Part shown: positions 1-64,000 of the stretch, piece after piece
Position numbering within the stretch: the first letter of the stretch is position 1
How the letters are laid out: each line of letters starts with the position of its first letter
Source of the DNA: a virus
Reading direction: 5' to 3' (one strand)
IMG/VR virus record: IMGVR_UViG_3300045999_010033
Location: 1 to 64,000 of that record
Length of the DNA: 64,000 nt
Notes under the pieces: generated by a model
Databases searched by the model: none
Seen by the model: only the letters and a program-made list of their open reading frames with translations
What the model was told of the DNA's origin: nothing
Translations under genes and position numbers: made by a program

Positions 1-48
1 TATTGTTAACCATAAATTTATGGTTAACAATAAACCAATAAAACTTTA

Positions 49-513
49 CTATTGTTTTCTAAACAAACCCTCTAAAGATGAAACCTTATTTCCGTTATTA
101 TCATTTAACTGCCTTTCGTAATACAATTGTTTGAGAGTTTGTAAATCTCGCGAGTTTTGATTAACAAGCCTATTATTTTGATAAGTTGCGTTTTGTAAAA
201 TATCAATTTTCTGATTTAATAGTCTTATAGAATCAAGTGTAGAGCCCGTAAAATTATATTGATTTTCTATAATGACATCAACCTTTTCATGCAAAAGGTT
301 TTGTCCAGTTTTTACACTATCTATTTTTTGGTCAATCGTAGAAACATTTGTTCTTATTGTACTTACATCAGTAAGCCCTTTTACGAAATTAGGAAATAGC
401 AGGTAAACCATTCCCAAAGTGATAAGTAATGTTGTAGTATATAGGATAATGGTATCCATAAACTCCTTCTTACTCATTTTAATAAAATCAAAATTAAAAG
501 ATTTCCAATTCAT
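49..513 (-). CDS. hypothetical membrane-anchored coiled-coil protein
   Basis: ORF track; N-terminal hydrophobic segment then Q/N/L-rich region; part of the minus-strand gene tiling. Confidence 0.5.
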   Translation of the reverse strand: MNWKSFNFDFIKMSKKEFMDTIILYTTTLLITLGMVYLLFPNFVKGLTDVSTIRTNVSTIDQKIDSVKTGQNLLHEKVDVIIENQYNFTGSTLDSIRLLNQKIDILQNATYQNNRLVNQNSRDLQTLKQLYYERQLNDNNGNKVSSLEGLFRKQ

Positions 514-546
514 AGAAGTGTGCGTTTTATATAAGTATTTAATTCT

Positions 547-1194
547 TTAAGAATTTTTCCATTGAGAATTTTCTTGTCTGCAAGACATGTGATCGGCCCA
601 ATGAATAATGTATGGCAATTCGGTTTTCAATCTAAAATCTTCGTTGTATACTATAAAATATTTTTCATTTGCTTTATTATAAAGTCCATCTGCCAAAAAG
701 ATTCCGAGCATTTCTTTTTCTGTGTAAGAGATACCATACTTGTTTAGTAACCAAACTGCGCGATGGGTAACATCAAGATAATGCAGTTCTGGATTGTGTA
801 TAAAATATTCATTTTTCTTTCTTTGTGCCCATTCATCAGTTTGAGGCAAATAATTTGGGTTAACACCATCTCCCAACTTTCCTAAATCGTGATGTAGTGC
901 GGCAAAAAATAATTCTTCATCTGTAAAATCCACAAATCCACCACCATCTTCAAATAATTTTTTCATCTTAAAGGCGTTTTTCGCAACATTCATCACATGG
1001 TCTACATATCCACCGATATATGCATTGTGAAAGTGTAATTTACCACTCGCAGGTGCAACCGCCAACTCTTTTCCCAATTCGGATTCACTGTACATGAACA
1101 GCAATCGTTCCAATCTCTCACCTTTAAATACTTTTTTTACGAATCCTATAAATCCTTCGTATGCCTCTAATAACTCTTTTTCTGTTTTTTTCAT
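547..1194 (-). CDS. HD-domain phosphohydrolase
   Basis: H..H and 'ALHHDLGK' HD motif followed by conserved D; 215 aa. Confidence 0.55.
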   Translation of the reverse strand: MKKTEKELLEAYEGFIGFVKKVFKGERLERLLFMYSESELGKELAVAPASGKLHFHNAYIGGYVDHVMNVAKNAFKMKKLFEDGGGFVDFTDEELFFAALHHDLGKLGDGVNPNYLPQTDEWAQRKKNEYFIHNPELHYLDVTHRAVWLLNKYGISYTEKEMLGIFLADGLYNKANEKYFIVYNEDFRLKTELPYIIHWADHMSCRQENSQWKNS

Positions 1195-1244
1195 TTTATA
1201 ACTTTTTATAGTACAATATACAAAAAATTTTTGAAAAAACCAAA

Positions 1245-1568
1245 TTATTGATATAGCTCTTTTTTGGTAAGTATTTGGTAAATAATCTCCACTTCTTCTT
1301 CGGTAGTTAATGCTGGAAGATCATCATCAAACATAAAAATAGAATATACGTGATTTCCATCATCATCTATAAATTCACCATTTTCGGAAGACCACATATG
1401 TGGATAGTAATCATCTACCTTTAGAAAGTCCTCTTCGCTGGCATCGACTAATGGTATAATCCAATACCAATAGTTTTCGCCTGATTCATCATCCTTTACA
1501 TCTATTTTGAAGCACTTCCATTTTCTAAAACTTGCATCAGTTATTGGAGTTTGTGGGACGGTTATCAT
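1245..1568 (-). CDS. hypothetical protein
   Basis: ORF track; tiles with neighbours. Confidence 0.45.
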   Translation of the reverse strand: MITVPQTPITDASFRKWKCFKIDVKDDESGENYWYWIIPLVDASEEDFLKVDDYYPHMWSSENGEFIDDDGNHVYSIFMFDDDLPALTTEEEVEIIYQILTKKELYQ

Positions 1569-1571
1569 ACA

Positions 1572-1790
1572 TTACCATTTACCTAATGGACACCCCTTTT
1601 CTGCGGGAGTGAAAACTTTTGATTTTAAAACGCAGCCACATTCGGAACACACATACACGCCAACCGAATTTTTCTTTTTCTTTTCGCATTTATTACAAAT
1701 TTCTAAACGTTTGGCCGCCAATTCGTTTTGCTCATCATTTGGGCTTAATTGGATTGCCCATGATTTTAGTATTTCTTCTACTTTGTTCAT
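1572..1790 (-). CDS. zinc-ribbon protein
   Basis: CNKC...CSECGC cysteine pairs. Confidence 0.5.
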   Translation of the reverse strand: MNKVEEILKSWAIQLSPNDEQNELAAKRLEICNKCEKKKKNSVGVYVCSECGCVLKSKVFTPAEKGCPLGKW

Positions 1791-2092
1791 ACAACTTTTT
1801 GTTTAATTGATTGAATACGTGCACATATTTCAAACATTTCTAATTCTATAAATTTTTCTTGCAACCAGCTCAATAGTTCTTTGTAATCATTGCGATGTAC
1901 AACTATGTAAGCCGGCAATCCATGTATTTTCATTAAAACTAATTCCTTTGCCGATTTATTTTTATAAAACCTTTCTATGATATCAACTATGGAAACCAAT
2001 ACACCGAATGGAATAGTTTGACGCTCTTTCAAGAAATCCCAATTATACTTTATCCACGCTCCTTCAATTTTTTCTAAGGCTTTTATATTCAT
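1787..2092 (-). CDS. hypothetical protein
   Basis: ORF track; 4-nt overlap with downstream gene. Confidence 0.45.
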   Translation of the reverse strand: MNIKALEKIEGAWIKYNWDFLKERQTIPFGVLVSIVDIIERFYKNKSAKELVLMKIHGLPAYIVVHRNDYKELLSWLQEKFIELEMFEICARIQSIKQKVV

Positions 2093-2216
2093 AAATGACT
2101 TTTATACAATTCCAATATGGATTCGGACTAGACCAATTTGAATACCCTGTACTTGTTACATACCAATTCATAGTAACCTATTTTATATTAAATATTTGAA
2201 ATTAAAAATTATTTGT

Positions 2217-3044
2217 TTATCTTCTTATTCTACCCTTCATCACAAATACTCTGATATCGGAATCATCTTCGGCAATTGTAACTTTGCCGGACACCATTGA
2301 CTTTAATTTAGATTTTACGTTCTTAACGATATTTTTATCAATTATATTATTTCTATCCCGTTCCGCACCCCATATAACATCTATCAATTTTATATCATTT
2401 AATAATAGTTCATCCCAAGAATCAGGATTATCATCAAACCCAAAATTAAATGCATCTGCCAATTCACTTTTATTTTGTTCAGCAAACTTTTCAGCAAGCT
2501 GTATATACCTTTCTACATATTTTCTTAAAATTTCACCACGATTTTTAACATTCTTTTTAGATTTATCTGATGTGTAGTATTTAAATAGTTTAGCTCCGTT
2601 TATATCATCTAAAATAGATTTTAATTTACTATCCTGCTCAAGAAACTCCCACCAATCCAAAAAAACATTACCAATCAATGATGCCCAACGTCTACCCTGT
2701 TCATCTGGTTCGGACATTATATCATCATCGCCTTTAATTAATAAAGTACCCTCCAAATAAAACATAACGCCAGAGTTCCAAATACCGGGTATATCTACTC
2801 GCATAGATGCATTTGGTACGCGGGTCATACAACTTATAGACTTTTTAGTACCCTGAAGTGAGTCCAATTGGTCTAACTTTTTTATACTTGTAATGTGAAA
2901 CGCCCGAACACGTTTACCTTCATTCAATATTTTTGCAATCTTTGGTGTAAATGGAAATTTACGTGAATACGCAAATGTATATGCTTTCGATACCCACTTC
3001 ACATCGGTTACTGTCTCACTCAATAAATCTTTCAGTCTTATCAT
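2217..3044 (-). CDS. hypothetical protein
   Basis: 275-aa ORF on coding strand. Confidence 0.5.
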   Translation of the reverse strand: MIRLKDLLSETVTDVKWVSKAYTFAYSRKFPFTPKIAKILNEGKRVRAFHITSIKKLDQLDSLQGTKKSISCMTRVPNASMRVDIPGIWNSGVMFYLEGTLLIKGDDDIMSEPDEQGRRWASLIGNVFLDWWEFLEQDSKLKSILDDINGAKLFKYYTSDKSKKNVKNRGEILRKYVERYIQLAEKFAEQNKSELADAFNFGFDDNPDSWDELLLNDIKLIDVIWGAERDRNNIIDKNIVKNVKSKLKSMVSGKVTIAEDDSDIRVFVMKGRIRR

Positions 3045-3200
3045 ACAAATAAATATAAGGGGGTTGGGGGAATTAATTCGTCGTTAGGATTACAACATTT
3101 TTTCAAACCGATATATATCGTCTAAACCAATCCATCGGCACAATCACTATCCATCCTCGCCAAAGCAACCATGCCAACACAAGGATACAAATTAAGGCTC

Positions 3201-4235
3201 TCATCGGCGAAACAATTTACGCAATCCGCGGAATATAAGCCCAACCGGAGTAGTGAGGCCCAGAAAACGAATTGCAGTATTTGCAACACCAACCGCACGG
3301 TCCACAATAGTACGACGACCTCCCTCATCAACCGGAGAGGCAGGAGCAGTATCTTCGGCAGCCGGTGGGGTCGTATCCGAAGTAGAATCGGCAGCCCCAA
3401 TGGCGGTCACCACATCGGCACCGGCATTGCCACGTTCGGTTGGTCCACTATCCACTCCCGCAAGACGAGTTTCCTTGCGTACCCTTTGGCGATTCGGGTC
3501 GGGGCCTTGCGCCGGCGGTACTTCCGTAATGGCGGAAACAATCAGGTCGGATTCCCCAACACCTTCGGGTAGTACACCATCAAAGTAGATATCGCCAATA
3601 CGATTAAAATCTACACGTAGGTCGGCAAGACGTTCCGACACACGCTTAACTATTTCGGCAATTCCATTGTAATCAATCCTGCCACCCTCGGCCGGTGGAG
3701 CAATCTTTAATGTGGCGTAGGAGTAATCCGCACCCAATCCCAAATCCGATAACCTCCACCTGTCAGCGGGCCTTTCGGCAGATGGGCTAATAGTCCAATT
3801 TATTTGCTCCAGAATCCCCTTTGGCACCGGACCAGGGTCATCATACGACCAATCCACTTCCGTCACCCCAGCGGTACGGAGAACGAATTCCTGTTGGGCC
3901 GCAAGCCCTTGTAGACCTGAAACATCTACCTTTATGATTGGTACGGCATCACCCATAGGGGCAGCCAGTCCGGATACTGTCTTTACTTCGCCATTGCGGG
4001 TGTACCAATAGTGTGGGTCACCGCCCTCTCGCGCAGCAGAAAGACTCGCGAGTGTTTTCGGGCTAACAAGCAGCCGCCCCGCGCACTCCACAATAATTCC
4101 ATCTGCCTCCAATAGGGGTAGGAGTTCACGTTCCGGCGAAAGACCGATGGCAAGTGGGGTTACTGCCGGAGGATTGGCAGCCACGAGCACTTCATCACCT
4201 ACCCGGCTATACCTTTGTGGATTTTGCCTTATCAT
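3201..4235 (-). CDS. hypothetical protein encoded in GC-rich island
   Basis: 344-aa ORF; local GC visibly far above genome background; Ala/Gly/Pro-rich. Confidence 0.5.
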   Translation of the reverse strand: MIRQNPQRYSRVGDEVLVAANPPAVTPLAIGLSPERELLPLLEADGIIVECAGRLLVSPKTLASLSAAREGGDPHYWYTRNGEVKTVSGLAAPMGDAVPIIKVDVSGLQGLAAQQEFVLRTAGVTEVDWSYDDPGPVPKGILEQINWTISPSAERPADRWRLSDLGLGADYSYATLKIAPPAEGGRIDYNGIAEIVKRVSERLADLRVDFNRIGDIYFDGVLPEGVGESDLIVSAITEVPPAQGPDPNRQRVRKETRLAGVDSGPTERGNAGADVVTAIGAADSTSDTTPPAAEDTAPASPVDEGGRRTIVDRAVGVANTAIRFLGLTTPVGLIFRGLRKLFRR

Positions 4236-4461
4236 TTCTTAACCATTTTAATGTTTCTCGGTAGCGTGCAGTTTCGCCCTTCCGCCCCCACTCACCTGTC
4301 AATACCCTCCTTTGCATGGCTGGATACACACCCATATCAATGGCTTGTAGTATGTATCGGGTTGGGTCTTCTTTTATACGTAATCCGGACGGAATGAACG
4401 TCGCGAGGCCGACCGTGCACCCAAAGCCGTTTGCTATCTTCTTATATTCTTCTTCTCTCAT
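4207..4461 (-). CDS. hypothetical protein (GC-rich island)
   Basis: ORF track; overlaps neighbours by a few codons. Confidence 0.35.
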   Translation of the reverse strand: MREEEYKKIANGFGCTVGLATFIPSGLRIKEDPTRYILQAIDMGVYPAMQRRVLTGEWGRKGETARYRETLKWLRNDKAKSTKV

Positions 4462-4931
4462 CCTTTTAATTTCATTACCACTTCGTTACCACTAATCTTT
4501 GTTACGGCTTTGGGAAACGCCCTTTTGATATACTGTCCATATAGCCGGGTACGGCGGTCATCGGCAATCCACCGTATAGTATCCGGCGCCCCGTCCTTTC
4601 GAATTTCGTCACGTAGTATCGCAACTATCGTAGCCATTACCCGGTATAGTTCACCACGGTTTGTATCTCCATACCTACTCATCTTCGGGTCCCCTGCAGA
4701 AACCGTATCTATTCTGAAATCCACATACCACTCAACCGTATTCTTCACCTTCGATACGGTTTTACGTTTCAAGCTAATCGTCATCGTATATTGCACACCC
4801 GAATCGGTGGTAAACTCCCAATCCTTCATAGTGCCTCCCGAATACACCATATCGTACTCGTATGGTTTGGCCGAACCCTCTCCGGTCTCCCATAGTATTC
4901 TAATTGGTATCAATCCTTTAAGCCGTATCAT
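4458..4931 (-). CDS. hypothetical protein (GC-rich island)
   Basis: 157-aa ORF; moderately GC-rich. Confidence 0.5.
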   Translation of the reverse strand: MIRLKGLIPIRILWETGEGSAKPYEYDMVYSGGTMKDWEFTTDSGVQYTMTISLKRKTVSKVKNTVEWYVDFRIDTVSAGDPKMSRYGDTNRGELYRVMATIVAILRDEIRKDGAPDTIRWIADDRRTRLYGQYIKRAFPKAVTKISGNEVVMKLKG

Positions 4932-5139
4932 CCCTTGCGTTTTCTATAAATATCTTCCTTATAGGTTTTTTACTCCCCAAAAAAATTTTAGCCCGGATGG
5001 GGTGTGAGCCGAAAGGGAATAGAAGCCAAAAACCTTTTGTTTCAAAAAGTGTTTCCATATGGGAAAAAATTACCCGAAATATTTTCACCGATTAGGCCCG
5101 GTTTATATTTATATTTATTTTTCCAGTTACATGAAATTC

Positions 5140-5290
5140 GGTTCAAGTAAATATAAGGGGTGCAAATGAATATAAGTGTTAGATTTATATAAATTAAATA
5201 TAAGGGGTGCAAATGAATATAAGCGGTGCAAATGAATATAAGGGGTGAAAATAAATATAAAAATCGCAAGTGAAAATCGTGGGCATAAGA
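5140..5290. repeat. iteron-like direct repeat array (unit AAATATAAGGGGTGCAAATGAATATAAG, 3 copies plus degenerate copies)
   Basis: 28-nt unit perfectly repeated at about 5148 and 5196, third partial copy at 5224, further GGTGAAAAT/GTGAAAATCG degenerate copies. Confidence 0.7.
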
Positions 5291-5355
5291 ATACCGCCAG
5301 CGTATTATGCCGGCGGTTCATCCCTATATGGGAGCATGTTATATGTAGTAGGATA

Positions 5356-5574
5356 TCACATATCCTTAATCATGTCCAGATACATTTGGTTAAGCTCTCC
5401 AGTATCGGTATAACTATATTGTCGCATCATATCCCTTGCCGTATCCAATGCTTCGGGTTTGGGTGCCGTCTTACCTATGTTATACTCCTTCATCCATTCT
5501 GCTTCGGAAAGGGTGATATCTGGCTCTATCGTTCGCATTATATTTAATTTCGCTTTATTTGTATCCGATTTCAA
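5356..5574 (-). CDS. hypothetical protein
   Basis: ORF track. Confidence 0.4.
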   Translation of the reverse strand: MKSDTNKAKLNIMRTIEPDITLSEAEWMKEYNIGKTAPKPEALDTARDMMRQYSYTDTGELNQMYLDMIKDM

Positions 5575-6214
5575 TTGATTCGAAATTTATTTTGTTTATT
5601 AATATATTACTTCTGATTGCCTGCCTTTTGCATCTATTCCATTCGAAGAGAGAATATGAATAGCCTCTCTTACTTCGTCCAGTTCTTTTGAGGCCGTCCA
5701 TTTTGGCTTTCCGTCCTGCAATCTTTTTATCTTTCTCATTAGAACTACTTCTGCTTCCTTTAGCTTTTTTAGTGCGTAAGTCTCTGTTACCATCTGGCTT
5801 GCCATTTAGTTTATTCTTAATATAGTCCCAGCAAGCTGGTCCGTGCAATGATTCGTTTTGTCGTGCTTCTAATTCATAGGGATTACTTTCATAGTCCGCA
5901 TCAGGGTCGTATTTGGTCAATAGTGGTTGTAATTGGTGTGTCCATTCGTGAATACAAGTGCTTATTAGGTCTGCCACAGTATCGAATGTGTCCCAATAGA
6001 TGTAAATTTCATTATCTACTGGGTCATATTCACCGTGATAATGATAGTCCGAGTCCAAGTCTATGGACTTTTGTATGTACCATTTTGGTAAGTGTTTCTT
6101 TCTTTTGTTTGTTCCGAGTGTACGTCTGCACCAACGCAGGGCCATATTGGCAATACTTACTGCCTTTCGGCGGCCTATTTTATCTATTTTTGTGTTAAGA
6201 TAAATTTTAGGCAT
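5555..6214 (-). CDS. putative zinc metallopeptidase (HExxH, SprT-like)
   Basis: 'CIHEWTHQL' HExxH motif; basic C-terminal tail. Confidence 0.5.
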   Translation of the reverse strand: MPKIYLNTKIDKIGRRKAVSIANMALRWCRRTLGTNKRKKHLPKWYIQKSIDLDSDYHYHGEYDPVDNEIYIYWDTFDTVADLISTCIHEWTHQLQPLLTKYDPDADYESNPYELEARQNESLHGPACWDYIKNKLNGKPDGNRDLRTKKAKGSRSSSNEKDKKIAGRKAKMDGLKRTGRSKRGYSYSLFEWNRCKRQAIRSNILINKINFESIEIGYK

Positions 6215-6337
6215 AACAAATATAAATTAAAAAGCGGCCGAACTAATAATATAGTCCGACCGCTTGTAGTAAATTGGACTGCCGTTATCGGAAGTAACAG
6301 CGTGTCCGTTGCCGGTCGATTAACGAGCGGGCTTTCA

Positions 6338-6498
6338 TCATTGTGCAATAGCGCCGGCAGGTAGAATGGTGTCAACTACAACTGAGTCTGTACCAGTGGT
6401 GTCCATTACTACTACTGCCGTGTCGGTTGCGGTTACGGCTTCACTTGATTGACCACATGATACGAAGGTCATAGATGCTACTGCGAAGATTGCGAAGA
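6338..6498 (-). CDS. small secreted lipoprotein (about 58 aa, below ORF-track cutoff)
   Basis: Manual translation MKTIFAIFAVASMTFVSCGQ...; signal peptide with lipobox-like FVSC. Confidence 0.4.
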
Positions 6499-6574
6499 TT
6501 GTTTTCATTTTCTTTCTTTTTTTTTTGTTTGTTAAATGTTTATAAATATACTAAAATTATTCCGATATTCCAAA

Positions 6575-6769
6575 TTAATGTTCTGCCCTATTATAGAATA
6601 GCCGTGGCTCATCGGGCGTAAGGGCCATTGCTTTGTTTCGTTGCATTTTATCGAGGAATGCTACCGCTTCATCCAGATCCATATCTACTGTCACCGGCTG
6701 ATTTGTATCTACTGCGGTGATTGTACAGCGTCCTTTTGAGTCTTGCTTAATATAAAATAGTGTATCCAT
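6575..6769 (-). CDS. hypothetical protein
   Basis: ORF track. Confidence 0.45.
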   Translation of the reverse strand: MDTLFYIKQDSKGRCTITAVDTNQPVTVDMDLDEAVAFLDKMQRNKAMALTPDEPRLFYNRAEH

Positions 6770-6772
6770 AGT

Positions 6773-7159
6773 TTAGGCTTTTGCGGGGTTTGCATTGTTA
6801 TCAATCCAATCTTCAACGTCAGCTCTTACTTGGTCAATAACATCATCAAACGAATAGTCGATACTATCTATTTCGATTTGCCTATCGTACCCCATACTCA
6901 ACTCAACTTCTGCCTCTCTTCTAAGGTCTATACGATTAAATTCATCATGCATAACACCAACCAATACATTCAAGAACGCTCCGCGTTTAAACGTTATCAG
7001 CCGATTGTCCTCATCATCTGGTGTTTCTTCTACTACATCTGCGATTTCATCTACCGCCGGCAGATCATCAATACCGTTGATAATCTTCACTACATCTTCC
7101 CGCGTAAAGATAGATGCGGGGCTTACATTTACTAATTCAATTGCGTTTTGCTTTGTCAT
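6773..7159 (-). CDS. hypothetical acidic protein
   Basis: D/E-rich 128-aa ORF. Confidence 0.5.
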   Translation of the reverse strand: MTKQNAIELVNVSPASIFTREDVVKIINGIDDLPAVDEIADVVEETPDDEDNRLITFKRGAFLNVLVGVMHDEFNRIDLRREAEVELSMGYDRQIEIDSIDYSFDDVIDQVRADVEDWIDNNANPAKA

Positions 7160-7237
7160 TGTTATATTTGTTTTATTTATTAAATTGGTTGCTCATTATA
7201 CCAATAATCATATTCATCATTCCACATTTATTCTAAT

Positions 7238-7483
7238 TTAGTCAGATTCGAACTGCATAGCAACGCCCGCCCAATACTGATGCCCTTCCGGTGTTTTGGC
7301 CCATGTGAACGATTCATTGATAAACGAATAGAACGAATTAAAATCACGATTTAAGTATTCCGATATGATATGGGGTTGGCCATAATCATCCGGCTTTGAC
7401 GATTCCGTTTCACTCAATCGTTTCAGAAACAATACTTGCAGTTTATATGGTATCATCTTCAACCATTCTAGTCCTTTCTTCAT
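7238..7483 (-). CDS. TPEGHxYW-family small protein (paralog 1 of 7)
   Basis: Shares WL..LPYKLQVLFLK...GF.W..TPEGH.YW with six tandem neighbours. Confidence 0.55.
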   Translation of the reverse strand: MKKGLEWLKMIPYKLQVLFLKRLSETESSKPDDYGQPHIISEYLNRDFNSFYSFINESFTWAKTPEGHQYWAGVAMQFESD

Positions 7484-7492
7484 ATCTTATAT

Positions 7493-7720
7493 TTATTTAT
7501 ATCTTTCATTCGCGATAAGACTCCAATAATCATGCCCTTCAGCTGTATCTGACCATGTAAACCCTCCACATATAAAATCATGAAACTCTGTAAATTCATA
7601 ATTTAAATATCCAGCGATGCTTTCCAGTCCGATGTACTTCCCGCATTCGGACAATCGTTTCAGAAACAATACTTGCAGTTTATATGGCATTGTTGCCAAC
7701 CATTCTACTCCGGTTTTCAT
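7493..7720 (-). CDS. TPEGHxYW-family small protein (paralog 2)
   Basis: Paralogy. Confidence 0.55.
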   Translation of the reverse strand: MKTGVEWLATMPYKLQVLFLKRLSECGKYIGLESIAGYLNYEFTEFHDFICGGFTWSDTAEGHDYWSLIANERYK

Positions 7721-7941
7721 ATCAATTGCGCATTATATATCTTATTCCAATATTCGTGTCCTTCCGGTGTATCACGCCATACAAACCCGGCATCTATAAA
7801 AGATTCAAACGTGTCAAAATCATAAGATAGAAAGGTAGCTATAGTCCCTTTATCTTTTGGTCGTTTGTGATTAACCCGATTCTTACAAAATAGGATTTGG
7901 TCCTCTTTACTTAATTTACCCAGCCATTCTACCGCTTTCAT
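7717..7941 (-). CDS. TPEGHxYW-family small protein (paralog 3)
   Basis: Paralogy. Confidence 0.55.
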   Translation of the reverse strand: MKAVEWLGKLSKEDQILFCKNRVNHKRPKDKGTIATFLSYDFDTFESFIDAGFVWRDTPEGHEYWNKIYNAQLI

Positions 7942-7950
7942 ATCTTATAT

Positions 7951-8190
7951 TTATTTATCTTTATGTGCAATCGTATCCCAATAATCGTGCCCTTCGGGGG
8001 TATCTTCCCACATAAATGCATGGTCAATAAACTGACTAAACGAATCATATTCAAGAATCAGATATTGCGCGATTGTCAATCCGCGCTTTGTAACCTCTCC
8101 ACGATTTCTGTGGTTTACTCTATTCTTACAAAATAGGATTTGGTCTTCTTTACTTAATTTACTCAGCCATTCTACTCCTAGCTTTCTCAT
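7951..8190 (-). CDS. TPEGHxYW-family small protein (paralog 4)
   Basis: Paralogy. Confidence 0.55.
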   Translation of the reverse strand: MRKLGVEWLSKLSKEDQILFCKNRVNHRNRGEVTKRGLTIAQYLILEYDSFSQFIDHAFMWEDTPEGHDYWDTIAHKDK

Positions 8191-8409
8191 AATATATGTT
8201 TTTATACTTTAATTAATATCCACATTGTATTGTCAAAGTCCATTGCCGATTGAACCAACCGTAAGATAATATAATCGCTTTAGTATAAACACCAGTTTCC
8301 AAAAAATGGTCTGAATGATATACAAGCTGAATATACGGAAGGATGTGCCATTCATCTCGCTTCCACACCGGCCGGCGGTAACGGCTGAAGCTTATTATAA
8401 TACCATTTT

Positions 8410-8622
8410 TCATATTCTAAAGATTTCGGCAATATCAAACCAATAATCGCCTCCTTCCGGCGTTGACTCCCAAATGAAATTTCCACTAACAAATTCGCTT
8501 ACATTATCAAATTCGGATGAAAGAATATCGGATATAGTTTTTCCTTGTGAAGCACAGTTCTTCAAAAATTGAACTTGGACTTTATACGATAGCATCTTTA
8601 AACAATCTATACCTTTTATCAT
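8410..8622 (-). CDS. TPEGHxYW-family small protein (paralog 5)
   Basis: Paralogy. Confidence 0.55.
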   Translation of the reverse strand: MIKGIDCLKMLSYKVQVQFLKNCASQGKTISDILSSEFDNVSEFVSGNFIWESTPEGGDYWFDIAEIFRI

Positions 8623-8626
8623 TTTA

Positions 8627-8848
8627 TTAACTATTTAATTTTTGATATTTGCTATGCATTCTAACCCAATATAGATGTCCTTCCGGTGTATCATTCCATC
8701 CGAATCCAGCAATTATAAAATGCGCCACATCATCAAACCCATATAGCAATTTATCCGATATATTGATATCTTGATTGGCCATATTTTTTAATATCTGAAC
8801 TTGCATCTTATATGGTAACTGCAGCAAACAATCTATTCCCTTCATCAT
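8627..8848 (-). CDS. TPEGHxYW-family small protein (paralog 6)
   Basis: Paralogy. Confidence 0.55.
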   Translation of the reverse strand: MMKGIDCLLQLPYKMQVQILKNMANQDINISDKLLYGFDDVAHFIIAGFGWNDTPEGHLYWVRMHSKYQKLNS

Positions 8849-9099
8849 TATATTCGGTATTTTGATAGTATATCACTCCAATATTGTCGGCCTTCGGGTG
8901 TGCTATTCCAAACGAATCCACGCTTCATAAAGACTTCAAAACTTCGACATTTACTTTGCAAAAAGAAAGAAATGGATCCGACATTATCAAGATTTTTTAA
9001 ATACTTAACCTGTACCGCATATGGTAATTTATTCAGATAATATAATCCGTTTTTCATTTTATATTCATTTTGCAGTCGGAGCGGGACTCGAACCCGCAA
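8848..9099 (-). CDS. TPEGHxYW-family small protein (paralog 7)
   Basis: Paralogy; N-terminus may overlap the tRNA-like element. Confidence 0.45.
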   Translation of the reverse strand: MRVRVPLRLQNEYKMKNGLYYLNKLPYAVQVKYLKNLDNVGSISFFLQSKCRSFEVFMKRGFVWNSTPEGRQYWSDILSKYRI

Positions 9100-9160
9100 C
9101 GCTAAACCGTATAGGATGAGATGACCGTTTCCTCATTATAAGCTATCCGACCGACCAGCC
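9072..9160 (-). tRNA. tRNA-like gene (T-arm GCGGG-TTCGAGT-CCCGC and acceptor GGTCGGA/TCCGACT clear; anticodon arm not resolved)
   Basis: Canonical T-loop and 7-bp acceptor pairing on minus strand; about 80 nt; anticodon undetermined. Confidence 0.45.
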
Positions 9161-9162
9161 GA

Positions 9163-9606
9163 TTACTTCAGTAATCCGGCGATTGCTTTCACTTTATCCA
9201 ACTTACTCATTGAGCCGTTTTCGATTGTAGTGAGAGCCTGCCATACCTTAAATTCATTTTCATCGTATTCCGTTACACCGGCTTCATCCATCCAAGCGAT
9301 TACGGCGTTGGCCTCGTCGATTTGGGCTTGATGTTCGGCAATCTCCTTTTGGTAATCTTCCCTAGTGATACCTACTACTTTAGCGTCATATTCTTGGAGC
9401 CAATTACCCTGCCATAATCCATCAAGCGTCTCGGCCGTTAGTACCTTACCTTTAATGGTTTTAACACGATATTTTTCTCCGATGGTATAATTTGCAGATC
9501 CCTCATTTCCAGTTACTACGATAATATCTCCTACTTTTGGCTTCTTACTCATTTTTAATTTGATTTTTAAGTTGTATATAAATTGTTTAATCCGATTTCG
9601 TTTCAT
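9163..9606 (-). CDS. paralogous protein family B, member 1 (conserved C-terminus IAWMDE.GV.EYDENEFKVWQALTTIEN.SMSKLDKVKAIAGLLK)
   Basis: Three tandem paralogs share the C-terminal 60 aa. Confidence 0.55.
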   Translation of the reverse strand: MKRNRIKQFIYNLKIKLKMSKKPKVGDIIVVTGNEGSANYTIGEKYRVKTIKGKVLTAETLDGLWQGNWLQEYDAKVVGITREDYQKEIAEHQAQIDEANAVIAWMDEAGVTEYDENEFKVWQALTTIENGSMSKLDKVKAIAGLLK

Positions 9607-9613
9607 AATTCGA

Positions 9614-10036
9614 TTATTTCAAGAGAGCGGCGATGGCCCTTACCTTGTCCATCTTACTCATTGATTCATTTTCAATTGTAGTAAGTGTCTGCCAAACCTT
9701 ATGTTCGTTTTCATCATACACATCCGTACCGGTCTCGTCCATCCAAGCAATAATGGATTGATTGTGCTCAATATCAGTTTTGAGTTTGCTAATCCTTCCG
9801 GTCAGCGTTTGGATTTCGGATTCGATTGCGGCTTTATCTACGGTGCCTGGATCACAATCTTTGTACTTCAGATTATTACCTTTCCATACTCCATCCAAGT
9901 CTCCGGCCATAAATGTGGTGGCGCCGGTATGGGCTAGGACTCGATACCTTTTACCAATAGTATAACTGTGTGAGTTTGAATTAGCCTTTACAAGTACAAT
10001 GTCTCCGACCTGAGGAAGTGCTTTTAACCTTGCCAT
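9614..10036 (-). CDS. paralogous protein family B, member 2
   Basis: Paralogy. Confidence 0.55.
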   Translation of the reverse strand: MARLKALPQVGDIVLVKANSNSHSYTIGKRYRVLAHTGATTFMAGDLDGVWKGNNLKYKDCDPGTVDKAAIESEIQTLTGRISKLKTDIEHNQSIIAWMDETGTDVYDENEHKVWQTLTTIENESMSKMDKVRAIAALLK

Positions 10037-10088
10037 ATTTGTTTTGTTTTATTTATTTAAGTTTTTGTTTTTAATTATAAGAATAGAA

Positions 10089-10487
10089 TTAACCCTTAAT
10101 CATTTGAGCAATTCGTTTCACTTTGTCAATCTTGCTGATATTCTCATCTTCCATAGCCGTCAGCACCTGCCATACCTTAAATTCATCTTCATTGAACACA
10201 TCGGAGCCGGTCATCGACATCCACGCAAGCATACTATGCCTATCTTCAATGAGTGCCTGTGCTTCGGAAATATCCTTCAAAAGTTCATCTTTGGTCATCT
10301 CCCAAATCTCTACCTGCGAAAACTTCAACCATCCACTCTCTGTTCCCGGTACAGCTGCCAATTCAGCTTTCAGAGTATTATCCGACCTATCTATACGTGT
10401 AATACTATATTTTATATCTTTACGATATCCATCCACGGTTGCGATAACTCTAATACATGCTCCGATTTTAACTTGGTCTGCTTTCAT
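10089..10487 (-). CDS. paralogous protein family B, member 3
   Basis: Paralogy. Confidence 0.55.
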   Translation of the reverse strand: MKADQVKIGACIRVIATVDGYRKDIKYSITRIDRSDNTLKAELAAVPGTESGWLKFSQVEIWEMTKDELLKDISEAQALIEDRHSMLAWMSMTGSDVFNEDEFKVWQVLTAMEDENISKIDKVKRIAQMIKG

Positions 10488-10622
10488 TTTATTTGTTTTT
10501 TGTTTGTTTTTATTTATTAGTTTTGCTCCTTATTCTCTTACCCTTTTATTTCGGAGCTGGCCTGCTTATCCTCGCCCTTTCGGACTGATACGAGTTTCTC
10601 AAGGGCACAGGTAGTTTTATAT

Positions 10623-11210
10623 TTACTCACTATCCGAGTACATAACTTTAGATTCCTTACGGTCGGACTTCGGGCCCAATTCAACATCGGCCAATTCAGC
10701 GGATGCCATTATATCGGCAGTTCCCCGCACTACATCACGCATACCAACGGGAGCGTGTCCTTTGCCGGCGATTGCTTTCACTTCACTAACCAGCTTATCT
10801 GCTTTACGAATGAAGTCACGGGCGGTTTCATCTGAAATAAACATACGCGGTTTATCAACACCCGGTCCAGTCACTTCATACAATTCATAGAAGTCCTTAC
10901 CACCAATATCCGCCGGCAAGTTCAATTCACGAACTACCTTTGTGATTTTGTAACCACGCGGAAGGCGAGAACTTACTGCTTTGGCCGTCGGCTTCTTAAC
11001 CGCCGGCTTTTTAGTGGCCGGCTTTTTAGTAGCAGCCTTTTTAGTTGCCGGTTTCTTAGCCGTAGCATTTTTAGTGGCCGCCTTCTTAGCCGCCGGCTTG
11101 ACCGCCTTCTTCGTAGCAGCCTTTTTAGTGGCCGTCTTTTTGGCCGCAGGTTTGGTAGCCTTCTTTGTAGCGGGCTTTTTAGTAGTCGTTTTTTTCACTG
11201 CTTTACTCAT
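10623..11210 (-). CDS. histone H1-like Lys/Ala-rich DNA-binding protein
   Basis: N-terminal 80 aa of (K)KPA(A/T)KKA repeats; encoded by tandem 15-nt DNA repeats at 10980-11200. Confidence 0.6.
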   Translation of the reverse strand: MSKAVKKTTTKKPATKKATKPAAKKTATKKAATKKAVKPAAKKAATKNATAKKPATKKAATKKPATKKPAVKKPTAKAVSSRLPRGYKITKVVRELNLPADIGGKDFYELYEVTGPGVDKPRMFISDETARDFIRKADKLVSEVKAIAGKGHAPVGMRDVVRGTADIMASAELADVELGPKSDRKESKVMYSDSE

Positions 11211-11227
11211 AGTAACTTTTTTATTTA

Positions 11228-11542
11228 TTAATCCATAGGAGATACCTTCGCTTCACCATCTAATGCTGCTTCATATCCTTCACGCCAAGAGATATCTTTT
11301 TCTTCCCAAATAGCATCAACCAATTCAATCATTTTCTCATCTTCAAGCTCCAATGAATAAAGCAAATCGGAAGTTTCTTTACTTACGTGCAGTATTCCAC
11401 CATCATCATCGGATTCGCCGGCACCATCGTTATATGCCTCATCCAATAGGGAATCAACGAGAATCATTACTTGTTCGGTTTCCTCACCAGTGAAACGTTG
11501 TCCAATAACCGTCTGCAATACATCGTACTTTTTACTATCCAT
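11228..11542 (-). CDS. hypothetical acidic protein
   Basis: ORF track. Confidence 0.5.
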   Translation of the reverse strand: MDSKKYDVLQTVIGQRFTGEETEQVMILVDSLLDEAYNDGAGESDDDGGILHVSKETSDLLYSLELEDEKMIELVDAIWEEKDISWREGYEAALDGEAKVSPMD

Positions 11543-12069
11543 TTTATTTGTTTTTATTTGTTTTCGTTTTTTCTGAAATCACCATACATTCCGACGAGTA
11601 TGATTGTCGGAATTATTATCACCCACCATTTCCAATTCATTACGGTGATGTTAGCAATGCTCATAGATGAGCCGAGCCATATGGACCATCCATACCTTTT
11701 AAGAAACTCTATCATTTATTTATTTTTTATTTCGTTATCAATATCTTCGAATGTAATGTCTTCATCCGCCGGCCGGAAGGTAGCAATCCATAACAGCCCC
11801 ATAAACACCGCTGGTAAAATTAGTTCACTCATTATTTTCTATTAATTCGGTTAGAGATAGCAATCAGTAAGAGGACGATTAGAAACAGAAGAAAGTTAGT
11901 CATATAGATTTATATTTGTTTTTATTAATCGGCCCAACCATCGTATTTGATGTGGGGAATTTCGGTAGCTTTCACTCTGCGAATCTTGCGGTTACGCATC
12001 TTTTTATACCACTTACCACTACGTTTAGTATTACCGTGTTTAGAAATTTGTTCAGCTTTTATTGCCATA

Positions 12070-12264
12070 TTATATTACGATTATTGTATCTTCAGCTTCA
12101 CTTTGTCCAAGCAGATAACCTGCTTTGAATCCTTTAACGAATGCCTCATAGGATATGATGCCATCATCTATTCGTTTGAATATCTCAAGCGCTTTCAGCT
12201 CTATGATATCATCACGCTTTGTGTTTCGTATGTACGTTTGTTTTTTTGATTTATCTTCACTCAT
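12070..12264 (-). CDS. hypothetical protein
   Basis: ORF track. Confidence 0.4.
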   Translation of the reverse strand: MSEDKSKKQTYIRNTKRDDIIELKALEIFKRIDDGIISYEAFVKGFKAGYLLGQSEAEDTIIVI

Positions 12265-12283
12265 ATGTTTTTATTTTTATTTG

Positions 12284-12376
12284 TAGTCAGGACAGGATTC
12301 GAACCTGTACAAAGTTATTTACTATTACCTTTGCCAGCTCGGATGCTGGTGTGTCTACCTATTTCACCACCTGACC
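12284..12376 (-). tRNA. class-II tRNA-like element (acceptor GGTCAGG/CCTGACT, D-arm, long V-arm, T-arm ACAGG-TTCGAAT-CCTGT; anticodon loop non-canonical 6 or 8 nt)
   Basis: Manual fold; one of three related copies (also 51344 and 52019). Confidence 0.5.
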
Positions 12377-12387
12377 GAACCATCCGA

Positions 12388-12765
12388 TTAGTTATCGGAG
12401 AAATCAATTCCACCGAGGATGCTATCCCCGTCGTTCATACGTGCAATCTTCTCTTTGGCATTCACACGCATTTGTTTCATAACTTCACGAAGTGACCCGC
12501 CATCTGTCATTTCATTAACACGTTCCCACGCGGCATCAATCTTCATTTGAAGAAACTCGCGAAGCGGTTTGTTTTGTGGTTCATCGTTGAGCTCCTCAAT
12601 GAAGTCCTCAAGTGATGCAACCGTTGCCATCCGAAGAGCGAGCGATTCCGTGCTATCCGGCGAATCGGCTGTAATAACGTTAGCGAGTACCATCGCCAGC
12701 TTTACACGTTGCTCATCCATTTCATTAATCAATCCCAGAATTCCACCAATGTTTTCGATATTCAT
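12388..12765 (-). CDS. hypothetical protein
   Basis: ORF track. Confidence 0.5.
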   Translation of the reverse strand: MNIENIGGILGLINEMDEQRVKLAMVLANVITADSPDSTESLALRMATVASLEDFIEELNDEPQNKPLREFLQMKIDAAWERVNEMTDGGSLREVMKQMRVNAKEKIARMNDGDSILGGIDFSDN

Positions 12766-12767
12766 AA

Positions 12768-13094
12768 TTAACCGTTTAATTTAGGTTTAAGTGTATTTAT
12801 TAATTCAGTTTCGATTCGGTGTGCTTCGGCTTTACCACGTACCACCTGAAGTACGTTCACTTCATATACTACATTCTCCTCGCCATCCCAACGTCTCATA
12901 TCACGATACAACGGCCAGTCCTTTTCCCATTCGATGCGGGCCCGGCTCACATGCTTATGGAAACGATTGATGGCTGACCATTTGAATGCCCTACCTTTAG
13001 CGACTGTAATACCAATGTATTGTTTGTTATTAATCGTATTGGTGATAAGGTATATCACGTGGTTTCTATCACTTCGTTTCTTCCTCATGCTCAT
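12768..13094 (-). CDS. GIY-YIG nuclease family protein
   Basis: 'VIYLITN...KQYIGIT' GIY-YIG signature near N-terminus; 108 aa. Confidence 0.6.
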   Translation of the reverse strand: MSMRKKRSDRNHVIYLITNTINNKQYIGITVAKGRAFKWSAINRFHKHVSRARIEWEKDWPLYRDMRRWDGEENVVYEVNVLQVVRGKAEAHRIETELINTLKPKLNG

Positions 13095-13279
13095 CCTAAT
13101 TTGATTTGTTTAGCTATCCACATCTTCCGATGAATCTTTCCGAACTTTGAACGTTCCGGCATATGTTTCAATCGACGGAAGTAGTAGTGTTTTCTTTCGC
13201 CCGTGTCGTATCGGGCACCGTTCCAATATTTACTCATAGTTACCTCGCATAGAACGCTACCCATTCTGCTTGTTTCCAA
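13091..13279 (-). CDS. hypothetical protein
   Basis: ORF track. Confidence 0.35.
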   Translation of the reverse strand: METSRMGSVLCEVTMSKYWNGARYDTGERKHYYFRRLKHMPERSKFGKIHRKMWIAKQIKLG

Positions 13280-13482
13280 GGGATATCATTTTGAGTACCT
13301 GCTCTCCATCCTGCACCTAATACCGATTTACGATTGGAGTGCCTCCCACGGATTTGGACGGCGGTTACACCATGCTCACGCTTCAACATTTCGCGGAACT
13401 CATTGATACCCTTCACATCATACATCGGAAAGGAACACAAATACTTTGAGGAACGATTCGGAATGTTTTTTGGAATATTCAT
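13240..13482 (-). CDS. hypothetical protein
   Basis: ORF track; overlaps previous ORF. Confidence 0.35.
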   Translation of the reverse strand: MNIPKNIPNRSSKYLCSFPMYDVKGINEFREMLKREHGVTAVQIRGRHSNRKSVLGAGWRAGTQNDIPWKQAEWVAFYAR

Positions 13483-13499
13483 ATATTATTTTTATATTG

Positions 13500-13736
13500 T
13501 TATTGATTACCACCTAACCACACCATAACACCAGCGTACATCTCAGCCCTCTGAAGTTCTTTCAAAACAAGGCGAGGAAGCCGTTTACGTTTCCACTTCC
13601 ATCTGAATCGGAACGCTTTAGTCCTTCGGAGTGCTTCAGCGGGTTGTTCATTCTCCACACATTCCCATACGGCCATAAGCTCTAACCACATTTGTTCGTT
13701 GGTATTCATATTTACTTTTTTAAAGGTTATCTTCAC
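13500..13736 (-). CDS. hypothetical protein
   Basis: ORF track. Confidence 0.4.
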   Translation of the reverse strand: MKITFKKVNMNTNEQMWLELMAVWECVENEQPAEALRRTKAFRFRWKWKRKRLPRLVLKELQRAEMYAGVMVWLGGNQ

Positions 13737-13951
13737 GCAGTAGCGGCGAGTGCCCTTTTAGCGGCGAGGAACGTTTTGGCCAGAGCCGTTTGATTCTTTA
13801 CGAATGTTTTGGCATCTTTCATAGATACGAAACGTTTAACAACTCCCTTAGCCACTTTCACTTCGTACACCCAATAACGATCGGGTACAAAGTTATTATC
13901 TGCGAGGCGGAGAGTGCGGATGGCTTTCTTAATATTCATTTTCGTGCTCAT
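13733..13951 (-). CDS. hypothetical basic protein
   Basis: ORF track. Confidence 0.4.
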   Translation of the reverse strand: MSTKMNIKKAIRTLRLADNNFVPDRYWVYEVKVAKGVVKRFVSMKDAKTFVKNQTALAKTFLAAKRALAATA

Positions 13952-14010
13952 AATCAGGAATTAATAATGTTATATAATAGTAATAGTAATAGAGAAAGAA
14001 AGGGAGTGGA

Positions 14011-14421
14011 TTAGATGTTAGCGATAATCCAATCGGCCTGAGCCTTATTCCGAACGTTGAAAAGTTCCTTCAAACCTTTACGAATTTCGGAATGGAATTT
14101 TTTCGGAATCACACCCATTTTAGTCGGGAACTCACGAATGAAGTCACGCATACCCAGTTCCTCATCACGGAACATATCAAAGAATTTGCGAGCCTTCACA
14201 ATCTCGCTCTTAGATTTACATTCGATTGTGGTTACACGGCCATTCCAATGTTTGAACGTAACCGTGGCGGATATCTTACCGCCCTTACGCTGCGGAATTT
14301 TTGAACCCGCGAAGTTTTTAACCGGATTAGCAGCGGCCCTCTCAAGGATAGAAGGCGAAGAAGTGGATAAGCGGAAATCTTGGAATTGTAACGTACCTTT
14401 CATATTAGAGTTTTTTATCAT
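14011..14421 (-). CDS. hypothetical protein (downstream of conserved promoter repeat copy A)
   Basis: ORF track; conserved upstream repeat at 14430-14570. Confidence 0.5.
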   Translation of the reverse strand: MIKNSNMKGTLQFQDFRLSTSSPSILERAAANPVKNFAGSKIPQRKGGKISATVTFKHWNGRVTTIECKSKSEIVKARKFFDMFRDEELGMRDFIREFPTKMGVIPKKFHSEIRKGLKELFNVRNKAQADWIIANI

Positions 14422-14429
14422 ATCACCAC

Positions 14430-14570
14430 CTCATTTGGGGATACTCCCCAAAGTTAAGGCTTATTTTTCATACTACAATGGGCTTTTTGATAAAAGTTTT
14501 CGAAATTTTTCGGGGTTTTGTTAGAAATTATCTAATGCCCCTTGATAATCAACGGCTTATGCTTCCCTGA
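14430..14570 (-). promoter_or_regulatory. conserved upstream repeat copy A (TAACTTTG -7-like element, GTTAGAAATTATCTAA and TTGATAATCAACG palindromes)
   Basis: About 130 nt conserved with 32505-32662 and 48945-49100, each immediately upstream of a minus-strand gene start. Confidence 0.6.
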
Positions 14571-14988
14571 ATATCAATGACTTACAAGGTTTTTTATAAC
14601 CAATTGATCCTCAATCTCTTATGTATGGTATCCATATAGTATAGATAAAGTATTCAATATCAACGCTTTGCGATTTTTGTTAGATATTTTCTAACTCAAC
14701 ACGATGTTTCATTGAATATTTTCTAACATTATATCCAAATCATTAAATATTTTCTAAACGGCCCATCCATTCACTTCGGCCGGTATGTATTCCTTTATAT
14801 TCATTTTGTGGCATGGCCTTATATTCATTTTTCATGTGAGGCAATCCCTTATATTTATTTTTTTTCAGCGATGGCGACGTGGGTGGGATTTTGGCTACAT
14901 ATCCCCTATCCTTTGATACCATAATTGTTTTATCTACGATTATGGAATATCACATTCGTTTTGATAGAGATGATTCGTTTTAACATGG

Positions 14989-15282
14989 TTATAGGAGTCT
15001 ATCCAATATCCCCTTAATACCTTCAGGTGTTATTTCGGATAGTTTCAATATAAATGTACGCGAAGGTATCACGTATCCATCTTTACTTGCCACTTCCATT
15101 TCGTACATAGAACCCCCATCCGCGGAGATTCTGCTCATCGCTATGTTCAACCAAACCCCGCTACTACCATGATATGCTGATATCCATTGGTATCGGTTAG
15201 GAGTTATTGTAAGTGTGGGTAGGGGAATGCCGATGGTATCATGTAGTATTAACTTATGTGGGTTATTTATAGTTAGTCTCAT
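14989..15282 (-). CDS. LTI-N-family paralog (family C, 1 of 11)
   Basis: N-terminal M..LTINN.HKL motif shared by 11 tandem genes. Confidence 0.5.
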   Translation of the reverse strand: MRLTINNPHKLILHDTIGIPLPTLTITPNRYQWISAYHGSSGVWLNIAMSRISADGGSMYEMEVASKDGYVIPSRTFILKLSEITPEGIKGILDRLL

Positions 15283-15392
15283 ATAATTGGGGGAGTATCT
15301 TGTATGTGTATTATATTATATGGGAGAGTATTCTTTTCTTATTACTACTACTATTACTATATAGATTGGAGGGGTTATTAATAGAATTATTA

Positions 15393-15950
15393 TTAGTGTA
15401 TTCCGAATCGCTGCTGCCAATAAGGTCGTAACACATTCAGCCCTATCGTATGTTCTAATGTATGCGTTGAGAATGCCGTCATTATATGCGATTTGAATGG
15501 AAGGGGTAGGGCATAGTTAGATGTTGGGTCCAGTTTCGGAATGTATCCATCATCGCTCATCAGTAGATACAGTTCCGATATCAGGGGTAACGGAGTGTCC
15601 AAATGGTGTAGCGGCATATTCCATTCCTTATAAACAGAAGTATGTGGTTGAGCCGCACCGTTGTGTATTCGGTGATGGGAAATGGATAGTCCTGCATAAC
15701 GTGTTCCATCGGAGTAGTAGAATGGTTCTCTGTTCATGTAAAGTTTATACATTACAACAGTTCCAGCTGCGGTTGGTTCGGATTCGAATATTATTATGTA
15801 ATATTGAGCGGCATCGGATTCGTATATCTTTAGATTGACTACCGGTCCTAATATTACATTTATTATGTGTCCTAGTTTATCTATATTATGTATTGTCAAT
15901 CTATTACTCATAAGTTTTTTTATTAGTGTATTCCGAATTGATTTTACCAA
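15393..15950 (-). CDS. family C paralog 2
   Basis: Paralogy (..LTIHNIDKL). Confidence 0.5.
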   Translation of the reverse strand: MVKSIRNTLIKKLMSNRLTIHNIDKLGHIINVILGPVVNLKIYESDAAQYYIIIFESEPTAAGTVVMYKLYMNREPFYYSDGTRYAGLSISHHRIHNGAAQPHTSVYKEWNMPLHHLDTPLPLISELYLLMSDDGYIPKLDPTSNYALPLPFKSHIMTAFSTHTLEHTIGLNVLRPYWQQRFGIH

Positions 15951-16351
15951 TAAGATGATAACATTTGTTTACTTATTCTATTTGGTAGGTAATCATCGTG
16001 CTTAACCAGTCTTGCAATCACTTCTGCTAATGGATTGGGTTTGGTTAAAGTAGTTAAGTACATTTTAAATTCTCTTATTTTAGGTAAGGGATTCAATTGG
16101 CCATCCTCAACATTATGTGTAGTGAATCGCATTCTAATATAAGGTTTGCCACTTGGGGATACCAATATGGTCCTTTCTATGTTTAAACTATGTTGCTTTG
16201 CGTATTTACCTTCTGCCGTATATTCGTTAAATGCTATCCAATATCTATCTTGGTCACTTCCGAAAAAAGGTGGTGATATCATGTCACCCATTTTAAAATA
16301 AATGGCACTTACCAATTTATCCATATTATATATGGTCAGCTTTTTACTCAT
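15944..16351 (-). CDS. family C paralog 3
   Basis: MSKKLTIYNMDKL. Confidence 0.5.
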   Translation of the reverse strand: MSKKLTIYNMDKLVSAIYFKMGDMISPPFFGSDQDRYWIAFNEYTAEGKYAKQHSLNIERTILVSPSGKPYIRMRFTTHNVEDGQLNPLPKIREFKMYLTTLTKPNPLAEVIARLVKHDDYLPNRISKQMLSSYW

Positions 16352-16353
16352 AC

Positions 16354-16785
16354 TTATTTAATTACATTTATTAATATGGGATGTTTACGCAAAAAGGATT
16401 TCTTATCGTATTCGATTGATGTTTTGCATTGTGGATAGTAATCATCGTCTATTATCATACTCCATATATCATCAATCAAATCGTATGGATATTTTAGTTT
16501 CAATAAAGCCATAGGCCATCGGTAGTTCAGAATGGGGTTTTGTTCTTTGAATATAGATAAAGTAATATACACACATGGTATCCCATCTATATCGGTCGGT
16601 TCTCTATCAATAGAAAATATATAAACCCGTCCATTTACCTTTTCCATAATAAATGCGTATTCCAACTCAGTCGTTTTTGAACGAATATCTAAAAGTTTGT
16701 CATCATCTTCGAAATAATAGTGCGACATTCCACCTAATATGTTAATCAAATACATTTTATTGTATATGGTTATTTTCTTACTCAT
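16354..16785 (-). CDS. family C paralog 4
   Basis: MSKKITIYNKMYL. Confidence 0.5.
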   Translation of the reverse strand: MSKKITIYNKMYLINILGGMSHYYFEDDDKLLDIRSKTTELEYAFIMEKVNGRVYIFSIDREPTDIDGIPCVYITLSIFKEQNPILNYRWPMALLKLKYPYDLIDDIWSMIIDDDYYPQCKTSIEYDKKSFLRKHPILINVIK

Positions 16786-16789
16786 ATCT

Positions 16790-17227
16790 TTATATTGAAA
16801 AACTATGACTGATATTATTCATTATTGGATTAGTATTGCCCAAATTTACTCTCATCTTCGGAATGTGGTCCTCACGACGCACCATAGTTAGTAAGTTAGC
16901 CGTAATGGGCCAATGGTCTTTTAATGATGGTAAGGCTATAGGGTATGTTCTCCTATTACGAAGTTTTGATAATACATCGGTTGTAGCTAGCTTGATATTG
17001 ATATACTTTATCGGGTGGGATGCCGATGCTGTATCTATTTGTATATTCCGAAATATAAAAAGTTCGTGTTTTTTGATTACAGTTCCCATATCATCTGCCT
17101 CTTCAAAGTATAACCAATAATACGTATCGCATTCGAGGGTACAGGTGTTATTAAACGTTAAAGGAAGTAGTGTCTTACCTTCGTCAAGTATTTTACTTAC
17201 ATTTAATATCGTCAACTTTTTACTCAT
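16790..17227 (-). CDS. family C paralog 5
   Basis: MSKKLTILNVSKIL. Confidence 0.5.
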   Translation of the reverse strand: MSKKLTILNVSKILDEGKTLLPLTFNNTCTLECDTYYWLYFEEADDMGTVIKKHELFIFRNIQIDTASASHPIKYINIKLATTDVLSKLRNRRTYPIALPSLKDHWPITANLLTMVRREDHIPKMRVNLGNTNPIMNNISHSFSI

Positions 17228-17769
17228 ATATTTTGTGTCAATGAACTATTGGGGTGTATATTTACACTACTCGTAACATTCATACTACCACTTATATTAC
17301 CATAATACGCGGGATTAACTATTTTTTTTGAATACCGCGAGGATACACTCTGTCTTGGTGTAAACGGTCCATTTAGTATTGTTGATATACTAGCAGATGT
17401 ACTCCCACTAAACATGGGTATGAAATTCTCATCATCAATCATTCCCTTTATTACATGTCCCAACACATCGGGGGCATACAATGATTCGATTGGCATTAAC
17501 CAAGTGCGTGGATTTTTAACGGTAAACGCCCGGTCTCTATATTCTAATCGAATTAGACAATTATCAGTATGATCAAATGGGTCTACACGAATTATCCTAT
17601 CTATTATAAGCCACCACTGTCCTAATACTTTATCATCATACGCACTCCAAAACAATTTATACTCATCCGGATAAACAATCACATTACGATTACGTCCATC
17701 TTCGACTGGAATAGTAGGGAATACTTTTTCTAGATTATTTATATTTAGTAACTTATTCATTGGTTTCAA
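17224..17769 (-). CDS. family C paralog 6
   Basis: MNKLLNINNLEKV. Confidence 0.5.
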   Translation of the reverse strand: MKPMNKLLNINNLEKVFPTIPVEDGRNRNVIVYPDEYKLFWSAYDDKVLGQWWLIIDRIIRVDPFDHTDNCLIRLEYRDRAFTVKNPRTWLMPIESLYAPDVLGHVIKGMIDDENFIPMFSGSTSASISTILNGPFTPRQSVSSRYSKKIVNPAYYGNISGSMNVTSSVNIHPNSSLTQNI

Positions 17770-17771
17770 AA

Positions 17772-18155
17772 TTAAACTCCACGTGGAATGTAGTCCTCTA
17801 CTCCTGCCATATTTAAAATTTCAGATACCAATCGGACGTAATTCTTTAATTTGGATATGGGTATATTAAATCGACGTGTATGAGCAATCGGATTTGTACT
17901 TCCATCTACGATTTCATTTGTATTGAAACCTATCGTAACACATCGTATCGAATCTGGACTTATATGCTGTATATACCTGCTTATGTTTACTCTACACTCT
18001 TTTATTTTAATCCCATCATTTGTTCGACATTCAAAGTATATCCAATAGAAATCTCTATCTTCTCCGCAATGGAAATTGTAAAAGTTGTCATGTGCATATG
18101 TTCGACAGGCGTGACATGCCTTCTCTATATTATTTATAGTCAATATATTGCTCAT
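17772..18155 (-). CDS. family C paralog 7
   Basis: MSNILTINNIEKA. Confidence 0.5.
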   Translation of the reverse strand: MSNILTINNIEKACHACRTYAHDNFYNFHCGEDRDFYWIYFECRTNDGIKIKECRVNISRYIQHISPDSIRCVTIGFNTNEIVDGSTNPIAHTRRFNIPISKLKNYVRLVSEILNMAGVEDYIPRGV

Positions 18156-18160
18156 ATCCT

Positions 18161-18595
18161 TTAAAGTCTTTTTAATGTTTTTAAGGCTACCTTACGAGAG
18201 AGATTGAGGTGGTCGTATTCCGTTTTCACTTTGGATTTGGGATTGATATCGTATGACGTATCCATTTTAATTAAATCCATTACTAATTCAAATGGGTCAT
18301 TCAATAGGTGCAATCCTAGTTTCCATTCTCTCACAAATTGAGGTTGCATCTGCGGTTTAGTAAGTAACCGTAACCATATACATGGGTGGCCGGTATCAAC
18401 ATCCATTTCTATGAATCTATATATGCGCAATACATAATCAATGGTCTCCCTATTGTTATTAGACATGAATATCATTCTGTATGAATCGTGTTCATCAATG
18501 ATTGGCCCAACCGTTATACCGCCTCTCATGCTGTTCATCAGTGCCAACAGTTTATGTGGATTGTTTATAGTTATTAACTTTTTCATTGGTGTCAA
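18161..18595 (-). CDS. family C paralog 8
   Basis: MKKLITINNPHKLL. Confidence 0.5.
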   Translation of the reverse strand: MTPMKKLITINNPHKLLALMNSMRGGITVGPIIDEHDSYRMIFMSNNNRETIDYVLRIYRFIEMDVDTGHPCIWLRLLTKPQMQPQFVREWKLGLHLLNDPFELVMDLIKMDTSYDINPKSKVKTEYDHLNLSRKVALKTLKRL

Positions 18596-18597
18596 AA

Positions 18598-18954
18598 TTA
18601 AAATGGCAGATCAACATTCCATTCCAAATATTCTTTTATAGCGATAACAAATGCATATGGGTTTAATATGTTTTTTGTTTGGATATCAAGTGCTGCTAAC
18701 TTTTTGGCATCATTTGCATTGTATCCATTGAATCTTATTTTTGCGGGCATTGTTGGTTCGAAGGTATGGGGCTCGATACACCATGGTCCTAACTTTGTTG
18801 AAAAGCGATTCATTCGTATAATGTAATGCTCATTTTTATACTCCACTTTAAACACATAATCTTTATCTTCTTCTATTAAGAATTGCACTATTACATTATC
18901 CGTCCAATATTGTCCTATCTTTCCTACACCATCTATAATCACTCGCGTTTTCAT
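18598..18954 (-). CDS. family C paralog 9 (divergent)
   Basis: Position in array; weak N-terminal similarity. Confidence 0.4.
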   Translation of the reverse strand: MKTRVIIDGVGKIGQYWTDNVIVQFLIEEDKDYVFKVEYKNEHYIIRMNRFSTKLGPWCIEPHTFEPTMPAKIRFNGYNANDAKKLAALDIQTKNILNPYAFVIAIKEYLEWNVDLPF

Positions 18955-18970
18955 AAACTTTTGAATATTA

Positions 18971-19291
18971 CTATTTACTACAATCTTCCATAAACTTTTC
19001 CAAGCAAGTGATAAAACCTTCCGGCCGGTGCATTAATATCATATAATTTAGAACTATGGTCTTTCCTGCTATAAATGTACCCAATTTTATTTTGTATGGG
19101 TGACGGTGCAGAAAGAGAGCTGGTGCTATTTCTACATCACGCATTAACGATACATTGTATAGTGTGCCTTTCCATTTCAGAAAGATGTCATAGGAACGTT
19201 CCATTTCTACTACCTCAATTACAGATAAGTTTTCTGTCCAAAGTTCGGAATATTTAAGTTTACGTATTCCATTTATTGTTAGCTTCCCCAT
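18971..19291 (-). CDS. family C paralog 10
   Basis: MGKLTINGIRKLK. Confidence 0.5.
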   Translation of the reverse strand: MGKLTINGIRKLKYSELWTENLSVIEVVEMERSYDIFLKWKGTLYNVSLMRDVEIAPALFLHRHPYKIKLGTFIAGKTIVLNYMILMHRPEGFITCLEKFMEDCSK

Positions 19292-19294
19292 ATC

Positions 19295-19588
19295 TTATAT
19301 ATTCGGCATCATTTCAGCAATTGTGTTTACAACCCCTGCTAATTTATCCGGTGATAATAATTCTGATTTAGAAATTTTATCCTGCCATAGACCACAAGAT
19401 ACATTATACGTTTCATCTATGTTTGGCGCTCTACTCAATTTCAATTCATACCACTTATTCCTATGCCCTTTTAGATAAAAAAGAATAATATAACAATCAT
19501 CCTTTATTTGAACTGCGGAAGTTACTACATTACTATGATTAATCCTGTCGGTAATACTCCCGATGTTTTCTATTGTAAGCATAATCAA
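19295..19588 (-). CDS. family C paralog 11
   Basis: MIMLTIENIGSI. Confidence 0.5.
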   Translation of the reverse strand: MIMLTIENIGSITDRINHSNVVTSAVQIKDDCYIILFYLKGHRNKWYELKLSRAPNIDETYNVSCGLWQDKISKSELLSPDKLAGVVNTIAEMMPNI

Positions 19589-20910
19589 TATTTGAATCCA
19601 ATTCGTGTAGGTTCTTCACTCTTATACTCTGCTTCGTTTATATTATAAATTTCGGTAAGGGTCATTGGTGTAGTAGTCGTATGACTGATACCCAAATGAT
19701 TTATCAAATTTTGTGCATCATCAGCAGGAAGTGCATCAAATTTGTGTTCAGCAATCAAACGACCTTTACGAAGTAGTGCCGTATCAATTTTTCGTTTATC
19801 CATATTGAATGTTGCTACAATCTGAATGTTAAGAATGTCAGAAAGAATACCATCGGTTAGGTTTAGGATATTAGATACACCCGTCGAACCATTTGTGTTC
19901 CTATCGGTAATAACACGTTCCGCATCTTCGATAAACAGAACGGAGTCCGAGTTCTGAATAAGAAACGGAGTCATTTCCGGCGATGTAATGAAGTCCGCAA
20001 GGTATGGTGGAATAAATAGGACACGCTTACCTTCTATCTTAGAAGCAAGATATTTAAGGTAGTGAGTCTTTCCAGTGCCAGGTACACCATGCAGTAGAAC
20101 CAGCCCTTTACCTTTTGTTTTGTTTAACTGTGTAATAATCTTTGTATGGATTGGAACGAAGTCCTTCCCATAGTTCAATTGAATATCCAATGTAGTTTGG
20201 GGTAGTTCAAATGGTGCAGTAGTATAACCACGTTGGGTTGACATAACCAAATGTACATTGTTAATTTTAACCTTTAGCTTTCTGAAGGCTGATTTCATAA
20301 TATCAACTGCCTTTTGATATTCGGCAACATCTCCATTAGAATGTACATAACAATATCCATTATCTCTATCAACTCGATTAGTGTTTTTGTATTCAATTGG
20401 ACTGAGTGATATTACAATATAACCCGATTTTGTTTTCTTTTCTAAAATATACTCAGTTGTCCAGTGCTTTTTATCAATAGCACAATCCTTTGAAAATATA
20501 ACATTGTAACCATTAGCTATTAATCCATCGTATGCTTTTGCACTATCGAAGCCGGTATCCATATCCGATTCGGCTTCAAAGAAGTGTGTTATAACATTGC
20601 CGGTTTCAGTATAAATGTAATTGCTTATTGGGAACGACCCGGCCTCTACTGGTTTATAAAATGTACTATTAGTAACGGGCAATGTTGTCATTGAATGTAG
20701 TTTTTCTTCCAACCTAAATAATTTGCTTGACTCTTCTCCACTTTCTATCATTGATTCCATTTTACTCAAATTTTTTATAAACTCACGCGTATCGGTTCTA
20801 TCGAGATGTGGCTCGGTATGTATTTTCTCAGCTAAATTCATCGTATCCATAATGATTGATTTACTCAAAGATACGAAAATTTCCGTAAAAAACAAAATCC
20901 CTTTATTCAA
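19585..20910 (-). CDS. classic AAA-family ATPase
   Basis: Walker A 'GVPGTGKT', Walker B 'LFIED', second region of homology 'ALLRKGRL'. Confidence 0.6.
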   Translation of the reverse strand: MNKGILFFTEIFVSLSKSIIMDTMNLAEKIHTEPHLDRTDTREFIKNLSKMESMIESGEESSKLFRLEEKLHSMTTLPVTNSTFYKPVEAGSFPISNYIYTETGNVITHFFEAESDMDTGFDSAKAYDGLIANGYNVIFSKDCAIDKKHWTTEYILEKKTKSGYIVISLSPIEYKNTNRVDRDNGYCYVHSNGDVAEYQKAVDIMKSAFRKLKVKINNVHLVMSTQRGYTTAPFELPQTTLDIQLNYGKDFVPIHTKIITQLNKTKGKGLVLLHGVPGTGKTHYLKYLASKIEGKRVLFIPPYLADFITSPEMTPFLIQNSDSVLFIEDAERVITDRNTNGSTGVSNILNLTDGILSDILNIQIVATFNMDKRKIDTALLRKGRLIAEHKFDALPADDAQNLINHLGISHTTTTPMTLTEIYNINEAEYKSEEPTRIGFKY

Positions 20911-21004
20911 AGGGATTCATTTTACTTTTTTCTATTTATACGTTTGGATATTTTTGCCATACGTTTTCTACTTTTAGCCTTTCGTTGGCGATGGGTAAGC
21001 GTTT

Positions 21005-21343
21005 TCATATCATGTATGGTTTAGCGTGTTTATTAACTATCATTTGCTCATTAACGTTTAACCCATCTTTGTATATAGTTGCTATCGGACGTTTATATTT
21101 ATCTAAATTTCTTGAGGATATTTTCACTTTATCGCCGGGTTTCAATATAGTTTCAAGATAAGCCTTAGCCTTTTGGGCCGATTCTTTTAAAATAGGGTCT
21201 TCCGACTTAAGTTCATCAGAATTTATACCATAGAAACGTATATTCGTTTCCCATGTCATATAAAATCCCAAATCAATTTTAGCTTTAATCGTATCGCCAT
21301 CTATTACTTTAATGATTTCTGCGTTGTAATTGTATAATTCCAT
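21005..21343 (-). CDS. staphylococcal-nuclease-like (thermonuclease) protein
   Basis: 'VIDGDTIK' SNase signature; 112 aa. Confidence 0.5.
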   Translation of the reverse strand: MELYNYNAEIIKVIDGDTIKAKIDLGFYMTWETNIRFYGINSDELKSEDPILKESAQKAKAYLETILKPGDKVKISSRNLDKYKRPIATIYKDGLNVNEQMIVNKHAKPYMI

Positions 21344-21364
21344 TTACGTTTTAGTATAAATATC

Positions 21365-21550
21365 TTATTCAACTACTTTTTGATATAGTTTTTGAATTAA
21401 TACCGTCGGAAGCATCATGGGCCATAAGAGCACCCATCCCAAAGGAAGAAGCCAATCGCCATCGGTATCAATCTTTCTGATTGCTCCATTTACAAAGGCG
21501 TATACAATACCACCTATAAACCAAATCATTGCTAATGTTTCTGTTGACAT
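21365..21550 (-). CDS. small membrane protein
   Basis: Two hydrophobic helices. Confidence 0.4.
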   Translation of the reverse strand: MSTETLAMIWFIGGIVYAFVNGAIRKIDTDGDWLLPLGWVLLWPMMLPTVLIQKLYQKVVE

Positions 21551-21560
21551 AATTTTTATT

Positions 21561-21800
21561 TTAATCGTTTATCGTTTCTAATTCTTCTATCTTGTTTACA
21601 AATATATATTCGTTTGTTTGTGTATTCTTAAATATGTGTTCTGCATTGTAGCACTTTTTTAATAGTTCTATCCCATCACTATCTAATTCTTTTTTTAGTT
21701 TTTCTGCTTTCAATACGTGGACCACTTCGTAAAGTATATCGTTTATCTTTGTAAGATTTGGTTTTCTCATTTCCAAAATATTTGTATAAGAATAATACAC
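21561..21800 (-). CDS. hypothetical protein
   Basis: ORF track. Confidence 0.4.
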   Translation of the reverse strand: MYYSYTNILEMRKPNLTKINDILYEVVHVLKAEKLKKELDSDGIELLKKCYNAEHIFKNTQTNEYIFVNKIEELETIND

Positions 21801-22108
21801 ACTGCTAAAAACAAAGTAAGTAATGTTTTTATAGTGAACGGCTCTTTAAAAAATATCTCTGTCAGAATTGTAAAGACAAATATACCAATAGCGAAACCTA
21901 TAAGACGAGATGGCCACACCTGTCCATCAAATGATAGGACAAAGCATTCAACTGATTTGATGTATAAGAATGTAAGTGGCAGAGATAGTAAGTATACTGC
22001 TATCGGATAGCGTTCATACCAATTCCATTTGATATTCCCTTGTAATTGGAAATATGTTAGTATTTGGGCAAGTATTGCGTAGCAAATGCCCACTCCTAAT
22101 TTACTCAT
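21767..22108 (-). CDS. integral membrane protein
   Basis: Multiple hydrophobic segments. Confidence 0.45.
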   Translation of the reverse strand: MSKLGVGICYAILAQILTYFQLQGNIKWNWYERYPIAVYLLSLPLTFLYIKSVECFVLSFDGQVWPSRLIGFAIGIFVFTILTEIFFKEPFTIKTLLTLFLAVCIILIQIFWK

Positions 22109-22124
22109 AACCTTTTTTATTTTA

Positions 22125-22310
22125 TTATTCGAAGTCTTCCTCTTCTTCTATGCCGTATCCACTATTAATGTCATCATTGTAAATGATATCTTCAATTTGT
22201 TCCGCATCTTCAAAAACACTATCTAACAATTTGTGATAAATGCCATCATCGTCAATGGACTTTAGATTTTCTTTTATTTTGCCCACTATCTTTAGTATTT
22301 CTTTTTTCAT
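22125..22310 (-). CDS. hypothetical acidic protein
   Basis: ORF track. Confidence 0.35.
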   Translation of the reverse strand: MKKEILKIVGKIKENLKSIDDDGIYHKLLDSVFEDAEQIEDIIYNDDINSGYGIEEEEDFE

Positions 22311-22635
22311 CCGTTTTAGATTTTTCTATAAGTATTTGCAAATCACGAATTTTCGCGCATAGTTCATATTCCTCTATCGAAAGAAAATAATTCATAGCTT
22401 TATCAAGTGTGATATCGGCGTTTTCTTTCCGAACAATAAGAACAATGTTTTCTACAAAATTTGTGATTAGAATAGCTTGTGTAAAATCTAAATTTTTGTT
22501 TATTAGTATTTCTATGTAACGAACTAACTCGGAATGTATAATATACCTATTGGCCTTCAACCAACTTGATATTGGTTGATTACCCAAATCAATGTGCAAC
22601 ACGGCCGGGTCATTTACTTCATCCGATTTTTTCAC
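22252..22635 (-). CDS. hypothetical protein
   Basis: ORF track; overlaps previous ORF, one of the two may be mis-called. Confidence 0.4.
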   Translation of the reverse strand: MKKSDEVNDPAVLHIDLGNQPISSWLKANRYIIHSELVRYIEILINKNLDFTQAILITNFVENIVLIVRKENADITLDKAMNYFLSIEEYELCAKIRDLQILIEKSKTDEKRNTKDSGQNKRKSKVH

Positions 22636-22855
22636 TACGTTTACTTTTTGAATTTAAGTATAAATAAGATAAAAAGAATAGAATTGAAATGGAATAAAAA
22701 ATTATATCGGTTTTCCAATATGACCCTGTCCAATCCAAAACAATTTTGAATAGTATATCGAACCCGAATGGATTGAAAAACATTGCTAACATCAGAAACG
22801 ATGTCTTTAACAATTCCATGTAATTTGTTTTTATTTGTTTTATTTTTACTCTCAC
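22619..22855 (-). CDS. small membrane protein
   Basis: Hydrophobic. Confidence 0.4.
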   Translation of the reverse strand: MRVKIKQIKTNYMELLKTSFLMLAMFFNPFGFDILFKIVLDWTGSYWKTDIIFYSISILFFLSYLYLNSKSKRSEKIG

Positions 22856-22930
22856 CCTCGTCCATTTGATTTGCGTTTCGTGAATAATACTATAACTTTA
22901 GTATAAGTATAATACATTATACAATACTAT

Positions 22931-23167
22931 CTATATTCCATCGGACGAATCATCTTCTCGCATTTCTTCTTCGTAAAGATTTGCCATTTGTATAACACCA
23001 TCTCTCCAAGTTTCTTCGGAAAACTGACATCCAATTGCCAATCTACGAAATACCTCCAGCAATTCATTTATATCCATATCTGAATATGCTTTTGTAATTT
23101 TAATTTCTTCGCCATATACATTTGCTGAAAATTCAGCTGGTGGATTCGGAAATCTATTTAAAATCAT
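22931..23167 (-). CDS. hypothetical protein
   Basis: ORF track. Confidence 0.45.
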   Translation of the reverse strand: MILNRFPNPPAEFSANVYGEEIKITKAYSDMDINELLEVFRRLAIGCQFSEETWRDGVIQMANLYEEEMREDDSSDGI

Positions 23168-23218
23168 AGTTTTGTTTTTTGTGGGGTCGGCGATATTACC
23201 GACCCCATTGTTATTGTA

Positions 23219-24169
23219 TTACTTATTCAAGTTCAAAATAAACCCACCACCATTATCCGATGTTACAACGCTTGGTACATTACTACCGCCTGCCCTCCAA
23301 GCTTCAATCCATTGTTGTTGGATAAGCATCGGTGTAAGAGTTTGCTGCTTCAATCGGTTTGATTCCGCTTCGGCCTTTGCTCGGGTCAGCATAGATTGTG
23401 CTTCACCTTCTGCTTGCGCCACTTTAATTTTGGCTTCAGCCTCAGCGGTTTTCACATCGTTCTCTGCTTTGAGAGCGGCTTGTACTGCATTGTTTTTAGC
23501 ATTGATTGCGTTTTTGAAAGTTTCAGGATAAATAAGGTTAGATGTAAACTGATTAACAATAAATCCTTCATTCAATAATTGTGTTTCCAAAATACGTCTT
23601 ACTTCAACTTCATAGTTTTGACGGTTTCCAATAAGCTCATCCGCCGTATATTTGTTAGTAGCCAGTCGGAACGCATCAAATACTGCGGTTTTCAAAAAGC
23701 CTTCTTCGATTTGATCCAAGCTTCTACGATACTTTGAAAAGATTTGAGGAACTTTCTCACGTTTTACCGAATAGTTAATAATAGGTGATACGTGGAACTC
23801 CGAACCATCCTTTGAGTTTACGATAAATGAATTATCACCGGTATATTCTTTGTGTTGAATAAATGTAGGGAACTCATAGATATTATGCGTAATCGGATTA
23901 TAGAATACCATACCGGTTACTTCGGTGACATCACTTACGCCTTTGTTATCACCATACAAATTCACTTTAACACCAACATGCCCTGCATCAATTCGTTCAC
24001 ACGATGCAAAAAGCAAAATAGAAATCAAAATACCAAGTACTGCTGCGAAAATAACCTTTACCATTTTTTTAATTTTTAATTGTTGTTTTAATTTTTCTTG
24101 TTTTATTTCTTCTTCTTGCTCTTTTTGTCGGCGAGCATACCTTTGTTCGAAACTTTCATAATTAGCCAT
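23219..24169 (-). CDS. SPFH/band-7 (prohibitin/HflK-like) membrane protein
   Basis: N-terminal TM helix, band-7 core, C-terminal coiled coil 'KVAQAEGEAQS...AKAEAESNRLKQQ'. Confidence 0.65.
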   Translation of the reverse strand: MANYESFEQRYARRQKEQEEEIKQEKLKQQLKIKKMVKVIFAAVLGILISILLFASCERIDAGHVGVKVNLYGDNKGVSDVTEVTGMVFYNPITHNIYEFPTFIQHKEYTGDNSFIVNSKDGSEFHVSPIINYSVKREKVPQIFSKYRRSLDQIEEGFLKTAVFDAFRLATNKYTADELIGNRQNYEVEVRRILETQLLNEGFIVNQFTSNLIYPETFKNAINAKNNAVQAALKAENDVKTAEAEAKIKVAQAEGEAQSMLTRAKAEAESNRLKQQTLTPMLIQQQWIEAWRAGGSNVPSVVTSDNGGGFILNLNK

Positions 24170-24171
24170 AA

Positions 24172-24453
24172 TTAACTTTCTTTAACGTTTTCTTCTTTTT
24201 TGTTTTTTATTTGGTTTAATTCTGCTTCAACTGTACTATGGATTCCATCCGAACTCCATATATCATATGCAAATAAGTAGACGGTATAGAATATCAGTAT
24301 AATGCCCAAAAAGGCACTGATGCTATTAAGTGCAGTATCACTTGCAGTTAGGCCGGGGAAAATCACAAACTCAAACATAATGAGTATTGCGAATATTTTC
24401 AATACCGTGCTAATAACTTTCTGCACTGCTTTTCTTTTTAAGAATTCTTTCAT
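24172..24453 (-). CDS. small membrane protein
   Basis: Two TM helices. Confidence 0.45.
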   Translation of the reverse strand: MKEFLKRKAVQKVISTVLKIFAILIMFEFVIFPGLTASDTALNSISAFLGIILIFYTVYLFAYDIWSSDGIHSTVEAELNQIKNKKEENVKES

Positions 24454-24459
24454 TGTTTT

Positions 24460-24660
24460 TTATTTTCTTTTACGATTATCAATACTCATAGGAAAATATG
24501 GAATACCATCCAATACGATAGAGTGTACCACGTGACCAGTTTCTTCATTTTTGAATACGTTTGCCTTTTCAGGGTATGCTGTCCATATCAATCCATCCAA
24601 AGCCACTTTATCTTCGGACAATCTTTTGAATGTTTTTAGTTCAATAGTTTCTTGCGCCAT
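24460..24660 (-). CDS. hypothetical protein
   Basis: ORF track. Confidence 0.4.
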   Translation of the reverse strand: MAQETIELKTFKRLSEDKVALDGLIWTAYPEKANVFKNEETGHVVHSIVLDGIPYFPMSIDNRKRK

Positions 24661-24673
24661 TTTTTTTGTTTTG

Positions 24674-24883
24674 TTATATAAAAAGTTTAATTAATAAAAT
24701 AAAGTATATAAAGTTCGTTGGGCCAATAAACCAAAAGAACACATCCCTTCGGTTTTGGCGTTGTTCGGGTGTTTTAGAATCCAACATCCATTCTGCTATT
24801 TCACCAAAGTAAAATACTGAAATTATTGGAATCCACCAAATCCATTTTGTATTGTATAGTTCTTCATACATTTGATTTACCAT
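24674..24883 (-). CDS. WWIP-motif small membrane protein (paralog of 26464..26661)
   Basis: 'KWIWWIPIISVFYFGE' vs 'KWYWWIPIIGLYFIEE'. Confidence 0.5.
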   Translation of the reverse strand: MVNQMYEELYNTKWIWWIPIISVFYFGEIAEWMLDSKTPEQRQNRRDVFFWFIGPTNFIYFILLIKLFI

Positions 24884-25449
24884 TTAATTCGTGTCTTCAC
24901 TTCGGTAATATGTTTACAAGTCTTCGGAGTTTGTTTTGAGAACATATACCCCGGACAACTACATTCCCAATATTCGTCCGCAGTAAGTGTTACCGTATAA
25001 TAGTCCGTGCCATTTGAAGATTTGACTATATATGGTCTATTTTCCGAAACGACGAGTGGTATATTACTCAAATCCATCGTAGATTTATTTAGCTTTACAT
25101 AGTTTGGATAGTCGGTATTTCCTTTTAAGAAATTGATAAACATATTGTATAATCCACAAACTTCAGAATAAAACAGTCCTACCGACTGGACATTACTTTT
25201 ATAAAAGGGTAGATAAGTATCGTGCCATATACCGGAGTGCCCCGCCCCTCTAAGGCACACTCTAATATGAAGTTTTTCATTTTTCCAATCCATTGCACAT
25301 AAAAGCGCATCCACACGTTCATCTTCAGGAAAAATCCAAAATGAATCAGGAGCCGCATTCCGGTCTGCGATTACAATACGAAACCCATTTTGTGTCTTTT
25401 TTGGTTCGGCGTAATCTGCCAACTTTTGAAATCCTATCGGTTTGTTCAT
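24877..25449 (-). CDS. SWIM zinc-finger protein
   Basis: 'CSCPGYMFSKQTPKTCKHITEV' CxC...CxH SWIM signature at C-terminus. Confidence 0.55.
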   Translation of the reverse strand: MNKPIGFQKLADYAEPKKTQNGFRIVIADRNAAPDSFWIFPEDERVDALLCAMDWKNEKLHIRVCLRGAGHSGIWHDTYLPFYKSNVQSVGLFYSEVCGLYNMFINFLKGNTDYPNYVKLNKSTMDLSNIPLVVSENRPYIVKSSNGTDYYTVTLTADEYWECSCPGYMFSKQTPKTCKHITEVKTRIKW

Positions 25450-25691
25450 ACATTGTTATTTTTTACCGAGTTCATAAAACGTGCTTTCGGGTCGTCAAAC
25501 ATATTGGAAAATTCACTATCTAACTTTCCAGCTTCATATGCCGCATCGGCCAATTCCATACGTTGGTCTTCCTCCATTTGTTTGGCGTGTTCAAAGATGT
25601 TAGGCCTTTCTCCTTGTGGAGTACCGTACTCTACTTTGTAAAGATGTTCGAATAACCATTCAACTGCCGTTTGCTTTTTAATTTCTGACAT
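25446..25691 (-). CDS. hypothetical protein
   Basis: ORF track. Confidence 0.4.
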   Translation of the reverse strand: MSEIKKQTAVEWLFEHLYKVEYGTPQGERPNIFEHAKQMEEDQRMELADAAYEAGKLDSEFSNMFDDPKARFMNSVKNNNV

Positions 25692-25705
25692 AAAAAATAT
25701 TTTAA

Positions 25706-26035
25706 TTATAAAAGTTTATTCCATACCAATCTTTCTGCTATGAATTTAAGGAAAGCGATAAATGTATCCGATGTCTTTATACTATCGAGATCAATAGATG
25801 CATCCTGAACAACATACGTTCCAACATTTCCGCTGCCTCTCTCACATTTTTTTACATTAAAAGAATTTACCTTCCAGTTAAACTCAAACCATAAAGCGTG
25901 TCCGTTAAATATATCATGCACATCTTCATATACCCATACATTATTATTCCATGTCTCTGCTTCAATACGGCATTCTACATTATCAATTCGGAATCTAGCA
26001 TCATGTATCTTGTTAAAGTTGTTAATAGTCACCAT
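25706..26035 (-). CDS. hypothetical protein
   Basis: ORF track. Confidence 0.45.
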   Translation of the reverse strand: MVTINNFNKIHDARFRIDNVECRIEAETWNNNVWVYEDVHDIFNGHALWFEFNWKVNSFNVKKCERGSGNVGTYVVQDASIDLDSIKTSDTFIAFLKFIAERLVWNKLL

Positions 26036-26119
26036 AGTGTTAATTTTTTAATATTAAATACGTTAACATAGTCACCAATGCAATTAATCCCCAAAACGAT
26101 TGGTCTTTTAGATATCGTT

Positions 26120-26464
26120 TCATTTACGTTTCTTTTTAGATTTTGCTTCTATAATATGTTTACAATCTCTGCCTCGTCCGAAAGCATGGGCGGGACAGTT
26201 ACAAGTCCAAAAATCATCATCGGATTTCACTTCATAGATTTCACCTTTACTACCAACATAATGCCATTCGCCATTTGGTTTACGTTTCGGTGTTTCTGGT
26301 TTCGGTTGGATAGTTTCTTTAATCCACAATTTTTCCAATTCATTCCAACTATACTGCCGACTAACCTCAATCCACTTTCCATTTGCGATGATGTACCATC
26401 TCCCACTTACGGGGCCCTGAACACAAGTGGGAGGATAAAAACTTTTGAACTTTTCCATAAACAC
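26120..26464 (-). CDS. SWIM zinc-finger protein (second copy)
   Basis: 'CNCPAHAFGRGRDCKHIIEA'. Confidence 0.55.
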   Translation of the reverse strand: MFMEKFKSFYPPTCVQGPVSGRWYIIANGKWIEVSRQYSWNELEKLWIKETIQPKPETPKRKPNGEWHYVGSKGEIYEVKSDDDFWTCNCPAHAFGRGRDCKHIIEAKSKKKRK

Positions 26465-26661
26465 TATTTAGATACTAAAAGAATTATTAGAACCAATCCC
26501 AATACGTGATATGCCATATTGAAATAAGCGATTAACATTCGTTTTACATAAACAGATGTTTCGATGGAATCAAATACCCATCCGGACATTTCCTCAATGA
26601 AGTATAGCCCGATTATGGGAATCCACCAATACCATTTAGTATTTAGTATTTCCGTTTTCAT
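26464..26661 (-). CDS. WWIP-motif small membrane protein
   Basis: Paralog of 24674..24883. Confidence 0.5.
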   Translation of the reverse strand: MKTEILNTKWYWWIPIIGLYFIEEMSGWVFDSIETSVYVKRMLIAYFNMAYHVLGLVLIILLVSK

Positions 26662-26824
26662 ATAATTTATTATTTAATCCTTTTAAGATATTCCTTTTTA
26701 ATATGGATTTGTTTGATTGATTCGGTTTGATTTGCTAATTGTGCCACCTTTGAAAAGGAGATACCCTTCAGTTGAAAGGTATCTCCGTTCATAGTGGTTA
26801 CTACGATATCAAATAGTGTTTTCA

Positions 26825-27073
26825 TTAGTTATGCTTCATTCCCTTCATAACTCCATACCCTTGCCGAGCGGCCAATCTATTGATATTGTCAGCAATGTCT
26901 TTTGGTACGACTTGAATTGTGTTACCGGTTTTGTGATTGGTGACCGGAATACCACCAACTTGTTCAACGGTAGAACAATTAACGCAGGATTTGTAGCCAT
27001 ACTTAACGAGTCGAAGTTTGGGCATCTTACCACCACATTTGATGCACGTAGTCATTTCAAGTTTTACTTTCAT
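26825..27073 (-). CDS. C4 zinc-finger protein (DksA/TraR-like)
   Basis: CIKCGG...17 aa...CVNC. Confidence 0.45.
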   Translation of the reverse strand: MKVKLEMTTCIKCGGKMPKLRLVKYGYKSCVNCSTVEQVGGIPVTNHKTGNTIQVVPKDIADNINRLAARQGYGVMKGMKHN

Positions 27074-27104
27074 ACAAAAAGATTTATAAGTTTTATAAAA
27101 TAAT

Positions 27105-28598
27105 TCACTTCAATTTAGAACGAATCTCATCGAAGGTAATCCGATTGTGGAATGTACCATCTTTGTAGATAGTATTCAACGCACCATGTCGTTCTTCTTC
27201 CCAAGATACTTTATCCTTCAGTTCATAGTTTTTATGATGAAGTTTACCCAATGAATCGGATTCCATTACTTCAACTACCTGCAACAAACCAGTAGCAGAT
27301 TTCTTTGTACCATCATCGGTGATAGGGTCTTTGAAGATTTCTCTACCTTCTTCGTTCACTTCAACATAAGTAGCCTTCATAGCGAAACCGAATGTATCGC
27401 GTGTGTTGTACTGATATGTGAATGAACCCACACCGAACACAATGTTAGTCGAAGCGAATCCCTTACTAGCGAGCCTTTGGCAAATTTCCTCAGCCCTCTC
27501 AAGCGTAATAGAGTCACCATAGATTGCTCCAATGTGAGGGTCTAATACTTTGTAACCCTGCTCATTGATTGTACCGCCAAACACATCCCAAAGCAATTCA
27601 ATCACACCTTTATATGAAGGATGTGTTGCTTGTTCCGCCGAGTACATATCAGGCTTTGTGTTTAAACCACACACAATATCGGTAGGATTACCACTATCAG
27701 GTCTGATTACCAATTTACCATCACGTGCCATAATCTTATCTTTCAGTACAACAACGTGCTCCGTACATACTTTCCACAAGTCCCAAGTATCGGATACAAC
27801 CGAAAGGATACCGGTGGGATATGTGTCCAACAATCTACTGAACGTTCCGATTTCATCATCTTTACTACCTGCACACATTACACTATGTTCGGTTGCATTT
27901 ACACTACCAACAACCATACCTTTTGCTCCATAGAATTTGCGAGCACCGTGAATTACTGGAAGACTATCCGACCCCAAGAACGATGTGGCATGTCCAAGAC
28001 CAGAACTGATTGTTACATCAATACTATCAAGACCACGCATTGAGAAGTCATGTGCCTGCCAATCAACAAACCACGCACGTTCCTTGTCCGTTTTATCCTG
28101 CCACTTCGTCAATACTTTACGATATTGATGTGCTATGGTAGCGGATGTCATAGGCTTCCAAAGCAAGTTAGAAATAATAGTTTCCAAATAGTTCGTAATC
28201 CAATAGAAATCGGGGTGAGTATTACGAATGGTCAGAACCGGCACCTTAATAGGAACGGTAGTACCTTCGGTGATTGCTTTCACTTCAATCGGAAGATAAC
28301 CCAAATCGTGCAACCTTTCAAAGTGCGAAACATCATAGTCAGTACCAAGGTAAAGACTCAGTTCCTCTTTGATTTCAGCGATAACTACATCCTTTGGCTG
28401 ACTGAAAAATTCCTTTTCAAAAGCCTCGTGGATTTCCATCATAACCATTTGCTGTCCAAACGATACGACTTCATCACATCCTTTAGGAGCGTGTTTGTTA
28501 CTACGCGGTGTGAAGTTTGAATATACCATAGTCGTACCTTTGGGATATTGTTGATGGTGTCCTGTCTTGTAACCGTCAGTAAGAAGAAGCGGATTCAT
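27105..28598 (-). CDS. nicotinamide phosphoribosyltransferase family protein (NAMPT/NadV-like; candidate Namat of NARP1)
   Basis: 497 aa; N-terminal 'LLTDGYKTGHHQQYP' matches the NAMPT 'DSYK.THYKQYP' signature. Confidence 0.8.
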   Translation of the reverse strand: MNPLLLTDGYKTGHHQQYPKGTTMVYSNFTPRSNKHAPKGCDEVVSFGQQMVMMEIHEAFEKEFFSQPKDVVIAEIKEELSLYLGTDYDVSHFERLHDLGYLPIEVKAITEGTTVPIKVPVLTIRNTHPDFYWITNYLETIISNLLWKPMTSATIAHQYRKVLTKWQDKTDKERAWFVDWQAHDFSMRGLDSIDVTISSGLGHATSFLGSDSLPVIHGARKFYGAKGMVVGSVNATEHSVMCAGSKDDEIGTFSRLLDTYPTGILSVVSDTWDLWKVCTEHVVVLKDKIMARDGKLVIRPDSGNPTDIVCGLNTKPDMYSAEQATHPSYKGVIELLWDVFGGTINEQGYKVLDPHIGAIYGDSITLERAEEICQRLASKGFASTNIVFGVGSFTYQYNTRDTFGFAMKATYVEVNEEGREIFKDPITDDGTKKSATGLLQVVEVMESDSLGKLHHKNYELKDKVSWEEERHGALNTIYKDGTFHNRITFDEIRSKLK

Positions 28599-28621
28599 AA
28601 TATATGTGTTTATTGTTTGAA

Positions 28622-29524
28622 TTAAATTAAGAAATTGGTAAATACATTGAACTGGTGTGTTATGATTTCATCAGCTTCAATATCTTTGTAAGAGTTTGTT
28701 GTTATAATTTTATTAAAATGTGGAGTAAGTACGTCCAAACCGGCGGAGAAGATACCGTGAGTAACTACCAAATAGATTTGAGCCGTAGGTAATTGTTCAC
28801 GTATTGCTTTAGCCAATTCAATAAAGGTACGTCCTCCATCACAAATATCATCAATGATAACATACTTTAATGGTACATCTGTCTTACTAATCGGTAGATT
28901 CGGTACTTCCGTTTTTATGATTTGCCCCGTCTTTATATCACGGATTTTATTCGCCGTAGCAATTGATTGAACTCCCAATGCTTTAGCTACATCAAATGTT
29001 TTTTTGTATGCGCCGGAATCGGGGCTTATCAAACATAATTCGTCTGGATTAAAGGTTGAGCCTGATATTTTGGATACAGCGAAGTTGATAAATTGATAGT
29101 ATGTATTGGTTGCTTTTTTAAGTCCATTCACACACGCTTCAATTACATCCGAATGTGGATCTAATACCTTAACCCTATCAAAGTCCAAAGAGTTGATAAC
29201 TGGAGAAATAACATCTTTTACATAATTGATTCCACCCTCAACAAATTTTCTATCGGAACGAGCTCCTATAAAGTAAGGAACTGATAAATCAATCTTCATT
29301 GTTTTGTTCAATCCTCTAATTGCTTTCACTCCACAAATAATCAATTCCAAATCGGAAAAGTTATTTAGACGAGATACTATCGTTACATTAGATGTACCAT
29401 GTCGGATTTTATCATGTTCGGAATTGGGAATTTCTAAACTTTGCTGCCCATCGGGGAATTTTGATACCTTATATAAAAGGTTTTCTATTCTATTTGCTGT
29501 GGGATTTGTAAGGTCTAATTTCAT
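28622..29524 (-). CDS. ribose-phosphate pyrophosphokinase family protein (Prs-like; candidate ADP-ribose pyrophosphokinase Adps)
   Basis: 300 aa; 'VIIDDICDGGRTF' PRPP-binding motif; immediately upstream of the NAMPT-like gene. Confidence 0.6.
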   Translation of the reverse strand: MKLDLTNPTANRIENLLYKVSKFPDGQQSLEIPNSEHDKIRHGTSNVTIVSRLNNFSDLELIICGVKAIRGLNKTMKIDLSVPYFIGARSDRKFVEGGINYVKDVISPVINSLDFDRVKVLDPHSDVIEACVNGLKKATNTYYQFINFAVSKISGSTFNPDELCLISPDSGAYKKTFDVAKALGVQSIATANKIRDIKTGQIIKTEVPNLPISKTDVPLKYVIIDDICDGGRTFIELAKAIREQLPTAQIYLVVTHGIFSAGLDVLTPHFNKIITTNSYKDIEADEIITHQFNVFTNFLI

Positions 29525-29529
29525 AACTT

Positions 29530-29733
29530 TTATTTTTGTTTGTTTTTACCAAGTAATCGAACTCCTGTCACTTCATCGGTCCCAACACACGAAACCGGCA
29601 TGCCATCATCGTAGACAGTGCCTATATTGAACTGGACATTATCTATATCGTATTTGTCCGAAAAATGGTCTTTCAATATTTTTCTAACTTCGGTCGCTGT
29701 TAGTTCGATTGTTATATCTTCTCTGATTTTCAT
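29530..29733 (-). CDS. hypothetical protein
   Basis: ORF track. Confidence 0.4.
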   Translation of the reverse strand: MKIREDITIELTATEVRKILKDHFSDKYDIDNVQFNIGTVYDDGMPVSCVGTDEVTGVRLLGKNKQK

Positions 29734-29912
29734 AAACTATCTTTAATTGTATTTATAAGGAATGTAATTAATAACCATATTAAAAGAATAAGGAGTACAC
29801 CAAGAACTGCTATTATAACCATACCTAATACTCTCGGACTAGTTAATCCAAGTATTAAGAGTATTACCATTATAATTGCTGCTAATACGCCGGAGTTTTT
29901 GAGTAGTTTCAT
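29730..29912 (-). CDS. small membrane protein
   Basis: Two TM helices. Confidence 0.4.
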   Translation of the reverse strand: MKLLKNSGVLAAIIMVILLILGLTSPRVLGMVIIAVLGVLLILLIWLLITFLINTIKDSL

Positions 29913-29918
29913 AATTGT

Positions 29919-31145
29919 TTATTTTTCGTGTTTCAATAAAAAAGTATTTGATATTACTTTGAATGAGATAGTTCTATCTAAACTACGAATCACTACACCC
30001 TCCCTATCAAAGTTTGGATTAAGTACCGATTTAGCATCAGCGTAACTCAACAATTCACTCACATCATTCGGTAAGATAAAGTTTGTATCTAAAACCGGCA
30101 CAGTCTCCAACCCAAAGGTATGTTCCATCGTAGCCATAAACATCGGAAGGCCATAATAGGTTTGGTTATCAATATCAAAGATGTTAAAGAACCTTACGGT
30201 CTGACCTTTTATCTTATATGGATTACCCTGAATACCCTCACCGATTAACTCACCCTGAATGGAAAGGTTCTTACCATAACTCCTAAGTTTGTTTTCCAAG
30301 TCAAGCTCTCTAGCCACCTTCCAAAATGTGTTTTCCGTTTTAGGTCGTTCAATGCCATCATCACACATAACCATACCGGGTACGAATGGTTCAGGTTCAC
30401 TCAATTCCAAATTACGGCTACACACTCCAAACACACCATCTTTGTAATAGAACGTTGCTGAACTACCATCAAGCTTTTCCGTTACATAGAACTGATGCTT
30501 TGATTGTAATCTCCAGCCTTCATATTCTTTTGTTAAGTTTTGTACACGCTCTTCATCGGTCTTTCTAATGAATGATGGGAACAACCCTTTCACTTTGCCG
30601 GATAGTTCGGCCGGTATTGGTGGCTCATATTTAGTGATACCCAACCTTTCAGTTACATCTTCACCGTCTACTATGGTGATAAGTCCTTTATATAATGTAC
30701 TATCTAACATAGTAAGTGGTAACAACAAACCTTGTGAAACCTGTCCACGCAATCGAATCGTTTTCAATCTGAATCCCTCACTACCATCTTTCATTTTCTT
30801 ATATGAAGATTTACGAAGAAACTCAAACTCATCACAAATCGGTAAGAACGAATCAACTTCACAATAAACACAAAGGTCACCCGGCTTATACTCGCCCTTT
30901 TTAGTTACTACCTTCCATCCGCCAACAACGGCAACTTCGATAGCATCCGCACCATCAATCGGTTGGATATCGGTAATCGTTCTTATACTTGCTAACTTCC
31001 TATCGGTCATAATTACGGAATTTTGTTCGTTTACAAATCTATCATTTTCGGTGAATCCGGCTGAATCGTATTCCGGCACATCATCTTCACTCATTGCTTG
31101 TAAGGCCATATCTTGCCATTCTTTCATTTCATCTTTCATATCCAT
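29919..31145 (-). CDS. ATP-dependent RNA ligase family protein (KxDG nucleotidyltransferase)
   Basis: Motif I 'TEKLDGSSATFY'; 408 aa. Confidence 0.55.
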   Translation of the reverse strand: MDMKDEMKEWQDMALQAMSEDDVPEYDSAGFTENDRFVNEQNSVIMTDRKLASIRTITDIQPIDGADAIEVAVVGGWKVVTKKGEYKPGDLCVYCEVDSFLPICDEFEFLRKSSYKKMKDGSEGFRLKTIRLRGQVSQGLLLPLTMLDSTLYKGLITIVDGEDVTERLGITKYEPPIPAELSGKVKGLFPSFIRKTDEERVQNLTKEYEGWRLQSKHQFYVTEKLDGSSATFYYKDGVFGVCSRNLELSEPEPFVPGMVMCDDGIERPKTENTFWKVARELDLENKLRSYGKNLSIQGELIGEGIQGNPYKIKGQTVRFFNIFDIDNQTYYGLPMFMATMEHTFGLETVPVLDTNFILPNDVSELLSYADAKSVLNPNFDREGVVIRSLDRTISFKVISNTFLLKHEK

Positions 31146-31330
31146 TATTTTATTTTTGAAGCGTTGTTATCTAATGGATGTATTGTGTTGCAATTTTGAC
31201 AACCTATATAAACAATCTGATATTTTTCATTGGTATCATCATCTACTTCGGTTGAAATTTTGTAATCAAACATATCGTTTTGACCACAATTACCACATAT
31301 GATGTGTAATTTAGAATGTGCCATAATAAT

Positions 31331-31681
31331 TTATTTTCCATAACCAACAAAACCAATTTCAAGTTCTTTTACATAACCTTTTTTCACTAGGTGCGGATAT
31401 ACATCATTCAACCAAAAGTTTTGAACTCTATCCAATTCCTTACTTATTTGGGCATGCATTTCATCCATTCCGAATCCAAATCCGAATCCATATCCAGATA
31501 CCGATTTACCGATTTCTTTCAGAGCCGTTTCATCATCATCGTTATACGCTTTATTGATAGCCTGAAATATATTCTCTTTCATTTCACTTGCTACCTTATC
31601 GTTATGTTCATACATTTTATCATTCCACGGCCTCGTAATCTCAATACCATACTGATTACCCAATACTTTTACCTTACTCAT
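31331..31681 (-). CDS. hypothetical protein
   Basis: ORF track. Confidence 0.45.
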   Translation of the reverse strand: MSKVKVLGNQYGIEITRPWNDKMYEHNDKVASEMKENIFQAINKAYNDDDETALKEIGKSVSGYGFGFGFGMDEMHAQISKELDRVQNFWLNDVYPHLVKKGYVKELEIGFVGYGK

Positions 31682-31692
31682 ATTTTTATATT

Positions 31693-32520
31693 TTATTTTT
31701 CGTAAACACTAAATGTACTATTCATAGGAATGATGAACGGATTGTTAGCCGTATCAATTTTGTTGCGAACCTTTTTGAATTTCAGTCCAACAATAACACC
31801 CGGCTCATCAATGTATCTCATATCGTATTCATCGCCATCAATTACTTTGTAACCCATAAATGTGGAAGGGAGTCGTTTACCTTCAAACACCATAGCTACA
31901 CGCCCTTTCCTTTCACTCAACAATCTTTCACAATCAATCATATTGTATCCGCTGAACGAATATGTGAGGTCATAGTTCGAATATTGATTTAACAAACGAA
32001 AACGTTTAGCCACCTTTGTATAATCATAAAAGGTAACGTTAGAAAACCACTCCAATATATTCTTACCATCCAATTTGAAAGATTGAGGGTCAATATCAGA
32101 TGTACCATTTATCCTTACCGAAAAACGATACCCAAGTGTATTGGCTTCCAAATGTGCTTTGGTGATTTCGGTAACCAACCATTTCATAAAAAACTCACGA
32201 TGTTCAAAGAACAATTTTGTTTTAGCGATACGAGATTTATTGATACGATTTTCTTTCACATCAATACGATTGTGACCAGATTCGGCCAAACACGCATCAC
32301 GACATTCTTTCGTACTCATTGGACACACATTGTATCCACTCACAGACGCGGGAGCAAGATACAGAATATAGGTACGTTCATTGTACTTTAATCCTTTAGC
32401 GATTTTAGATGAAGATGCTACTGAACCAAGATAGGAAAGGGCAGTCAGTTTTTTAGCTTGAGAAATGTTTGTAAATACCATATTCATAATGTGTGATTTT
32501 TTAGACATAGTGGGTCTCAT
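31693..32520 (-). CDS. hypothetical protein (likely true start at second Met, MSKKS)
   Basis: First 4 codons lie inside the conserved promoter repeat; 275 aa. Confidence 0.5.
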   Translation of the reverse strand: MRPTMSKKSHIMNMVFTNISQAKKLTALSYLGSVASSSKIAKGLKYNERTYILYLAPASVSGYNVCPMSTKECRDACLAESGHNRIDVKENRINKSRIAKTKLFFEHREFFMKWLVTEITKAHLEANTLGYRFSVRINGTSDIDPQSFKLDGKNILEWFSNVTFYDYTKVAKRFRLLNQYSNYDLTYSFSGYNMIDCERLLSERKGRVAMVFEGKRLPSTFMGYKVIDGDEYDMRYIDEPGVIVGLKFKKVRNKIDTANNPFIIPMNSTFSVYEK

Positions 32521-32662
32521 TGTGTGTTACCACACAAAGTTAGGGCATTTTGGGGACATTTCAATGGGCGTTTTGTTAAAAGTTTTCGAAATTTTTGGGG
32601 ATTTTGTTAGAAATTATCAAATAGCCATTGATAATCAACGTGTTATAACTGGTTGATTTTGG
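32505..32662 (-). promoter_or_regulatory. conserved upstream repeat copy B
   Basis: See copy A. Confidence 0.6.
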
Positions 32663-32756
32663 GGAAAATAGGATTTTTATTGAGAATCAATTGATTACAT
32701 ATGTAAAAATACTATAATAAAAAACGGATGAGCATTTACGCCCATCCGTCACATAG

Positions 32757-32990
32757 TTAGTTTTCGATCTGTTCATCTTTTGAGAATAATTCCTCATGGT
32801 ATTTTTTAAATGAATCTCTTTTATTCAAAGGATGATCATCGTGCCATTCACCAATTTCTCTATGTTCCATCTTTACAACATGGGGTGATATACAATAATT
32901 CGGATAACGTTGATTTTCTATCACTACGGGAATATCATCGCCCACTTCATCGAAATCCACAATCATAAGTTCAACCTTGTAAACTCTCAT
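32757..32990 (-). CDS. hypothetical protein
   Basis: ORF track. Confidence 0.4.
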   Translation of the reverse strand: MRVYKVELMIVDFDEVGDDIPVVIENQRYPNYCISPHVVKMEHREIGEWHDDHPLNKRDSFKKYHEELFSKDEQIEN

Positions 32991-33005
32991 AATTTATATT
33001 TTTAA

Positions 33006-33503
33006 TTAAACGTTTTGTTCTAGCTCATCAATGTAATTATCCCAACGTTTCAATTCAGCCACTTTTTTTATTCTACAATTTTTCAAATAATTGTTTATGT
33101 ATCCGATAATGTTACCAGCTCCAATCGGATTGGCGGAATGAACATAAATATCTGGGATGGGAATACCAGTATCCATACTATATTTAACCAACCACTTTGC
33201 GCAATCGTATCCGGTCTTTTCAATTATGTTATCGTAATCAATTTTGTAATTATCTTTCACGTTTCTATAATATTCCAAAATAGCGGATTCACCCAAATCG
33301 TGGTCAAAAGAAATCCTTTCAATATTTTCCAAACCATACTGATGTACTGCCATACAAAATTCATCATAACTACGAACAACAATCCAATTTTGATCCATTG
33401 GTGTTCTCATATCATCAAGATATAACCAAAATGTTTTTTTCATATAACTGTTTTTATTTTTACATATGAAACTCCAACTCCGCAGTATCAAAGTTGTAGT
33501 CAA
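33006..33503 (-). CDS. hypothetical protein
   Basis: ORF track; 3' end overlaps next gene. Confidence 0.45.
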   Translation of the reverse strand: MTTTLILRSWSFICKNKNSYMKKTFWLYLDDMRTPMDQNWIVVRSYDEFCMAVHQYGLENIERISFDHDLGESAILEYYRNVKDNYKIDYDNIIEKTGYDCAKWLVKYSMDTGIPIPDIYVHSANPIGAGNIIGYINNYLKNCRIKKVAELKRWDNYIDELEQNV

Positions 33504-34245
33504 AATTTATCGGAGGATTAACACATTCGTATCTGATATTAAGATTACTTGAATTGAACGTTTGGCAATCGTACCAATCTTTCAGTCCGATTACTTTGTG
33601 CCCCATGCCCTCATGAATATGTCCACAAAAATGTAAATGGGGTTTCACTTCACGCACTCTATGATAAAGATCGGCGCATCCAACATTTTCATTCGTGTTC
33701 AATGTTCGGTCGTTGTATCCATACATCGGAGTATGTGTTATGAGTATGTGAGTATCCATAGGAATCAAATTCCAATGTTCATTCATATCATATCCTCTAT
33801 CCGAATTAAATCCCCATCCACTTCCGAAGCTTGGTGAGTATGGAGAGCCCCATATGTTTATTCCTTCAATACAAACTGAACTATTTTCTAAATAGTGTAC
33901 ACCATTTTTCAGATTACCGAGTAATGTTTTTAACCAATGCGGCTTATCATGTTGAGCAAGTTTAACCCATTCAGTATTGTATCCATTGAATATGTGTCTA
34001 TCAATCCATTCCGACTTAACACGAAACTTTCTTTCACTATCGAACACAATGTCGTGATTACCGGCTATGAATACTTTGTATTTGTATGGTTGGTCGGATA
34101 ACCAACCGATGAAATCTTCTACTTCATCTTTTCTACCGATACTAGTGAAGTCGCCGGAATGAATAAGTATATCGCCACCGGGCAACGTCAACTCACGATG
34201 ATATGTGTGAGTATCGGATATTGCTGTTATGCGAAACTTTTTCAT
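33460..34245 (-). CDS. calcineurin-like metallophosphoesterase
   Basis: 'ISDTHTYH', 'GDFTS', 'GNHD' motifs. Confidence 0.6.
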   Translation of the reverse strand: MKKFRITAISDTHTYHRELTLPGGDILIHSGDFTSIGRKDEVEDFIGWLSDQPYKYKVFIAGNHDIVFDSERKFRVKSEWIDRHIFNGYNTEWVKLAQHDKPHWLKTLLGNLKNGVHYLENSSVCIEGINIWGSPYSPSFGSGWGFNSDRGYDMNEHWNLIPMDTHILITHTPMYGYNDRTLNTNENVGCADLYHRVREVKPHLHFCGHIHEGMGHKVIGLKDWYDCQTFNSSNLNIRYECVNPPINFDYNFDTAELEFHM

Positions 34246-34371
34246 AATTTATAATTTCATTAAATGATTTCACTCATAAATATACATTTAATTTATAGTG
34301 TTACCAAACTTGTCTAAATAAAAAAAGCAGGGAAGCCGAAGCCTCCCTGCGTATATGAATCACCAAACCTA

Positions 34372-35667
34372 TTACCAAGTAATAACCGTATCATCGGCCT
34401 GCTCTTCGGTAAAGAGAGCCTCTTCTTTTTGTTCAGCCTCTTCCGTCTTGATGTACTTCTGAATGAGCTGTTTCATAAACACACGCTCACTATCGAGTCC
34501 ACCATCGTTACTGAAGTATGGAAGGATTGCGATTTCAGCCGCCTCCATAAGAGAGAAGCCATCGTAAATCAAACCAGCTGCCTCCACATTCACACGCGAA
34601 GAAACGATAGTCGATACTTTACTCATATCGGTCTTAATCATTTCACGAGTGGTGCTAGCGATTTCAGCGAGAGCGTTCAGAGAATACTCATCGGCTTCAG
34701 GGAATTTGAACTTCAAAAGAGCAAGTTCGTTTTCCTTATCCAACAGGTCCATCTCAATCGTAACGAAACGGTCCATAATGGCACGGTCCATAATACGAGT
34801 CGAGGTGTATTCGTTACCGATGTTAGCGGTAGCGATGAAGGTAACACCATTAGCAACTTTGATAACCGGTGAACCTTCTGCCTCATCAAGACGAAGATAA
34901 CGCTGACCGGAATCAAGAACCGTCATAAGGATGTTCCACGCTTCGGGGTGAGCACGGCTAATCTCGTCAAGCAGGATGATTGCGTTCGGAGTGCTGATAG
35001 CCTTCACAAAGGCGGATTCGCTGAAGAACGTTCCATTCTCTTTGTTGAAGTGCGTATTACCTACAAGTGTTGCGCGTGGGTCCTGCGTAGCACCAAGGTT
35101 GAAATAAAAATCGGGACGTTTCAGAGAACGAACCAATGATTGAGCTGCAAGTGTCTTACCACAACCGGTAGGTCCGACCATCATAATGTTCTTACCACGA
35201 ACGGCAGAACGAATAAGATACTTCCATTTCAATTCGGTAATGAAAAGACCGGCGGGTTTAAGTTCCTTACCGGCTTCATGGATGAACTGCTTCAACTGCT
35301 CATGCGTTTCAAACGCCTCACTCACGGAGTTAACTTCGTTTTCCTGAATAGAAACTGCGGCACGTTTGAACTCATCCATATCAACAAGTTTGTAAGCAAT
35401 CTTGCCACTCGCTGTAACGTACCCACGAAGTGCCTTGCCTTCATCATGTGCTTGCTTCATTTTGGCTTTGGAAATACCGGGCACTTTAGCGGCAGGTTTA
35501 CCATTGGTATTCATCAACGCAAACGATTCTCCGAACTCAACGACCTGATAGAAATCATTCGTGTACTCAATCGATTTTTTAGCAGTTACACGCTTAGTGG
35601 TTGAACGCTTAACACTCTTTGCTGCAGTTTTACGAGATGCAGTGCTACGATTTTTTCTGATTGCCAT
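34372..35667 (-). CDS. CobS-like AAA+ ATPase (MoxR family) with basic N-terminal tail
   Basis: Walker A 'GPTGCGKT', Walker B 'ILLDEISRA'; adjacent to vWA protein. Confidence 0.6.
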   Translation of the reverse strand: MAIRKNRSTASRKTAAKSVKRSTTKRVTAKKSIEYTNDFYQVVEFGESFALMNTNGKPAAKVPGISKAKMKQAHDEGKALRGYVTASGKIAYKLVDMDEFKRAAVSIQENEVNSVSEAFETHEQLKQFIHEAGKELKPAGLFITELKWKYLIRSAVRGKNIMMVGPTGCGKTLAAQSLVRSLKRPDFYFNLGATQDPRATLVGNTHFNKENGTFFSESAFVKAISTPNAIILLDEISRAHPEAWNILMTVLDSGQRYLRLDEAEGSPVIKVANGVTFIATANIGNEYTSTRIMDRAIMDRFVTIEMDLLDKENELALLKFKFPEADEYSLNALAEIASTTREMIKTDMSKVSTIVSSRVNVEAAGLIYDGFSLMEAAEIAILPYFSNDGGLDSERVFMKQLIQKYIKTEEAEQKEEALFTEEQADDTVITW

Positions 35668-35709
35668 AAAATAACTGTTTATTGGTTGGTGATTATAATT
35701 TTATTTATA

Positions 35710-37863
35710 TTATTTTTTAAGAAACATTTCATTCATTGTCTTTGCTACTTCAAACATATTTTCAACGTTCACAAATTTAGCACCATCGCTGTAGGAACGT
35801 TTGAATATATCCCAATCTTCACTTGATTCAAATCGAGATGAGCGAATATCAGTGATGAAGTAGGATAGTACTTGAATACCCATTTCCCCCATACGCTTTA
35901 CTTGCTCGCGAGTGTGTACTGCCGCAGTATTACCTCCATAGTTCAGTTGGTTTTCACCATTGGAAATACTAAAGCAAGGTTGTCCATCGGAGAAATTCAG
36001 AAAATAACTATCCATATCATTCGATTGTGGAATAAGATACTTTTGAATCGCCTCAAAACAAAGTCCTTCCGGCGTAGTTCCATGTGGACGAAGAATTGAC
36101 ATGTACTTACAAAGCTTTTTCAAGCTATCGTAACGGCTATTGTATACCATACATACCCACGGCAATTCGGGGCTACCCGATGTAGTACGAATGGATATTT
36201 GTACATCAATGTTTCTAGCCATAATACATGCTTTGGCAATGGCGACAACTGCGGTGACGGTACGACGCATTTTTTCTCCCTGCATTGAGCCGGAGTAGTC
36301 AATTGATATGTGTAAGTTCACTTTTTTGTATTGGTCAATATGATGATTGAAAAATACACTCTCATTATCATACCCCAATGATGCAATCATACGTTTATCA
36401 ATCCTACCACTTTTAAGGCGACTGAATATAGTCTCACGGCTTTCGGCACGAACTTGTAGTTTCTTACCGAGTAATGTACCGAGTTGAATACCACGTTGAA
36501 CTTCTGCTTCATACTTTTTGTGAATCGCACCATCATACCCACGTGTTGAACATGGGAAATCTGAAGATTCAATCATATTATCGGTAAGACGTTTCACTAC
36601 GATACAATCTACACCTTTACCAACAATACGACCATCTTCGGTCAACTTCATACCAACTTTGGTCAGTTCGGTATCCGATTCTTCGATGTTCTCAAGACTT
36701 TTCAGTTCGGTCTTGCTTACATATTTTTTCTTAATTTTCCCATTCAGAAATTCTTTTTGTTTTTGAATCTTCTTTTTGAGTTGTTCAAGTGCTTTGGGGC
36801 TCAGACGAACTTGCTTACCTTTGGTATCACCATCGGATTCAACTACATCATATCCATCCAAATCATCAATAGTTTCACCATCACCACCTTCACCATCACC
36901 TTCACCATCTTCATCTTCTCCTTTTACTTTTTGACCATCTGCTGGTTTTGTATATTTCAACATTTCTGCAGTAACATCAATGGCCAAGCTCAAAGAATCG
37001 GCGGATGATTTGAGTCTACTGATGTTTTTAAGGTCAAGCAGTTGTGCAATCGTGCGAAGACCTTTCAGTTTACTCAAACTCGTTTTCTCATTGAGAAGGT
37101 TTACGATGCGGAACAAATACGAATCAATCGTTTCGTCGGTGAACTCATCGGAATCGATGCCTTTCGTAACAATTTTATCGTTGAAATAATGTTCATACAT
37201 AGATACATAGTAATCACGATACCCCGGCGCAGTTTTGTAAATCCAACTATCAATACGTCGGTCTTCAATCCAATTACTAAGATTCATAATGAATTGATAC
37301 AATTCCTCCGTCAGTTTAGCACGGGTACGAATCTTACCATTCGGATGGAACATCGCGTATTTTTGTTTGGAATACGCTCCACCGTCAAATCTAGGATTTG
37401 ATTGAAACTTGGTCACATTATCTGCCTCACCTTTGTGATCGAGTACCGAATACGCCATTTTGCTATCCGAAAATTCTCTCAACATTTTGAAATCAGAAAG
37501 AACGATATGTGAACCTTCGTGCAGTGCCAAACCCACCGATACATCGAAGTTATCATCAACATCGGCAGAAAGAATAACCTGCTGGCCATCGGTTTTGCTA
37601 TCCGATTTGGTAGCGAACGTTACTGGGATTTTCTTTCCGGTTACAATCTGAACAAAGTTTGCGATTGCTCTACGAACCGAAGCGAGTTTGTAAAGGTTAG
37701 CAGATTTTTTCATAATCTGAACTTCATCCTTTTTGTACCCCCAATCGGTGTACCGGTCATAATAGTCAAATGACCTTTCATAATCATCATACCAATAAGA
37801 TGAAGCATAAGATTTACTCCACTTATCGGTTGCCTTTTGTTTCAGGCGCGTGTAATATCCCAT
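35710..37863 (-). CDS. CobT-like von Willebrand factor A domain protein
   Basis: 717 aa; MIDAS motif 'DYSGSM' in C-terminal third; acidic linker. Confidence 0.6.
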   Translation of the reverse strand: MGYYTRLKQKATDKWSKSYASSYWYDDYERSFDYYDRYTDWGYKKDEVQIMKKSANLYKLASVRRAIANFVQIVTGKKIPVTFATKSDSKTDGQQVILSADVDDNFDVSVGLALHEGSHIVLSDFKMLREFSDSKMAYSVLDHKGEADNVTKFQSNPRFDGGAYSKQKYAMFHPNGKIRTRAKLTEELYQFIMNLSNWIEDRRIDSWIYKTAPGYRDYYVSMYEHYFNDKIVTKGIDSDEFTDETIDSYLFRIVNLLNEKTSLSKLKGLRTIAQLLDLKNISRLKSSADSLSLAIDVTAEMLKYTKPADGQKVKGEDEDGEGDGEGGDGETIDDLDGYDVVESDGDTKGKQVRLSPKALEQLKKKIQKQKEFLNGKIKKKYVSKTELKSLENIEESDTELTKVGMKLTEDGRIVGKGVDCIVVKRLTDNMIESSDFPCSTRGYDGAIHKKYEAEVQRGIQLGTLLGKKLQVRAESRETIFSRLKSGRIDKRMIASLGYDNESVFFNHHIDQYKKVNLHISIDYSGSMQGEKMRRTVTAVVAIAKACIMARNIDVQISIRTTSGSPELPWVCMVYNSRYDSLKKLCKYMSILRPHGTTPEGLCFEAIQKYLIPQSNDMDSYFLNFSDGQPCFSISNGENQLNYGGNTAAVHTREQVKRMGEMGIQVLSYFITDIRSSRFESSEDWDIFKRSYSDGAKFVNVENMFEVAKTMNEMFLKK

Positions 37864-38025
37864 AATTTAATAGATTTTTTTGGTTTGTGTGTCGATACAC
37901 AAATTTACGACAATTTTTTCAAATAACAATGGCTTTTTAAAAATATTTTTTAAGGCACTGAGAATCAATGAGTTATGTATATAACCCTGATGTAATGTAT
38001 AACTCGTTGATTTCCAATAAGCGGG

Positions 38026-38214
38026 TTATAGTGTGAAGTCCTCGTCGGAATCCACACCTTTTACCTTCATAGTTTTTTGAGGACGATTTCCAATCACTGT
38101 AATTTTTGTTGTTGGTGTAGAATTTGTTTTGTTACGCGTGTTGATGATATCTTTCAATTCAAGAATTTCTTTTTTGATTTCATCTAACAATTCTAAAACT
38201 CTTTGTTCGTTCAT
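38026..38214 (-). CDS. hypothetical protein
   Basis: ORF track. Confidence 0.4.
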   Translation of the reverse strand: MNEQRVLELLDEIKKEILELKDIINTRNKTNSTPTTKITVIGNRPQKTMKVKGVDSDEDFTL

Positions 38215-38729
38215 TTTGTATCGTTTAATTCGTTTAAGATGGAAATGATAAATTCGTAACCTTTGTTCACTTCATCTGCCCAATCATCTTTAATATCATT
38301 CCGAATGATTTTAGCCAAATGTCTTACATTACTACTATCTCCAAAATCGTACATACGTCCAGATCCGATTACTTTGCTCTTCATCATCTGCCCTCCCATC
38401 AATATCGCCATATAGTTTAAGTATATGTGTGGTTGCGCAGATTTGTAGTCCAAGCCACGTAGATAATCACAATACAATCTTGCGTTCGGCCCCAGTGTAG
38501 TGATATCAATAACACCAAGTTCTGTCAAATCATCCAATATCAAATCCGCTCTGAATAAATCAGTACGTGGTAGTCCGAATTTAGACTCGATTGTATCAAA
38601 TATATTGTATTGTACCGTCAGATATCGACCATACTCTTCGTGAGTCAATTCACCTCGCATTAACCTTTGATTGAATGGAACGGATTCTGCCTCTTTATGT
38701 TTGGCCGTAGTTGCTTCTCTTAAATTCAT
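38211..38729 (-). CDS. heme-oxygenase-like protein
   Basis: 'LREATTAKHKEAESVPF' N-terminal region and 'YLNYMAILMGGQMMKSK' resemble HO-1 proximal helix and GG distal-helix motifs. Confidence 0.5.
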   Translation of the reverse strand: MNLREATTAKHKEAESVPFNQRLMRGELTHEEYGRYLTVQYNIFDTIESKFGLPRTDLFRADLILDDLTELGVIDITTLGPNARLYCDYLRGLDYKSAQPHIYLNYMAILMGGQMMKSKVIGSGRMYDFGDSSNVRHLAKIIRNDIKDDWADEVNKGYEFIISILNELNDTK

Positions 38730-38730
38730 A

Positions 38731-39147
38731 TTATGTTGTCTGTTTTTTGTGATTAGTAACTAACTCTATTCTCACCGTTCCATCGGGATTAAACCATCCA
38801 CGTATTTGATACCGATGTTTATCTGCGTCAGATGCAGATTGTAGGTATCCTTTCAAATGTGGTGCTTCGTTTACGTCTACACTATGACCAGAATTGAATG
38901 TAAGAACATTGGTTATACGCTTGAATGGAGGAAATACGGCGATTCCATTAGGGTGTTCTTCTTCTTTGGTTTCCAAACCTTCGAATCCAATAACCCGCAT
39001 ATGGCCCGCTGCTTTGAGGTCACCCAATGCGAATTGTAAATATTCAGGCGTAACTCCTTCACGTTTAGGTTTAATCTTCTTTAAACGTTCTCTCATACCT
39101 TTAACGTGCTCTCGTGTGTAGTAGTTTCTTTTTGCTGCAAATTTCAT
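38731..39147 (-). CDS. hypothetical protein
   Basis: ORF track. Confidence 0.45.
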   Translation of the reverse strand: MKFAAKRNYYTREHVKGMRERLKKIKPKREGVTPEYLQFALGDLKAAGHMRVIGFEGLETKEEEHPNGIAVFPPFKRITNVLTFNSGHSVDVNEAPHLKGYLQSASDADKHRYQIRGWFNPDGTVRIELVTNHKKQTT

Positions 39148-39327
39148 ATTTAATTATTTAGTCCATTCTTCAATACCAAATGTAATTGCATCTTCAACGG
39201 ATAGACTCGGAGTGTCTTTCATATACTTCAATGCGTATAAAACTACTTCCGCTTGGACGCCCCATTCTTTTGCTTGCGATAGAACTTCATTTACATACTC
39301 TAATTGCTCATCCATTTTATTTATGTT

Positions 39328-39633
39328 TTAATATGATTTTTTACCAAATATATTATCGAGTCGCGTTTTAAATAACTTATACGCGTTATCAATATTGAAC
39401 CACTCCGCGGATACATAGCTGCTATCTTCATACTTATACATGAATTTTCCCAAATCATCATCCCAGTGGTGTGGAGTTCGTTCTAAATGTAATTTCAGTA
39501 CGGAATCACAAGTTTGCATGGAAATGAAATCAAACGTATAGACATCGGGTGTAGTTGTAATCCGACACATACACGCACCAAAGTCTTTTGTAGTAAAGGC
39601 TTCGATATTTTTGATTGTAAGTCTATGTTTCAT
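39328..39633 (-). CDS. hypothetical protein
   Basis: ORF track. Confidence 0.45.
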   Translation of the reverse strand: MKHRLTIKNIEAFTTKDFGACMCRITTTPDVYTFDFISMQTCDSVLKLHLERTPHHWDDDLGKFMYKYEDSSYVSAEWFNIDNAYKLFKTRLDNIFGKKSY

Positions 39634-39815
39634 CGGCTATATATTGTAAATTCTATGAATAATACCCCAATCATCCATTTGTTTCTAAATTTTTCTATAC
39701 GAAGCAGTGCTCTGACATTCAAAGGCGTTTCAATGGAAAAGATGGAAAGTCCACCCCATTCACCTAACATAATTTCGAATAAGCTGAATCTCATATTAAT
39801 CTTACCATTTATTGT

Positions 39816-40160
39816 TTATATTTTTATTAAATCAAAAACTCTATCAATGACATCTTTTGATTCTTTCAATCCTAATCCGGTCGCATCTTTCAATTCTTTA
39901 ACCGCTTGTAGCTTATGGCCAGATTTAGCATACGACATAATGGTGGTTATGGTAGAACGACTGATAACATCGTACCCCACAAACGAATGAAAATCAAATG
40001 CGGATTTCAATATAGCATCATCACTATTCGGTAGATTATCTTTTGTATCTATCAAAGTTTTCAAAATCCAAATGATTGCCGAATTATGCCCAATCTCCTT
40101 ATCGTTTGTAGGATGGGTGTATAGTGCATTAATCAAAGTTTCTTTTGTTATTTGCGCCAT
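39816..40160 (-). CDS. hypothetical protein
   Basis: ORF track. Confidence 0.45.
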   Translation of the reverse strand: MAQITKETLINALYTHPTNDKEIGHNSAIIWILKTLIDTKDNLPNSDDAILKSAFDFHSFVGYDVISRSTITTIMSYAKSGHKLQAVKELKDATGLGLKESKDVIDRVFDLIKI

Positions 40161-40161
40161 A

Positions 40162-40530
40162 TTATATTGTTTTTACTATTTCAATGAGTTTTTTGAGACA
40201 CGCTAACTCTGCTTCTTCGTATGTGTAAAAATCATACTCTCCACCTTCGTTGGGAATGTGATACCTCCAAGCGTTTCCAAGTTCGGAGTAACAAGTAATG
40301 ATTGGACTTGCTTTATACTTCTCACGAAAGAATCTGAATGCTTGTTGGTATAGCGGTGCTTCGATGTAATCGATAGAATCCCCATGGATTCTTGAATCCA
40401 ATTTCCACTCACCGCTATATTCAAACAAGTTCCAAAACCCAAAATAATCATCTGCATCAAACCCAAGTTGTTTGAGTTCATATGCTAATTCGTAAGGAAC
40501 AAAGTCTTTCATTACTTTATAATTTTTCAA
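40162..40530 (-). CDS. hypothetical protein (paralog of 46883..47278)
   Basis: Shared MKDF.P...ELKQLGFD...EAELACL.KLIEIVK. Confidence 0.5.
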   Translation of the reverse strand: MKNYKVMKDFVPYELAYELKQLGFDADDYFGFWNLFEYSGEWKLDSRIHGDSIDYIEAPLYQQAFRFFREKYKASPIITCYSELGNAWRYHIPNEGGEYDFYTYEEAELACLKKLIEIVKTI

Positions 40531-40765
40531 TTTCTTGTTTTACTTCTTGCCAATACTCTATATCAATAACATACGATTTGTCGGCAACATAAGGAACGGC
40601 AATACGTTTATATTCTTTGAGAATTGTATTAACTACAACCAATCCTTTTCTTTTCAATTCGAACTTCATCCATGCTGGCGCGCCATCCCACTCCGATAAT
40701 GTTATAGTCGCAGATGCATTGTTCATCTGTGAAATGATATCAATAGCTTGTTCTTTTGGTGTCAT
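40517..40765 (-). CDS. hypothetical protein
   Basis: ORF track. Confidence 0.4.
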   Translation of the reverse strand: MTPKEQAIDIISQMNNASATITLSEWDGAPAWMKFELKRKGLVVVNTILKEYKRIAVPYVADKSYVIDIEYWQEVKQEIEKL

Positions 40766-41064
40766 TGTTTTTCTATTTCAATTTTTACTTTTTGCCAAGC
40801 TAATAAAGATCCTGCAATAAGACCTTTAGCATGGGGGTGAAAATCTCCTGCTATTTCAAGTGATTCCTTCAAATCGTTTAATATCTCATCCACCGCTATT
40901 AATGCACACTCCTTAGCGTATTTGTTCTTTGGTACAGAATATAATTCCATAAGTTCAAGACTACCATTGAACTCCTCTCCCATTGACATTTTTTCAACCA
41001 GCTCTTTCGCTTTTTCTTTTGGTGTCATAATTTGTTTATTTTTACTCGTATGAATTTCTATCAA
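40762..41064 (-). CDS. hypothetical protein
   Basis: ORF track. Confidence 0.4.
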   Translation of the reverse strand: MIEIHTSKNKQIMTPKEKAKELVEKMSMGEEFNGSLELMELYSVPKNKYAKECALIAVDEILNDLKESLEIAGDFHPHAKGLIAGSLLAWQKVKIEIEKQ

Positions 41065-42154
41065 TGTTTACAACAAACGGAAAACGAGGTATGCCGTCCG
41101 GCGTTAAATTGAAATACTTTACAGTTGCCTGCTTACCTATGAGCTGTTTTCGGTTCTTCAACATTTCGGCAGTTTCTTCCCACGTTCCCTTTACATTTGA
41201 TTTGAAGCGTTTACCATCTTCCGTTTGGAATACAAAGTACCCAGCAGTTCCTGCTCTATTACCTTCACCCTCACAAATATCAATGATTTGGTATTCTTCA
41301 TCAATAAATGATTTGTGCTTCAATAGGTTCTTACTACGTTTGTTTTCATACTTACCATCCAAACGTAGCATCTGTCCTTCATATCCGGCTTCCACATATT
41401 GACCATACATAGCCATCAGCACTTCTTCGGTTAAGCATACGGTAGTTTCAACTCTAACACAATGCTTTTCAAAGGCATTTTTGAAATCATCAAACAAATC
41501 AACCAAAGTAATAGAACGATTCACAAACACGTCATTTACACTTGGTACATCGTAAATCCAATACTGAATGTTCTTCTCACTTTCTTCTAAATCTTCTTCG
41601 GTTGGTTTGGTTTTCTTCACTAACGAAACAATCTTATTGAAATCGTTGGCGAACTTATCGGCATACAACTCACCATCCAATATCAAATCGGGTTTGTTCT
41701 GAAATAGTTTATCCAATGATTGGCGGATATGTGGTGCGGATATAATCTCTTTACCATTACGGCTGAACATTCCATCCTTTGTAACTATACAGCGAATACC
41801 GTCCAGCTTCGGTTGAGAGTAGATAGGGTATTCGACCTTATCTTTGTAGTCCTCCCATTTTGCGGCCAACATCGGTTCAAAGTATTGCTTCTTATTTATA
41901 TGTTTGATGTTCTCAAAGTAACCACGTTCCAATTTCAATTTACGTTTAGCTTCAGCTTCTTTGAGTGCCTGCTCGTTATCCGTAGTGGCGTTTGCTCGCC
42001 CTTCATTCTTACCATACACTTCTGTCCACTCACTAATTACTTTTTTACCATCGGTTTGGCCTGATATGGTACGATACCGATTCTTTACTACTTCAATAGT
42101 CCACTCCTGCACCTTACCGCCCTTCGTGGATTTGTAAATTGTTTCTAACTTCAT
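41042..42154 (-). CDS. ATP-dependent DNA ligase (small T7-type)
   Basis: Motif I 'PKLDGIRCIV' (KxDGxR); 370 aa. Confidence 0.7.
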   Translation of the reverse strand: MKLETIYKSTKGGKVQEWTIEVVKNRYRTISGQTDGKKVISEWTEVYGKNEGRANATTDNEQALKEAEAKRKLKLERGYFENIKHINKKQYFEPMLAAKWEDYKDKVEYPIYSQPKLDGIRCIVTKDGMFSRNGKEIISAPHIRQSLDKLFQNKPDLILDGELYADKFANDFNKIVSLVKKTKPTEEDLEESEKNIQYWIYDVPSVNDVFVNRSITLVDLFDDFKNAFEKHCVRVETTVCLTEEVLMAMYGQYVEAGYEGQMLRLDGKYENKRSKNLLKHKSFIDEEYQIIDICEGEGNRAGTAGYFVFQTEDGKRFKSNVKGTWEETAEMLKNRKQLIGKQATVKYFNLTPDGIPRFPFVVNIDRNSYE

Positions 42155-42313
42155 ATGTGTCTGTATTATTATAGGCAGAATTATCCCAAACTTTGTTACA
42201 CAAAGATACGTAAAGTTGCCGATATAACCAAATAATTTTGTAACCCATTGAAAATCAATGAGTTACACTAAAAAGTAAAGTTATACCTTGACTTTTTGGG
42301 TATAAAAGTAAAG

Positions 42314-42769
42314 TTATACCTTTACCAAATGATCTGCTGCGTATGTGGCTATCGGACCAAGAGACTTGAATCTGCAGCGATATCCCATACCTTCCACAAG
42401 TCCAACGGCTTGACGGAATACTTCATTGGATTTGAATTTGGGATCTGGGTTGATGTCAATATCAATGAATTTCACTTTGGGCAAACCGGCCACTTTCAAT
42501 TCTTCGGCAGCTTCAATCGCATACCAAACTTCATTCAACAATCGAATGGAACGTGTAGGTTCTTTATCAGCTTTCCATCTACGAAAAATGACATGAGCAC
42601 CTTTACCTGGCGTATGCATCGCAACTACGATAGCATAGATTGTTCGGTCGGTAAAGTTTTGTGAGTCGCATCCAATTAGAATATCCACATCGGTATGTTC
42701 TTTAAGGTATTCTTTCATATATGGAACTAACTCGAATTCGTCTTTCTGATAAAGTTTTTTGAATTTCAT
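42314..42769 (-). CDS. hypothetical protein
   Basis: ORF track. Confidence 0.5.
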   Translation of the reverse strand: MKFKKLYQKDEFELVPYMKEYLKEHTDVDILIGCDSQNFTDRTIYAIVVAMHTPGKGAHVIFRRWKADKEPTRSIRLLNEVWYAIEAAEELKVAGLPKVKFIDIDINPDPKFKSNEVFRQAVGLVEGMGYRCRFKSLGPIATYAADHLVKV

Positions 42770-42828
42770 ACAACACGTTTTTACATTGTTACAAAGTTTT
42801 AAATTTTACATAATACAAATACTAATAG

Positions 42829-42910
42829 TACCCCGAATCGGACTCGAACCGATACGCCTTTCGGCACCGCATCCTAAGTGCGGCGTGACTGCCAATTCCA
42901 CCACCAGGGC
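42829..42910 (-). tRNA. tRNA-Leu(TAG)
   Basis: Manual fold: AC stem CCGCA/TGCGG, loop CTTAGGA, long V-arm, T-arm ATCGG-TTCGAGT-CCGAT. Confidence 0.7.
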
Positions 42911-43006
42911 AATTAAGCGGAGAGTGATGGTAACGATCCATCTTGAGTTTTACCCCAGCCTCGGTTTAGCAAACCGGCCCCTTACCTTTCGGGCAACTCT
43001 CCATTG

Positions 43007-43087
43007 TACCTCGAATCGGACTCGAACCGATACGTCTTTCGACACTTGATTTTGAGTCAAGCATGTCTACCATTCCATCACCAAGGC
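43007..43087 (-). tRNA. tRNA-Leu(CAA)
   Basis: AC stem CTTGA/TCAAG, loop CTCAAAA, long V-arm. Confidence 0.7.
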
Positions 43088-43198
43088 GAATCCTGCTCTT
43101 TTATCTACAACTTAATGTAGTCGAACATCCAACACTATAACATACGTTTTATAGTTGCTACCATTGGAGGCAGGCAGAATTGAATCTATGTTCACTGC

Positions 43199-43357
43199 TG
43201 ACAGGGTTGGATTCGAACCAACAAACCGAGATTCAGTAACGAGCACATAGTGCTGCAGCATTGTGGTCAACCCATACTCATTACCTATTTCTATATCGGC
43301 GACTGCGAGACGAGCAGCTGTGTTTGCCAAGATATTACATCGTTTCACCACCTGTCA
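43199..43357 (-). ncRNA. 159-nt tRNA-like gene with large internal insertion (acceptor TGACAGG/CCTGTCA, T-arm GTTGG-TTCGAAT-CCAAC)
   Basis: 3' half canonical; only complementary 5' acceptor strand lies 159 nt upstream, exactly 7 nt after tRNA-Ser 3' end. Confidence 0.4.
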
Positions 43358-43364
43358 ATCTATG

Positions 43365-43447
43365 CGGAGAGGAAGGGAATCGAACCCCCAAGGCTTTTAC
43401 ACCCGACTGTTTTCAAGACAGCGTCCTCGTCCATTCGGACCCTCTCC
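43365..43447 (-). tRNA. tRNA-Ser(TGA)
   Basis: Acceptor GGAGAGG/CCTCTCC, AC loop CTTGAAA, long V-arm. Confidence 0.7.
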
Positions 43448-43455
43448 ATTATAAG

Positions 43456-43528
43456 AGCGGAAGGCCGGGTACGATCCGGCAACCTCAGCCTTGGCAAGGC
43501 TGCGCTCTACCAATTGAGCTACTTCCGC
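43456..43528 (-). tRNA. tRNA-Gly(GCC)
   Basis: Acceptor GCGGAAG/CTTCCGC, D-arm AGCTCAATTGGTAGAGC, AC loop TTGCCAA. Confidence 0.75.
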
Positions 43529-43742
43529 AGTTTCCCCACCTTGAGATTACAGATGAGTAGTTATTTCGGTTTTCTATTTCTTAAAACCCGCGAGGCATCC
43601 CTCATTAAAACAGCCAACACTACTGGGAGAGATTGTGTCAGTCTCTTTATCCCACGATGTCTCACTCTAGCCGCAGACATTCTGCTAACCTATTGTTAAA
43701 TGAGTCTTAGGTCAAAGACTACTGAGTATCTCTTACTCATTG

Positions 43743-43814
43743 AGCGAGAAGTCGGAATCGAACCGACATATCCAGCTTGGAAGGCTGGAGTAATAACCGT
43801 TATACTATTCTCGC
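43743..43814 (-). tRNA. tRNA-Gly(TCC)
   Basis: Acceptor GCGAGAA/TTCTCGC, AC loop CTTCCAA. Confidence 0.75.
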
Positions 43815-43820
43815 AGTTAG

Positions 43821-43894
43821 TGGAGATGGAGGGATTCGAACCCCCGACTTTTAGAATGCAAATCTAACGCTCTAGCCAACTGAGCTACATCCCC
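43821..43894 (-). tRNA. tRNA-Ala(TGC)
   Basis: Acceptor GGGGATG/CATCTCC, AC loop TTTGCAT. Confidence 0.75.
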
Positions 43895-43933
43895 ATTGAT
43901 TATCGTTCTATGGACGTTTTTAATTTTTAATTA

Positions 43934-44323
43934 TTATAATACTTTTTCTGATTTTAGTTTTGTTTCAAATTTGTCAAATCGGGAATCAATATAAGAACGA
44001 TTTTCATCAATTCTTTTATGAATTTCCGGCTCAACCTGATCATGAACATTTTTCTGAAATTCATCAATACGTTTATGGATTTCACCCGAAACTGAATCAA
44101 TATCGCGATGTACATCAGGTAGTATGTGTTCATACACATCCCTTTTAAATTCATTGAGTTCTCTATTTGTATTTTCAAACATTGAATGCGTGTTTGAATA
44201 CACATCATCGAATCTCTTAACGTGCTTACTTACCATTATATTTGCCCTCACGATGCCGATAACCATACCAATTAGTATGACTGTAGCTATCCCAAGAACA
44301 TAGGCAATATACATTTGTTCCAT
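43934..44323 (-). CDS. membrane-anchored protein with internal repeats (start trimmed to MEQMYIAY)
   Basis: Listed ORF extends N-terminally over a tRNA-like gene; TM helix then repeated 'IHKRIDE/HRDIDS' units. Confidence 0.5.
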   Translation of the reverse strand: MEQMYIAYVLGIATVILIGMVIGIVRANIMVSKHVKRFDDVYSNTHSMFENTNRELNEFKRDVYEHILPDVHRDIDSVSGEIHKRIDEFQKNVHDQVEPEIHKRIDENRSYIDSRFDKFETKLKSEKVL

Positions 44324-44360
44324 AGTTTGTTTTCTCCTATATGTCAAAGAACGATAATCG

Positions 44361-44471
44361 TGCCCCAGGCGGGGGTCGAACCCGCACTCGCTTTCAGCGA
44401 ACAAGATTAACGCCGCGACGTGTTGAAGCTTGCGTTAAGTCTTGCATGTCTACCTATTCCATCACCAGGGC
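44361..44471 (-). tRNA. tRNA-Leu(TAA)-like gene with 26-nt insertion in the anticodon loop
   Basis: Acceptor, D-arm, AC stem CAAGA/TCTTG, V-arm TCGC-TGAAA-GCGA and T-arm all fold; loop is 33 nt CTTAA[..]AA with internal 7-bp hairpin TTAACGC/GCGTTAA. Confidence 0.5.
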
Positions 44472-44526
44472 CCATACCTACCTTAATAGGTATGTTTGTC
44501 TATAATGTAAATATAGTAAAAGTTTT

Positions 44527-45594
44527 TTAATTATCCAAATCTTTCCGAAAAGGTTTTGCGTATTTAGGGCGAATACATTTCCATATAATAGAATCGTAAT
44601 CCCTCCCATCTAACATAGAAAATAATATTGATGCATGATTATAACGGATTGCTTTGATTGCAAACTCTTTTCTGCTCAAATTTTCACTACGAATGATTGA
44701 GAATATTTCCAAATAATCACGTTTAATATTTTCAAATCTAACTACCAAGTCTTTTACGGTATCCTTTACCCACGTATCAAATTCGTCCGGCACTCTTTCC
44801 AATAACTCATTCAAATCACCACCGGTCCGCAACAATTCCCAGATATCTACATTCGAAACATTGGTGATTATCTTATGAAGTCTTACATACTCTTCACCTT
44901 TGATTTTCATTCTCTTCCCACCTTTGAAACGTATTACATAACCTTCGGCATCATTTGAAATCATATCCTTCAACTTAGTGAAGTCAGTAACACCATTGTA
45001 CTTTCTAACAACTCTTACATCGGTAAAAAGTGCTACTGATTTAGTCAAAGTTTCAAATTCAATTTCGTCCAAAGTATCTCTATCATATGCACCCAACAAT
45101 ACCAAACCCTCAAATGGGTAGCGGCAGACTATCCGATTCTCATCATATATGATTTCAAAAAGGTAAGTCCAATTTTTTCTCAATCCAGTTGTAGGATAGT
45201 TTTTCAATATAGATAATCCCTTCAACATTTCAGTTGCCTTAACGGCTTGCTCTGAAACGAATGAACCTCTCGTTGCTACTATCCAATCTCCGTTATAGTA
45301 AAATGCAATTCCTAAAGAACCGTCCATCTTTTCAAAGACTTCAAATGATTCGTTTGGAATTTCACTATTGGATAATTCTTCCATATTGAAAAATTTTGGA
45401 AATGGTTTGGCTACCACAGTGCCTTCATTATCCAAAACCAATCCACGGCAATCCAATGTAACTGCATCCCACAATCGGTCGTATTGGCACGTTCTGCTGT
45501 AATTGTAGATTGATAAAGGTAACGTTGGATGGTCTTGCTTAACTATCAATCCTCGTCCGATATAATCGTTCAATATGTTTAATGGATATTTCAT
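44527..45594 (-). CDS. RNA ligase family protein (KxDG; Rnl2/DRB0094-like)
   Basis: 'FEKMDGSLGIAFY' motif I; 355 aa; upstream of Pnk-like kinase. Confidence 0.6.
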   Translation of the reverse strand: MKYPLNILNDYIGRGLIVKQDHPTLPLSIYNYSRTCQYDRLWDAVTLDCRGLVLDNEGTVVAKPFPKFFNMEELSNSEIPNESFEVFEKMDGSLGIAFYYNGDWIVATRGSFVSEQAVKATEMLKGLSILKNYPTTGLRKNWTYLFEIIYDENRIVCRYPFEGLVLLGAYDRDTLDEIEFETLTKSVALFTDVRVVRKYNGVTDFTKLKDMISNDAEGYVIRFKGGKRMKIKGEEYVRLHKIITNVSNVDIWELLRTGGDLNELLERVPDEFDTWVKDTVKDLVVRFENIKRDYLEIFSIIRSENLSRKEFAIKAIRYNHASILFSMLDGRDYDSIIWKCIRPKYAKPFRKDLDN

Positions 45595-45995
45595 AATTTT
45601 ACACTAAAACGTTTCCGCATTTTTTCCAAAGTCTCATCCGGTACACCATGTACGGATTTATTACCATGTCTATTTTCTACAATCAATGATACAACGGTGT
45701 ATCCATAGCTCTTTGCTAACTTCAAATATGGTTCAAGTTCCCTTTCGGTAGTTGCCGTATTGGATACTACAATCTCTTGTCCATACTGAGTCGTTTCACT
45801 CATTTGCATCAATTCCTCAACACGCTTTTGACAATCCAAATGGGCTTCATGCAATTTCGAAGCGTCAAAATTGTAGTTACCGTTTGAATCGTAAAAGTAT
45901 TGGTCTGCCTCAAACACATTATTTGAAAACATATATTTAGCAAATGAGCTTTTACCACTACCGGGTAAACCACGTAATATGATTAATGTTTTCAT
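45591..45995 (-). CDS. polynucleotide 5'-kinase (T4 Pnk kinase-domain-like)
   Basis: 'MKTLIILRGLPGSGKSSFA' closely resembles T4 Pnk N-terminus 'MKKIILTIGCPGSGKSTWA'; 134 aa. Confidence 0.65.
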   Translation of the reverse strand: MKTLIILRGLPGSGKSSFAKYMFSNNVFEADQYFYDSNGNYNFDASKLHEAHLDCQKRVEELMQMSETTQYGQEIVVSNTATTERELEPYLKLAKSYGYTVVSLIVENRHGNKSVHGVPDETLEKMRKRFSVKL

Positions 45996-46009
45996 ATGCT
46001 CTTTTTATA

Positions 46010-46348
46010 TTATTGTATAGATAAAAGATAAGTTTTTAATTTTTTCAAAACAACTTCGATGTTAAATGCTATTCGATATGGTCGTTTTAAACGGTGTTCA
46101 TCTATATTAATGTAAGTCACACGATGCCATCCCATAGCAAATAGCTGATATGTTCCATCGGAAAGGGGAGTTTTATATAAGATAACTTCCACAATCGGTC
46201 CGAAGGAGTTATTCTGTGCGTATGGTATATTTCTAAACCTAAATGCATAGCTAGGTCTACCTGCTACAAGCACTTCACCTACACTTTCTATTACGTGCCC
46301 ATCGCACTCCATTCCAACTGCCCTATCAATATTTTTTATGATTAACAT
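46010..46348 (-). CDS. hypothetical protein (paralog pair D, member 1)
   Basis: ML.IKNIDR..GM.C.G...YQLFAMGW..V. Confidence 0.5.
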   Translation of the reverse strand: MLIIKNIDRAVGMECDGHVIESVGEVLVAGRPSYAFRFRNIPYAQNNSFGPIVEVILYKTPLSDGTYQLFAMGWHRVTYINIDEHRLKRPYRIAFNIEVVLKKLKTYLLSIQ

Positions 46349-46357
46349 TTGTGAAAT

Positions 46358-46687
46358 TTATTTGTGTGATTCAATCCAATGTTGTAACTTCTTCAATACA
46401 GTTTTAATTCTACCAGCCAAACAATGGGCATGACGTATGTCGGATTCATCAACGTAAATAAACGTTACTTTCTGCCATCCCATAGCAAATAGTTGATACT
46501 TTCCATCAGAATTAGGAACTCTCTCCAATACAACTTCAACGATTGGACCACGAAGGCTACTCTGAACCCAAGGTATATCAAATTTAAATGTGTATCTAGT
46601 TTTGGATGCGTTTTGTCCAGCATCCATTACATCAATCCCATTACAAAACATTCCGATAATCCTATCAATATTTTTTATAACTAGCAT
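46358..46687 (-). CDS. hypothetical protein (paralog pair D, member 2)
   Basis: Paralogy. Confidence 0.5.
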   Translation of the reverse strand: MLVIKNIDRIIGMFCNGIDVMDAGQNASKTRYTFKFDIPWVQSSLRGPIVEVVLERVPNSDGKYQLFAMGWQKVTFIYVDESDIRHAHCLAGRIKTVLKKLQHWIESHK

Positions 46688-46703
46688 TTTTGCAATTTAT
46701 TTA

Positions 46704-46886
46704 TCAGATGTACTTACTAATATCTTCTTTCTCAATCTCCACTATCGAGTCATCAAGGATTTCTTTGTTATCGTGTCCGACTACAATGGCGGTATAGAAC
46801 TTGCCATCCAGTTCATAGACTTGATAAGCTGAGTCTTTTACCCATTCCCCTTCTCCAATTAAGGTTGCTTTATCTAGGTTTATCAT
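46704..46886 (-). CDS. hypothetical protein
   Basis: ORF track. Confidence 0.4.
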   Translation of the reverse strand: MINLDKATLIGEGEWVKDSAYQVYELDGKFYTAIVVGHDNKEILDDSIVEIEKEDISKYI

Positions 46887-47278
46887 TGTTTTTGTTTTAC
46901 TATTTCAATGAGTTTACGGAGACAAGCAAGTTCTGCTTCTTCTTGTCCATCAAAACTCCCAACCCAAATAGATTCATCTTTATTTTCATCTTGAATCCAT
47001 ATTTCGTACACCTTAGAAAAGGTATCAGGCATTTCAATTACTACTGATTTTCTATACCTAACAAAACTAATAAATAGCCCATAGTTCTTACGAAAGAATC
47101 TGAATGACTGTGAAAATGTTGGACTGAGAGTTATACCATCGCCTTGTCTATCAAAAGACTTTGAATAAAACTTTTTGTTTAGGAAATGTGCAAAACACGG
47201 TTCATCAAACCCAAGTTGCTTCAACTCAAACGCATCTTTGAATGGGATAAAATCTTTCATTGTTTTTGTTTTAGTCAA
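46883..47278 (-). CDS. hypothetical protein (paralog of 40162..40530)
   Basis: Paralogy. Confidence 0.5.
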   Translation of the reverse strand: MTKTKTMKDFIPFKDAFELKQLGFDEPCFAHFLNKKFYSKSFDRQGDGITLSPTFSQSFRFFRKNYGLFISFVRYRKSVVIEMPDTFSKVYEIWIQDENKDESIWVGSFDGQEEAELACLRKLIEIVKQKQ

Positions 47279-47449
47279 TTAAATTTAAAATCGCTACATA
47301 AAGAGCGTAAACGATAACACATAAAACTAAAATCACAATAATCATCATCGTTTCATACGGATATGTTTTTTCACTAATAAGCAATAACCCAAACACTAAT
47401 AATACCAAAAATGTGTAAAATGCTGCTTTAAGTTTCTTTTTCATAACTT

Positions 47450-48112
47450 TTATTTATATTTTTCTACTGATTCATGATGGTCGAAACTCATTAGGCTTTT
47501 GATTGGTTGCCTTCTCATACGGGTAGCAATTTCACTTACCGAAATCGGCCTCAAACCATTACCGTCCACACCAACATCCATCATTTTACCTGGTCCAATT
47601 CTACTAGCCATAGGTAAATGAACGTGTCCATGCAAATGAATTGCACCATTGGCCATTTGGTCCCAACTGGCAATAGGAAAGTGCATCAGTACAAACAATT
47701 CACTACTAACAAGCGGAGTACCCACATTCCGTTTTACAGTTAAATGTAAGTATTTGTTTACGGAACTGAAATGTGATTGACATCCTTCTTTGTTTCTCTC
47801 AATATGATGGTCGTGGTTTCCGGTGATGATGTGAATGTTCTTACATACGATACGATTACGGAAGGCTTCGATTTGCTCAAACCCACCAAAACTCCAATCG
47901 CCCAAATGAAAAAGAATATCATCTTGTCCGACTTCGGCGTTGATGTTATTCACCAATGTATCGTTCATTTCATCCAATGATTTGAAATCTCTACACGTCA
48001 CCGGGTCTTTCCATTGTGTTGTAGTGGAACAGATGTTGGCGTGATTGTAGTGTGTATCAGATGTGAACCACAATTGTTGACCTTTATTTAAACTTATTTT
48101 CATTTGTTTCAT
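47450..48112 (-). CDS. calcineurin-like metallophosphoesterase
   Basis: 'FTSDTHYNH', 'GDWSFGG', 'GNHDHH' motifs. Confidence 0.6.
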   Translation of the reverse strand: MKQMKISLNKGQQLWFTSDTHYNHANICSTTTQWKDPVTCRDFKSLDEMNDTLVNNINAEVGQDDILFHLGDWSFGGFEQIEAFRNRIVCKNIHIITGNHDHHIERNKEGCQSHFSSVNKYLHLTVKRNVGTPLVSSELFVLMHFPIASWDQMANGAIHLHGHVHLPMASRIGPGKMMDVGVDGNGLRPISVSEIATRMRRQPIKSLMSFDHHESVEKYK

Positions 48113-48296
48113 CTTTTAATACAATGATTTCTTTTACTTTCACCGGCCAAATAGGCATCCTATCAATCGTTACCTGCATATGCCCATGTAACGGATTCAC
48201 TCCGCACGATTGGCAGATACCAGTGATTCTTTGACCGGGCCACTTTGGATGGAGTACACTAATACGTTTACCAACCAAATTCAAATCGTTTCTCAT
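48084..48296 (-). CDS. hypothetical protein
   Basis: ORF track. Confidence 0.4.
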   Translation of the reverse strand: MRNDLNLVGKRISVLHPKWPGQRITGICQSCGVNPLHGHMQVTIDRMPIWPVKVKEIIVLKDETNENKFK

Positions 48297-48306
48297 AATA
48301 ATGTGT

Positions 48307-48960
48307 TTATCGCTCTTTAAGTTCTAATGAATCTAAGCTGAAGGGGCAGTACAGCAAAGTTGGATTCTTTTTCTGAATATCAACATTAGGATACTTCTTT
48401 TTGAACTCTATAACATCAAATCTATTAGTAATAAGATGAAATCCATTTTTAGTTGGAATTTCCGCAATACATTTATATCCTTCCGGTCTTAATACGTTGA
48501 TAAATGCCCGGATATCTTCTCTAACAATTTCATCCTTTGTATCAATATCGATAATCCAACGCTTCTCATAAGTTTTCAGTTGCCCAACAACCGAATCAAA
48601 TAAGTTGTTTTGAACGAACTGACCATCTTTGAGTCTTTGTGCCAAAGCCATCATCATATCCAATGAAACATCTTTATGATTTTGTTTCTGAATATGGATG
48701 TAGGCACGTGCTTTAAACATCTCACAAAGTTGGATTATTTCATCATAACGTTTTTCCAAATATTGAATACTGGAAACGCAATATGTTTTTATTGTACGAA
48801 CCGATTGGTGATTATCCCTTTCACCTTCGGGCTGGTCCTTCTTTCTTTTGAAGATATACAACATATAAAAGTCACCCTCGTTATCGAAGTTCAGCAAAGG
48901 TTTGATTAATTCGATATTGTTTATCATACTATACGATTTTTTAGACATAGTGGGTCTCAT
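48307..48960 (-). CDS. hypothetical protein (likely start at MSKKS)
   Basis: N-terminal codons in promoter repeat copy C. Confidence 0.5.
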   Translation of the reverse strand: MRPTMSKKSYSMINNIELIKPLLNFDNEGDFYMLYIFKRKKDQPEGERDNHQSVRTIKTYCVSSIQYLEKRYDEIIQLCEMFKARAYIHIQKQNHKDVSLDMMMALAQRLKDGQFVQNNLFDSVVGQLKTYEKRWIIDIDTKDEIVREDIRAFINVLRPEGYKCIAEIPTKNGFHLITNRFDVIEFKKKYPNVDIQKKNPTLLYCPFSLDSLELKER

Positions 48961-49100
48961 TGTGTATTACTACACAAAGTTAGGGCATTCTGTGCTAATA
49001 AACAAACCTATTTGTTGAATTTTTTCTAAATTTTTGAGGACTTTGTTAGAAAAAATCTAATAGTCATTGATTATCAACGAGTTATAACTCATTGATATTC
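48945..49100 (-). promoter_or_regulatory. conserved upstream repeat copy C
   Basis: See copy A. Confidence 0.6.
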
Positions 49101-49145
49101 TATGAATTATAACGTCTATTGATAATCAATGACTTACGTGGAGAA

Positions 49146-49604
49146 TTATCCCAAATAATCGAATTTTTTGATTATCTTTTTTAAGATTGCCGAATATCCA
49201 CTTGACTGGGAATATATTTTATCTAAATAGGATAGATACTCGGTTCGATTGGATATACTACGTTTTTGTATAAAACGGTCTTGCCACATTTTGTAATCCT
49301 TAACAGAATCTTTCCAACTGAAAAATGTAGCGTATCCACGATTAGATCCAGTGGCCAACGTCTCCCTCACTTTCGGATACTTCATTCCGAATAGATTGTT
49401 ATTTAATTTGAAGACTGTAGATTTAAAATGCCCACTTTCTAAAACAGCTTGTGCAAATACTACTTCGGGATATTTAATCCCATTTGCTATCAATTCACTC
49501 CACAATAATTCATAATTAGGAGGAGTATTCCGCGAGTTGTTCGCAGCGAAGCTCGTAAACAATAAAGGTAAGACGAGCAAACAAACAGTGATGATTTTTT
49601 TCAT
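49146..49604 (-). CDS. mannosyl-glycoprotein endo-beta-N-acetylglucosaminidase-like peptidoglycan hydrolase (candidate endolysin)
   Basis: Signal peptide; 'FAQAVLESGHFKS...NNLFGMK' glucosaminidase (FlgJ-type) signature. Confidence 0.6.
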   Translation of the reverse strand: MKKIITVCLLVLPLLFTSFAANNSRNTPPNYELLWSELIANGIKYPEVVFAQAVLESGHFKSTVFKLNNNLFGMKYPKVRETLATGSNRGYATFFSWKDSVKDYKMWQDRFIQKRSISNRTEYLSYLDKIYSQSSGYSAILKKIIKKFDYLG

Positions 49605-49656
49605 GCGCTTTTTGTTTTGATTAAAAATATGCCATCATTGTGACATTTATATTGAG

Positions 49657-49731
49657 TTGGGTGTGCCAGATTCGAACTGGCGATTTCTTGCTCCCAAAGC
49701 AAGCGCGATAACCGGACTACGCTAACACCCA
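49657..49731 (-). tRNA. tRNA-Pro(TGG)
   Basis: AC stem CTTGC/GCAAG loop TTTGGGA; T-arm GCCAG-TTCGAAT-CTGGC. Confidence 0.7.
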
Positions 49732-49780
49732 GTGTTTAAGTATTAAATATAAGTATTTTTTTGGATTAAACCAAAACTGA

Positions 49781-50515
49781 TTACCATTGTTTTTGAGATG
49801 TAACCAGGAATTGGTGAGCCGGTTGACCCGTGTTGGGGCTAACCCACGATAACCAAGATCCAGTTATTTGTTGAGGAGCCGGGCCTATTACTGATTTATA
49901 TGGAATACGTGCAATCAACGGCCCTTTAATTGTCAAACTACCCGTTGACCAAATGTATAATACAGAATTAGCAGGTAGTATATCTATTGGTGCTTTCCTT
50001 ATTAGGAATACACGCGTATCAGTTCCGGCAGTTGGGAAGCGGTTCATCTGTCCAATTCTTTCACCAACTGCGGTAGAGGCGGTTGCATTAGATGCCGTTG
50101 TATAATATAATGCGTAACTTTGTGTTACTGCACTTCTGGCTACAAGCGAATATCCAATAATATAATTGCCTTGTGGTATTACCGATGCTGTCATAGCAAA
50201 CGCAAATGGTGCACCCCAACTCGTACTACCAGTAGTAGGACCGGTTATTTGTGCATCGGTGTGACCATACTTCACCATACCATTCAATGCCGAAAATACT
50301 GCATTATACGATGCCGAGTTCACTTGAACAAAATCACCAACACTTGCCGAATCATAACTTGCGGTATTTGCCGACGAAAGTGCTGCACGAATTGCATCAG
50401 ATACTACCGATTGTGTTGCAGCCGCCCCTACGTTCATCACCATTCTGCCGATTCCGCTTTGATTATTCATTGATAATCCGCCGCCGGCTCCAGTATTTGA
50501 AAACTTTATGGGCAT
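49781..50515 (-). CDS. Gly/Ala/Ser/Thr-rich protein (possible structural/fibre-like)
   Basis: 244 aa, low complexity. Confidence 0.45.
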   Translation of the reverse strand: MPIKFSNTGAGGGLSMNNQSGIGRMVMNVGAAATQSVVSDAIRAALSSANTASYDSASVGDFVQVNSASYNAVFSALNGMVKYGHTDAQITGPTTGSTSWGAPFAFAMTASVIPQGNYIIGYSLVARSAVTQSYALYYTTASNATASTAVGERIGQMNRFPTAGTDTRVFLIRKAPIDILPANSVLYIWSTGSLTIKGPLIARIPYKSVIGPAPQQITGSWLSWVSPNTGQPAHQFLVTSQKQW

Positions 50516-50560
50516 CTCTTTTCCTTTATAATAGGTATAATGGAATTGAGAAAAAATGGT

Positions 50561-50633
50561 AGTCCCATCGTGATTCGAACACGAAACCTACGCTTTAGAA
50601 GAGCGTCGCTCTAATCCTGTTGAGCTATGGGAC
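50561..50633 (-). tRNA. tRNA-Arg(TCT)
   Basis: AC stem ACGCT/AGCGT loop CTTCTAA. Confidence 0.7.
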
Positions 50634-50653
50634 CATAAAAGATAATTATCTTT

Positions 50654-50727
50654 TGGCGGTTCGTAGGGGTTACGCTCCCCTGCCTTCGCAGTGACAGTGC
50701 GATATTCTACTATTATACTAACGAACC
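50654..50727 (-). tRNA. tRNA-Asp(GTC) with non-canonical T-loop (AGCGTAA) and encoded CCA
   Basis: Acceptor GGTTCGT/ACGAACC perfect, AC stem TCGCA/TGCGA loop CTGTCAC. Confidence 0.6.
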
Positions 50728-50734
50728 AAAACTG

Positions 50735-50817
50735 AGCCGAGAGCCGGATTCGAACCGGCGTGTCCTTGCGGATCCTGATTACAAGTCAGGTGCAATCGGC
50801 CACTATGCGACCTCGGC
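50735..50817 (-). tRNA. class-II (long V-arm, Tyr-like body) tRNA with anticodon TGT
   Basis: Perfect AC stem CCTGA/TCAGG, loop CTTGTAA; D-arm GCA-TAGTGGCCGAT-TGC nearly identical to tRNA-Tyr at 55439. Confidence 0.6.
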
Positions 50818-51027
50818 TTATATTATCTTACAATACTATATACAACCGTCAACATCCAACCATCTCCATTGCTGTTGGTATGTACTGATTCAATCTTTAT
50901 TGTGTTTGGTCCAAATTCTGCAACCCATGCATCAAATTGCCGATTCAATTCATCACCAGCAAAGGTGCCGCGTTTTCCACTTGTAAATACTTTAATCATA
51001 TACTTTTATTTTTATTTTCTGCGTCAG

Positions 51028-51152
51028 GGTGGGGAATCGAACCCCACACTCTCATACCAGGAGCTATGCCTAGAGTTACATCACGTATAGTGTTTTCACA
51101 CATCCCCTATATTATGCGACGGCCTTAACGTTTACCCATTACGTCACCTGAC
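51028..51152 (-). ncRNA. 125-nt tRNA-like gene with internal insertion
   Basis: 5' GTCAGGT-GA-CGT-AATGGGTAA-ACG (acceptor + D-arm) and 3' TGGGG-TTCGATT-CCCCA-CCCTGAC separated by about 50 extra nt. Confidence 0.4.
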
Positions 51153-51343
51153 TACCACTTCTATTTAATTTTGAATAGCCTATCGAAGAATCGTTTTAGA
51201 GTCGGTTTTAGTTTTCGATTTCTTTTTAGCTCTTCTTGATACGCTATTACTTCCAATACCTCATCAAACCTAATTGGAGTTCCTCTACGGACATCATCGG
51301 ATAACTTTTCTAATCTTTCGTTTTTCATTTTTTTATTGTTCAG

Positions 51344-51439
51344 TAGTCAGGACACGAATCGAATCTGTATTTAGGATTGTTTAATCGGGCTTCATACCGT
51401 ACCTACCTTTCGGTGCGTCTACCGTTCCGCCACCTGACT
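51344..51439 (-). pseudogene. degenerate copy of the AGTCAGG class-II tRNA-like element
   Basis: Acceptor AGTCAGG/CCTGACT and D-arm intact, T-stem and AC arm disrupted. Confidence 0.4.
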
Positions 51440-51446
51440 ATTTTAT

Positions 51447-51701
51447 TTATATCCACTTAATACGATTTTCTGTGTCCATCCATTGTTGGAATTGATTTTT
51501 GTTAACCAAACACGTTCTCTTTTCTTCACCAAACATATTATTCATTGTAATTGATGTATCAGGGACAGAAATCAAACACTCAACAATCAAATGATCCCCT
51601 ATCTCACCATGTTCATCATCATAATCTTTTTCTTTCCATCCTAAAATTTCCAAAACGTATTTATTATCTATTCTAATGAATTTTAAAAGACTTTTTTCCA
51701 T
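51447..51701 (-). CDS. hypothetical protein
   Basis: ORF track. Confidence 0.45.
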   Translation of the reverse strand: MEKSLLKFIRIDNKYVLEILGWKEKDYDDEHGEIGDHLIVECLISVPDTSITMNNMFGEEKRTCLVNKNQFQQWMDTENRIKWI

Positions 51702-51702
51702 G

Positions 51703-52011
51703 TTATTTAGTTTTTGCGATTTCTACATTCAAAGCATTATTGAGCAATGAATACAATTTTGATGTAAAATCTCTCGAAAAGATTGACATCCAATTCATCT
51801 CTGTTTCCAACTCCTCAATAGATTCACGAATACTATCTTGATATCCTTTATGGTTAGTCACAATCCACAATGCAAGATTATTAATTCTTACTTTAAGTGA
51901 CTCGGATAAACATCCGTTATTTTGCATCATACAAAAAACTTGGTCTGCCCATTCATTACCACCAGTATCAAACAACTTGTTTTTGTCAGTGTATTTTTTC
52001 ATAATAATCAA
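51703..52011 (-). CDS. hypothetical protein
   Basis: ORF track. Confidence 0.45.
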   Translation of the reverse strand: MIIMKKYTDKNKLFDTGGNEWADQVFCMMQNNGCLSESLKVRINNLALWIVTNHKGYQDSIRESIEELETEMNWMSIFSRDFTSKLYSLLNNALNVEIAKTK

Positions 52012-52018
52012 TTTTTAG

Positions 52019-52096
52019 TAGTCAGGACAGGATTCGAACCTGCATGGTCACTCCTTTGTGTACACCGCGAGCTGCGTTACCATTCGCCACCTGACT
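52019..52096 (-). tRNA. AGTCAGG class-II tRNA-like element (no canonical anticodon stem found)
   Basis: Acceptor AGTCAGG/CCTGACT, D-arm GCG-AATGGTAA-CGC, T-arm GCAGG-TTCGAAT-CCTGT. Confidence 0.45.
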
Positions 52097-52240
52097 AACC
52101 ATAGGAAAGAAGAAGATGGTCGCGTGGACAACTTCTTTTACGATTGGCGTTACTTAGGTGAATACCTCCCAACTCCGATTATATCAGCCGGTATTCACTC
52201 TCGTGCTGTTGATATAATCATTCCCCAATCAACCTATTTG

Positions 52241-52313
52241 TACTCCCGACCGGAATCGAACCGGCATCTTCAGATCGAAAATCTGACGAACTCAACCATT
52301 ATTCGACGGGAGC
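52241..52313 (-). tRNA. tRNA-Glu(TTC)
   Basis: AC stem TCAGA/TCTGA loop TTTTCGA. Confidence 0.65.
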
Positions 52314-52362
52314 AATTGTTATACAATGATAAGGAATTTATTTGTATATTCCAAATCTATGT

Positions 52363-52438
52363 GGGTAACTAATGGGGTACGATCCCATAATCTTCTGCTT
52401 CACAAACAGACGCTTTATTCCATTTAAGCGATAGCTAC
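52363..52438 (-). tRNA. tRNA-His(GTG) with extra 5' G(-1)
   Basis: AC stem TCTGT/GCAGA loop TTGTGAA; T-loop ATCGTAC. Confidence 0.7.
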
Positions 52439-52447
52439 CATATAAAG

Positions 52448-52519
52448 AGGCGGGAGTAGGAATCGAACCTACCTAAGAGGGGTTGCAGTCCTCCACCTGA
52501 GCCACTCGGCCATCCCGCC
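52448..52519 (-). tRNA. tRNA-Cys(GCA)
   Basis: Acceptor GGCGGGA/TCCCGCC; AC loop CTGCAAC. Confidence 0.65.
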
Positions 52520-52525
52520 AGCCTA

Positions 52526-53086
52526 TTACCTATCCATTATGATTTTAGCAAAATTCGTATCAACCTTCACTCTCTCTATCAATTGCTGCGATGTCATATT
52601 TTTAGCTTCTTCCAATATCTTGTCCTTTTGGCTTGCTATACCCAAATCCACCTGTGCTTCCTTTGCCATTGATTTCAATTCAGTAACTACAAAGGTAGAA
52701 AGTTCATGCGGTATTTGTTTAGCCGCCGAATCCGTAGTAAGGAATTGCATCGTACCACCGCCGGCTATGATTAGTAATGTTTCTTTCTTTGTAGGAGTAA
52801 ACATATAACCCGCCCAAGTAATCAAAGATAAAACCAAAGTAACATAAAATATACTTGAGATGTATCGTTTTAACATTTTTGCCGAACGAACCTCAGGATG
52901 TGTTTTTTCTTCTTCTTCGGTTTTACAATTACCATCAGAAATTTGACTCATTAAATGCATCGCCGCACCTATCATCGCAATAAATGCAAAAATAGCCATC
53001 CACGTAAAAATATCACTTGCTACATCGAAGAAAGTCCTAACAGAATCTGCACGAGTTACCCAATAAAAAATAGAATACCAATTCAT
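52526..53086 (-). CDS. integral membrane protein
   Basis: Three predicted TM helices. Confidence 0.5.
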   Translation of the reverse strand: MNWYSIFYWVTRADSVRTFFDVASDIFTWMAIFAFIAMIGAAMHLMSQISDGNCKTEEEEKTHPEVRSAKMLKRYISSIFYVTLVLSLITWAGYMFTPTKKETLLIIAGGGTMQFLTTDSAAKQIPHELSTFVVTELKSMAKEAQVDLGIASQKDKILEEAKNMTSQQLIERVKVDTNFAKIIMDR

Positions 53087-53105
53087 AACATTTGATTTTA
53101 AAAAA

Positions 53106-53348
53106 TTAAACTAATTTATTTGCGATTTTCAAAATTGTTTCCTCATCTTCTTTTGTTAGTTTCCACGCATTTCCAATGAGTTTGCTTACTTGCGCATCAA
53201 ATTCACTAACGGATACATCATCCGGATGAACTCCACCCATTTGCTTTGGAACATATCCATCTTCATACAATGCGTCTGCTAACTCTTGCTTTTCATATCG
53301 GGCTAAACCGAAAATAAGGTCATCAACATCAATTTCAATACTTGCCAT
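53106..53348 (-). CDS. hypothetical protein
   Basis: ORF track. Confidence 0.45.
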   Translation of the reverse strand: MASIEIDVDDLIFGLARYEKQELADALYEDGYVPKQMGGVHPDDVSVSEFDAQVSKLIGNAWKLTKEDEETILKIANKLV

Positions 53349-53358
53349 AACTTTTATT

Positions 53359-53880
53359 TTATTTATTTAGTTTACTAATACACTCATCAACTTTGTCACG
53401 CAACCTACCACCATTTCCGTGGTCACCATTCACCTGAACGTGTCTCCATTGTGGAACACGCATCCATTTGAATTGGCCGGCGAGATTCAAATCATCAATG
53501 GCAATCCAATTTTTCACTCCGTTATCCTTTACCCATTTACGAATTTCTGCCGCACGTTCCCATTCGATTGGTGGACGGCTCATTTTCTTCCATAGGTCTT
53601 GATGTGTGGTGATATCAATCAACAAGTGACCAGGTATTCCAAAGTGTTCAAATACTCGTTTCATTTGGATAAAACTGAAATGCTTTCTCCAATCCGAGCT
53701 CAATACAAGTCGTGCATCAGTCTCACGAAGAACTTTGTGTAGAGCCTGGCAATCTTCCTCTACCCATCTGTATGGGATTTTGAACAATTGTGAACCGGCG
53801 TGCAGTTCAACACGGCCCGTTCCCCATGTTCCCCATGCCAATGGGCCATCAACATCAATGAATATGATTTTATTGTTCAT
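53359..53880 (-). CDS. HAD-family phosphatase (T4 Pnk 3'-phosphatase-domain-like)
   Basis: 'IIFIDVDGPLA' DxDG(T/P) motif I at N-terminus. Confidence 0.55.
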   Translation of the reverse strand: MNNKIIFIDVDGPLAWGTWGTGRVELHAGSQLFKIPYRWVEEDCQALHKVLRETDARLVLSSDWRKHFSFIQMKRVFEHFGIPGHLLIDITTHQDLWKKMSRPPIEWERAAEIRKWVKDNGVKNWIAIDDLNLAGQFKWMRVPQWRHVQVNGDHGNGGRLRDKVDECISKLNK

Positions 53881-54559
53881 CTTTTTTAGTTTTTAATCTC
53901 AAGTCACCAAACTTACTATTGGCGAGCAAGTCATCGTAATCTTTGTATCCTTGCTCTCTCGCCCATTCATCGCTTTTCTTTTGGCGATACTCTTTTACTT
54001 TCTCCGGGTCTTTCATTTGCTCAACACTCTCAAACCCTAAATCACGTGCACATTCCGATTCGCACCATCCATGTGAACCGATTTCTATATTGATTGGAAG
54101 GTCGGTTTCCAATGATTCGATGAAATTTTCAAATTGATTTGCAGCTACAAATGGCATTGAGTAACTACCTTCGGAAACAGCGTATCCGCTTTCATCTTCA
54201 CTATCGAATATCTCAATCCTACCCATACGATACCTTTCACCGAATAATGAAAATACACCATAGCCAACGGTAGAGTAACTGAACCGACCCGGATGACTTA
54301 CCCCTTCGTTATCAATACAACCGGGGTTCACTTCCATCCAATTGGCCAATTCATTAATCAATTCTTCATCGGATAATTCTGGCGATTTACGCCTGATGTT
54401 TTTGAGAAACCATCCTAACTTACTTCTATCCACTTTCATAACAATTCGTTTTAATGTAGCCTCTGAGCGAATCGAACGCCCACCAATTGATCCGTAGTCA
54501 ATCATTCTATCCGTTAAACTAAAAGGCCGGTTAGCACGGGTTGTAAGAATCGAACTCAC
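53870..54559 (-). CDS. hypothetical protein
   Basis: ORF track; N-terminus may overlap tRNA-Arg by a few nt. Confidence 0.45.
   Translation of the reverse strand: MSSILTTRANRPFSLTDRMIDYGSIGGRSIRSEATLKRIVMKVDRSKLGWFLKNIRRKSPELSDEELINELANWMEVNPGCIDNEGVSHPGRFSYSTVGYGVFSLFGERYRMGRIEIFDSEDESGYAVSEGSYSMPFVAANQFENFIESLETDLPINIEIGSHGWCESECARDLGFESVEQMKDPEKVKEYRQKKSDEWAREQGYKDYDDLLANSKFGDLRLKTKKDEQ
54457..54528 (-). tRNA. tRNA-Arg(ACG)
   Basis: AC stem ATTGA/TCAAT loop CTACGGA; G-U-rich acceptor. Confidence 0.65.
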
Positions 54560-54603
54560 TCCTAGGGATTTGGAGTCCCATTGGCTACCATAGCCTAACC
54601 CGT
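54535..54603 (-). tRNA. tRNA-Trp(CCA) (short D-arm)
   Basis: Acceptor ACGGGTT/AACCCGT; AC loop CTCCAAA. Confidence 0.6.
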
Positions 54604-54608
54604 GTATG

Positions 54609-54682
54609 TGTTTGGAGTGAGACTCGAACTCACATCCTCTTCGGTATCAGCGAAGTGCTCCAACCAATTGAGCTATCCAAAC
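54609..54682 (-). tRNA. tRNA-Ile(GAT)
   Basis: Acceptor GTTTGGA/TCCAAAC; AC stem CTTCG/CGAAG loop CTGATAC. Confidence 0.75.
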
Positions 54683-54686
54683 ATTG

Positions 54687-54760
54687 TGACCCCGCTGCGA
54701 CTCGAACGCAGGACTCCTAAATTAAAAGTTTAGTGCTCTAACCAACTGAGCTACGAGGTC
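54687..54760 (-). tRNA. tRNA-Lys(TTT)
   Basis: AC stem CTAAA/TTTAG loop CTTTTAA. Confidence 0.75.
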
Positions 54761-54766
54761 AACTAT

Positions 54767-55291
54767 TCATTCTATATCAGAATTAGAATTGTACTGAAAC
54801 GTTATAAACGTATGTTCCAAGTACATATCATGTTCTATCTTTATATTTTCCGGAGAGATATCATAAGAACACATATCACAATTCCACAATGCTTCCCACA
54901 ATCCGGCTTTGAATTGGGCCTCATCGTTGTATTTGGTCAAACCCAATATACATCCCAACGTCGGCGGTAAATACTTTCTTTCCAATTCTTTACAATGTTC
55001 TCTATACGCTTTCCAATTCTCCGGATTTTCCATATCACTCGTCCATGCATCATGCAGTTTTTTATTCATATCCGTATCCTCTTCGCTTACCTGAATCAGG
55101 TTATTAGAGTGTAGGTATTCGGTGGACAGTGTAGGCAAATTGTTTGTTACAATGTATTCACCTACATACATTCCGAGCATATAATCAACACTAACGGAAT
55201 CAAACCACTTTTGAGTTTGGGCGATTTGCTCTTCCCTATATTCGGGCGTCTTCACTCTACGAAACAATTCATCCAATGATATTTTACGCAT
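54767..55291 (-). CDS. hypothetical protein
   Basis: ORF track. Confidence 0.5.
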   Translation of the reverse strand: MRKISLDELFRRVKTPEYREEQIAQTQKWFDSVSVDYMLGMYVGEYIVTNNLPTLSTEYLHSNNLIQVSEEDTDMNKKLHDAWTSDMENPENWKAYREHCKELERKYLPPTLGCILGLTKYNDEAQFKAGLWEALWNCDMCSYDISPENIKIEHDMYLEHTFITFQYNSNSDIE

Positions 55292-55308
55292 ATTATTATT
55301 TTTTAGTG

Positions 55309-55383
55309 GTGGAGCCTCAGGGAATCGAACCCCATCCTCCCGCTCTTCAGGCGGGCGTACGCACCAGCTATACGAAAGCTCCT
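55309..55383 (-). tRNA. tRNA-Phe(GAA) with encoded CCA
   Basis: AC stem CCCGC/GCGGG loop CTGAAGA. Confidence 0.7.
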
Positions 55384-55438
55384 GGCGGCCGCCTCTTACT
55401 ATTTCATAAGATATTTACTCAGGCATTTGGCCATGTTG

Positions 55439-55520
55439 TTGGGGTAGACGGACTCGAACCGCCGGACTCCGAAGAGAGAGCATTTACAGTGCCCCGCAAT
55501 TGCCGCTATGCGATACCCCA
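55439..55520 (-). tRNA. tRNA-Tyr(GTA)
   Basis: Class II; AC loop CTGTAAA; V-arm CTC-TTCG-GAG. Confidence 0.7.
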
Positions 55521-55526
55521 TTGTAG

Positions 55527-55598
55527 TAGAAGGTGGGAATTACGATATCCCGACCTCTTGGATGTAAACCAAGTGCTCTGCCTCTGAGCTAACCTTCT
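55527..55598 (-). tRNA. tRNA-Val(TAC)
   Basis: AC stem CTTGG/CCAAG loop TTTACAT. Confidence 0.7.
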
Positions 55599-55628
55599 CC
55601 GTTTTCCATATGTCAAAGAACATACCTG

Positions 55629-55700
55629 CGCTGATGGAGAATTACGATATCCCGACCTGAGTCTTAACAGGACCCTGCTCTACCTCTGAGCTACATCAGC
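55629..55700 (-). tRNA. tRNA-Asn(GTT)
   Basis: Acceptor GCTGATG/CATCAGC; AC loop CTGTTAA. Confidence 0.7.
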
Positions 55701-55717
55701 AAATGACAATAACGAAA

Positions 55718-55752
55718 ATACCCCCGAAACAATCAGGGGTATTTTACGCTAT
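55718..55752 (-). terminator. stem-loop (ATACCCC...GGGGTAT, 7 bp) followed by T-run on minus strand
   Basis: Seen in sequence between tRNA at 55915 and tRNA cluster. Confidence 0.35.
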
Positions 55753-55914
55753 CACAGTCTACTTATATGTTCACTATGCCCCTGCTATACATTTGTATCG
55801 AACACGCAGACTCCTTCCCACTTAATGATGGGATACGTGCGATTGATATGTTTATTAAACAGGTTCATAATTGTTTTGTTATAAGTATAAAGTATTTTCA
55901 AAAAAAGTTACCAG

Positions 55915-55985
55915 AGCGAAGCCAGAGAGTCGAACTCCATCCTGCGACCTGGAGGGCCGCCGTGCTACCGTTACACTAACTCCAC
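55915..55985 (-). tRNA. tRNA with anticodon TCC (Gly-like; loop CCTCCAG, C33)
   Basis: D-arm GTG-TAACGGTAG-CAC; G-U-rich acceptor. Confidence 0.5.
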
Positions 55986-55989
55986 TTAT

Positions 55990-57060
55990 AAAGGTGAGAT
56001 TACCCTTTGTTGAGAACAGCCTTTAGAAAGATTATTAGTTCCTCTCTTATCCACCACCTTTTGAGCGGTATCCGTTCAGTGTCGGTTAGTAATGCTAACC
56101 ACTCATTAAGTTACTGACTACTCTCTTATTACTCCCCTTCTTCTACCCTGCCGAGCAGATTCACACTTGCGGTGTTAGAAGCTTTTCGTAAGAATCACAG
56201 ACCTCTTGCGGAGGTATCGTGGCTGGGAACAACTCCCAACTATGTAGACACCTTTCATCCGTAACTGATGGGCACTTATGCTTCATTTTGATTTTATAGT
56301 TTTGCTACCAAATGCAAGTATAAAGTTGGTTTGTAGATTGATTCAGGTAGTGGCCCATCTGCCAGCTCCCTCACCTTTTGAGTGAGGAAATACTAAACTA
56401 CCCGATGTGATATCCCTATCACCATATTTTAAGTCTGCTTCATAACTCATGCTTTGGTAAGCGAAGGTTAAGGGCAACAACGACACCACTCGTACTTTAC
56501 CATACCTTTCGGTTTTAAGTGAACTCTAATATTGGATAACGAAATGATACGAAGGGATTAAGTTCGTACTTCTCACATATACCCTATGGGTTATTCCTAT
56601 TATCCTTCCGGATTCAAATGAACTATCTACTTAGCCCATTCACCCAGACACCTCACCTACAGCCTTGCCGTCAGTTACTAAGTCCGAGTGGTATCCCACT
56701 TGCCTACTCAACCTCTTTTGGGAGGCGCATCGGTGCTTAACCAAACACCAACACTTTATCCTACTTTCGTAGTTTATTTAACGACCATAGGCGGCCGATT
56801 TGTACTATGTAACGCGAGGTTACTATGTACTCATTTCGTAATGTAAAAGAACTTTAATGTGAACCAAACTTACGCCCTATTAAGGATACTCCGTTTATAC
56901 TACTTTCACATCTGAATCGGTAGTGCGATTTTACTAAAGATAAGTAAAGTTTTTCAAATTACCAAATCTTTATTCGTTGAACATTTTCGGTTATGTTTAT
57001 TTACACCATATAATACTTCCTACTTCTGAACAAGTTTATAAAGTTAAGTAAAGTTTTTCA
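55990..57060. ncRNA. about 1.07-kb ORF-free region flanked by tRNAs; candidate large structured ncRNA
   Basis: No ORF of 60 aa or more in any frame of ORF track; internal short repeats (CACCTTTTGAG, AAGTAAAGTTTTTCAA). Confidence 0.35.
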
Positions 57061-57079
57061 ACTTTCCAAATCTTTATAG

Positions 57080-57151
57080 TTGCGGGGGGTGGAATCGAAC
57101 CACCGTAGGCGAGGCTTATGAGACCTGCGGATAACCAACAATCTCCCCACA
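57080..57151 (-). tRNA. tRNA-Met(CAT) (or Ile-lysidine) copy 1
   Basis: AC loop CTCATAA with 4-bp stem; T-arm GGTGG-TTCGATT-CCACC. Confidence 0.55.
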
Positions 57152-57186
57152 ATGTATAAATATATATAAAGAACTATTTTTTTAGA

Positions 57187-57256
57187 TGCCCTTTTAGGAT
57201 TCGAACCTAAACTAACAGAATCAAAATCTGTTGTGCTAACCGTTACACTAAAGAGC
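57187..57256 (-). tRNA. tRNA-Gln(TTG)
   Basis: AC stem ACAGA/TCTGT loop TTTTGAT. Confidence 0.65.
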
Positions 57257-57359
57257 AATTTTCAAATCTCATTTTCGTTTGATAACTCAAAGTTAAGGAA
57301 AATTTTCCAATCTACCAAATTTTTTTGTTATCCATTGAAAATCAACGAATTGATTATAA

Positions 57360-57450
57360 TAACACATCCATCTCTTATTGACTACCATAAACACATTCTG
57401 TATGGTTTACCACATCTATAATCTATGACACATAGGAGATGGATGTGTTA
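57360..57450. repeat. 15-bp perfect inverted repeat TAACACATCCATCTC / GAGATGGATGTGTTA with about 60-nt spacer
   Basis: Seen in sequence. Confidence 0.7.
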
Positions 57451-57583
57451 AAATTTGCTCGTCTATTCCGAGCCGCCAATCAGTATCGAGTAACTAATAC
57501 GTAGCATACCACTACACTATCTGTCGAGGGAGGTGATTCCCCACAGACCTTGTGGCTTCTTTATCACCCATACCACAATAGTG

Positions 57584-57657
57584 TGGACTCTCACGGGCTC
57601 GAACCGTGGACCTAATGATTATGAGTCATTTGCTCTAACCAACTGAGCTAAGAGTCC
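57584..57657 (-). tRNA. tRNA-Met(CAT) copy 2
   Basis: Acceptor GGACTCT/AGAGTCC; D-arm AGCTCAGTTGGTTAGAGC; AC stem AATGA/TCATT loop CTCATAA. Confidence 0.75.
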
Positions 57658-57659
57658 AA

Positions 57660-57810
57660 AGTGGACGTGGTGGGAGTCGAACCCACGTCTTGATAAGAAA
57701 TCCTACCACCAACGTATCACAAGTTTATTCCTACATTCGGGTTGGACACCTATCTAACATTCTCACACCGTGTTAGCCGACGGTGATAGTGGTTCGATTC
57801 GGCCACTATG
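57660..57810 (-). pseudogene. tRNA-like remnants (T-arm GTGGG-TTCGACT-CCCAC at 3' side; class-II D-arm-like GCATAGTGGCCGAAT at 5' side)
   Basis: Fragments resemble the class-II tRNAs elsewhere but no consistent acceptor pairing. Confidence 0.3.
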
Positions 57811-58132
57811 CCACATAGAGAATCACATTCTATTTTAATCCCACGATGTGTGCGGGAGCGGTTACGCAGCTACTGCGTACTCAGCGTTGGCGTATGTGTT
57901 GCCAGTTATTCTTCGATACAATATTAAGGGATAGTATCATTTCCCTACTTGTGATGGTAACACTCACATACCAATCAATTACCAATACACGCCCATATTT
58001 ATAAGAACTATATATCTCCCATTTTTGGTCGATAACCAAAGTTACTACTTTTTTTTGGATTTACCAAACATTTCGGAAAATATTTTTTAAATCGTTGAAA
58101 ATCAACCGATTACGTATTAAAAAAAGAAATAT

Positions 58133-58873
58133 CTATCGGTTTTTCCTCAAAATTAGGGCCGTTTCCATCCACTTTTTTCCTATCGGATTGACCACCGGGG
58201 CATCAACAAATCGGCGAACGACTCGTTTTACATCTGAATCCGGATTAGAAGACTCTGAGTTTTCAACAATATACAATCGGTTTCCAAATATCGTGCGATA
58301 TTCACCCAATGCAGACTGGCATTTATTCCATAACCCTTCAACAAGCTCGTTTGATATGGAACGTTCCCGCTCACTATTACGTTTCAATGCAACTTCTAAT
58401 GTAGTATTAACGAACACCATTGCCGCATCATAACCGGCGGCTTCCATTTCAGATTTACGGCCGGCAATGTAAGCCGGATTGGCACCGGTACTATCCATTA
58501 TCATTCCCAGTCGCCCTTCCATATACATCTTACGTGTCGCAGATACCATACGAAATGCCTTTTGTCGTATACCGGAGCCAGTTTTATCTCGGCCGGTATC
58601 TATTACTGATGAATAAAACTCCGGGTCTTCATCTCGTATCTTACCCAACTCCTTTGGATTGATACCATTTTTTTGTAGAAACGCCTCAAAAGCATGATCC
58701 GAATTTATTACCTTCAATCCCATGCCGGTAAGGCTTGAACGCTTCGGCAATCCAAATATCTGGTCTATGATATACGATTTACCCGAACCGGGTCCACCTG
58801 CAGTAAACACACATTTGAGTACACCACGATTGAATACTCCTTCGTTTAATAAGGGTTTTAATAGGATAGCCAT
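58133..58873 (-). CDS. P-loop nucleoside/nucleotide kinase-like protein
   Basis: 'FTAGGPGSGKSY' Walker A; 246 aa. Confidence 0.5.
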   Translation of the reverse strand: MAILLKPLLNEGVFNRGVLKCVFTAGGPGSGKSYIIDQIFGLPKRSSLTGMGLKVINSDHAFEAFLQKNGINPKELGKIRDEDPEFYSSVIDTGRDKTGSGIRQKAFRMVSATRKMYMEGRLGMIMDSTGANPAYIAGRKSEMEAAGYDAAMVFVNTTLEVALKRNSERERSISNELVEGLWNKCQSALGEYRTIFGNRLYIVENSESSNPDSDVKRVVRRFVDAPVVNPIGKKWMETALILRKNR

Positions 58874-58892
58874 ATCTTTTACATAACTATTC

Positions 58893-59045
58893 TACATCTC
58901 GTCTTTTTTGCTTTCCTTTCGGCTTAGATTTCGGGACATATCCATCATCCCATTCCTTTTTCGGTTTAGCCGGTTTAATCTTCTTTACCTTTACACGAAT
59001 TGGGGTTTCATCATCCATCCAATCCTCATAATTCCTAATTTTCAT
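58893..59045 (-). CDS. small Lys-rich protein (about 50 aa, below ORF-track cutoff)
   Basis: Manual translation MKIRNYEDWMDDETPIRVKVKKIKPAKPKKEW... Confidence 0.3.
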
Positions 59046-59094
59046 TTCTTTTCTTTGTTAAACAAATCTAATAAACTTTAATGGTATTTCAAAC

Positions 59095-59733
59095 CTATTC
59101 ATTCTCTGTAACTTGGTAATTAAAGCGGTCATCATCAGACAGACGCCATTTCGCCGTATCTTCCACAGTCCATACATGGGTGTTTATACTACGTTTGGCG
59201 GCACTTCCATATGGTTTTGTCGTAAAAAATGGAGTGAAAACCCGACAACGATTGTTCGGTTGTATCGCATAGTTACCGGAATCCAATTCAATAATGTGCC
59301 CGCATTTATGTTGGTCGGGCGTTTCGCTAAATCCATAATCGCCCGCATTGGGGTCCGCGGCTGCCCAATCAAGTGTCATTAGGTATCTCCCCCATTCCCA
59401 TTCCCCATCCCTACGACGGTATCCCATACGGCTTCCTGCCAATAGGGTGAACACCGTAACTGCCGGGTGGTATGAGAATGAATCCCAAAGCACCAGCTCA
59501 TGCAATGGGGATTGTGGGGTGTCAGGACGGCTCGCAAACGCGTGTATGGGCATCCTCCACCATAGACCTTCATCTTCCATCATGAAGTGAAATAGTGGGA
59601 CACGACCGGGTATGGATGCCATTCCAAAGACCACACACGGTAGAAGTTCGTGAGGACCATCGGGCCGGTTATCCAAAAACCCACTTCGAATCCAACATTG
59701 AATGGGCGGAATGTTTATATTAAGATATGCCAT
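59095..59733 (-). CDS. hypothetical protein
   Basis: ORF track; slightly GC-richer. Confidence 0.5.
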   Translation of the reverse strand: MAYLNINIPPIQCWIRSGFLDNRPDGPHELLPCVVFGMASIPGRVPLFHFMMEDEGLWWRMPIHAFASRPDTPQSPLHELVLWDSFSYHPAVTVFTLLAGSRMGYRRRDGEWEWGRYLMTLDWAAADPNAGDYGFSETPDQHKCGHIIELDSGNYAIQPNNRCRVFTPFFTTKPYGSAAKRSINTHVWTVEDTAKWRLSDDDRFNYQVTENE

Positions 59734-59753
59734 AATCCGATATAAATATAAGA

Positions 59754-60131
59754 TTAATCGGAATCTTCATCAATAAATGTCTTGGCATATGGGTCTGCTT
59801 TATATGGAAGTGGCTCCATGCGTTGGGGTGCAGGTGTGCCGGTGAATGGGCAGTAATTCACACGTGTTTCATATTCGCCATTGCCAATCCACATCTTTCC
59901 ATCCTCTCCCACTCGTACATATTCTACGGCCGGGCCCCATAGCCCTTTTGGTGCATGGTATGTAATGTTTTGTTGCATAGTTTCGTATTCGTTTATATTT
60001 TCGTTTGATTGTTCCCCTTGTCGAAGCCGCCTTAATTGGCCTTGGCGTTGGCTTTGTTGATTTAGTATATATTGTGTTAATAAAAAATTTTGGTTCGTTA
60101 CGACGTTGAGTATCCCCGGGCCCCTTCCCAA
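59754..60131 (-). CDS. hypothetical protein
   Basis: ORF track. Confidence 0.45.
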   Translation of the reverse strand: MGRGPGILNVVTNQNFLLTQYILNQQSQRQGQLRRLRQGEQSNENINEYETMQQNITYHAPKGLWGPAVEYVRVGEDGKMWIGNGEYETRVNYCPFTGTPAPQRMEPLPYKADPYAKTFIDEDSD

Positions 60132-60146
60132 TTTCTGAAAATCATA

Positions 60147-60404
60147 TTAATGATGTTTTTTAATTTTAAGGAGTGTTGTCAAAATTTCTTGTAATTCTTT
60201 TTCTTCAATCGAATCTAATGCGTTTCCGAGTTTACTTCCTTTTGCTAACCAAGCATATGGTTCATATTGTTCACCATCTAAATCGAAATGATATTGAAGT
60301 ATTAAATGCCATTTATCTACATCATAGTAGAATGCATCGTTATCCCGATTTGCGAACCTTTGCATCCACGCTTGTATTGCGTTTACCAGTTGTTGTTTTT
60401 GCAT
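60147..60404 (-). CDS. hypothetical protein
   Basis: ORF track. Confidence 0.4.
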   Translation of the reverse strand: MQKQQLVNAIQAWMQRFANRDNDAFYYDVDKWHLILQYHFDLDGEQYEPYAWLAKGSKLGNALDSIEEKELQEILTTLLKIKKHH

Positions 60405-60609
60405 CTTTTTTATGTGTTTTTACTCTTACCGATTTTAATGATTTACCTTCTTTCCATTCTTTTATGATATGTGGTTTCCAATTTGTTTCAACTGATATTG
60501 GGCCATTTGGAAATTTTATCAAATCATATTTCCAAATCTGCTGACAATCATCATCTGAATAAATTACTTCCCATTTGGAAGGTTGCTTGATTTGTTTCTC
60601 CGTGCTCAT
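60340..60609 (-). CDS. hypothetical protein
   Basis: ORF track; overlaps neighbour. Confidence 0.35.
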   Translation of the reverse strand: MSTEKQIKQPSKWEVIYSDDDCQQIWKYDLIKFPNGPISVETNWKPHIIKEWKEGKSLKSVRVKTHKKDAKTTTGKRNTSVDAKVRKSG

Positions 60610-61408
60610 GATTAGGTGATGGTAATTCTATTTTATCTAATATACTTAAATTATCTGCCGCAGATTGCCTCCACTTTAACGCTACCCATATCAATATTAT
60701 TATGGTTGCCGAAACTACTCCTGCTACAACTCCCTTTTTAAGGGTATTTTTCCAAGAAAATGATTCTTCAGTATCTGAATTTTCCCAATGTAAAATTGTT
60801 TCTTGTTTTTGCTCTTCGTGGTTAGCCCTTTGCTCAATTTCATCAAGTTTTTTAACAATACGTTCAAGTATTTCAGTACTCTTATCTATCGATTCTTTTG
60901 TGGATTGTCCACTTTGGAATTTCGGCTCTTCTTTTTTTATTTCAGAACGAACATCCATATTTTTTAGGGTATCATTTTCTTGCGTTGCTTTTAGCATTGC
61001 TTTATTCATAAGTGGAGTAAAGTAGACATCATCGCTATAAACTCCACATATGGCTTCGTAGATGGTTTCGGGCATGTCTCCCTTTGTTAGGTATGAATTC
61101 GCTCCCAACGCAAGCATTTTTGAAATCATCGATGCGTTATTGTGCATTGAAACGATTACTATTTTAATATCAGGATACTCTTGTTTTAATTTTGGTAGAG
61201 TTTCTATACCATCCATTATGGGCATGTTAATATCCAATAGGATAACATTGGGTGTCATATGTTTTAGTAAATGCATAAGTTGCACACCATCTCCTGCTTC
61301 TCCTATCACATCTATATTTTGATAGAACGATAATGTTGATTTTATACCCTGTCTAAATAATACATGGTCATCACATATAATAACCTTAATTTTTGATGCC
61401 GATTCCAT
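60551..61408 (-). CDS. response-regulator receiver (CheY-like REC) domain protein with C-terminal coiled coil and transmembrane helix
   Basis: 'KVIICDDHVLFRQGI...ILLDINMPIMDG...IVIVSMHNN' receiver signature (DD, phospho-acceptor D, K); C-terminal 'VVAGVVSATIIILIWVALKW' TM segment; no HTH output. Confidence 0.6.
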   Translation of the reverse strand: MESASKIKVIICDDHVLFRQGIKSTLSFYQNIDVIGEAGDGVQLMHLLKHMTPNVILLDINMPIMDGIETLPKLKQEYPDIKIVIVSMHNNASMISKMLALGANSYLTKGDMPETIYEAICGVYSDDVYFTPLMNKAMLKATQENDTLKNMDVRSEIKKEEPKFQSGQSTKESIDKSTEILERIVKKLDEIEQRANHEEQKQETILHWENSDTEESFSWKNTLKKGVVAGVVSATIIILIWVALKWRQSAADNLSILDKIELPSPNHEHGETNQATFQMGSNLFR

Positions 61409-61440
61409 TTTATAACTTCATTTTAATAAATGTACTCAAA

Positions 61441-61800
61441 TTAATTGGAATTTCCAAATTTTCTTATTGGAGCACGGTTATCTCCGGGAATTTGCTTTGG
61501 ATTAGATTCTTTTGGTTGATATATTTTGCGTGGTCCATCTGAATAATTTGGTCGGTTTGGTTGTACCGGAACTACGATGACGGGTGATCTATTCCAATAC
61601 CAGCTATTATTCCAATTCGGATATGGTTGGTTGTAATAGTAATTCGATAGTGTATTCCATCTACGATTTTTGTATATCGGTGATGAATAATATACATCAT
61701 CGGGAAAAGTATATTGACCACATCCTATGAGTCCGATTAAGATAATAAATAATATAATTTTTTTCATCTTACCTTTACATATAAATATTTCGGAATCCAA
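61441..61800 (-). CDS. predicted lipoprotein
   Basis: 'MKKIILFIILIGLIGC' signal peptide plus lipobox; Tyr/Asn/Pro-rich. Confidence 0.5.
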   Translation of the reverse strand: MDSEIFICKGKMKKIILFIILIGLIGCGQYTFPDDVYYSSPIYKNRRWNTLSNYYYNQPYPNWNNSWYWNRSPVIVVPVQPNRPNYSDGPRKIYQPKESNPKQIPGDNRAPIRKFGNSN

Positions 61801-62033
61801 ATATCAATAATAATATTGCCGTCCACAACCGATACATCATATGTGTTGTAACGATTATCATTTATCCAACCATATTCCTTAAAATAAAATATAATTATTT
61901 GTTGCTGTGTATGTTCATGCACGGCATAAAGAGCATTATCTGCATAATCAATTGTTGGATTCCAAATTAATCCTGCTTTCCAATCATTTATAAATTCCGG
62001 TAATAGTTCTTCCGGATGAATAATGATTTTCAT
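61764..62033 (-). CDS. hypothetical protein
   Basis: ORF track. Confidence 0.4.
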   Translation of the reverse strand: MKIIIHPEELLPEFINDWKAGLIWNPTIDYADNALYAVHEHTQQQIIIFYFKEYGWINDNRYNTYDVSVVDGNIIIDIWIPKYLYVKVR

Positions 62034-62169
62034 ACCAATAGTTATTTTTTACTATCATTCTCGTTTTTAGTATGGATATAATCCATTCCACCATATTTCA
62101 ACCACAATACCGATAGGGCCATTGCGGAGATTAGTATTACAATTCCTAACATAGTTATTAATATTTTAT

Positions 62170-62739
62170 CTATTTTATAATTTCATCAATGATACCAAGT
62201 TTCAAAGCTTCATCTGAACTAATAAACCAGTCCTTTTTATCTTTGTAGTTTTTATCCAACATTTCTCTTGTCATCTTTGTGTATTCCAATGTATGCTCCT
62301 CAATCATTGATTGTAGCCTCTTTGCTTCCTCCACATCTTCTTCTATATCTTTCAACTTTCCCCATACGGCGCTGCTTACTTGATGATACATATGGGTTGC
62401 TTTTTCATATGAATAACGTCTATGTCCAGTTATTGCTATCATAAATCCGCAACTCATAGCTGCACCGGTTACGACCGTATGTACTGGAACTTTTGATTTA
62501 TCCATAACACTTAATAGTCCAAAGCACTGATATACTGCACCGCCATATGAATCTATATAAAGCATAATCGGTTTGGGTTTGTAAGTCATACCATATAATT
62601 CTGCTAACTTAGCCAAGTCAGCATCTTCATCATTAATATCAATAATTGCCTTTGTGATTTCGTTAATCGAATCTTGGTCTACTTGTTTGGCCAAGTATAA
62701 GTTTCTTTCTTTTGGGATTGGTAATTGTGGTAATGCCAT
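62170..62739 (-). CDS. clpP: ClpP-family serine protease
   Basis: 'GAAMSCGFMI' Ser motif and 'MYHQ' His region of ClpP fold; 189 aa. Confidence 0.65.
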   Translation of the reverse strand: MALPQLPIPKERNLYLAKQVDQDSINEITKAIIDINDEDADLAKLAELYGMTYKPKPIMLYIDSYGGAVYQCFGLLSVMDKSKVPVHTVVTGAAMSCGFMIAITGHRRYSYEKATHMYHQVSSAVWGKLKDIEEDVEEAKRLQSMIEEHTLEYTKMTREMLDKNYKDKKDWFISSDEALKLGIIDEIIK

Positions 62740-62764
62740 AACTTTTGTTTTAATTTATTTCGTA

Positions 62765-62908
62765 AGCTTTTGGTGAAGGTAATCCGCTATATTCACAGAA
62801 TAGTTCTTCTCTTTGTTTTTCCAGCTCAGTTTTGATGTGTTCAGGAAAATACACACCATCGCTTTCCATATCTGATAATGCTAGGTTGTTCGTATTTTGA
62901 TTTTTCAT
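62765..62908 (-). CDS. small hypothetical protein (about 48 aa)
   Basis: Manual translation MKNQNTNNLALSDMESDGVYFPEH... Confidence 0.3.
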
Positions 62909-62920
62909 TTTAGTTTTTAT

Positions 62921-63083
62921 TTATTAGCGAATCCGTAAATACCCATCCGAAAAATAAAATTCCGATGGGCAGATTTACCGAATAACCTAATGCTACGGAT
63001 AATCCCAGCCCAATGACAAGTTTACAAGATTTTAATCCATCTTTAATAATTCGTTTGTACCAATACTCGTAATGGTTTTGCAT
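62921..63083 (-). CDS. small membrane protein (about 54 aa)
   Basis: Manual translation MQNHYEYWYKRIIKDGLKSCKLVIGLGLSVALGY... Confidence 0.3.
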
Positions 63084-63095
63084 AACTTTTGTTTT

Positions 63096-63983
63096 TTAAT
63101 TTGAAAGGGGAAGTTTAATTGCCGGATGTGATTGGTAATTTAATATCTTAATATCGTTTGGTTTATAACACTCCCAATTATCTTTCTTGCAAAGGTAATC
63201 AGGTAATTTATCCAATTTAGGCAAATCATACGGCGTTCTTGTCAATTGCTCTTTCAATCCATCTATGTGATTGAGATAGATGTGACAATCTCCCAAATTA
63301 CCAATCACTTCTTCGGGAATCATATTGACTTCTTTGGCGATAATTTCTAATAGAAGTGCGTAGGATGCGATGTTGAATGGGAGCCCCAATCCCACGTCCA
63401 CTGACCTCTGTGACCAAATTAAAGAGATTGCTCTGGTTGGTATATTATGTTCTGATAATTGTTTTTCTGTGTAATAGAACCTGTAATCTTGAGGTAGCTT
63501 ATCTTTATCAATTACTCCTAAATGCTTATCCATCAACTTCACTCTCTCTGTCTCGTCTAACTCTCTCGTATAAAATTGAAACGAGTAGTGACACGGTGGC
63601 AAGACCATCTGGTCGAGTTCTCCAACATTCCAAGCACTCACAAGTATCCTCCTACTATCAGGGTCTGTCTTCAGTAGGTGAATCGCGTTTGCGATTTGGT
63701 CTGTATATTCGCCCGAACCATTATAATAATCTGCCCAGCTTCTCCATTGGTTACCGTAGATTGGTCCTAATTCTCCCCACATCTTTGCAAACTCATCATC
63801 GGTTTTGATTTTGTTGATGAATTGTTCTTTTGTAAAATGGACATAATTAGGATACCCACTATTAAACTCTAATCCATCAACTTTAAAGTGTTTCTCTCTA
63901 TCATAGAAGGTAATTGATGATATTTGAGTATTTTTATACCGTTTATAAGCATCCCCATCCCAAATATGGCATCCATTATCCAC
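63096..63983 (-). CDS. thyA: thymidylate synthase
   Basis: 'LPPCHYSFQFY' active-site Cys motif, 'WNVGELDQM', length 295 aa. Confidence 0.85.
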   Translation of the reverse strand: MDNGCHIWDGDAYKRYKNTQISSITFYDREKHFKVDGLEFNSGYPNYVHFTKEQFINKIKTDDEFAKMWGELGPIYGNQWRSWADYYNGSGEYTDQIANAIHLLKTDPDSRRILVSAWNVGELDQMVLPPCHYSFQFYTRELDETERVKLMDKHLGVIDKDKLPQDYRFYYTEKQLSEHNIPTRAISLIWSQRSVDVGLGLPFNIASYALLLEIIAKEVNMIPEEVIGNLGDCHIYLNHIDGLKEQLTRTPYDLPKLDKLPDYLCKKDNWECYKPNDIKILNYQSHPAIKLPLSN

Positions 63984-64000
63984 AAGATACTTAATGTTTG

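Follow-up and report, generated by a model that had tools for sequence, protein, structure and literature searches.

The element at positions 51022..51153 (minus strand) of the analyzed DNA, a 64,000-nucleotide stretch of the IMG/VR virus record IMGVR_UViG_3300045999_010033 (the window), is probably a diverged, lineage-specific copy of a phage RNA gene family, and as such would be a gene for a tRNA-shaped non-coding RNA and not for a decoding tRNA. The family covariance model R1 scores the whole element at 31.4 bits (E ~1e-5), the fourth best score in the window. Members of the family appear to be built on a common chassis, taken from a class-II (leucine-type) tRNA and comprising its acceptor stem, D arm, and T arm, in which the anticodon and variable arms would have been swapped for a copy-specific module.

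The pieces that an earlier note on this DNA had described, namely a class-II 5' end with a D arm and a canonical T arm followed by an acceptor strand, were all found, on the minus strand. The tRNA-Leu type of the 5' half was borne out, as were the canonical T arm and acceptor and an excess length of ~45-55 nt: a tRNA-Leu-type 5' end (acceptor, U8, 3-bp D stem, and GG D loop) lies ~80 nt from a perfect T arm and 3' acceptor strand. The 3' coordinate given at the time, 51028, stops 5-6 nt too early: with the acceptor strand running to 51023 and the discriminator G following at 51022, the length becomes 130-131 nt and not 125 nt.

Two registers can be written for this element. The first reads GTCAGGT-GA-CGT-AATGGGTAA-ACG from 51152 downward and TGGGG-TTCGATT-CCCCA-CCCTGAC ending at 51023, and the second reads A51153-GTCAGG, U8 G9, and ACG-TAATGGGTAAA-CGT, with a 6-bp T stem (GTGGGG/CCCCAC) and then the 6-bp CCTGAC. 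The base pairs are identical in both, giving a stacked acceptor/T helix of 12 bp that is split 6/6 and not 7/5; the second register is the better fit to the chassis family. The 5' scaffold (51128..51153, minus strand), which aligns to the family consensus AGUCAGGUGgcgGAAUuGGUAgAcgc and is 100% conserved in relatives (loci L006-L013), contains the (A)GUCAGG acceptor strand (51152-51147), U8 and G9 (51146-51145), and a D stem formed by ACG (51144-51142) and CGU (51130-51128) that encloses the D loop UAAUGGGUAAA with A14, A15, and G18G19. The 3' scaffold (51022..51047, minus strand), likewise 100% conserved in relatives, contains the T stem GUGGGG (51047-51042)/CCCCAC (51034-51029), the T loop UUCGAUU (51041-51035), and the acceptor 3' strand CCUGAC (51028-51023) ahead of the discriminator. 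Thus, an acceptor stem, a D arm with G18G19, and a T arm with a UUCRANY loop are all present. CCA is absent from the encoded sequence, and the predicted mature RNA runs from G51152 to G51022 (131 nt).

Such tRNA-like architecture is far from chance in this window. T-arm motifs (5 bp plus TTCRANN) numbered 31, compared with 3.25 in dinucleotide shuffles, and 28 of them had a 6-bp acceptor partner 60-220 nt upstream, compared with 1.05 in shuffles.

Inspection of the wider family reveals a 5' end of the form AGUCAGG-UG-GCG-GAAUUGGUAGA-CGC and a 3' end of the form ACAGG-UUCGAAU-CCUGU-CCUGACU-A, separated by an extremely diverse middle of 20-130 nt. At least 120 IMG/VR contigs contain the 22-mer AGGTTCGAATCCTGTCCTGACT; among the matches listed, a single contig has as many as 7 copies, and the 241 distinct elements fall into 194 insert types. 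The 5' half, which was not used for selection, is nevertheless conserved, with T8 in 135, G9 in 128, A14 in 119, and A15 in 123 of 142 elements; the discriminator is A73 in 131 of 142. In the scaffold helices of 102 hits, 98.6% of cells are paired and double-sided changes are present in 14 of 15 pairs, which was matched in 0 of 500 shuffles, and the T stems covary in additional metagenome copies. The chassis resembles a class-II bacterial tRNA-Leu in its acceptor, U8 and G9, 3-bp D stem, GAAUUGGUAGA D loop, A15/U48, and T arm, with A73 also present in the canonical copies, and it keeps the nucleotides of the tRNA elbow and core (U8, A14, A15, G18G19, U48, and the UUCGAAU T loop). The D arm of the consensus, UGGCGGAAUUGGUAGACGC, is the one usual in bacterial tRNA-Leu, as in E. 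coli tRNA-Leu. Unlike tRNA-Leu, the family is without an anticodon arm or a class-II variable arm and varies continuously in length from 64 to 181 nt; the copy at 51022..51153 additionally differs from tRNA-Leu in its 6/6 helix geometry and in having no A73.

The inserts are diverse but not junk. Their mean minimum free energy (MFE) is below that of shuffles (z -0.61, p 1e-12), and individual insert types reappear, with compensatory changes, in contigs that are unrelated to one another; together, this argues that at least many of the inserts are selected. Apart from D-arm leftovers, no shared insert motif was found. Anticodon-arm-like hairpins are not enriched in the inserts (7 of 194, compared with 9.0 in shuffles), and an anticodon-loop decoy role was rejected on this basis; internal T-arm-like hairpins, by contrast, are enriched (8 of 194, compared with 0.27).

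Rfam, searched at both gathering and E-value thresholds, returned weak tRNA matches for the members and no separate family, the tRNA model giving 31-42 bits or no score. No record among the INPHARED cultured phages carries both chassis halves together, with Tenacibaculum phage pT24 yielding weak look-alikes only. Full-text literature searches, sequence strings included, retrieved no description of the family, and a survey of candidate structured RNAs in IMG/VR treats tRNA-like candidates in general terms only (PMC10690425). The chassis family is a widespread and apparently undescribed family of phage genes for small RNAs.

Several explanations for the family as a whole were rejected. An attP or host-tRNA origin was set aside, as AGGTTCGAATCCTGTCCTGACT occurs in 18 of 185,579 species-representative genomes, all 18 of which are metagenome bins and none an isolate. 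Antisense regulation was dropped because complementarity of the inserts of six window copies to the window sense strand was not above that of shuffles. No obligatory partner protein emerged, the commonest neighboring protein cluster being present at 15 of 120 loci; DUF932 and a T5orf172 domain protein are among the top clusters, and another is terminase-like by sequence. A link to GOLLD RNA was discarded, with a GOLLD copy near 1 of 120 loci.

R1 comparison gave 31.4 bits for the 51022..51153 locus, 52-72 bits for canonical members, and 29.9 and 28.9 bits for the best-scoring real tRNAs, which are genuine tRNA-Leu genes. Because the locus scores at the level of tRNA-Leu genes, its assignment to the family rests on acceptor sequence, architecture, and neighborhood and not on score. 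The locus and the consensus have AGUCAGGUG and CCUGAC in common, and two canonical copies lie within 1.1 kb on the same strand. The 5' scaffold AGUCAGGUG-ACG-UAAUGGGUAAA-CGU agrees with that of the family, the sole difference being a D stem of ACG/CGU instead of GCG/CGC, which is still paired. The family pattern of a 5-bp T stem, CCUGACU, and A73 is not found at the 3' end despite the T loop and CCUGAC; here, a 6-bp T stem (GUGGGG/CCCCAC) is combined with G in place of U at position 72 and a discriminator of G or C in place of A. As is characteristic of the family, the insert of ~80 nt is unrelated to every other insert compared.

The window contains three canonical copies, all on the minus strand, at 12284..12376 (93 nt; R1 72 bits; reported as "tRNA-???" by ARAGORN), 51344..51439 (96 nt; 51.8 bits), and 52019..52096 (78 nt; 61.8 bits). 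The insert type of the copy at 51344..51439 is also present in two unrelated contigs (L024 and L075), where ACC-GAAA-GGU becomes AUC-GAAA-GAU. Its T stem carries two disruptive changes in the window (ACAGA/CGUGU, as opposed to ACAGG/CCUGU in relatives L006 and L011), and some family copies may therefore be decaying. Alongside the locus under study, diverged elements are present at 9073..9152 (minus strand; acceptor GGUCGGA/UCCGACU; R1 28.3 bits; no call by ARAGORN or Rfam) and at 43198..43357 (minus strand; R1 30.3 bits). The latter has homologs in L026, L051, L089, and L104 and belongs to a separate, conserved class of 155-168 nt with a D-loop hairpin, a 5-bp arm with the invariant loop UCGUCU(C/A), and a giant variable arm, for which RNAalifold predicted 41 pairs with compensatory changes in 18. 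At 44361..44471 (minus strand), ARAGORN in intron mode and folding identify a class-II tRNA-Leu(UAA) that is canonical except for 26 additional nt in its anticodon loop, where a 7-bp helix (UUAACGC/GCGUUAA) lengthens the anticodon stem; this gene is directly downstream of an Rnl1-type RNA ligase gene (44527-45594). The architecture that the earlier note had seen as common to the loci at 43199, 44361, and 51028 thus holds for the tRNA-like ends and the presence of extra internal sequence, but the extra sequence is at different places and the inserts are unrelated, with Smith-Waterman scores no better than those of shuffles, which leaves no common intron-like element. The three "insertion" loci are three different things. 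The suggestion that insertion-containing tRNA genes are a feature of this phage survives in the form of oversized tRNA-like genes, with at least seven loci in the window, but not in its insertion or intron reading.

The insert of the locus under study (51048..51127, minus strand) takes the place of the anticodon and variable arms and is lineage-specific. It is predicted to fold into a hairpin P1 (51121-51079; CGUCGC/GUGAUG, UAUAG/CUAUA, and a GUGU-GAAA-ACAC tip) and a hairpin P2 (51073-51057; CUAGG-CAUAGCU-CCUGG), a fold that is tentative given that the insert MFE is no better than that of shuffles (z +0.72). Across relatives at least 95% identical, the scaffold is invariant at 55 positions, and the 78-nt insert accounts for all 7 variable columns (hypergeometric p ~0.02 by our own arithmetic); these sit in loops, bulges, or a terminal pair and avoid the interiors of the predicted helices. 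The adjacent ORF58 is 94-95% identical in the same relatives. Searches of IMG/VR and the fetched loci for the insert or the 6/6 T arm returned near-identical relatives and no distant homolog, so the insert is without covariation support. A locus-specific pattern for the 6/6 variant plus insert is AGTCAGGTG...GGGGTTCGANTCCCCNCCCTGAC; the pattern used for the metagenome scan had NN where this locus needs NNN, could not match it for that reason, and returned canonical members only.

A possible decoding function of the locus was assessed with tRNA finders and covariance models. ARAGORN did not call the locus with or without intron mode, and Rfam tRNA (RF00005) gave no match at the gathering score (29 bits) or at E ≤ 10 in a 401-nt slice (50900-51300). 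The earlier note had proposed a covariance-model check, and the tRNA reading fails it with an Rfam tRNA score below threshold, whereas the family-specific model does score the locus. No anticodon arm (5-bp stem, 7-nt loop, U33, and purine 37) was found directly after position 26, the sole candidate being hairpin P2, which is 53 nt downstream. Inspection of 51127-51075 revealed no bulge-helix-bulge motif, only a 4-nt bulge on one strand, and no Rfam group I intron (Intron_gpI) match was obtained in the window. The same Rfam library found a group I intron in locus L023. With no recoverable anticodon arm, no bulge-helix-bulge, and no group I intron match, the view of the locus as a tRNA gene carrying an insertion was not upheld, and the locus should not be annotated as an intron-containing tRNA.

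The strongest form of the intron reading is that of an interrupted tRNA-Leu, in which removal of a ~53-nt hairpin at position 26/27, possibly through an endonuclease working alongside the kinase, phosphatase, and RNA ligase set that the phage itself encodes, would yield a decoding tRNA-Leu(UAG/AAG). An exhaustive deletion scan indeed gave one ARAGORN call, a tRNA-Leu(tag) scoring 101.2, when 53 nt were removed at 26/27. Other observations in line with this scheme are the tRNA-Leu-like 5' half, the variant loop in relatives that reads AAG, likewise a Leu anticodon, the Rnl1- and Rnl2-type RNA ligases, AAA_33 kinases, metallophosphoesterase, and HAD_SAK_2 protein in or near the tRNA region, and the true tRNA-Leu with an interrupted anticodon loop at 44361..44471 of the same genome. 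The call, however, is at the ARAGORN threshold and is the sole tRNA-Leu solution among thousands of deletions. Its loop, CAUAGCU here and CCAAGCU in relatives at least 95% identical, lacks the near-universal U33 and purine 37, these positions being A or C and C, respectively, and 2 of its 7 positions differ between near-identical relatives in which 55 scaffold positions are unchanged. Furthermore, the 9-nt segment before the T stem is unable to form a class-II variable arm, neither bulge-helix-bulge nor group I intron was detected as described above, a Leu(UAG) tRNA is already present at 42828-42910, and anticodon-like hairpins are not enriched in family inserts. ARAGORN intron mode applied across all family loci gave scattered anticodons and intron positions, many with A34. 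The intron reading was accordingly rejected, and an interrupted tRNA-Leu is considered very improbable.

A decaying pseudogene, the relic of a family member or tRNA-Leu scrambled by recombination in the tRNA array and no longer giving a functional RNA, is an unlikely explanation that would account for the departures from consensus at positions 72 and 73 and in the helix split, the unremarkable insert MFE, and the failure to find distant homologs. It would also fit with the broken T stem of the neighboring copy at 51344-51439 and with recombination between copies, which is demonstrably frequent. Yet no core tertiary nucleotide has been lost, and the D stem and the 12-bp acceptor/T helix are both preserved. 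In addition, 0 changes in 55 nt of scaffold compared with 7 in 78 nt of insert, next to an ORF58 that is only 94-95% identical, indicate purifying selection on the scaffold; the insert substitutions also spare the predicted helix interiors. Rather unlikely, too, is that the element is mainly a processing and recombination module with a largely passenger insert. At the RNA level, such a module would act as tRNA "punctuation," with RNase P and RNase Z cuts separating and tuning the flanking small-ORF mRNAs, and at the DNA level, the conserved repeat would let co-infecting phages shuffle ORF cassettes between copies. The alternation of elements with small ORFs (ORF102-ORF84, the copy at 51344, ORF55, the locus under study, ORF58, and then tRNAs) is as expected from this scheme, as are the lack of an own promoter or terminator, a chassis conserved in primary sequence far beyond structural need, and inserts for which no common motif, target, or partner protein was found. 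Recombination at the chassis is evident in relatives: in L006, the slot orthologous to 52019-52096 holds a 151-nt element with an unrelated insert, and L007 and L008 lack ORF102 and ORF84, the deletion lying exactly between two chassis copies. Against a passenger role stand the conservation of insert types in unrelated contigs with compensatory changes and the above-shuffle structure of inserts on average; punctuation, moreover, needs only a minimal tRNA-like fold and not 20-130 nt of extra structured RNA.

If the locus is a diverged copy of the chassis family, as preferred here, a route to its RNA can be proposed. Gaps of 8 and 23 nt separate the element from the preceding and the following small ORF, respectively, and no promoter-like or terminator-like site was found flanking it, so it is probably co-transcribed within the tRNA/small-ORF array. 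RNase P and RNase Z, which measure the 12-bp acceptor/T helix, would release the 131-nt RNA, to which CCA would then be added. The tRNA-like half would confer processing, stability, and presumably an L shape, and the ~80-nt insert with its two candidate hairpins may be the specific working part that binds a protein or RNA partner. In the DNA, homologous recombination also takes place at the repeated chassis, swapping inserts and deleting or exchanging the small ORFs between copies. The identity set of E. coli leucyl-tRNA synthetase comprises A73, A15-U48, and G18G19. Canonical members carry all of these and, going by these rules and by work on minimal tRNA-Leu, might be leucylated. The copy at 51022..51153 probably is not, given its discriminator of G or C and its 6/6 instead of 7/5 helix split.

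Among known systems, the T4 species 1 and species 2 stable RNAs (rnaC and rnaD) are similarly phage-encoded, lie in a tRNA cluster on the same strand, and are 119-139 nt long; their record annotation is of small stable RNAs with no function given. The rnaC RNA ends in a canonical T arm (CCGGGUUCGAAUCCCGG) and has an acceptor-like pairing (CGGAACG/CGUUUCG). Neither shows a sequence relationship to the family (R1 23 bits for rnaC), rnaC has a 5' extension and not an internal module, and both are single copies, in contrast to a multi-copy family on a common chassis. The topology of the chassis is the same as that of the tRNA-like domain of tmRNA, the ends of which form an acceptor stem and T arm with a large insertion in place of the anticodon arm and which receives its amino acid from a synthetase indifferent to the anticodon. 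The window's only tmRNA call is at 57661-57994; at the locus under study there was no Rfam tmRNA match and neither a tag reading frame nor pseudoknots were apparent. Family elements are also far smaller than tmRNA and of Leu-type, not Ala-type, identity.

A further tRNA mimic is YrlA, a bacterial Y RNA that partners with Ro/Rsr. Its ends reportedly form the Ro-binding stem, with the tRNA-like part internal, whereas the ends of the present element form the acceptor stem. No Pfam match to the Ro/TROVE domain was obtained in the 30 proteins scanned, and no Rfam match was obtained at the locus. YrlA, a non-coding mimic of the tRNA acceptor, T, and D arms, is acted on by tRNA enzymes and has ties to systems for RNA repair and quality control, which are also found in some jumbo phages (PMC4201824; PMC7824862). 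The design principle of the family is in common with two other systems, one man-made and the other from a eukaryotic virus. In the engineered "tRNA scaffold," a tRNA body gives RNase P/Z processing and stability to an unrelated RNA module, and in the TMERs of murine gammaherpesvirus 68, which are viral tRNA-linked small RNAs, the tRNA-like part lies ahead of hairpins. The literature searched yielded no natural bacterial or phage counterpart in which a shared chassis carries hundreds of modules. T4-type phages also carry gene cassettes flanked by promoter/stem-loop repeats that mediate modular shuffling. These resemble the chassis in being short conserved repeats between small accessory ORFs that act as recombination points, but they are promoter/terminator stem-loops and not tRNA-shaped RNAs.

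A more speculative proposal, put forward tentatively as a possibility we hold to be less than even, is that uncultivated phages, mostly of freshwater Bacteroidota, operate a natural "tRNA-scaffold display," in which a fixed tRNA-Leu top half would express a large, fast-turning-over library of structured modules. Every module would be paired with a separate partner, either protein or RNA (host defense or translation factors, for example), leucylation of canonical copies may occur even though they lack an anticodon, and the chassis would double as a recombination site for modules and small ORFs, the locus at 51022..51153 being one diverged cartridge. If the family is as it appears, phage annotation systematically mislabels or misses a common small-RNA gene class, members of which are currently reported as "tRNA-Undet," given as tRNAs with unlikely anticodons, or left uncalled. 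The engineered tRNA scaffold would then have a natural counterpart in the family, with hundreds of evolutionarily tested modules for which partners could be fished. It would also bear on why large phages hold many tRNA-like genes beside RNA-repair enzymes, on the aminoacylation of anticodon-less RNAs in vivo, and on the shuffling of accessory-gene cassettes between phages.

The element read on the minus strand from 51153 to 51021 has the sequence AGTCAGGTGACGTAATGGGTAAACGT-T-AAGGCCGTCGCATAATATAGGGGATGTGTGAAAACACTATACGTGATGTAACTCTAGGCATAGCTCCTGGTATGAGAGT-GTGGGGTTCGATTCCCCAC-CCTGAC-GC and comprises the acceptor stem, D arm and T arm of a tRNA-Leu-type body (the chassis), with an insert of ∼80 nt in place of the anticodon and variable arms. 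Both tRNA-like ends are as described in the earlier note, but the 3′ boundary had been misplaced: with 51023 as the last position of the acceptor strand and 51022 as the discriminator, this locus (termed here the 51153 element) spans 130-131 nt and not 125 nt. Two registers with identical base pairs can be drawn. In the register proposed originally, GTCAGGT pairs with CCCTGAC apart from a mismatch between U7 and C66, and the T stem has 5 bp. The second register, (A)GTCAGG/CCTGAC with a 6-bp T stem (GTGGGG/CCCCAC), puts U8, G9, A14, A15, G18G19 and U48 where a tRNA normally has them, and yields an unbroken 12-bp acceptor/T helix that is split 6/6 as opposed to the usual 7/5. Across the whole window, 31 T-arm motifs were observed compared with 3.25 in shuffles, and 28 T arms had an acceptor partner compared with 1.05 in shuffles; the arrangement of the 51153 element is not due to chance. 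The insert is tentatively predicted to fold into two hairpins, at 51121-51079 and 51073-51057 (z = +0.72).

The earlier note had read this element, together with locus A (43198-43357) and locus B (44361-44471), as tRNA genes bearing insertions, perhaps of one common intron-like element. The 51153 element is no recognisable tRNA: ARAGORN made no call with intron mode on or off, and the Rfam tRNA model had no match when its gathering score was applied, nor in a 401-nt slice at a cutoff of E ≤ 10. When each segment of 20-75 nt was removed and ARAGORN was re-run, the sole tRNA-Leu solution dropped 53 nt at position 26/27 and scored 101.2, at the threshold. The resulting “anticodon loop,” CAUAGCU, has neither U33 nor a purine at 37 and becomes CCAAGCU in contigs that are at least 95% identical. 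A bulge-helix-bulge motif was absent on inspection, and Rfam found no group I intron. Nor are the three loci alike; they are different objects, and their inserts share no sequence.

Locus B (minus strand) is a class-II tRNA-Leu(UAA) gene, normal in its body, whose anticodon loop is enlarged by 26 nt. These additional nucleotides are flanked by a TTAA direct repeat and form a perfect 7-bp helix with the anticodon region (UUAACGC/GCGUUAA), burying the anticodon. No other Leu(UAA) gene was called in the window, so this tRNA must either lose the additional nucleotides or be non-functional. The locus lies directly downstream of genes for an Rnl1-type RNA ligase (44527-45594) and a polynucleotide-kinase-like P-loop protein of the AAA_33 type (45591-45995). 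Locus A (minus strand) represents a conserved class of its own (155-168 nt), with homologs in viral contigs L026, L051, L089 and L104. RNAalifold returned 41 pairs for five sequences of this class, 18 of them with compensatory changes; in this class the acceptor stems covary, the D loop houses a variable hairpin, a covarying 5-bp stem is capped by an invariant 7-nt loop, UCGUCU(C/A), and the giant variable arm bears a conserved UAUGGGUUGACCACAAAGCCGGC.

When the window was searched for T arms preceded by a matching acceptor strand, more tRNA-like elements that had escaped calling came to light. Two of these, at 12285-12376 and 52020-52096, have an identical 3′ end and a 5′ end nearly that of the 51153 element. 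At least 120 IMG/VR contigs contain the 22-mer shared by the copies, AGGTTCGAATCCTGTCCTGACT, and as many as seven copies lie within 5 kb among the matches listed. Each 22-mer copy was extended upstream as far as the 5′ strand that pairs with it, which delimited 142 distinct elements (64-181 nt) among the matches listed; A73 occurs in 131 of them and C74 in 138. Their 5′ part, which lies outside the query, is nearly invariant (AGTCAGG-TG-GCG-GAATTGGTAGA-CGC), and the middle has neither common sequence nor common length.

With R1, a covariance model of this chassis family, the canonical members on the minus strand scored 72 bits (12284-12376) and 61.8 bits (52019-52096), and a newly found canonical copy (51344-51439, minus strand) scored 51.8 bits. 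The T stem of the latter contains two non-compensating changes (ACAGA...CGUGU versus ACAGG...CCUGU in the relatives L006 and L011), which may mean that the copy is decaying or that the sequence contains an error. In 102 hits from 48 sources, aligned by fitting to the model itself, the three chassis helices were 98.6% paired, with two-sided changes in 14 of 15 pairs, a value reached by 0 of 500 shuffles. Further copies with covarying T stems were recovered in a metagenome scan. Rfam detects family members as weak tRNAs only, and full-text literature searches found no published description of the family. Among 185,579 species-representative genomes, the 22-mer is present in just 18, every one of them a metagenome bin, mostly of freshwater Bacteroidota, a distribution indicating that phages carry the chassis and that a host tRNA was not its source; both chassis halves together were found in no cultured-phage record.

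The 51153 element has in common with the chassis consensus AGUCAGGUG, CCUGAC, every core tertiary nucleotide and the overall architecture, and it lies on the same strand and in the same neighborhood as the family, with two canonical copies within 1.1 kb. It departs from the consensus in its D-stem sequence, T stem, position 72, discriminator and 6/6 split. Its R1 score (51021-51153, 31.4 bits, E = 1e-5) is on a par with that of two genuine tRNA-Leu genes (42829-42910, 29.9 bits; 43007-43087, 28.9 bits); loci A and B each scored 30.3 bits and a diverged element at 9073-9152 scored 28.3 bits, all on the minus strand. Taken together, these similarities, differences and scores suggest with moderate confidence that the 51153 element is a diverged member of the chassis family. 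It is present in 11 metagenome contigs at 95-100% identity, among which 55 scaffold positions are invariant and all seven variable columns fall within the 78-nt insert, at predicted loops, bulges or a terminal pair. Given that the adjacent ORF58 is 94-95% identical in those relatives, this confinement of changes to the insert points to selection acting on the tRNA-like portion. No homolog beyond close relatives was found in IMG/VR pattern scans or in fetched viral loci.

In L006, the slot orthologous to 52019-52096 is occupied by an element of 151 nt whose insert is unrelated. L007 and L008 have a hybrid element that combines the 5′ chassis of the 52019 slot with a 51344-type insert, and in both, relative to 51439-52096 of the window, the small ORFs ORF102 and ORF84 are deleted exactly between the two chassis copies. 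The insert swap, the hybrid and the deletion demonstrate that the repeated tRNA-like chassis is a recombination site at which cassettes are lost or exchanged.

Among the matches listed, 241 distinct elements carry 194 insert types, 168 of which were seen once, and no k-mer common to the 194 types was found. The stability of the inserts slightly exceeds that of shuffles on average (mean z = -0.61, p = 1e-12), and types recurring across unrelated contigs show compensatory changes, as in the 51344 type (ACC-GAAA-GGU versus AUC-GAAA-GAU) and in another type around a conserved loop (AGAGCAA/UUGCUCU versus GUUGAA/UUCAAC). Of the 194 types, 7 contain an anticodon-arm-like hairpin, no more than expected (9.0 ± 2.9), and 8 contain an internal T-arm-like hairpin, an enrichment over the 0.27 expected. 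A recurrent sub-type (L155, L157, L161-L163, L170 and L066) has a hairpin in the D loop as well as the variable middle, with a conserved apex that is GGG-GUGU-CCC or GUUA-tipped. The chassis is also used by a few ordinary tRNAs, such as a 71-nt tRNA-Lys(UUU) in L056, and is thus a shared body and not the marker of one function. No neighboring protein is common to all chassis loci among the matches listed, and no antisense targets of the inserts were found within the window.

All window genes are on the minus strand, and ARAGORN called 24 tRNA genes between 42.8 and 58 kb. Missed by ARAGORN were tRNA-Asp(GUC) (50657-50727) and tRNA-Asn(GUU) (55629-55700), found by Rfam only and having unusual T loops (AGCGUAA, AUCGUAA), and a tRNA whose anticodon is CAU and whose D arm is degenerate (57081-57151), which Rfam also missed at the gathering score. 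Within the array, a full-length GOLLD RNA (55991-56405, Rfam 296.6 bits) immediately precedes a tRNA-Gly gene, and a phage-encoded tmRNA (57661-57994, tag GNTYANAEYAVAA) adjoins tRNA-Met. In viral contig L023, a group I intron match (7609-7837, 97.8 bits) abuts a tmRNA match (7832-8193). The ligase and kinase genes next to locus B belong to an RNA-repair tool kit amid the tRNA genes that also includes a metallophosphoesterase (47450-48112), a HAD_SAK_2 protein (53359-53880) and a second P-loop kinase (58133-58873). A second RNA ligase (29919-31145) is encoded farther off, with the NAD-salvage genes found around the tRNA arrays (NAPRTase and a PRPP-synthetase-like protein, 27105-29524). This set agrees with the RNA-repair genes described in jumbo phages (PMC7824862), and RNA-repair/NAD-salvage homologs again occur near chassis-family members in L029, L054, L090 and L106. 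A phage protein at 60551-61408 contains a response-regulator receiver domain (94 bits) with no recognisable output domain. The 51153 element itself is separated by 8 nt from the preceding 55-codon ORF and by 23 nt from the 58-codon ORF that follows, and promoter-like or terminator-like sites were not found near it.

The best-supported reading is that the 51153 element encodes a tRNA-shaped non-coding RNA and belongs to an apparently undescribed family of phage genes. The anatomy of the element, the existence of the family, the covariation, the constraint pattern and recombination at the chassis are shown by the sequence comparisons. Its RNA would be expressed and would undergo tRNA-like processing without decoding, the idiosyncratic insert being the putative functional part. 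Canonical chassis copies may be leucylated, and the family may have a role in phage-host conflict.

Follow-up and report, generated by a model that had tools for sequence, protein, structure and literature searches.

A predicted full-length GOLLD RNA of the env-38 type, with a complementary exchange at a subunit contact, in a viral tRNA array

Background

What occupies more than a kilobase of viral DNA in which neither strand holds an open reading frame (ORF) of 60 aa or more? The question is raised by positions 55980-57057 of the 64-kb window, by which we mean the whole stretch of DNA analysed here. At 1078 nt this is the longest such stretch in the window, the second longest being 673 nt and covering a tRNA-Met and the tmRNA, so that the original prediction was right to single it out as the only ORF-free stretch of kilobase scale. 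The longest ORFs within it encode 52 aa (plus strand) and 48 aa (minus strand), and the minus strand carries all genes of the window, the 25 tRNAs called by ARAGORN and the tmRNA. The prediction, made from the letters alone, was that 55990-57060 is a large structured non-coding RNA (ncRNA) similar to GOLLD or ROOL, with a cluster of promoters or an intron-like element as other possibilities.

GOLLD RNAs are among the largest bacterial and phage ncRNAs without a known function, and they form cages made of RNA only. They are stable RNAs whose level rises during lytic growth. The family (Rfam RF02032) includes members in Mycobacterium tRNA arrays and in Caulobacter, Vibrio and Mycobacterium phages, and the window's stretch likewise lies in a tRNA array of the phage type. 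The GOLLD env-38, from a marine metagenome, was resolved by cryo-EM as a 14-subunit RNA cage (PDB 9MEE; Kretsch et al., Nature 2025, PMC12286853) that is stable down to 12.5 nM (PMC12286853). The Streptococcus agalactiae GOLLD, as summarised in PMC12990946, assembles from 12 subunits at full length (PDB 9L0R) and from 10 as the 3' domain (9LMF). ROOL, which also occurs near phage tRNAs, forms an 8-subunit RNA cage (PMC12286853). Its probable working likeness to GOLLD is that of a large RNA-only cage of identical subunits near phage tRNA islands, while in sequence and fold it is unrelated to the RNA described here, which is not a ROOL member.

Results and discussion

Identity and extent of the RNA

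A cmscan search of the whole window placed RF02032 on the minus strand at 55991-56405, where it scored 296.6 bits (gathering score 150; E 8.1e-84). The match is untruncated, running over model positions 1-416 of 416, and in a permissive Rfam scan of 55500-57700 GOLLD was found at E 2.8e-85. The permissive scan gave no match at E up to 10 to ROOL, HEARO or the group I and II introns, and ROOL had no match at its gathering score across the whole window. Another large RNA or a self-splicing element of these kinds would be of similar size and would share the phage and tRNA context, but none of their models matches at E up to 10 where GOLLD matches from end to end. We consider such an explanation practically negligible and have rejected it, and with it the intron-like element of the original prediction. 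The large structured ncRNA that was predicted is specifically a GOLLD.

In the covariance model (CM) alignment every helix of the 3' domain is present, including the long-range pseudoknot and the UCAAAAG and CGCAA loops, and only four non-standard pairs are flagged. The Rfam model covers the conserved 3' half alone, which corresponds here to the GOLLD 3' domain (P14-P27) at 55991..56405 on the minus strand, where the CM match is joined by covariation in 36 homologs. The 5' half was compared with env-38, whose sequence was machine-read from the PDF supplement of Kretsch et al. 2025 (PMC12286853) for 816 of about 833 nt. Over both domains the window is 70% identical to env-38 (E 1e-76, nt 5-787 of the machine-read sequence), and the alignment together with covariation places a 5' domain, homologous to env-38 nt 1-420 (the cage cap), at 56406..56799 (minus strand). 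An A/U-rich variable linker, the J13/15 region, lies at approximately 56283..56341 on the minus strand and is unpaired and poorly conserved in both the Rfam and the 36-sequence alignments. In env-38 this linker is disordered and faces the cage interior (PMC12286853). Some GOLLDs embed a tRNA in it (PMC12990946), unlike the window's RNA, in which no embedded tRNA was called at 56283..56341.

The GOLLD core thus delimited spans 55991-56853 on the minus strand (863 nt), or about 940 nt if a leader starting at about 56930 is counted. The family is marked by giant RNAs of at least about 800 nt whose 5' domain is set apart and less conserved, and by coding in phages or prophages beside tRNA genes; both hallmarks are found here, the first in the 863-nt core with its 5' domain. 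On this sequence evidence the region is a full-length env-38-type GOLLD RNA on the minus strand with both domains, and a new member of a known family. The predicted extent was somewhat too wide, as the RNA fills about 55991-56932 and not all of 55990-57060. We are highly confident in the combined explanation, that of a full-length GOLLD that would be driven by promoters, linked to a tRNA-Gly and able to form a cage. The locus offers a well-delimited full-length member of the env-38 type with predicted promoters and tRNA-Gly as a probable processing partner, and for specialists its value lies in the covariation-backed 5' alignment, the 5' hairpin P0, the layout with tmRNA, the probable Bacteroidota host and the exchange at bridge B2, all discussed below.

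Homologs

A 20-nt motif from the upstream region retrieved 12 IMG/VR loci and 42 metagenome loci, and a second 5' motif at least 120 further IMG/VR loci. Search patterns drawn from the 5' domain yielded many more loci than a 3'-domain pattern, with which a scan of IMG/VR returned only two; a scan with neighbouring proteins gave one locus, without GOLLD information. In a profile search more than 130 full-length homologs (132-135) were recovered, which are 61-77% identical to the window. A blastn search of the region against 50,697 GenBank phages matched only the flanking tRNA-Gln, and a close cultured relative is absent from that collection. Two alignments were used, a first one of 36 sequences and a larger one of 120. 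For the 5' half the published GOLLD alignment (Kretsch Supplementary File 3, PMC12286853) was of no use, as it is confined to the 3' domain. The more than 130 full-length homologs thus provide covariation support for a 5' domain that is absent from both the Rfam model and the published alignment.

Structure and covariation

RNAalifold predicted 225 pairs from the 36 sequences, 112 of them with compensatory changes. The 5' region (columns 38-507, the P0 hairpin included) has 136 predicted pairs in 19 helices, and 98.0% of the cells are paired. Double changes occur at 76 of the 136 pairs, compared with 50.0 +/- 2.7 in column shuffles, where none of 500 reached 76. The covariation score of this region is 0.432 against 0.166 when shuffled. 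When partners were slid by 1-3 columns, 18-28 pairs were double-changed and the score fell to 0.06-0.08; since the 5' structure was predicted from the same alignment, this slid control is somewhat generous to the structure, but the margin is still large. The single-sequence fold of the GOLLD has z = -5.79. The end-to-end model match and the compensatory changes are the outcomes of two of the checks that had been suggested with the original prediction, and both speak for a GOLLD.

Small proteins of less than 60 aa, or tRNAs that had escaped recognition, might instead account for the gap. The 48-aa and 52-aa ORFs do lie inside it, and a sub-threshold tRNA(CAU) is found at its edge, at 57079-57151. 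Of 119 homologs, however, only 7 keep the first of these ORFs open and in frame and only 4 the second, the substitutions keep base pairs and not codons, and neither ARAGORN nor Rfam finds a tRNA between 55991 and 57078. Such an explanation, which had been named as one that would count against an RNA, has in our judgement almost no chance of being right. The absence of ORFs was itself a lucky flag: it is incidental and no property of the family, because chance ORFs at least 60 aa long are present in 86 of the 120 homologous RNAs.

The 5' domain holds a short form of P11a (ACC-GAAA-GGU, minus strand), which is 17 nt shorter than that of env-38 and keeps the GAAA loop. This shortening, together with the slight degeneracy of the flanking tRNA(CAU), could point to a decaying, non-functional GOLLD relic. 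The short P11a is, however, the majority form, found in 71 of 120 homologs, the CM match is full-length and untruncated, and the residues that make contacts are conserved. In addition, the identical sequence occurs in an independent contig, and a relative that is 96.8% identical (L175) differs by double changes that preserve the structure. Decay is therefore a very improbable account of this locus.

Upstream of the point at which env-38 starts, the window has a conserved 5' extension at 56800..56853 (minus strand). It begins AGUUCUUU... and continues with a hairpin that we name P0 (stem GUAAC/GUUAC, 56823-56809). The extension is common to the 34 natural sequences that cover this region in the first alignment and aligns in 75 of the 120 sequences of the larger set. 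Its 5-bp stem covaries among AU, GC, UA and CG types (columns 48-50 with 57-59). Between P0 and the predicted promoter P1 lies a 77-nt leader module (56856..56932, minus strand), a small conserved element whose insertion at this place is seen in the window and a few relatives. Homologs of the leader are found upstream of GOLLD in some loci (L001/L049/L028, L051/L033 and L024) and downstream of it, between tRNA-Gly and tRNA-Glu, in others (L011/L007/L037/L050). The leader has a few covarying pairs, its single-sequence fold (z = -0.05) is no better than that of shuffled sequences, and it had no Rfam match in the permissive scan of 55500-57700. Both P0 and the leader lie upstream of the env-38 start and are absent from the env-38 cryo-EM construct.

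Promoters, processing and flanking tRNAs

Both families of short repeats named in the original prediction are present. One of them, the "AAGTAAAG..." repeats, corresponds to two promoter-like copies upstream of GOLLD. These are part of a 39-nt repeat found at 56935-56973 and 57039-57077, with 92% identity, and in a third, weaker copy at 57288-57326 (77%). Primary-sigma promoters of Bacteroidota have the consensus -33 TTTG / -7 TAnnTTTG. On the minus strand the 39-nt repeats read TTTG, a 20-nt spacer and TAnnTTTA, which we take to fit this consensus. The predicted promoter P1 (56935..56966, minus strand) has TTTG at 56966-56963, the 20-nt spacer and TAtcTTTA at 56942-56935, with a start expected at about 56930; P2, its tandem copy (57039..57070, minus strand), has TTTG, the 20-nt spacer and TAacTTTA. 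P1 is kept in two of the homologous loci (L001 and L002). The window contains the motif TTTG-N19-21-TAnnTTTR 18 times, where 3.96 copies would be expected (none of 100 shuffles reached this number); 13 of the 18 are on the coding (minus) strand, in most cases a short distance upstream of an ORF, a tRNA or the tmRNA. The motif is found at most 250 nt upstream of GOLLD in 75 of 110 homologous loci, and the P0 segment is preceded in most loci, at a distance of 11-37 nt, by a promoter-like box. We infer that 56935-57077 holds a tandem pair of promoters, P1 and P2, from which GOLLD would be transcribed.

The suggestion of a promoter cluster is thus upheld for 56935-57077 and fails for the RNA part, about 55991-56932. 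As a complete explanation, the region would be a regulatory spacer only, with promoters for the surrounding tRNA genes and no RNA product of its own. The two tandem repeats at 56935-57077 and the third at 57288-57326 agree with this, but the promoters take up about 140 nt, and the other 860-940 nt have an end-to-end CM match and compensatory changes across more than 100 homologs. The CM match and the covariation of the 5' region rule out a promoter cluster as the whole answer, and we give the spacer hardly any weight.

The original prediction also placed tRNA genes on both sides. On the 3' side this is clear: tRNA-Gly(UCC) (55914-55985, minus strand) begins 5 nt past the GOLLD 3' end. On the 5' side the tRNA(CAU)-like element (57079-57151, minus strand) is sub-threshold, with 23.1 bits in Rfam against a cut-off of 29, a call by ARAGORN at relaxed thresholds only and a weak D arm; its homolog in the relative L175 is called as a tRNA-Met at default settings. 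The next confident tRNA on that side is tRNA-Gln (57185-57257), and a run of ARAGORN that allowed for introns revealed no further tRNA in 57258-57582. A tRNA-Gly (UCC or ACC) lies 4-10 nt past GOLLD in 12 of 35 scanned loci, and tRNA-Gly(UCC) of the window is probably co-transcribed with GOLLD. If so, cleavage by RNase P at the 5' end of the tRNA would also create the 3' end of GOLLD. A terminator-like hairpin downstream of tRNA-Gly (55715..55745, minus strand; 13 pairs followed by a T run, from a consensus scan) possibly marks the end of the GOLLD/tRNA-Gly transcription unit; it is a candidate, because such hits are no commoner in the region than in shuffled sequence.

Contacts between subunits

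Contacts between chains of the env-38 cage were taken from Supplementary Table 2 of Kretsch et al. 2025 (PMC12286853) and mapped onto our alignments. Because the env-38 sequence was machine-read, its residue numbers were re-anchored locally; for C250-U258, U588/A589 and U603/G604 they gave no fit, and these residues were placed by motif or helix. The second repeat family of the original prediction, the "CACCTTTTGAG" repeats, turned out to be the two UCAAAAG loops of the 3' domain, and CACCTTTTGAGYG is present in exactly two copies, at 56055-56067 and 56372-56384, against an expectation of 0.02. The second copy (56372..56384, minus strand) is loop L14 (CUCAAAAGG), whose A56378 and A56377 correspond to A447 and A448 of env-38 in the A-minor bridge B6 and are invariant in all 120 sequences. 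The first copy (56055..56067, minus strand) is the other UCAAAAG loop and the site of bridge B10. In env-38, A763 and A764 form this A-minor bridge, which joins the two half-shells (PMC12286853). They correspond to two adjacent adenines of A56062-A56059, the exact pair hanging on a numbering offset that may be wrong by 1-2 nt. Each of the four is conserved across the first alignment's 35 natural sequences, and 56060 and 56059 are invariant in all 120 of the larger one.

The other bridges, B2 excepted, are kept in a similar way. The adenines of B1, B6 and B10 and A204 of B3 are invariant (120/120) and present in the window, as is A203 of B3, which is A in 114 of 120. The 5-bp kissing loop of B4 is intact, with GGGAU at 56416-56412 facing AUCCC at 56558-56554. 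The C371-G341 pair of B5 is conserved in all 120 sequences. In B7 the first pair is equally conserved and the second covaries (GC 80, CG 30, UA 6). B8 is GC in 108 of 120, and in B9 a self-complementary GC (90 of 120) alternates with CG (16). In the window B5, B7, B8 and B9 are all complementary. Nearly all residues that join the env-38 subunits are thus kept, as far as the alignments allow them to be placed; the exception is B2, which is changed to a complementary pair.

The window's RNA therefore resembles env-38 in both homologous domains, in the same helices and in the bridging residues of B1 and B3-B10, and differs from it in the shorter P11a, in a C:G at B2 and in a G-C at B7 where env-38 has U-A. 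With the S. agalactiae GOLLD it shares the family and the architecture of the 3' domain, and in the S. agalactiae assembly, too, the 5' domain forms the cap, but that RNA lacks P9, P11a-c and P21b (PMC12990946). Unlike it, the window keeps two GC-containing loops that map to B8 and B9 (the L21a and L21b kissing loops), and two B5 loops taken as L11b and L11c, and shortens only the presumed P11a. On these helix labels (L11b, L11c, P11a), which were assigned from the text of the paper and not from a figure, the window's GOLLD appears nearer to env-38 than to that of S. agalactiae.

By homology, the following course of events may be proposed. GOLLD would be transcribed from P1, P2 or both during infection by a large phage of Bacteroidota or Flavobacteria, together with the tRNA-Gly 5 nt downstream, and RNase P would cut at the 5' end of tRNA-Gly to make the GOLLD 3' end. 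By analogy with the published structures, copies of the RNA would then self-assemble into a closed RNA-only cage, with caps formed by the 5' domains and rings by the 3' domains. The two UCAAAAG loops and the GAAA tetraloop would make A-minor contacts, and several loops would kiss. The number of subunits is not predictable from sequence, the published GOLLDs having 12 or 14 and P11a being short here. The short P11a, or the 5' hairpin and leader that are outside the solved construct, could alter the assembly or the number of subunits.

It may be objected that in vivo GOLLD is a monomer, or an RNA bound to protein or to ribosomes, and that the in vitro cage of env-38 is not the functional form. 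The structures of env-38 and of other GOLLDs all come from outside cells, Kretsch et al. mention ribosome binding in pull-downs (PMC12286853), and the window has an extra 5' hairpin and leader that the solved construct does not include. Residues whose only contacts are between chains are, however, invariant (B1, B5, B6, B10) or covarying (B7, B9) among the 120 sequences, and B2 carries a complementary change on each side. This conservation and the double change at B2 are hard to explain without selection on contacts between subunits, and the published cages are stable at 12.5 nM. We think it unlikely that the cage is an artefact in this sense and retain the reading of a GOLLD that would assemble into a cage.

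The exchange at bridge B2

In env-38, the 'daisy chain' of the cap has a Watson-Crick pair that joins G140 of one chain to C146 of another (PMC12286853). At the corresponding site of the window (56664..56670, minus strand) these two residues are replaced by C56670 and G56664. Among the aligned sequences the pair is GC in 119 of 120, and CG in the window alone. The same exchange is carried by L172, an independent 9.2-kb contig that is 100% identical over 1441 nt, and by L175, which is 96.8% identical, and because both of them share it an assembly error does not account for it. The joint change of two otherwise invariant positions is most simply read, as far as sequence comparison goes, as a compensation that keeps the contact. 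It could also be that the exchange breaks the bridge instead, since G56660 offers C56670 a partner in the same chain.

We are inclined to regard the compensated exchange as the first comparative evidence that selection maintains the 'daisy chain' contact of the 5' cap, a conclusion that we hold as probable with considerable reservation. As a natural complementary exchange between subunits it amounts to a ready-made experiment in cage assembly. A further and rather improbable speculation is that the exchange is a switch of assembly specificity, by which the cap ring of this lineage would close with its own subunits only and not with those of co-infecting GOLLDs of the G:C type. If this were true, cage assembly would be selected in vivo and would be able to evolve discrimination between self and non-self.

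Genomic context and host

The order tmRNA, tRNA-Met, (promoter), GOLLD and tRNA array recurs in the scanned loci, and homologs with the same layout are found on IMG/VR viral contigs. The tmRNA was called in 15 of 35 scanned loci, many of which are short contigs. The position downstream of a tRNA-Met and beside tRNAs is also shared with env-38. This recurring layout ties GOLLD to genes for the takeover of translation. Because GOLLD sits between the phage tmRNA/tRNA-Met and the tRNA array, we tentatively suggest that the cage may belong to a translation-takeover module of the phage and may hold or shield cargo related to tRNAs or ribosomes, an idea for which we claim rather less than an even chance.

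When 185,579 reference genomes were searched with the GOLLD 5' motif, it was found only in a Flavobacterium MAG and in an uncultured Bacteroidetes MAG. From these matches and from the type of promoter, we suggest that the source is probably a large phage that infects Flavobacteria or other Bacteroidota, mostly from lakes. The probable host phylum, Bacteroidota, distinguishes the window from the RF02032 members listed above, and Bacteroidota/Flavobacteria may be an added host phylum for GOLLD. The two MAG contigs may be co-binned phage DNA. Proteins of the window are also encoded on a 221-kb JGI contig, and related contigs reach 238-321 kb. Genes of phage type lie nearby, and the neighbours encode two RNA ligases, a DNA ligase, NAMPT, AAA ATPases, a P-loop kinase, a phosphoesterase and a protease of the head-maturation type.

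Gene order and RNA elements around GOLLD

The giant phage RNA GOLLD is part of a gene arrangement that recurs in related loci. In our analysis a phage-encoded tmRNA with the tag GNTYANAEYAVAA was found at 57659-57994 (-), directly followed by tRNA-Met, and the order tmRNA, tRNA-Met, GOLLD is repeated in the related loci scanned. A tmRNA was called in 15 of these 35 loci, with tags that differ, for example DEKSTMTYNDLMAFVGMDYAVAA. Between tRNA-Met and the promoter P3 lies a non-coding stretch (57335-57582, -), for which no Rfam match was found and whose conservation is limited to the closest relatives, the 100% identical contig L172 and the 96.8% identical L175. This stretch folds better than its shuffles (z = -3.15) and contains a long hairpin, the closing stem of which is a perfect 14-nt inverted repeat, AACACAUCCAUCUC / GAGAUGGAUGUGUU.

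Nearer to GOLLD, a candidate tRNA(CAU), whose D arm is weak, was identified at 57079-57151 (-). Its Rfam score of 23.1 bits falls below the cut-off of 29, and relaxed thresholds are needed for ARAGORN to call it; its homolog in L175 (6600-6673) is called as tRNA-Met at default settings. On the other side, the tRNA-Gly at 55914-55985, right after GOLLD, has a homolog at 7735-7806 of L175 that differs from it in the anticodon-loop sequence (UAUUCAUAU) and for which there was no ARAGORN call. Judging from these sequences, the tRNA abutting GOLLD appears to evolve rapidly.

The position relative to GOLLD varies for a conserved module that is some 77 nt long. In the window it is placed between the promoter and GOLLD (56856-56932, -), and in L001 (6865-6945) it is likewise upstream of GOLLD; in other phages, for example at L011 1729-1809 and L050 1732-1810, it lies downstream of GOLLD, between tRNA-Gly and tRNA-Glu. 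The module may form a pseudoknot (ACUAC/GUAGU and AUGUGA/UCACAU). Another short conserved element, ATAGGTGATGAAAGATACTCGG, absent from the window, was observed upstream of GOLLD in the homologous loci L034, L033, L023, L001 and L002, where it separates the promoter box from the GOLLD 5' end.

Promoter motifs, a possible RNA-repair gene set and other tRNAs

The Bacteroidota-type promoter motif (TTTG, a 19-21 nt spacer and TAnnTTTR) has 18 sites in the window, an approximately 4.5-fold enrichment; 13 of these are coding-strand sites, mostly a short distance before an ORF, a tRNA or the tmRNA (for example 58037-58068, 49744-49775, 44508-44539, 42201-42232 and 34277-34308, all -). Such enrichment upstream of coding-strand genes suggests a Bacteroidota host. 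Scattered among the tRNA array are genes for two RNA ligases (29919-31145 and 44527-45594), an ATP-dependent DNA ligase (41042-42154), a phosphoesterase (47450-48112) and a P-loop (Zeta-toxin/AAA_33-like) kinase (58133-58873), all on the (-) strand, which together look like an RNA-repair gene set. Two tRNAs, 55629-55700 and 50657-50727 (-), were scored by Rfam at 48.8 and 49.7 bits and were not called by ARAGORN at default settings. Distant from the main array, a 94-nt 'tRNA-???' with a two-base ARAGORN anticodon (cc) was observed at 12283-12376 (-); Rfam scores this odd or interrupted element as tRNA at 44 bits.

Follow-up and report, generated by a model that had tools for sequence, protein, structure and literature searches.

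A predicted membrane-anchored NarL-type receiver protein encoded by a large phage of Bacteroidota

The REC-TM gene and its phage setting

The DNA analysed here is a stretch of 64 kb, hereafter the window, which represents about 29% of a genome of roughly 221 kb. It carries a gene for a protein that combines a response-regulator receiver (REC) domain, a linker and a single predicted transmembrane (TM) helix, and that is called REC-TM below. The initial annotation had delimited the same open reading frame without giving its strand; its limits were confirmed and the gene was assigned to the minus strand. The gene, the parts of its product and the genes considered with it are the following.

60551..61408, minus strand: REC-linker-TM gene, 285 aa, with an ATG start and its stop codon at 60551-60553 (list of open reading frames)
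61031..61390, minus strand: receiver (REC) domain, aa 7-126 (Pfam, NarL alignment, AlphaFold2, Foldseek, invariance in the family)
61367-61372, minus strand: acidic pair D13/D14 (NarL alignment)
61232-61234, minus strand: phospho-acceptor D59 (NarL alignment)
61148-61150, minus strand: S87 (NarL alignment)
61082-61084, minus strand: K109 (NarL alignment)
60959..61021, minus strand: NarL-type linker helix α6, aa 130-150 (reach of the NCBIfam matches, AlphaFold2, conservation)
60893..60958, minus strand: variable, charged and disordered linker, aa 151-172 (AlphaFold2, orthologue alignment)
60806..60892, minus strand: amphipathic helix, aa 173-201 (AlphaFold2, conservation; heptad spacing read from the sequence)
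60677..60733, minus strand: core of the TM helix, aa 226-244 (GVVAGVVSATIIILIWVAL), with KK and KWR on either side (Kyte-Doolittle 19-residue mean, AlphaFold2, family)
60554..60676, minus strand: C-terminal tail, aa 245-285 (alignment)
61441..61767, minus strand: upstream gene for a Tyr/Pro-rich lipoprotein of 108 aa, with the lipobox LIGC and the sequences FPDDVYY ... PIRKFGNSN
60340..60609, minus strand: downstream gene for a basic soluble protein of 89 aa, whose start overlaps the end of the REC-TM gene by 59 nt
49..513, minus strand: gene for a bitopic protein of 154 aa with an N-terminal TM segment and a coiled coil (phmmer E=1.9e-4 with the partner of REC-TM at locus L014)

The window comes from a large phage of Bacteroidota and is unmistakably phage. 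It encodes 24 tRNAs, a tmRNA and a GOLLD RNA, T4-type RNA and DNA ligases (RnlA, Rnl2 and DNA ligase) as well as NAMPT, and its genes lie on one strand. Apart from the GOLLD RNA, these are the features that support the description of the gene as phage-encoded. A protein identical to the one of the window (P0001) is encoded by 15 or more metagenomic contigs of up to 221 kb. Scanning the surroundings of the gene for sigma-70 promoters and terminators, a search whose coverage does not extend to Bacteroidota promoters, gave counts at the level of shuffled sequences. The automatic annotation by JGI names the protein 'DNA-binding NarL/FixJ family response regulator'.

Receiver domain, linker and membrane anchor

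Residues 9-120 match the Pfam family PF00072 (Response_reg) with an E-value of 8.4e-27 and a score of 94 bits, against a cut-off of 30.2, and the alignment covers positions 1-110 of the 111 positions of the profile. In the phmmer alignment with E. coli NarL (1A04), D13/D14, D59, S87 and K109 fall on the acid pocket, the phospho-acceptor, the Ser/Thr and the Lys positions, respectively, and the phospho-acceptor motif reads LLDINMP in the phage protein versus LLDLNMP in NarL. The receiver hallmarks first read from the N-terminal sequence are thus all present in a proper alignment, both with NarL and with 29 members of the REC-TM family described below. Among the latter, D14, D59 and K109 are invariant, while position 13 is occupied by D or E and position 87 by S or T. 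AlphaFold2 models residues 7-126 as a (βα)5 fold, with five strands alternating with five helices and pLDDT values of 94-98. The best Foldseek matches of this model are the receivers of RcsB, VraR, LiaR, DesR and NarL, with an rmsd of 1.3-2.1 Å for RcsB, NarL, VraR and DesR. The conservation of D13, D14, D59, S/T87 and K109 over a deep viral clade argues for real phosphochemistry and not for a pseudo-receiver. The domain is a classical receiver of the NarL/FixJ class with an intact pocket, and can probably be phosphorylated.

The resemblance to NarL-type regulators extends into the linker. The top NCBIfam matches are NarL, MctR and UvrY-type regulators, all with scores far under the equivalog cut-offs, and their alignments end at residues 145-162, those of NarL and MctR at 160-162, corresponding to the linker helix. 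This α6 region is modelled as two helices (132-144 and 146-150). In the long subfamily of REC-TM proteins it exceeds all other segments in conservation, with a mean pairwise identity of 80% versus 75% for the receiver. The charged linker that follows has pLDDT values below 50 for residues 154-170, and its orthologues show 32% identity and 36% gaps. The amphipathic helix 173-201 (29 residues, pLDDT 60-76) lies on the cytoplasmic side, possesses the near-invariant core ILERIVxKLDEIE and is confined to the long subfamily. The coiled coil proposed in the initial annotation is retained in part: about three heptads with hydrophobic a/d residues (I174, L181, I184, L188, I191) can be read by eye in this single helix, but it is short and is present in the long subfamily only. 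The accompanying description of the region as acidic holds for residues 161-222, in which 15 D/E stand against 9 K/R, giving a net charge of -6.

The single C-terminal TM helix that had been proposed is well supported. The Kyte-Doolittle mean over 19 residues reaches 2.57 at residues 226-244, a value attained by 0 of 2000 shuffled sequences; a helix covering the TM segment is modelled from residue 219 to 258 with pLDDT values of 87-95; and a TM segment is found at the same position in all members of the family. By this predicted helix, the REC-TM protein of this large Bacteroidota phage is tail-anchored in the inner membrane. Because the receiver must be cytoplasmic and a signal peptide is absent, we infer an N-in/C-out topology, in which the tail lies outside the cytoplasm. 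Within the subfamily, the tail contains the conserved motifs KIE..(Y)E.G..F.M...F(G)R.

We searched for an output domain. No match to the GerE/LuxR helix-turn-helix (PF00196) was obtained with Pfam in the REC-TM protein at E<=1, and the tail aligns with the GerE domain of host proteins with an hhalign probability of 0.1%, in agreement with the earlier proposal that a DNA-binding output domain is lacking. The absence of the GerE helix-turn-helix shows that REC-TM is not a NarL/FixJ transcription factor, despite its automatic name. The usual GerE helix-turn-helix is replaced by the charged linker with its amphipathic helix, the TM segment and a 40-aa peptide. The best sequence and fold matches of REC-TM are thus NarL/FixJ regulators such as E. 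coli NarL, S. aureus VraR, E. faecium LiaR, B. subtilis DesR and Salmonella RcsB. It shares with them the acid pocket, with D59, S87 and K109 in the NarL register, and a retained α6, and differs from them by the missing GerE/LuxR domain, by its charged linker, single TM helix and short tail, and by being encoded by a phage.

The possibility that the tail is a degenerate GerE domain was rejected, since hhalign comparison with host REC-GerE proteins, or with their GerE part alone, gave a probability of 0.1% and P=0.5. An in-register match between LERIVKKL and VEAIRDKL, together with a phmmer extension on LiaR, was not significant. No match covering the tail was found in Pfam, NCBIfam or PHROGs. 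A profile of the tail searched against an index of 5.8 billion proteins brought up nothing beyond three proteins of the REC-TM family, and in a full-length search of 1.84 billion representatives the tail was covered only in two relatives (P0007 and P0013). A Pfam RIFIN match (E=0.003, below threshold) and a match to phrog_1103 (E=8e-4) were discarded as noise from the TM and charged regions. The only lysis-related match of the protein was to an endolysin PHROG, at E=0.28.

A viral family, its gene neighbours and its bacterial relatives

REC-TM has at least about 40 metagenomic relatives of 210-300 aa that share the REC-linker-TM plan. We define this family by a NarL-type receiver with Cys12 and an Asn two residues after the phospho-acceptor (D+2), an α6 helix, a variable charged linker, a single C-terminal TM helix, a short conserved tail and a contig of viral type; the protein of the window shows every one of these features. 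Cys12 and N61, the Asn at D+2, are found in 29 of 29 members, and all contexts examined are viral or phage-like contigs. Contigs that bear members of the family include ones of 215, 221 and 251 kb. Neither 50,697 GenBank phage records nor 185,579 representative bacterial genomes contained a relative with the tail or with more than 45% identity. In a neighbour-joining (NJ) tree, the family forms one clade with a bootstrap of 80/100, and the long subfamily is recovered with 99/100. The protein of the window belongs to an old family, known from viral or phage-like contigs alone, and is not a recent orphan capture.

Several small genes recur around REC-TM. Homologues of the lipoprotein are encoded immediately 5' of REC-TM in L005 and L009. 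On the same side, the distance is 470 nt in L016 and 1.4-1.9 kb in L001 and L047, and no homologue was found at L002, L014, L045 and L046; the lipoprotein gene adjoins or is near REC-TM in 6 of 10 loci, including those of distant relatives. The gene of the 89-aa protein overlaps REC-TM in the same way in L005, L009-L012 and L045, and L002 and L046 have homologues of it 2-3 kb 3' of REC-TM. The bitopic coiled-coil gene, which sits 60 kb from REC-TM in the window, has homologues, detected by profile matches, directly 3' of REC-TM in L001, L002, L014, L016, L046 and L047. In all six short or variant loci, which span the deepest split of the family, its start is located at the REC-TM stop codon or inside it, and in the short subfamily the two genes are translationally coupled.

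Genes of the PG_binding_1 or endolysin-like type are located 1-5 kb from REC-TM in L001, L002 and L016; no endolysin was seen within 10 kb of it in the window. In PHROGs, the bitopic partner from L014, one of four such proteins, gave non-significant matches to a holin (E=0.006) and to an Rz-like spanin (E=0.04). A spanin or holin reading of the neighbours is not favoured, as these matches are not significant and the lipoprotein and coiled-coil genes are 61 kb apart in the window. Genes for a heme oxygenase and a bilin reductase are found directly upstream of REC-TM in L001 and L047. Such a bilin link was rejected for the window, where the heme oxygenase gene (38211-38729) lies at a distance of 21 kb and a bilin reductase was not found.

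A cREC gene is present 2-3 kb from REC-TM in L002 and L046. The cREC domain (PF20274) of jumbo phages is a divergent receiver tied to NAD+/ADP-ribose systems and never to histidine-kinase signalling (Iyer et al. 2021, PMC7824862), and it is the only receiver-like domain discussed in that survey. In contrast, REC-TM is a classical PF00072 receiver without a PF20274 match at E<=1, and its neighbours are a lipoprotein and small uncharacterised proteins instead of NAD+/ADP-ribose enzymes.

The nearest bacterial relatives, at 50-60% identity, belong to two families of Chitinophagaceae, namely REC-GerE proteins and proteins composed of a GYF domain, a receiver, a TM segment and a periplasmic domain (GYF-REC-TM-periplasmic-domain; M family). 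Mean identity to both families is 50-55% and rises to 63-65% in the kinase-docking helix α1; H15, F18, R19 and G21 are common to the phage family and to both bacterial ones. The REC-GerE proteins possess the closest cellular receivers (54-60% identity), exemplified by Agriterribacter humi P0038, whose receiver is 58% identical to that of the phage. Their α1 is nearly the same as in the phage protein (DDHVLFRAGVKTALS against DDHVLFRQGIKSTLS). Unlike the phage family, they are soluble DNA-binding proteins with a Gln at D+2, where the viral proteins have Asn, and a Thr at position 87, and they form a separate clade.

The M family (P0122, P0280 of Puia sp., P0132) has the same receiver subtype, with 50-53% identity and S87 as in the phage, and the same order of REC, α6, a spacer of roughly 70 aa and a single TM helix. 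Its alignment with short-subfamily phage proteins is colinear as far as the TM segment, and the hhalign alignment with the protein of the window covers only residues 3-142. By its sequence, the phage protein resembles the core of these proteins. It is not one of them, having 6 residues before the receiver and 40 after the TM helix, whereas M-family proteins are 480-625 aa long, with an N-terminal GYF_2 domain and, past the TM segment, a region of roughly 250 aa that ends in a β-sandwich domain of ~100 aa. This C-terminal domain gave no sequence match in the PDB and no NCBIfam or Pfam match. M-family genes are chromosomal in Puia and other Chitinophagaceae, on contigs of up to 2.3 Mb, in contrast to the viral contigs of the phage family. 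We found no literature on proteins of this architecture. The NJ tree gives no clear branch order among the phage clade, the REC-GerE proteins and the M family, and the phage protein may have arisen either from a truncated M-type protein or by loss of GerE. The host relatives of the phage receiver are orphans, with no kinase adjoining them.

Possible functions of the tethered receiver

The best reading of these data, which we put forward tentatively, is that REC-TM is a membrane-tethered phospho-acceptor diverting the signal of a host kinase. NarL-type receivers pair with HisKA_3 kinases. After infection, the protein would insert into the inner membrane beside membrane-bound histidine kinases, for which this class is expected, and D59 would take phosphoryl groups from a host kinase normally serving related host regulators. 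Without an output of its own, the protein would drain or divert the signal as a phosphate sink, and possibly form dead heterodimers with host regulators, so that a transcriptional or envelope response of the host would be blunted during infection. The tether would raise the local concentration at the kinase and would mimic the REC-linker-TM core that the membrane-spanning receiver of the host itself possesses. The initial suggestion that such a receiver could hijack or titrate a host phosphorelay is compatible with the negative outcome of a limited kinase search in the window, with the 50-60% identity of the receiver to NarL-class regulators of Chitinophagaceae and with the better conservation of α1.

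Soluble single-domain receivers include CheY1 of Sinorhizobium meliloti, a phosphate sink, and CheY and DivK, which are protein-binding switches. REC-TM is like them in having no enzymatic or DNA-binding output and in the proposed logic of a sink or partner switch, whereas they are soluble and cellular and the phage protein is membrane-anchored, with about 160 extra residues. A single-domain response regulator of the protein-binding switch type, without output domain, is described in PMC12802240. PIT4 of Pseudomonas phage LSL4 is an early phage protein that perturbs host two-component signalling, according to its abstract (PMC10714779); the likeness is in concept only, nothing in the abstract marks PIT4 as a receiver-domain protein, and no homology is claimed.

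Several observations count against the phosphate sink. A pure decoy needs neither conserved tail motifs, nor the ILERIVxKLDEIE helix, nor an α6 conserved above the receiver. The recurrent linkage with the lipoprotein, the 89-aa protein and the bitopic coiled-coil protein coupled to REC-TM in the short subfamily suggests dedicated partners for REC-TM. As identity to host receivers is only 50-60% and the clade is old, close mimicry of any single extant host regulator is conjectural.

The existence of a REC-linker-TM family in the hosts themselves, together with the small envelope-protein neighbours, makes a phage-autonomous membrane output a serious rival to a pure decoy. It is possible that REC-TM is a phospho-switch, whose phosphorylation by a host or phage kinase or by acetyl phosphate alters the oligomeric state or the contacts of the TM segment and tail. 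Such a switch might perhaps control a phage envelope module built with one or more of the linked products (lipoprotein, 89-aa protein, bitopic coiled-coil protein), and could serve to time lysis, to exclude superinfecting phages or to remodel the envelope. It would correspond to the host M-family proteins in a split form of phage size, and these proteins show that the REC-TM-periplasmic-domain architecture exists. The coupling of the bitopic gene to the REC-TM stop codon across the deepest split, the lipoprotein homologues near REC-TM, the conserved tail, ILERIV helix and α6, and the PG_binding_1 or endolysin-like genes at three loci all favour it. However, the coiled-coil homologue of the window is remote from REC-TM and no endolysin was seen close by, the holin and spanin matches of the partner (E=0.006-0.04) are not significant, synteny in related large phages can last without a functional link, and the extracytoplasmic tail is only 12-40 aa long.

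A more elaborate version, which we regard as speculative and somewhat unlikely, is a two-component output that is split and turned inside out. The tethered receiver would be phosphorylated by a host kinase, which might depend on bilin given the heme oxygenase and bilin reductase genes at two loci, and the TM segment and tail, the coupled bitopic protein and the linked outer-membrane lipoprotein would relay this state across the envelope, timing lysis or blocking superinfection. If true, REC-TM would be a viral counterpart of the so far undescribed membrane-spanning response regulators of bacteria.

It is unlikely that REC-TM is the cognate regulator of a phage histidine kinase encoded beyond the window, in a phage with a complete two-component system. 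As only 64 kb of the genome of roughly 221 kb were seen, a phage kinase is possible elsewhere; large viral contigs can bear kinases, such as the hybrid kinase of a 302-kb IMG/VR contig (L040), and the heme oxygenase and bilin reductase genes at two loci hint at a chromophore-dependent sensor. Against this, two-component genes are usually adjacent, and no kinase was called from precomputed Pfam data in the 6-10 kb flanks of ten family loci. In the window, no kinase domain was found by Pfam or PHROG profile scans of open reading frames of at least 212 aa, nor a kinase by phmmer with one host HisKA_3 kinase (best E=0.39); together these searches make a weak test. No second receiver was found in the 64 kb.

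Quite improbable is a scaffold that is not phosphorylated, with the receiver acting as a protein-binding module that tethers a host protein to the membrane. FrzS of Myxococcus xanthus has an N-terminal pseudo-receiver without phospho-acceptor chemistry followed by a very long coiled coil; it lacks both a TM segment and a DNA-binding domain. The layout of receiver, helix and anchor recalls such scaffold-type receivers, a receiver-type domain being followed by helical sequence without a DNA-binding domain in both proteins, and α6 and the helix core are very conserved. In contrast to FrzS, the phage protein has an intact pocket, a helix of only about 29 residues and a TM segment. Pseudo-receivers typically lose some catalytic residues, whereas REC-TM proteins keep them all throughout a deep clade, K109 and the acidic pair that binds Mg2+ among them.

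That the gene has no phage function, and is either a host REC-GerE regulator that was acquired accidentally and is decaying or a bacterial gene whose contig was mis-binned, is very improbable and largely refuted. The conserved DKSxEILERIVKKL matches the GerE recognition helix (DLSPRTVEAIRDKL) in register and the automatic JGI name would fit, but that alignment is not significant (hhalign P=0.5), the receiver and α6 are 75-80% identical among orthologues, the family forms a single clade of viral contigs without members in representative bacterial genomes, and the window is plainly that of a phage.

A literature search for phage-encoded, membrane-bound or tail-anchored response regulators returned nothing specific, and almost nothing was found on classical receivers of lytic phages. 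No signalling switch is more common in bacteria than the receiver domain. A conserved, tethered receiver without output, restricted to viral and phage-like contigs, suggests either silencing or sensing of a host kinase pathway by large Bacteroidota phages during infection, which, if true, would represent a new type of host-takeover or host-sensing device. The uncharacterised membrane-spanning regulators encoded on Chitinophagaceae chromosomes challenge the view of response regulators as soluble cytoplasmic proteins.

Architecture of the REC-TM protein

The ORF lies exactly where the initial annotation had placed it. It is on the minus strand and encodes a protein composed of a receiver, a linker and a C-terminal transmembrane (TM) helix, hereafter REC-TM.

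Segments of REC-TM, with pLDDT values from an AlphaFold2 model built with a 29-sequence family alignment and mean pairwise identities in the long subfamily (orthologues of 255-300 aa)
60551-61408, minus strand: REC-TM ORF, ATG start, 285 aa
aa 7-126: (beta-alpha)5 fold, pLDDT 94-98; receiver identity 75%
aa 132-150: helix alpha6, pLDDT 70-89; identity 80%, the highest of the segments
about aa 151-172: acidic disordered stretch, pLDDT below 50 for 154-170
aa 173-201: helix, pLDDT 60-76; identity 54%, core ILERIVxKLDEIE near-invariant
aa 219-258: long helix including the TM segment, pLDDT 87-95; TM helix identity 38%
post-TM tail: identity 32%, motifs KIE..E.G..F.M...F(G)R kept

The sole Pfam domain is PF00072 Response_reg (aa 9-120, E=8.4e-27, 94 bits for a cut-off of 30.2). 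The top NCBIfam models are NarL, MctR, UvrY and NarP, all scoring far under their equivalog cut-offs, and their alignments take in the NarL-type linker helix, reaching as far as about aa 145-162. When REC-TM is aligned with E. coli NarL (PDB 1A04) by phmmer, D13/D14, D59, S87 and K109 match the corresponding residues, and the motif around D59 reads LLDINMP in REC-TM and LLDLNMP in NarL. The key receiver residues, on whose presence in an alignment the initial annotation had made its reading depend, are found in register. A Foldseek search of the PDB matched the receivers of RcsB, VraR, LiaR, DesR and NarL with rmsd values of 1.3-2.1 Å. REC-TM is homologous to NarL/FixJ receivers, and a similar mode of working is predicted.

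The architecture described from the sequence was correct overall. The single C-terminal TM helix is supported both by the predicted helix 219-258 and by the hydrophobic core of this helix (aa 226-244), whose 19-residue Kyte-Doolittle mean of 2.57 was reached in 0 of 2000 shuffles. The proposed coiled coil is only partly upheld, because the region forms just one helix of about three heptads. No DNA-binding output domain is recognisable, in agreement with the initial annotation: no family covers the tail in Pfam, NCBIfam or PHROG scans, and protein searches detected relatives of it only inside the REC-TM family. A relationship of the tail to GerE was considered and is not significant. REC-TM lacks the GerE domain that defines NarL-family transcription factors and, since it failed this test, the JGI auto-annotation as such a factor was rejected.

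Distribution and cellular relatives of the family

At least 15 metagenomic contigs, including one of 221 kb, encode a protein identical to REC-TM. The long subfamily comprises the full-length orthologues P0001-P0013. A larger short subfamily (about 210-237 aa) is built to the same plan, in which the NarL-type receiver and alpha6 are joined by a charged linker to one C-terminal TM helix that is followed by a short conserved tail. Divergent members came both from IMG/VR viral contigs 45-79 kb in length (L014-L016) and from the set of cluster representatives (P0123, P0125, P0127, P0129). All genomic contexts examined are viral or phage-like, on contigs of 13-251 kb dense in small unannotated genes, the 251-kb contig being an IMG/VR viral genome. 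Most of them bear phage accessory genes (ThyA, GIY-YIG nucleases, endolysin-type PG_binding_1 proteins or cREC-Metallophos pairs). The family is absent from 50,697 GenBank phage records, where the best match has 72% coverage and 28% identity, and the best matches to its signature peptides in 185,579 species-representative bacterial genomes reach at most 45% identity, in the receiver only.

In a neighbour-joining analysis of the receiver region, all viral members form one clade (bootstrap 80/100), within which the long subfamily is supported at 99/100. D14, D59 and K109 are invariant, whereas position 13 carries either D or E and position 87 either S or T. Cys12 and N61 (Asn at D+2) mark the viral lineage: each is present in 29/29 viral members, and in 2/35 and 0/35, respectively, of the nearest bacterial proteins. 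REC-TM is a real and conserved feature.

The nearest cellular relatives of the phage receivers fall into two bacterial groups at a similar distance (mean identity 50-55% over the receiver), and neighbour-joining gave no supported branch order for the phage clade and both groups. The first consists of ordinary Chitinophagaceae REC-GerE regulators, such as P0038 of Agriterribacter humi (58% identity over 124 residues), an orphan adjoining a second regulator; the kinase nearest to P0038 (HisKA_3) is paired with a less similar regulator (38% identity). The second group was not expected. Its members, 480-625 aa long, come from Puia and other Chitinophagaceae MAGs, where they are encoded on contigs of up to 2.3 Mb. 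A GYF_2-like domain at the N-terminus is followed by a disordered spacer, a receiver of the REC-TM subtype, alpha6 and a basic stretch; after a single TM helix come about 100 disordered residues and a C-terminal beta-sandwich of about 100 aa. This last domain is folded with confidence in the prediction and presumably sits outside the cytoplasm. No kinase is adjacent at these loci, and annotation is limited to the receiver. These proteins are membrane-spanning orphan response regulators; members such as P0122, P0126, P0280 and P0132 (loci L041-L044) are chromosomal and uncharacterised.

When profiles of the short phage subfamily and of this second group are aligned with each other, the match is colinear and free of gaps from the receiver up to the point where the TM helix begins. 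Judged from these sequences, the phage proteins therefore resemble the core, in minimal form, of a membrane-spanning response regulator of the host; another possibility is that they arrived at an equal layout after loss of GerE. The kinase-docking helix alpha1 shows 63-65% phage-host conservation, above the receiver as a whole, and H15, F18, R19 and G21 are common to the phage proteins and both host groups.

Genomic setting and linked genes

The window belongs to a large phage. Its long ORFs are all on the same strand, and it carries 24 tRNAs and one tmRNA.

RNA features of the window
42828-57994, minus strand: array of 23 standard tRNAs and the tmRNA
57659-57994: tmRNA, tag GNTYANAEYAVAA, Rfam 68 bits
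55629-55700: extra tRNA, Rfam match, missed by ARAGORN
12283-12376, minus strand: odd 94-nt 'tRNA-???', anticodon not assignable
55991-56405, minus strand: GOLLD RNA (Rfam RF02032), 296.6 bits for a gathering score of 150, model 1-416 of 416

The GOLLD RNA sits inside the tRNA array, directly 5' of tRNA-Gly, and the ~780 nt upstream of it (56406-57185) contain no ORF of at least 100 aa. Besides ThyA and ClpP, the window encodes NAMPT and PRPP synthetase, two RNA ligases (one Rnl2-like, one RnlA-like), one ATP-dependent DNA ligase and a CobS/CobT-like AAA pair (27105-29524, 29919-31145, 41042-42154, 44527-45594 and 34372-37863, all minus). The first two form a NAD salvage pair and, with the ligases and the CobS/CobT-like pair, are typical large-phage accessory genes. 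Neighbours of REC-TM at 58133-58873, 59095-59733 and 62170-62739 (all minus) encode a zeta-toxin/AAA_33-like kinase-fold protein, a 212-aa protein that matches phrog_3704 (label 'ferredoxin') and has no Pfam match, and a ClpP-like protease, whose region shows 66% DNA identity to the 462-kb uncultured huge phage LR756500.1.

Three small genes travel with REC-TM, none of them with a significant family match.

Genes linked to REC-TM
61441-61767: Tyr/Pro-rich lipoprotein, directly upstream of REC-TM in the window and in the related loci L005 and L009; a homologue lies 0.5-1.9 kb upstream in L016, L001 and L047
89-aa basic protein: overlaps the REC-TM 3' end in all long-subfamily loci; in two loci of the short subfamily it lies 2-3 kb downstream
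Bitopic protein (N-terminal TM and coiled coil): in 6/6 short or variant loci its start is located at or inside the stop codon of REC-TM; homologue at window 49-513, 60 kb from REC-TM

Other genes were noted near family members. Heme oxygenase and a ferredoxin-dependent bilin reductase are encoded immediately upstream of REC-TM in two short-subfamily phages (L001:8795-9956; L047:4790-5956); L005:48-677 is also listed among the heme oxygenase loci, and the window encodes a heme oxygenase (38211-38729, minus, Pfam 39 bits) with no bilin reductase detected. SusC/TonB-dependent-receptor-like outer-membrane proteins are encoded a few kb upstream of REC-TM in close relatives of the phage (L009:1-2530; P0008 contig), one with CarboxypepD_reg and an OMP barrel (>1087 aa), the other with Plug and OMP_b-brl_3 (751 aa) and adjoining a beta-helix protein. 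Pairs of cREC_REC (PF20274) and Metallophos genes lie 2-3 kb from REC-TM in short-subfamily phages (L002:13259-14253; L046:8320-9322). cREC is a divergent receiver described for jumbo phages (PMC7824862), and the REC-TM receiver is something else.

Possible role in signalling

REC-TM combines a conserved, intact predicted phospho-acceptor receiver and a firm membrane anchor with no recognisable output domain; it occurs only on viral-type contigs and is close kin of host NarL-class receivers, notably in alpha1. We tentatively propose that it diverts a host membrane-kinase signal. The tether would position REC-TM at a host membrane kinase, which would phosphorylate it; devoid of output, REC-TM would draw the signal away, possibly by serving as a phosphate sink or by pairing with host regulators in a dominant-negative manner. 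The host-phosphorelay interference suggested by the initial annotation is plausible, with a serious rival, namely that REC-TM is a phospho-switch for a phage envelope module. We consider this second reading somewhat less likely than the first. The conservation of alpha6, of the helix and of the tail motifs, together with the linked envelope genes, better suits a receiver with its own membrane partners. That the phage itself encodes the kinase, within the remaining 157 kb of the genome, is improbable. The conservation pattern makes a phosphorylation-independent scaffold very unlikely, and a decaying or host gene even more so.

Single-domain sink or switch receivers and FrzS offer functional analogies only. 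In the limited selection of literature searched, we saw neither phage-encoded classical receivers nor membrane-anchored response regulators described. The questions raised by REC-TM are open to direct testing, and a conserved tethered-receiver family confined to viral-type contigs, together with its host counterpart, would come as a surprise to a signalling or phage specialist.
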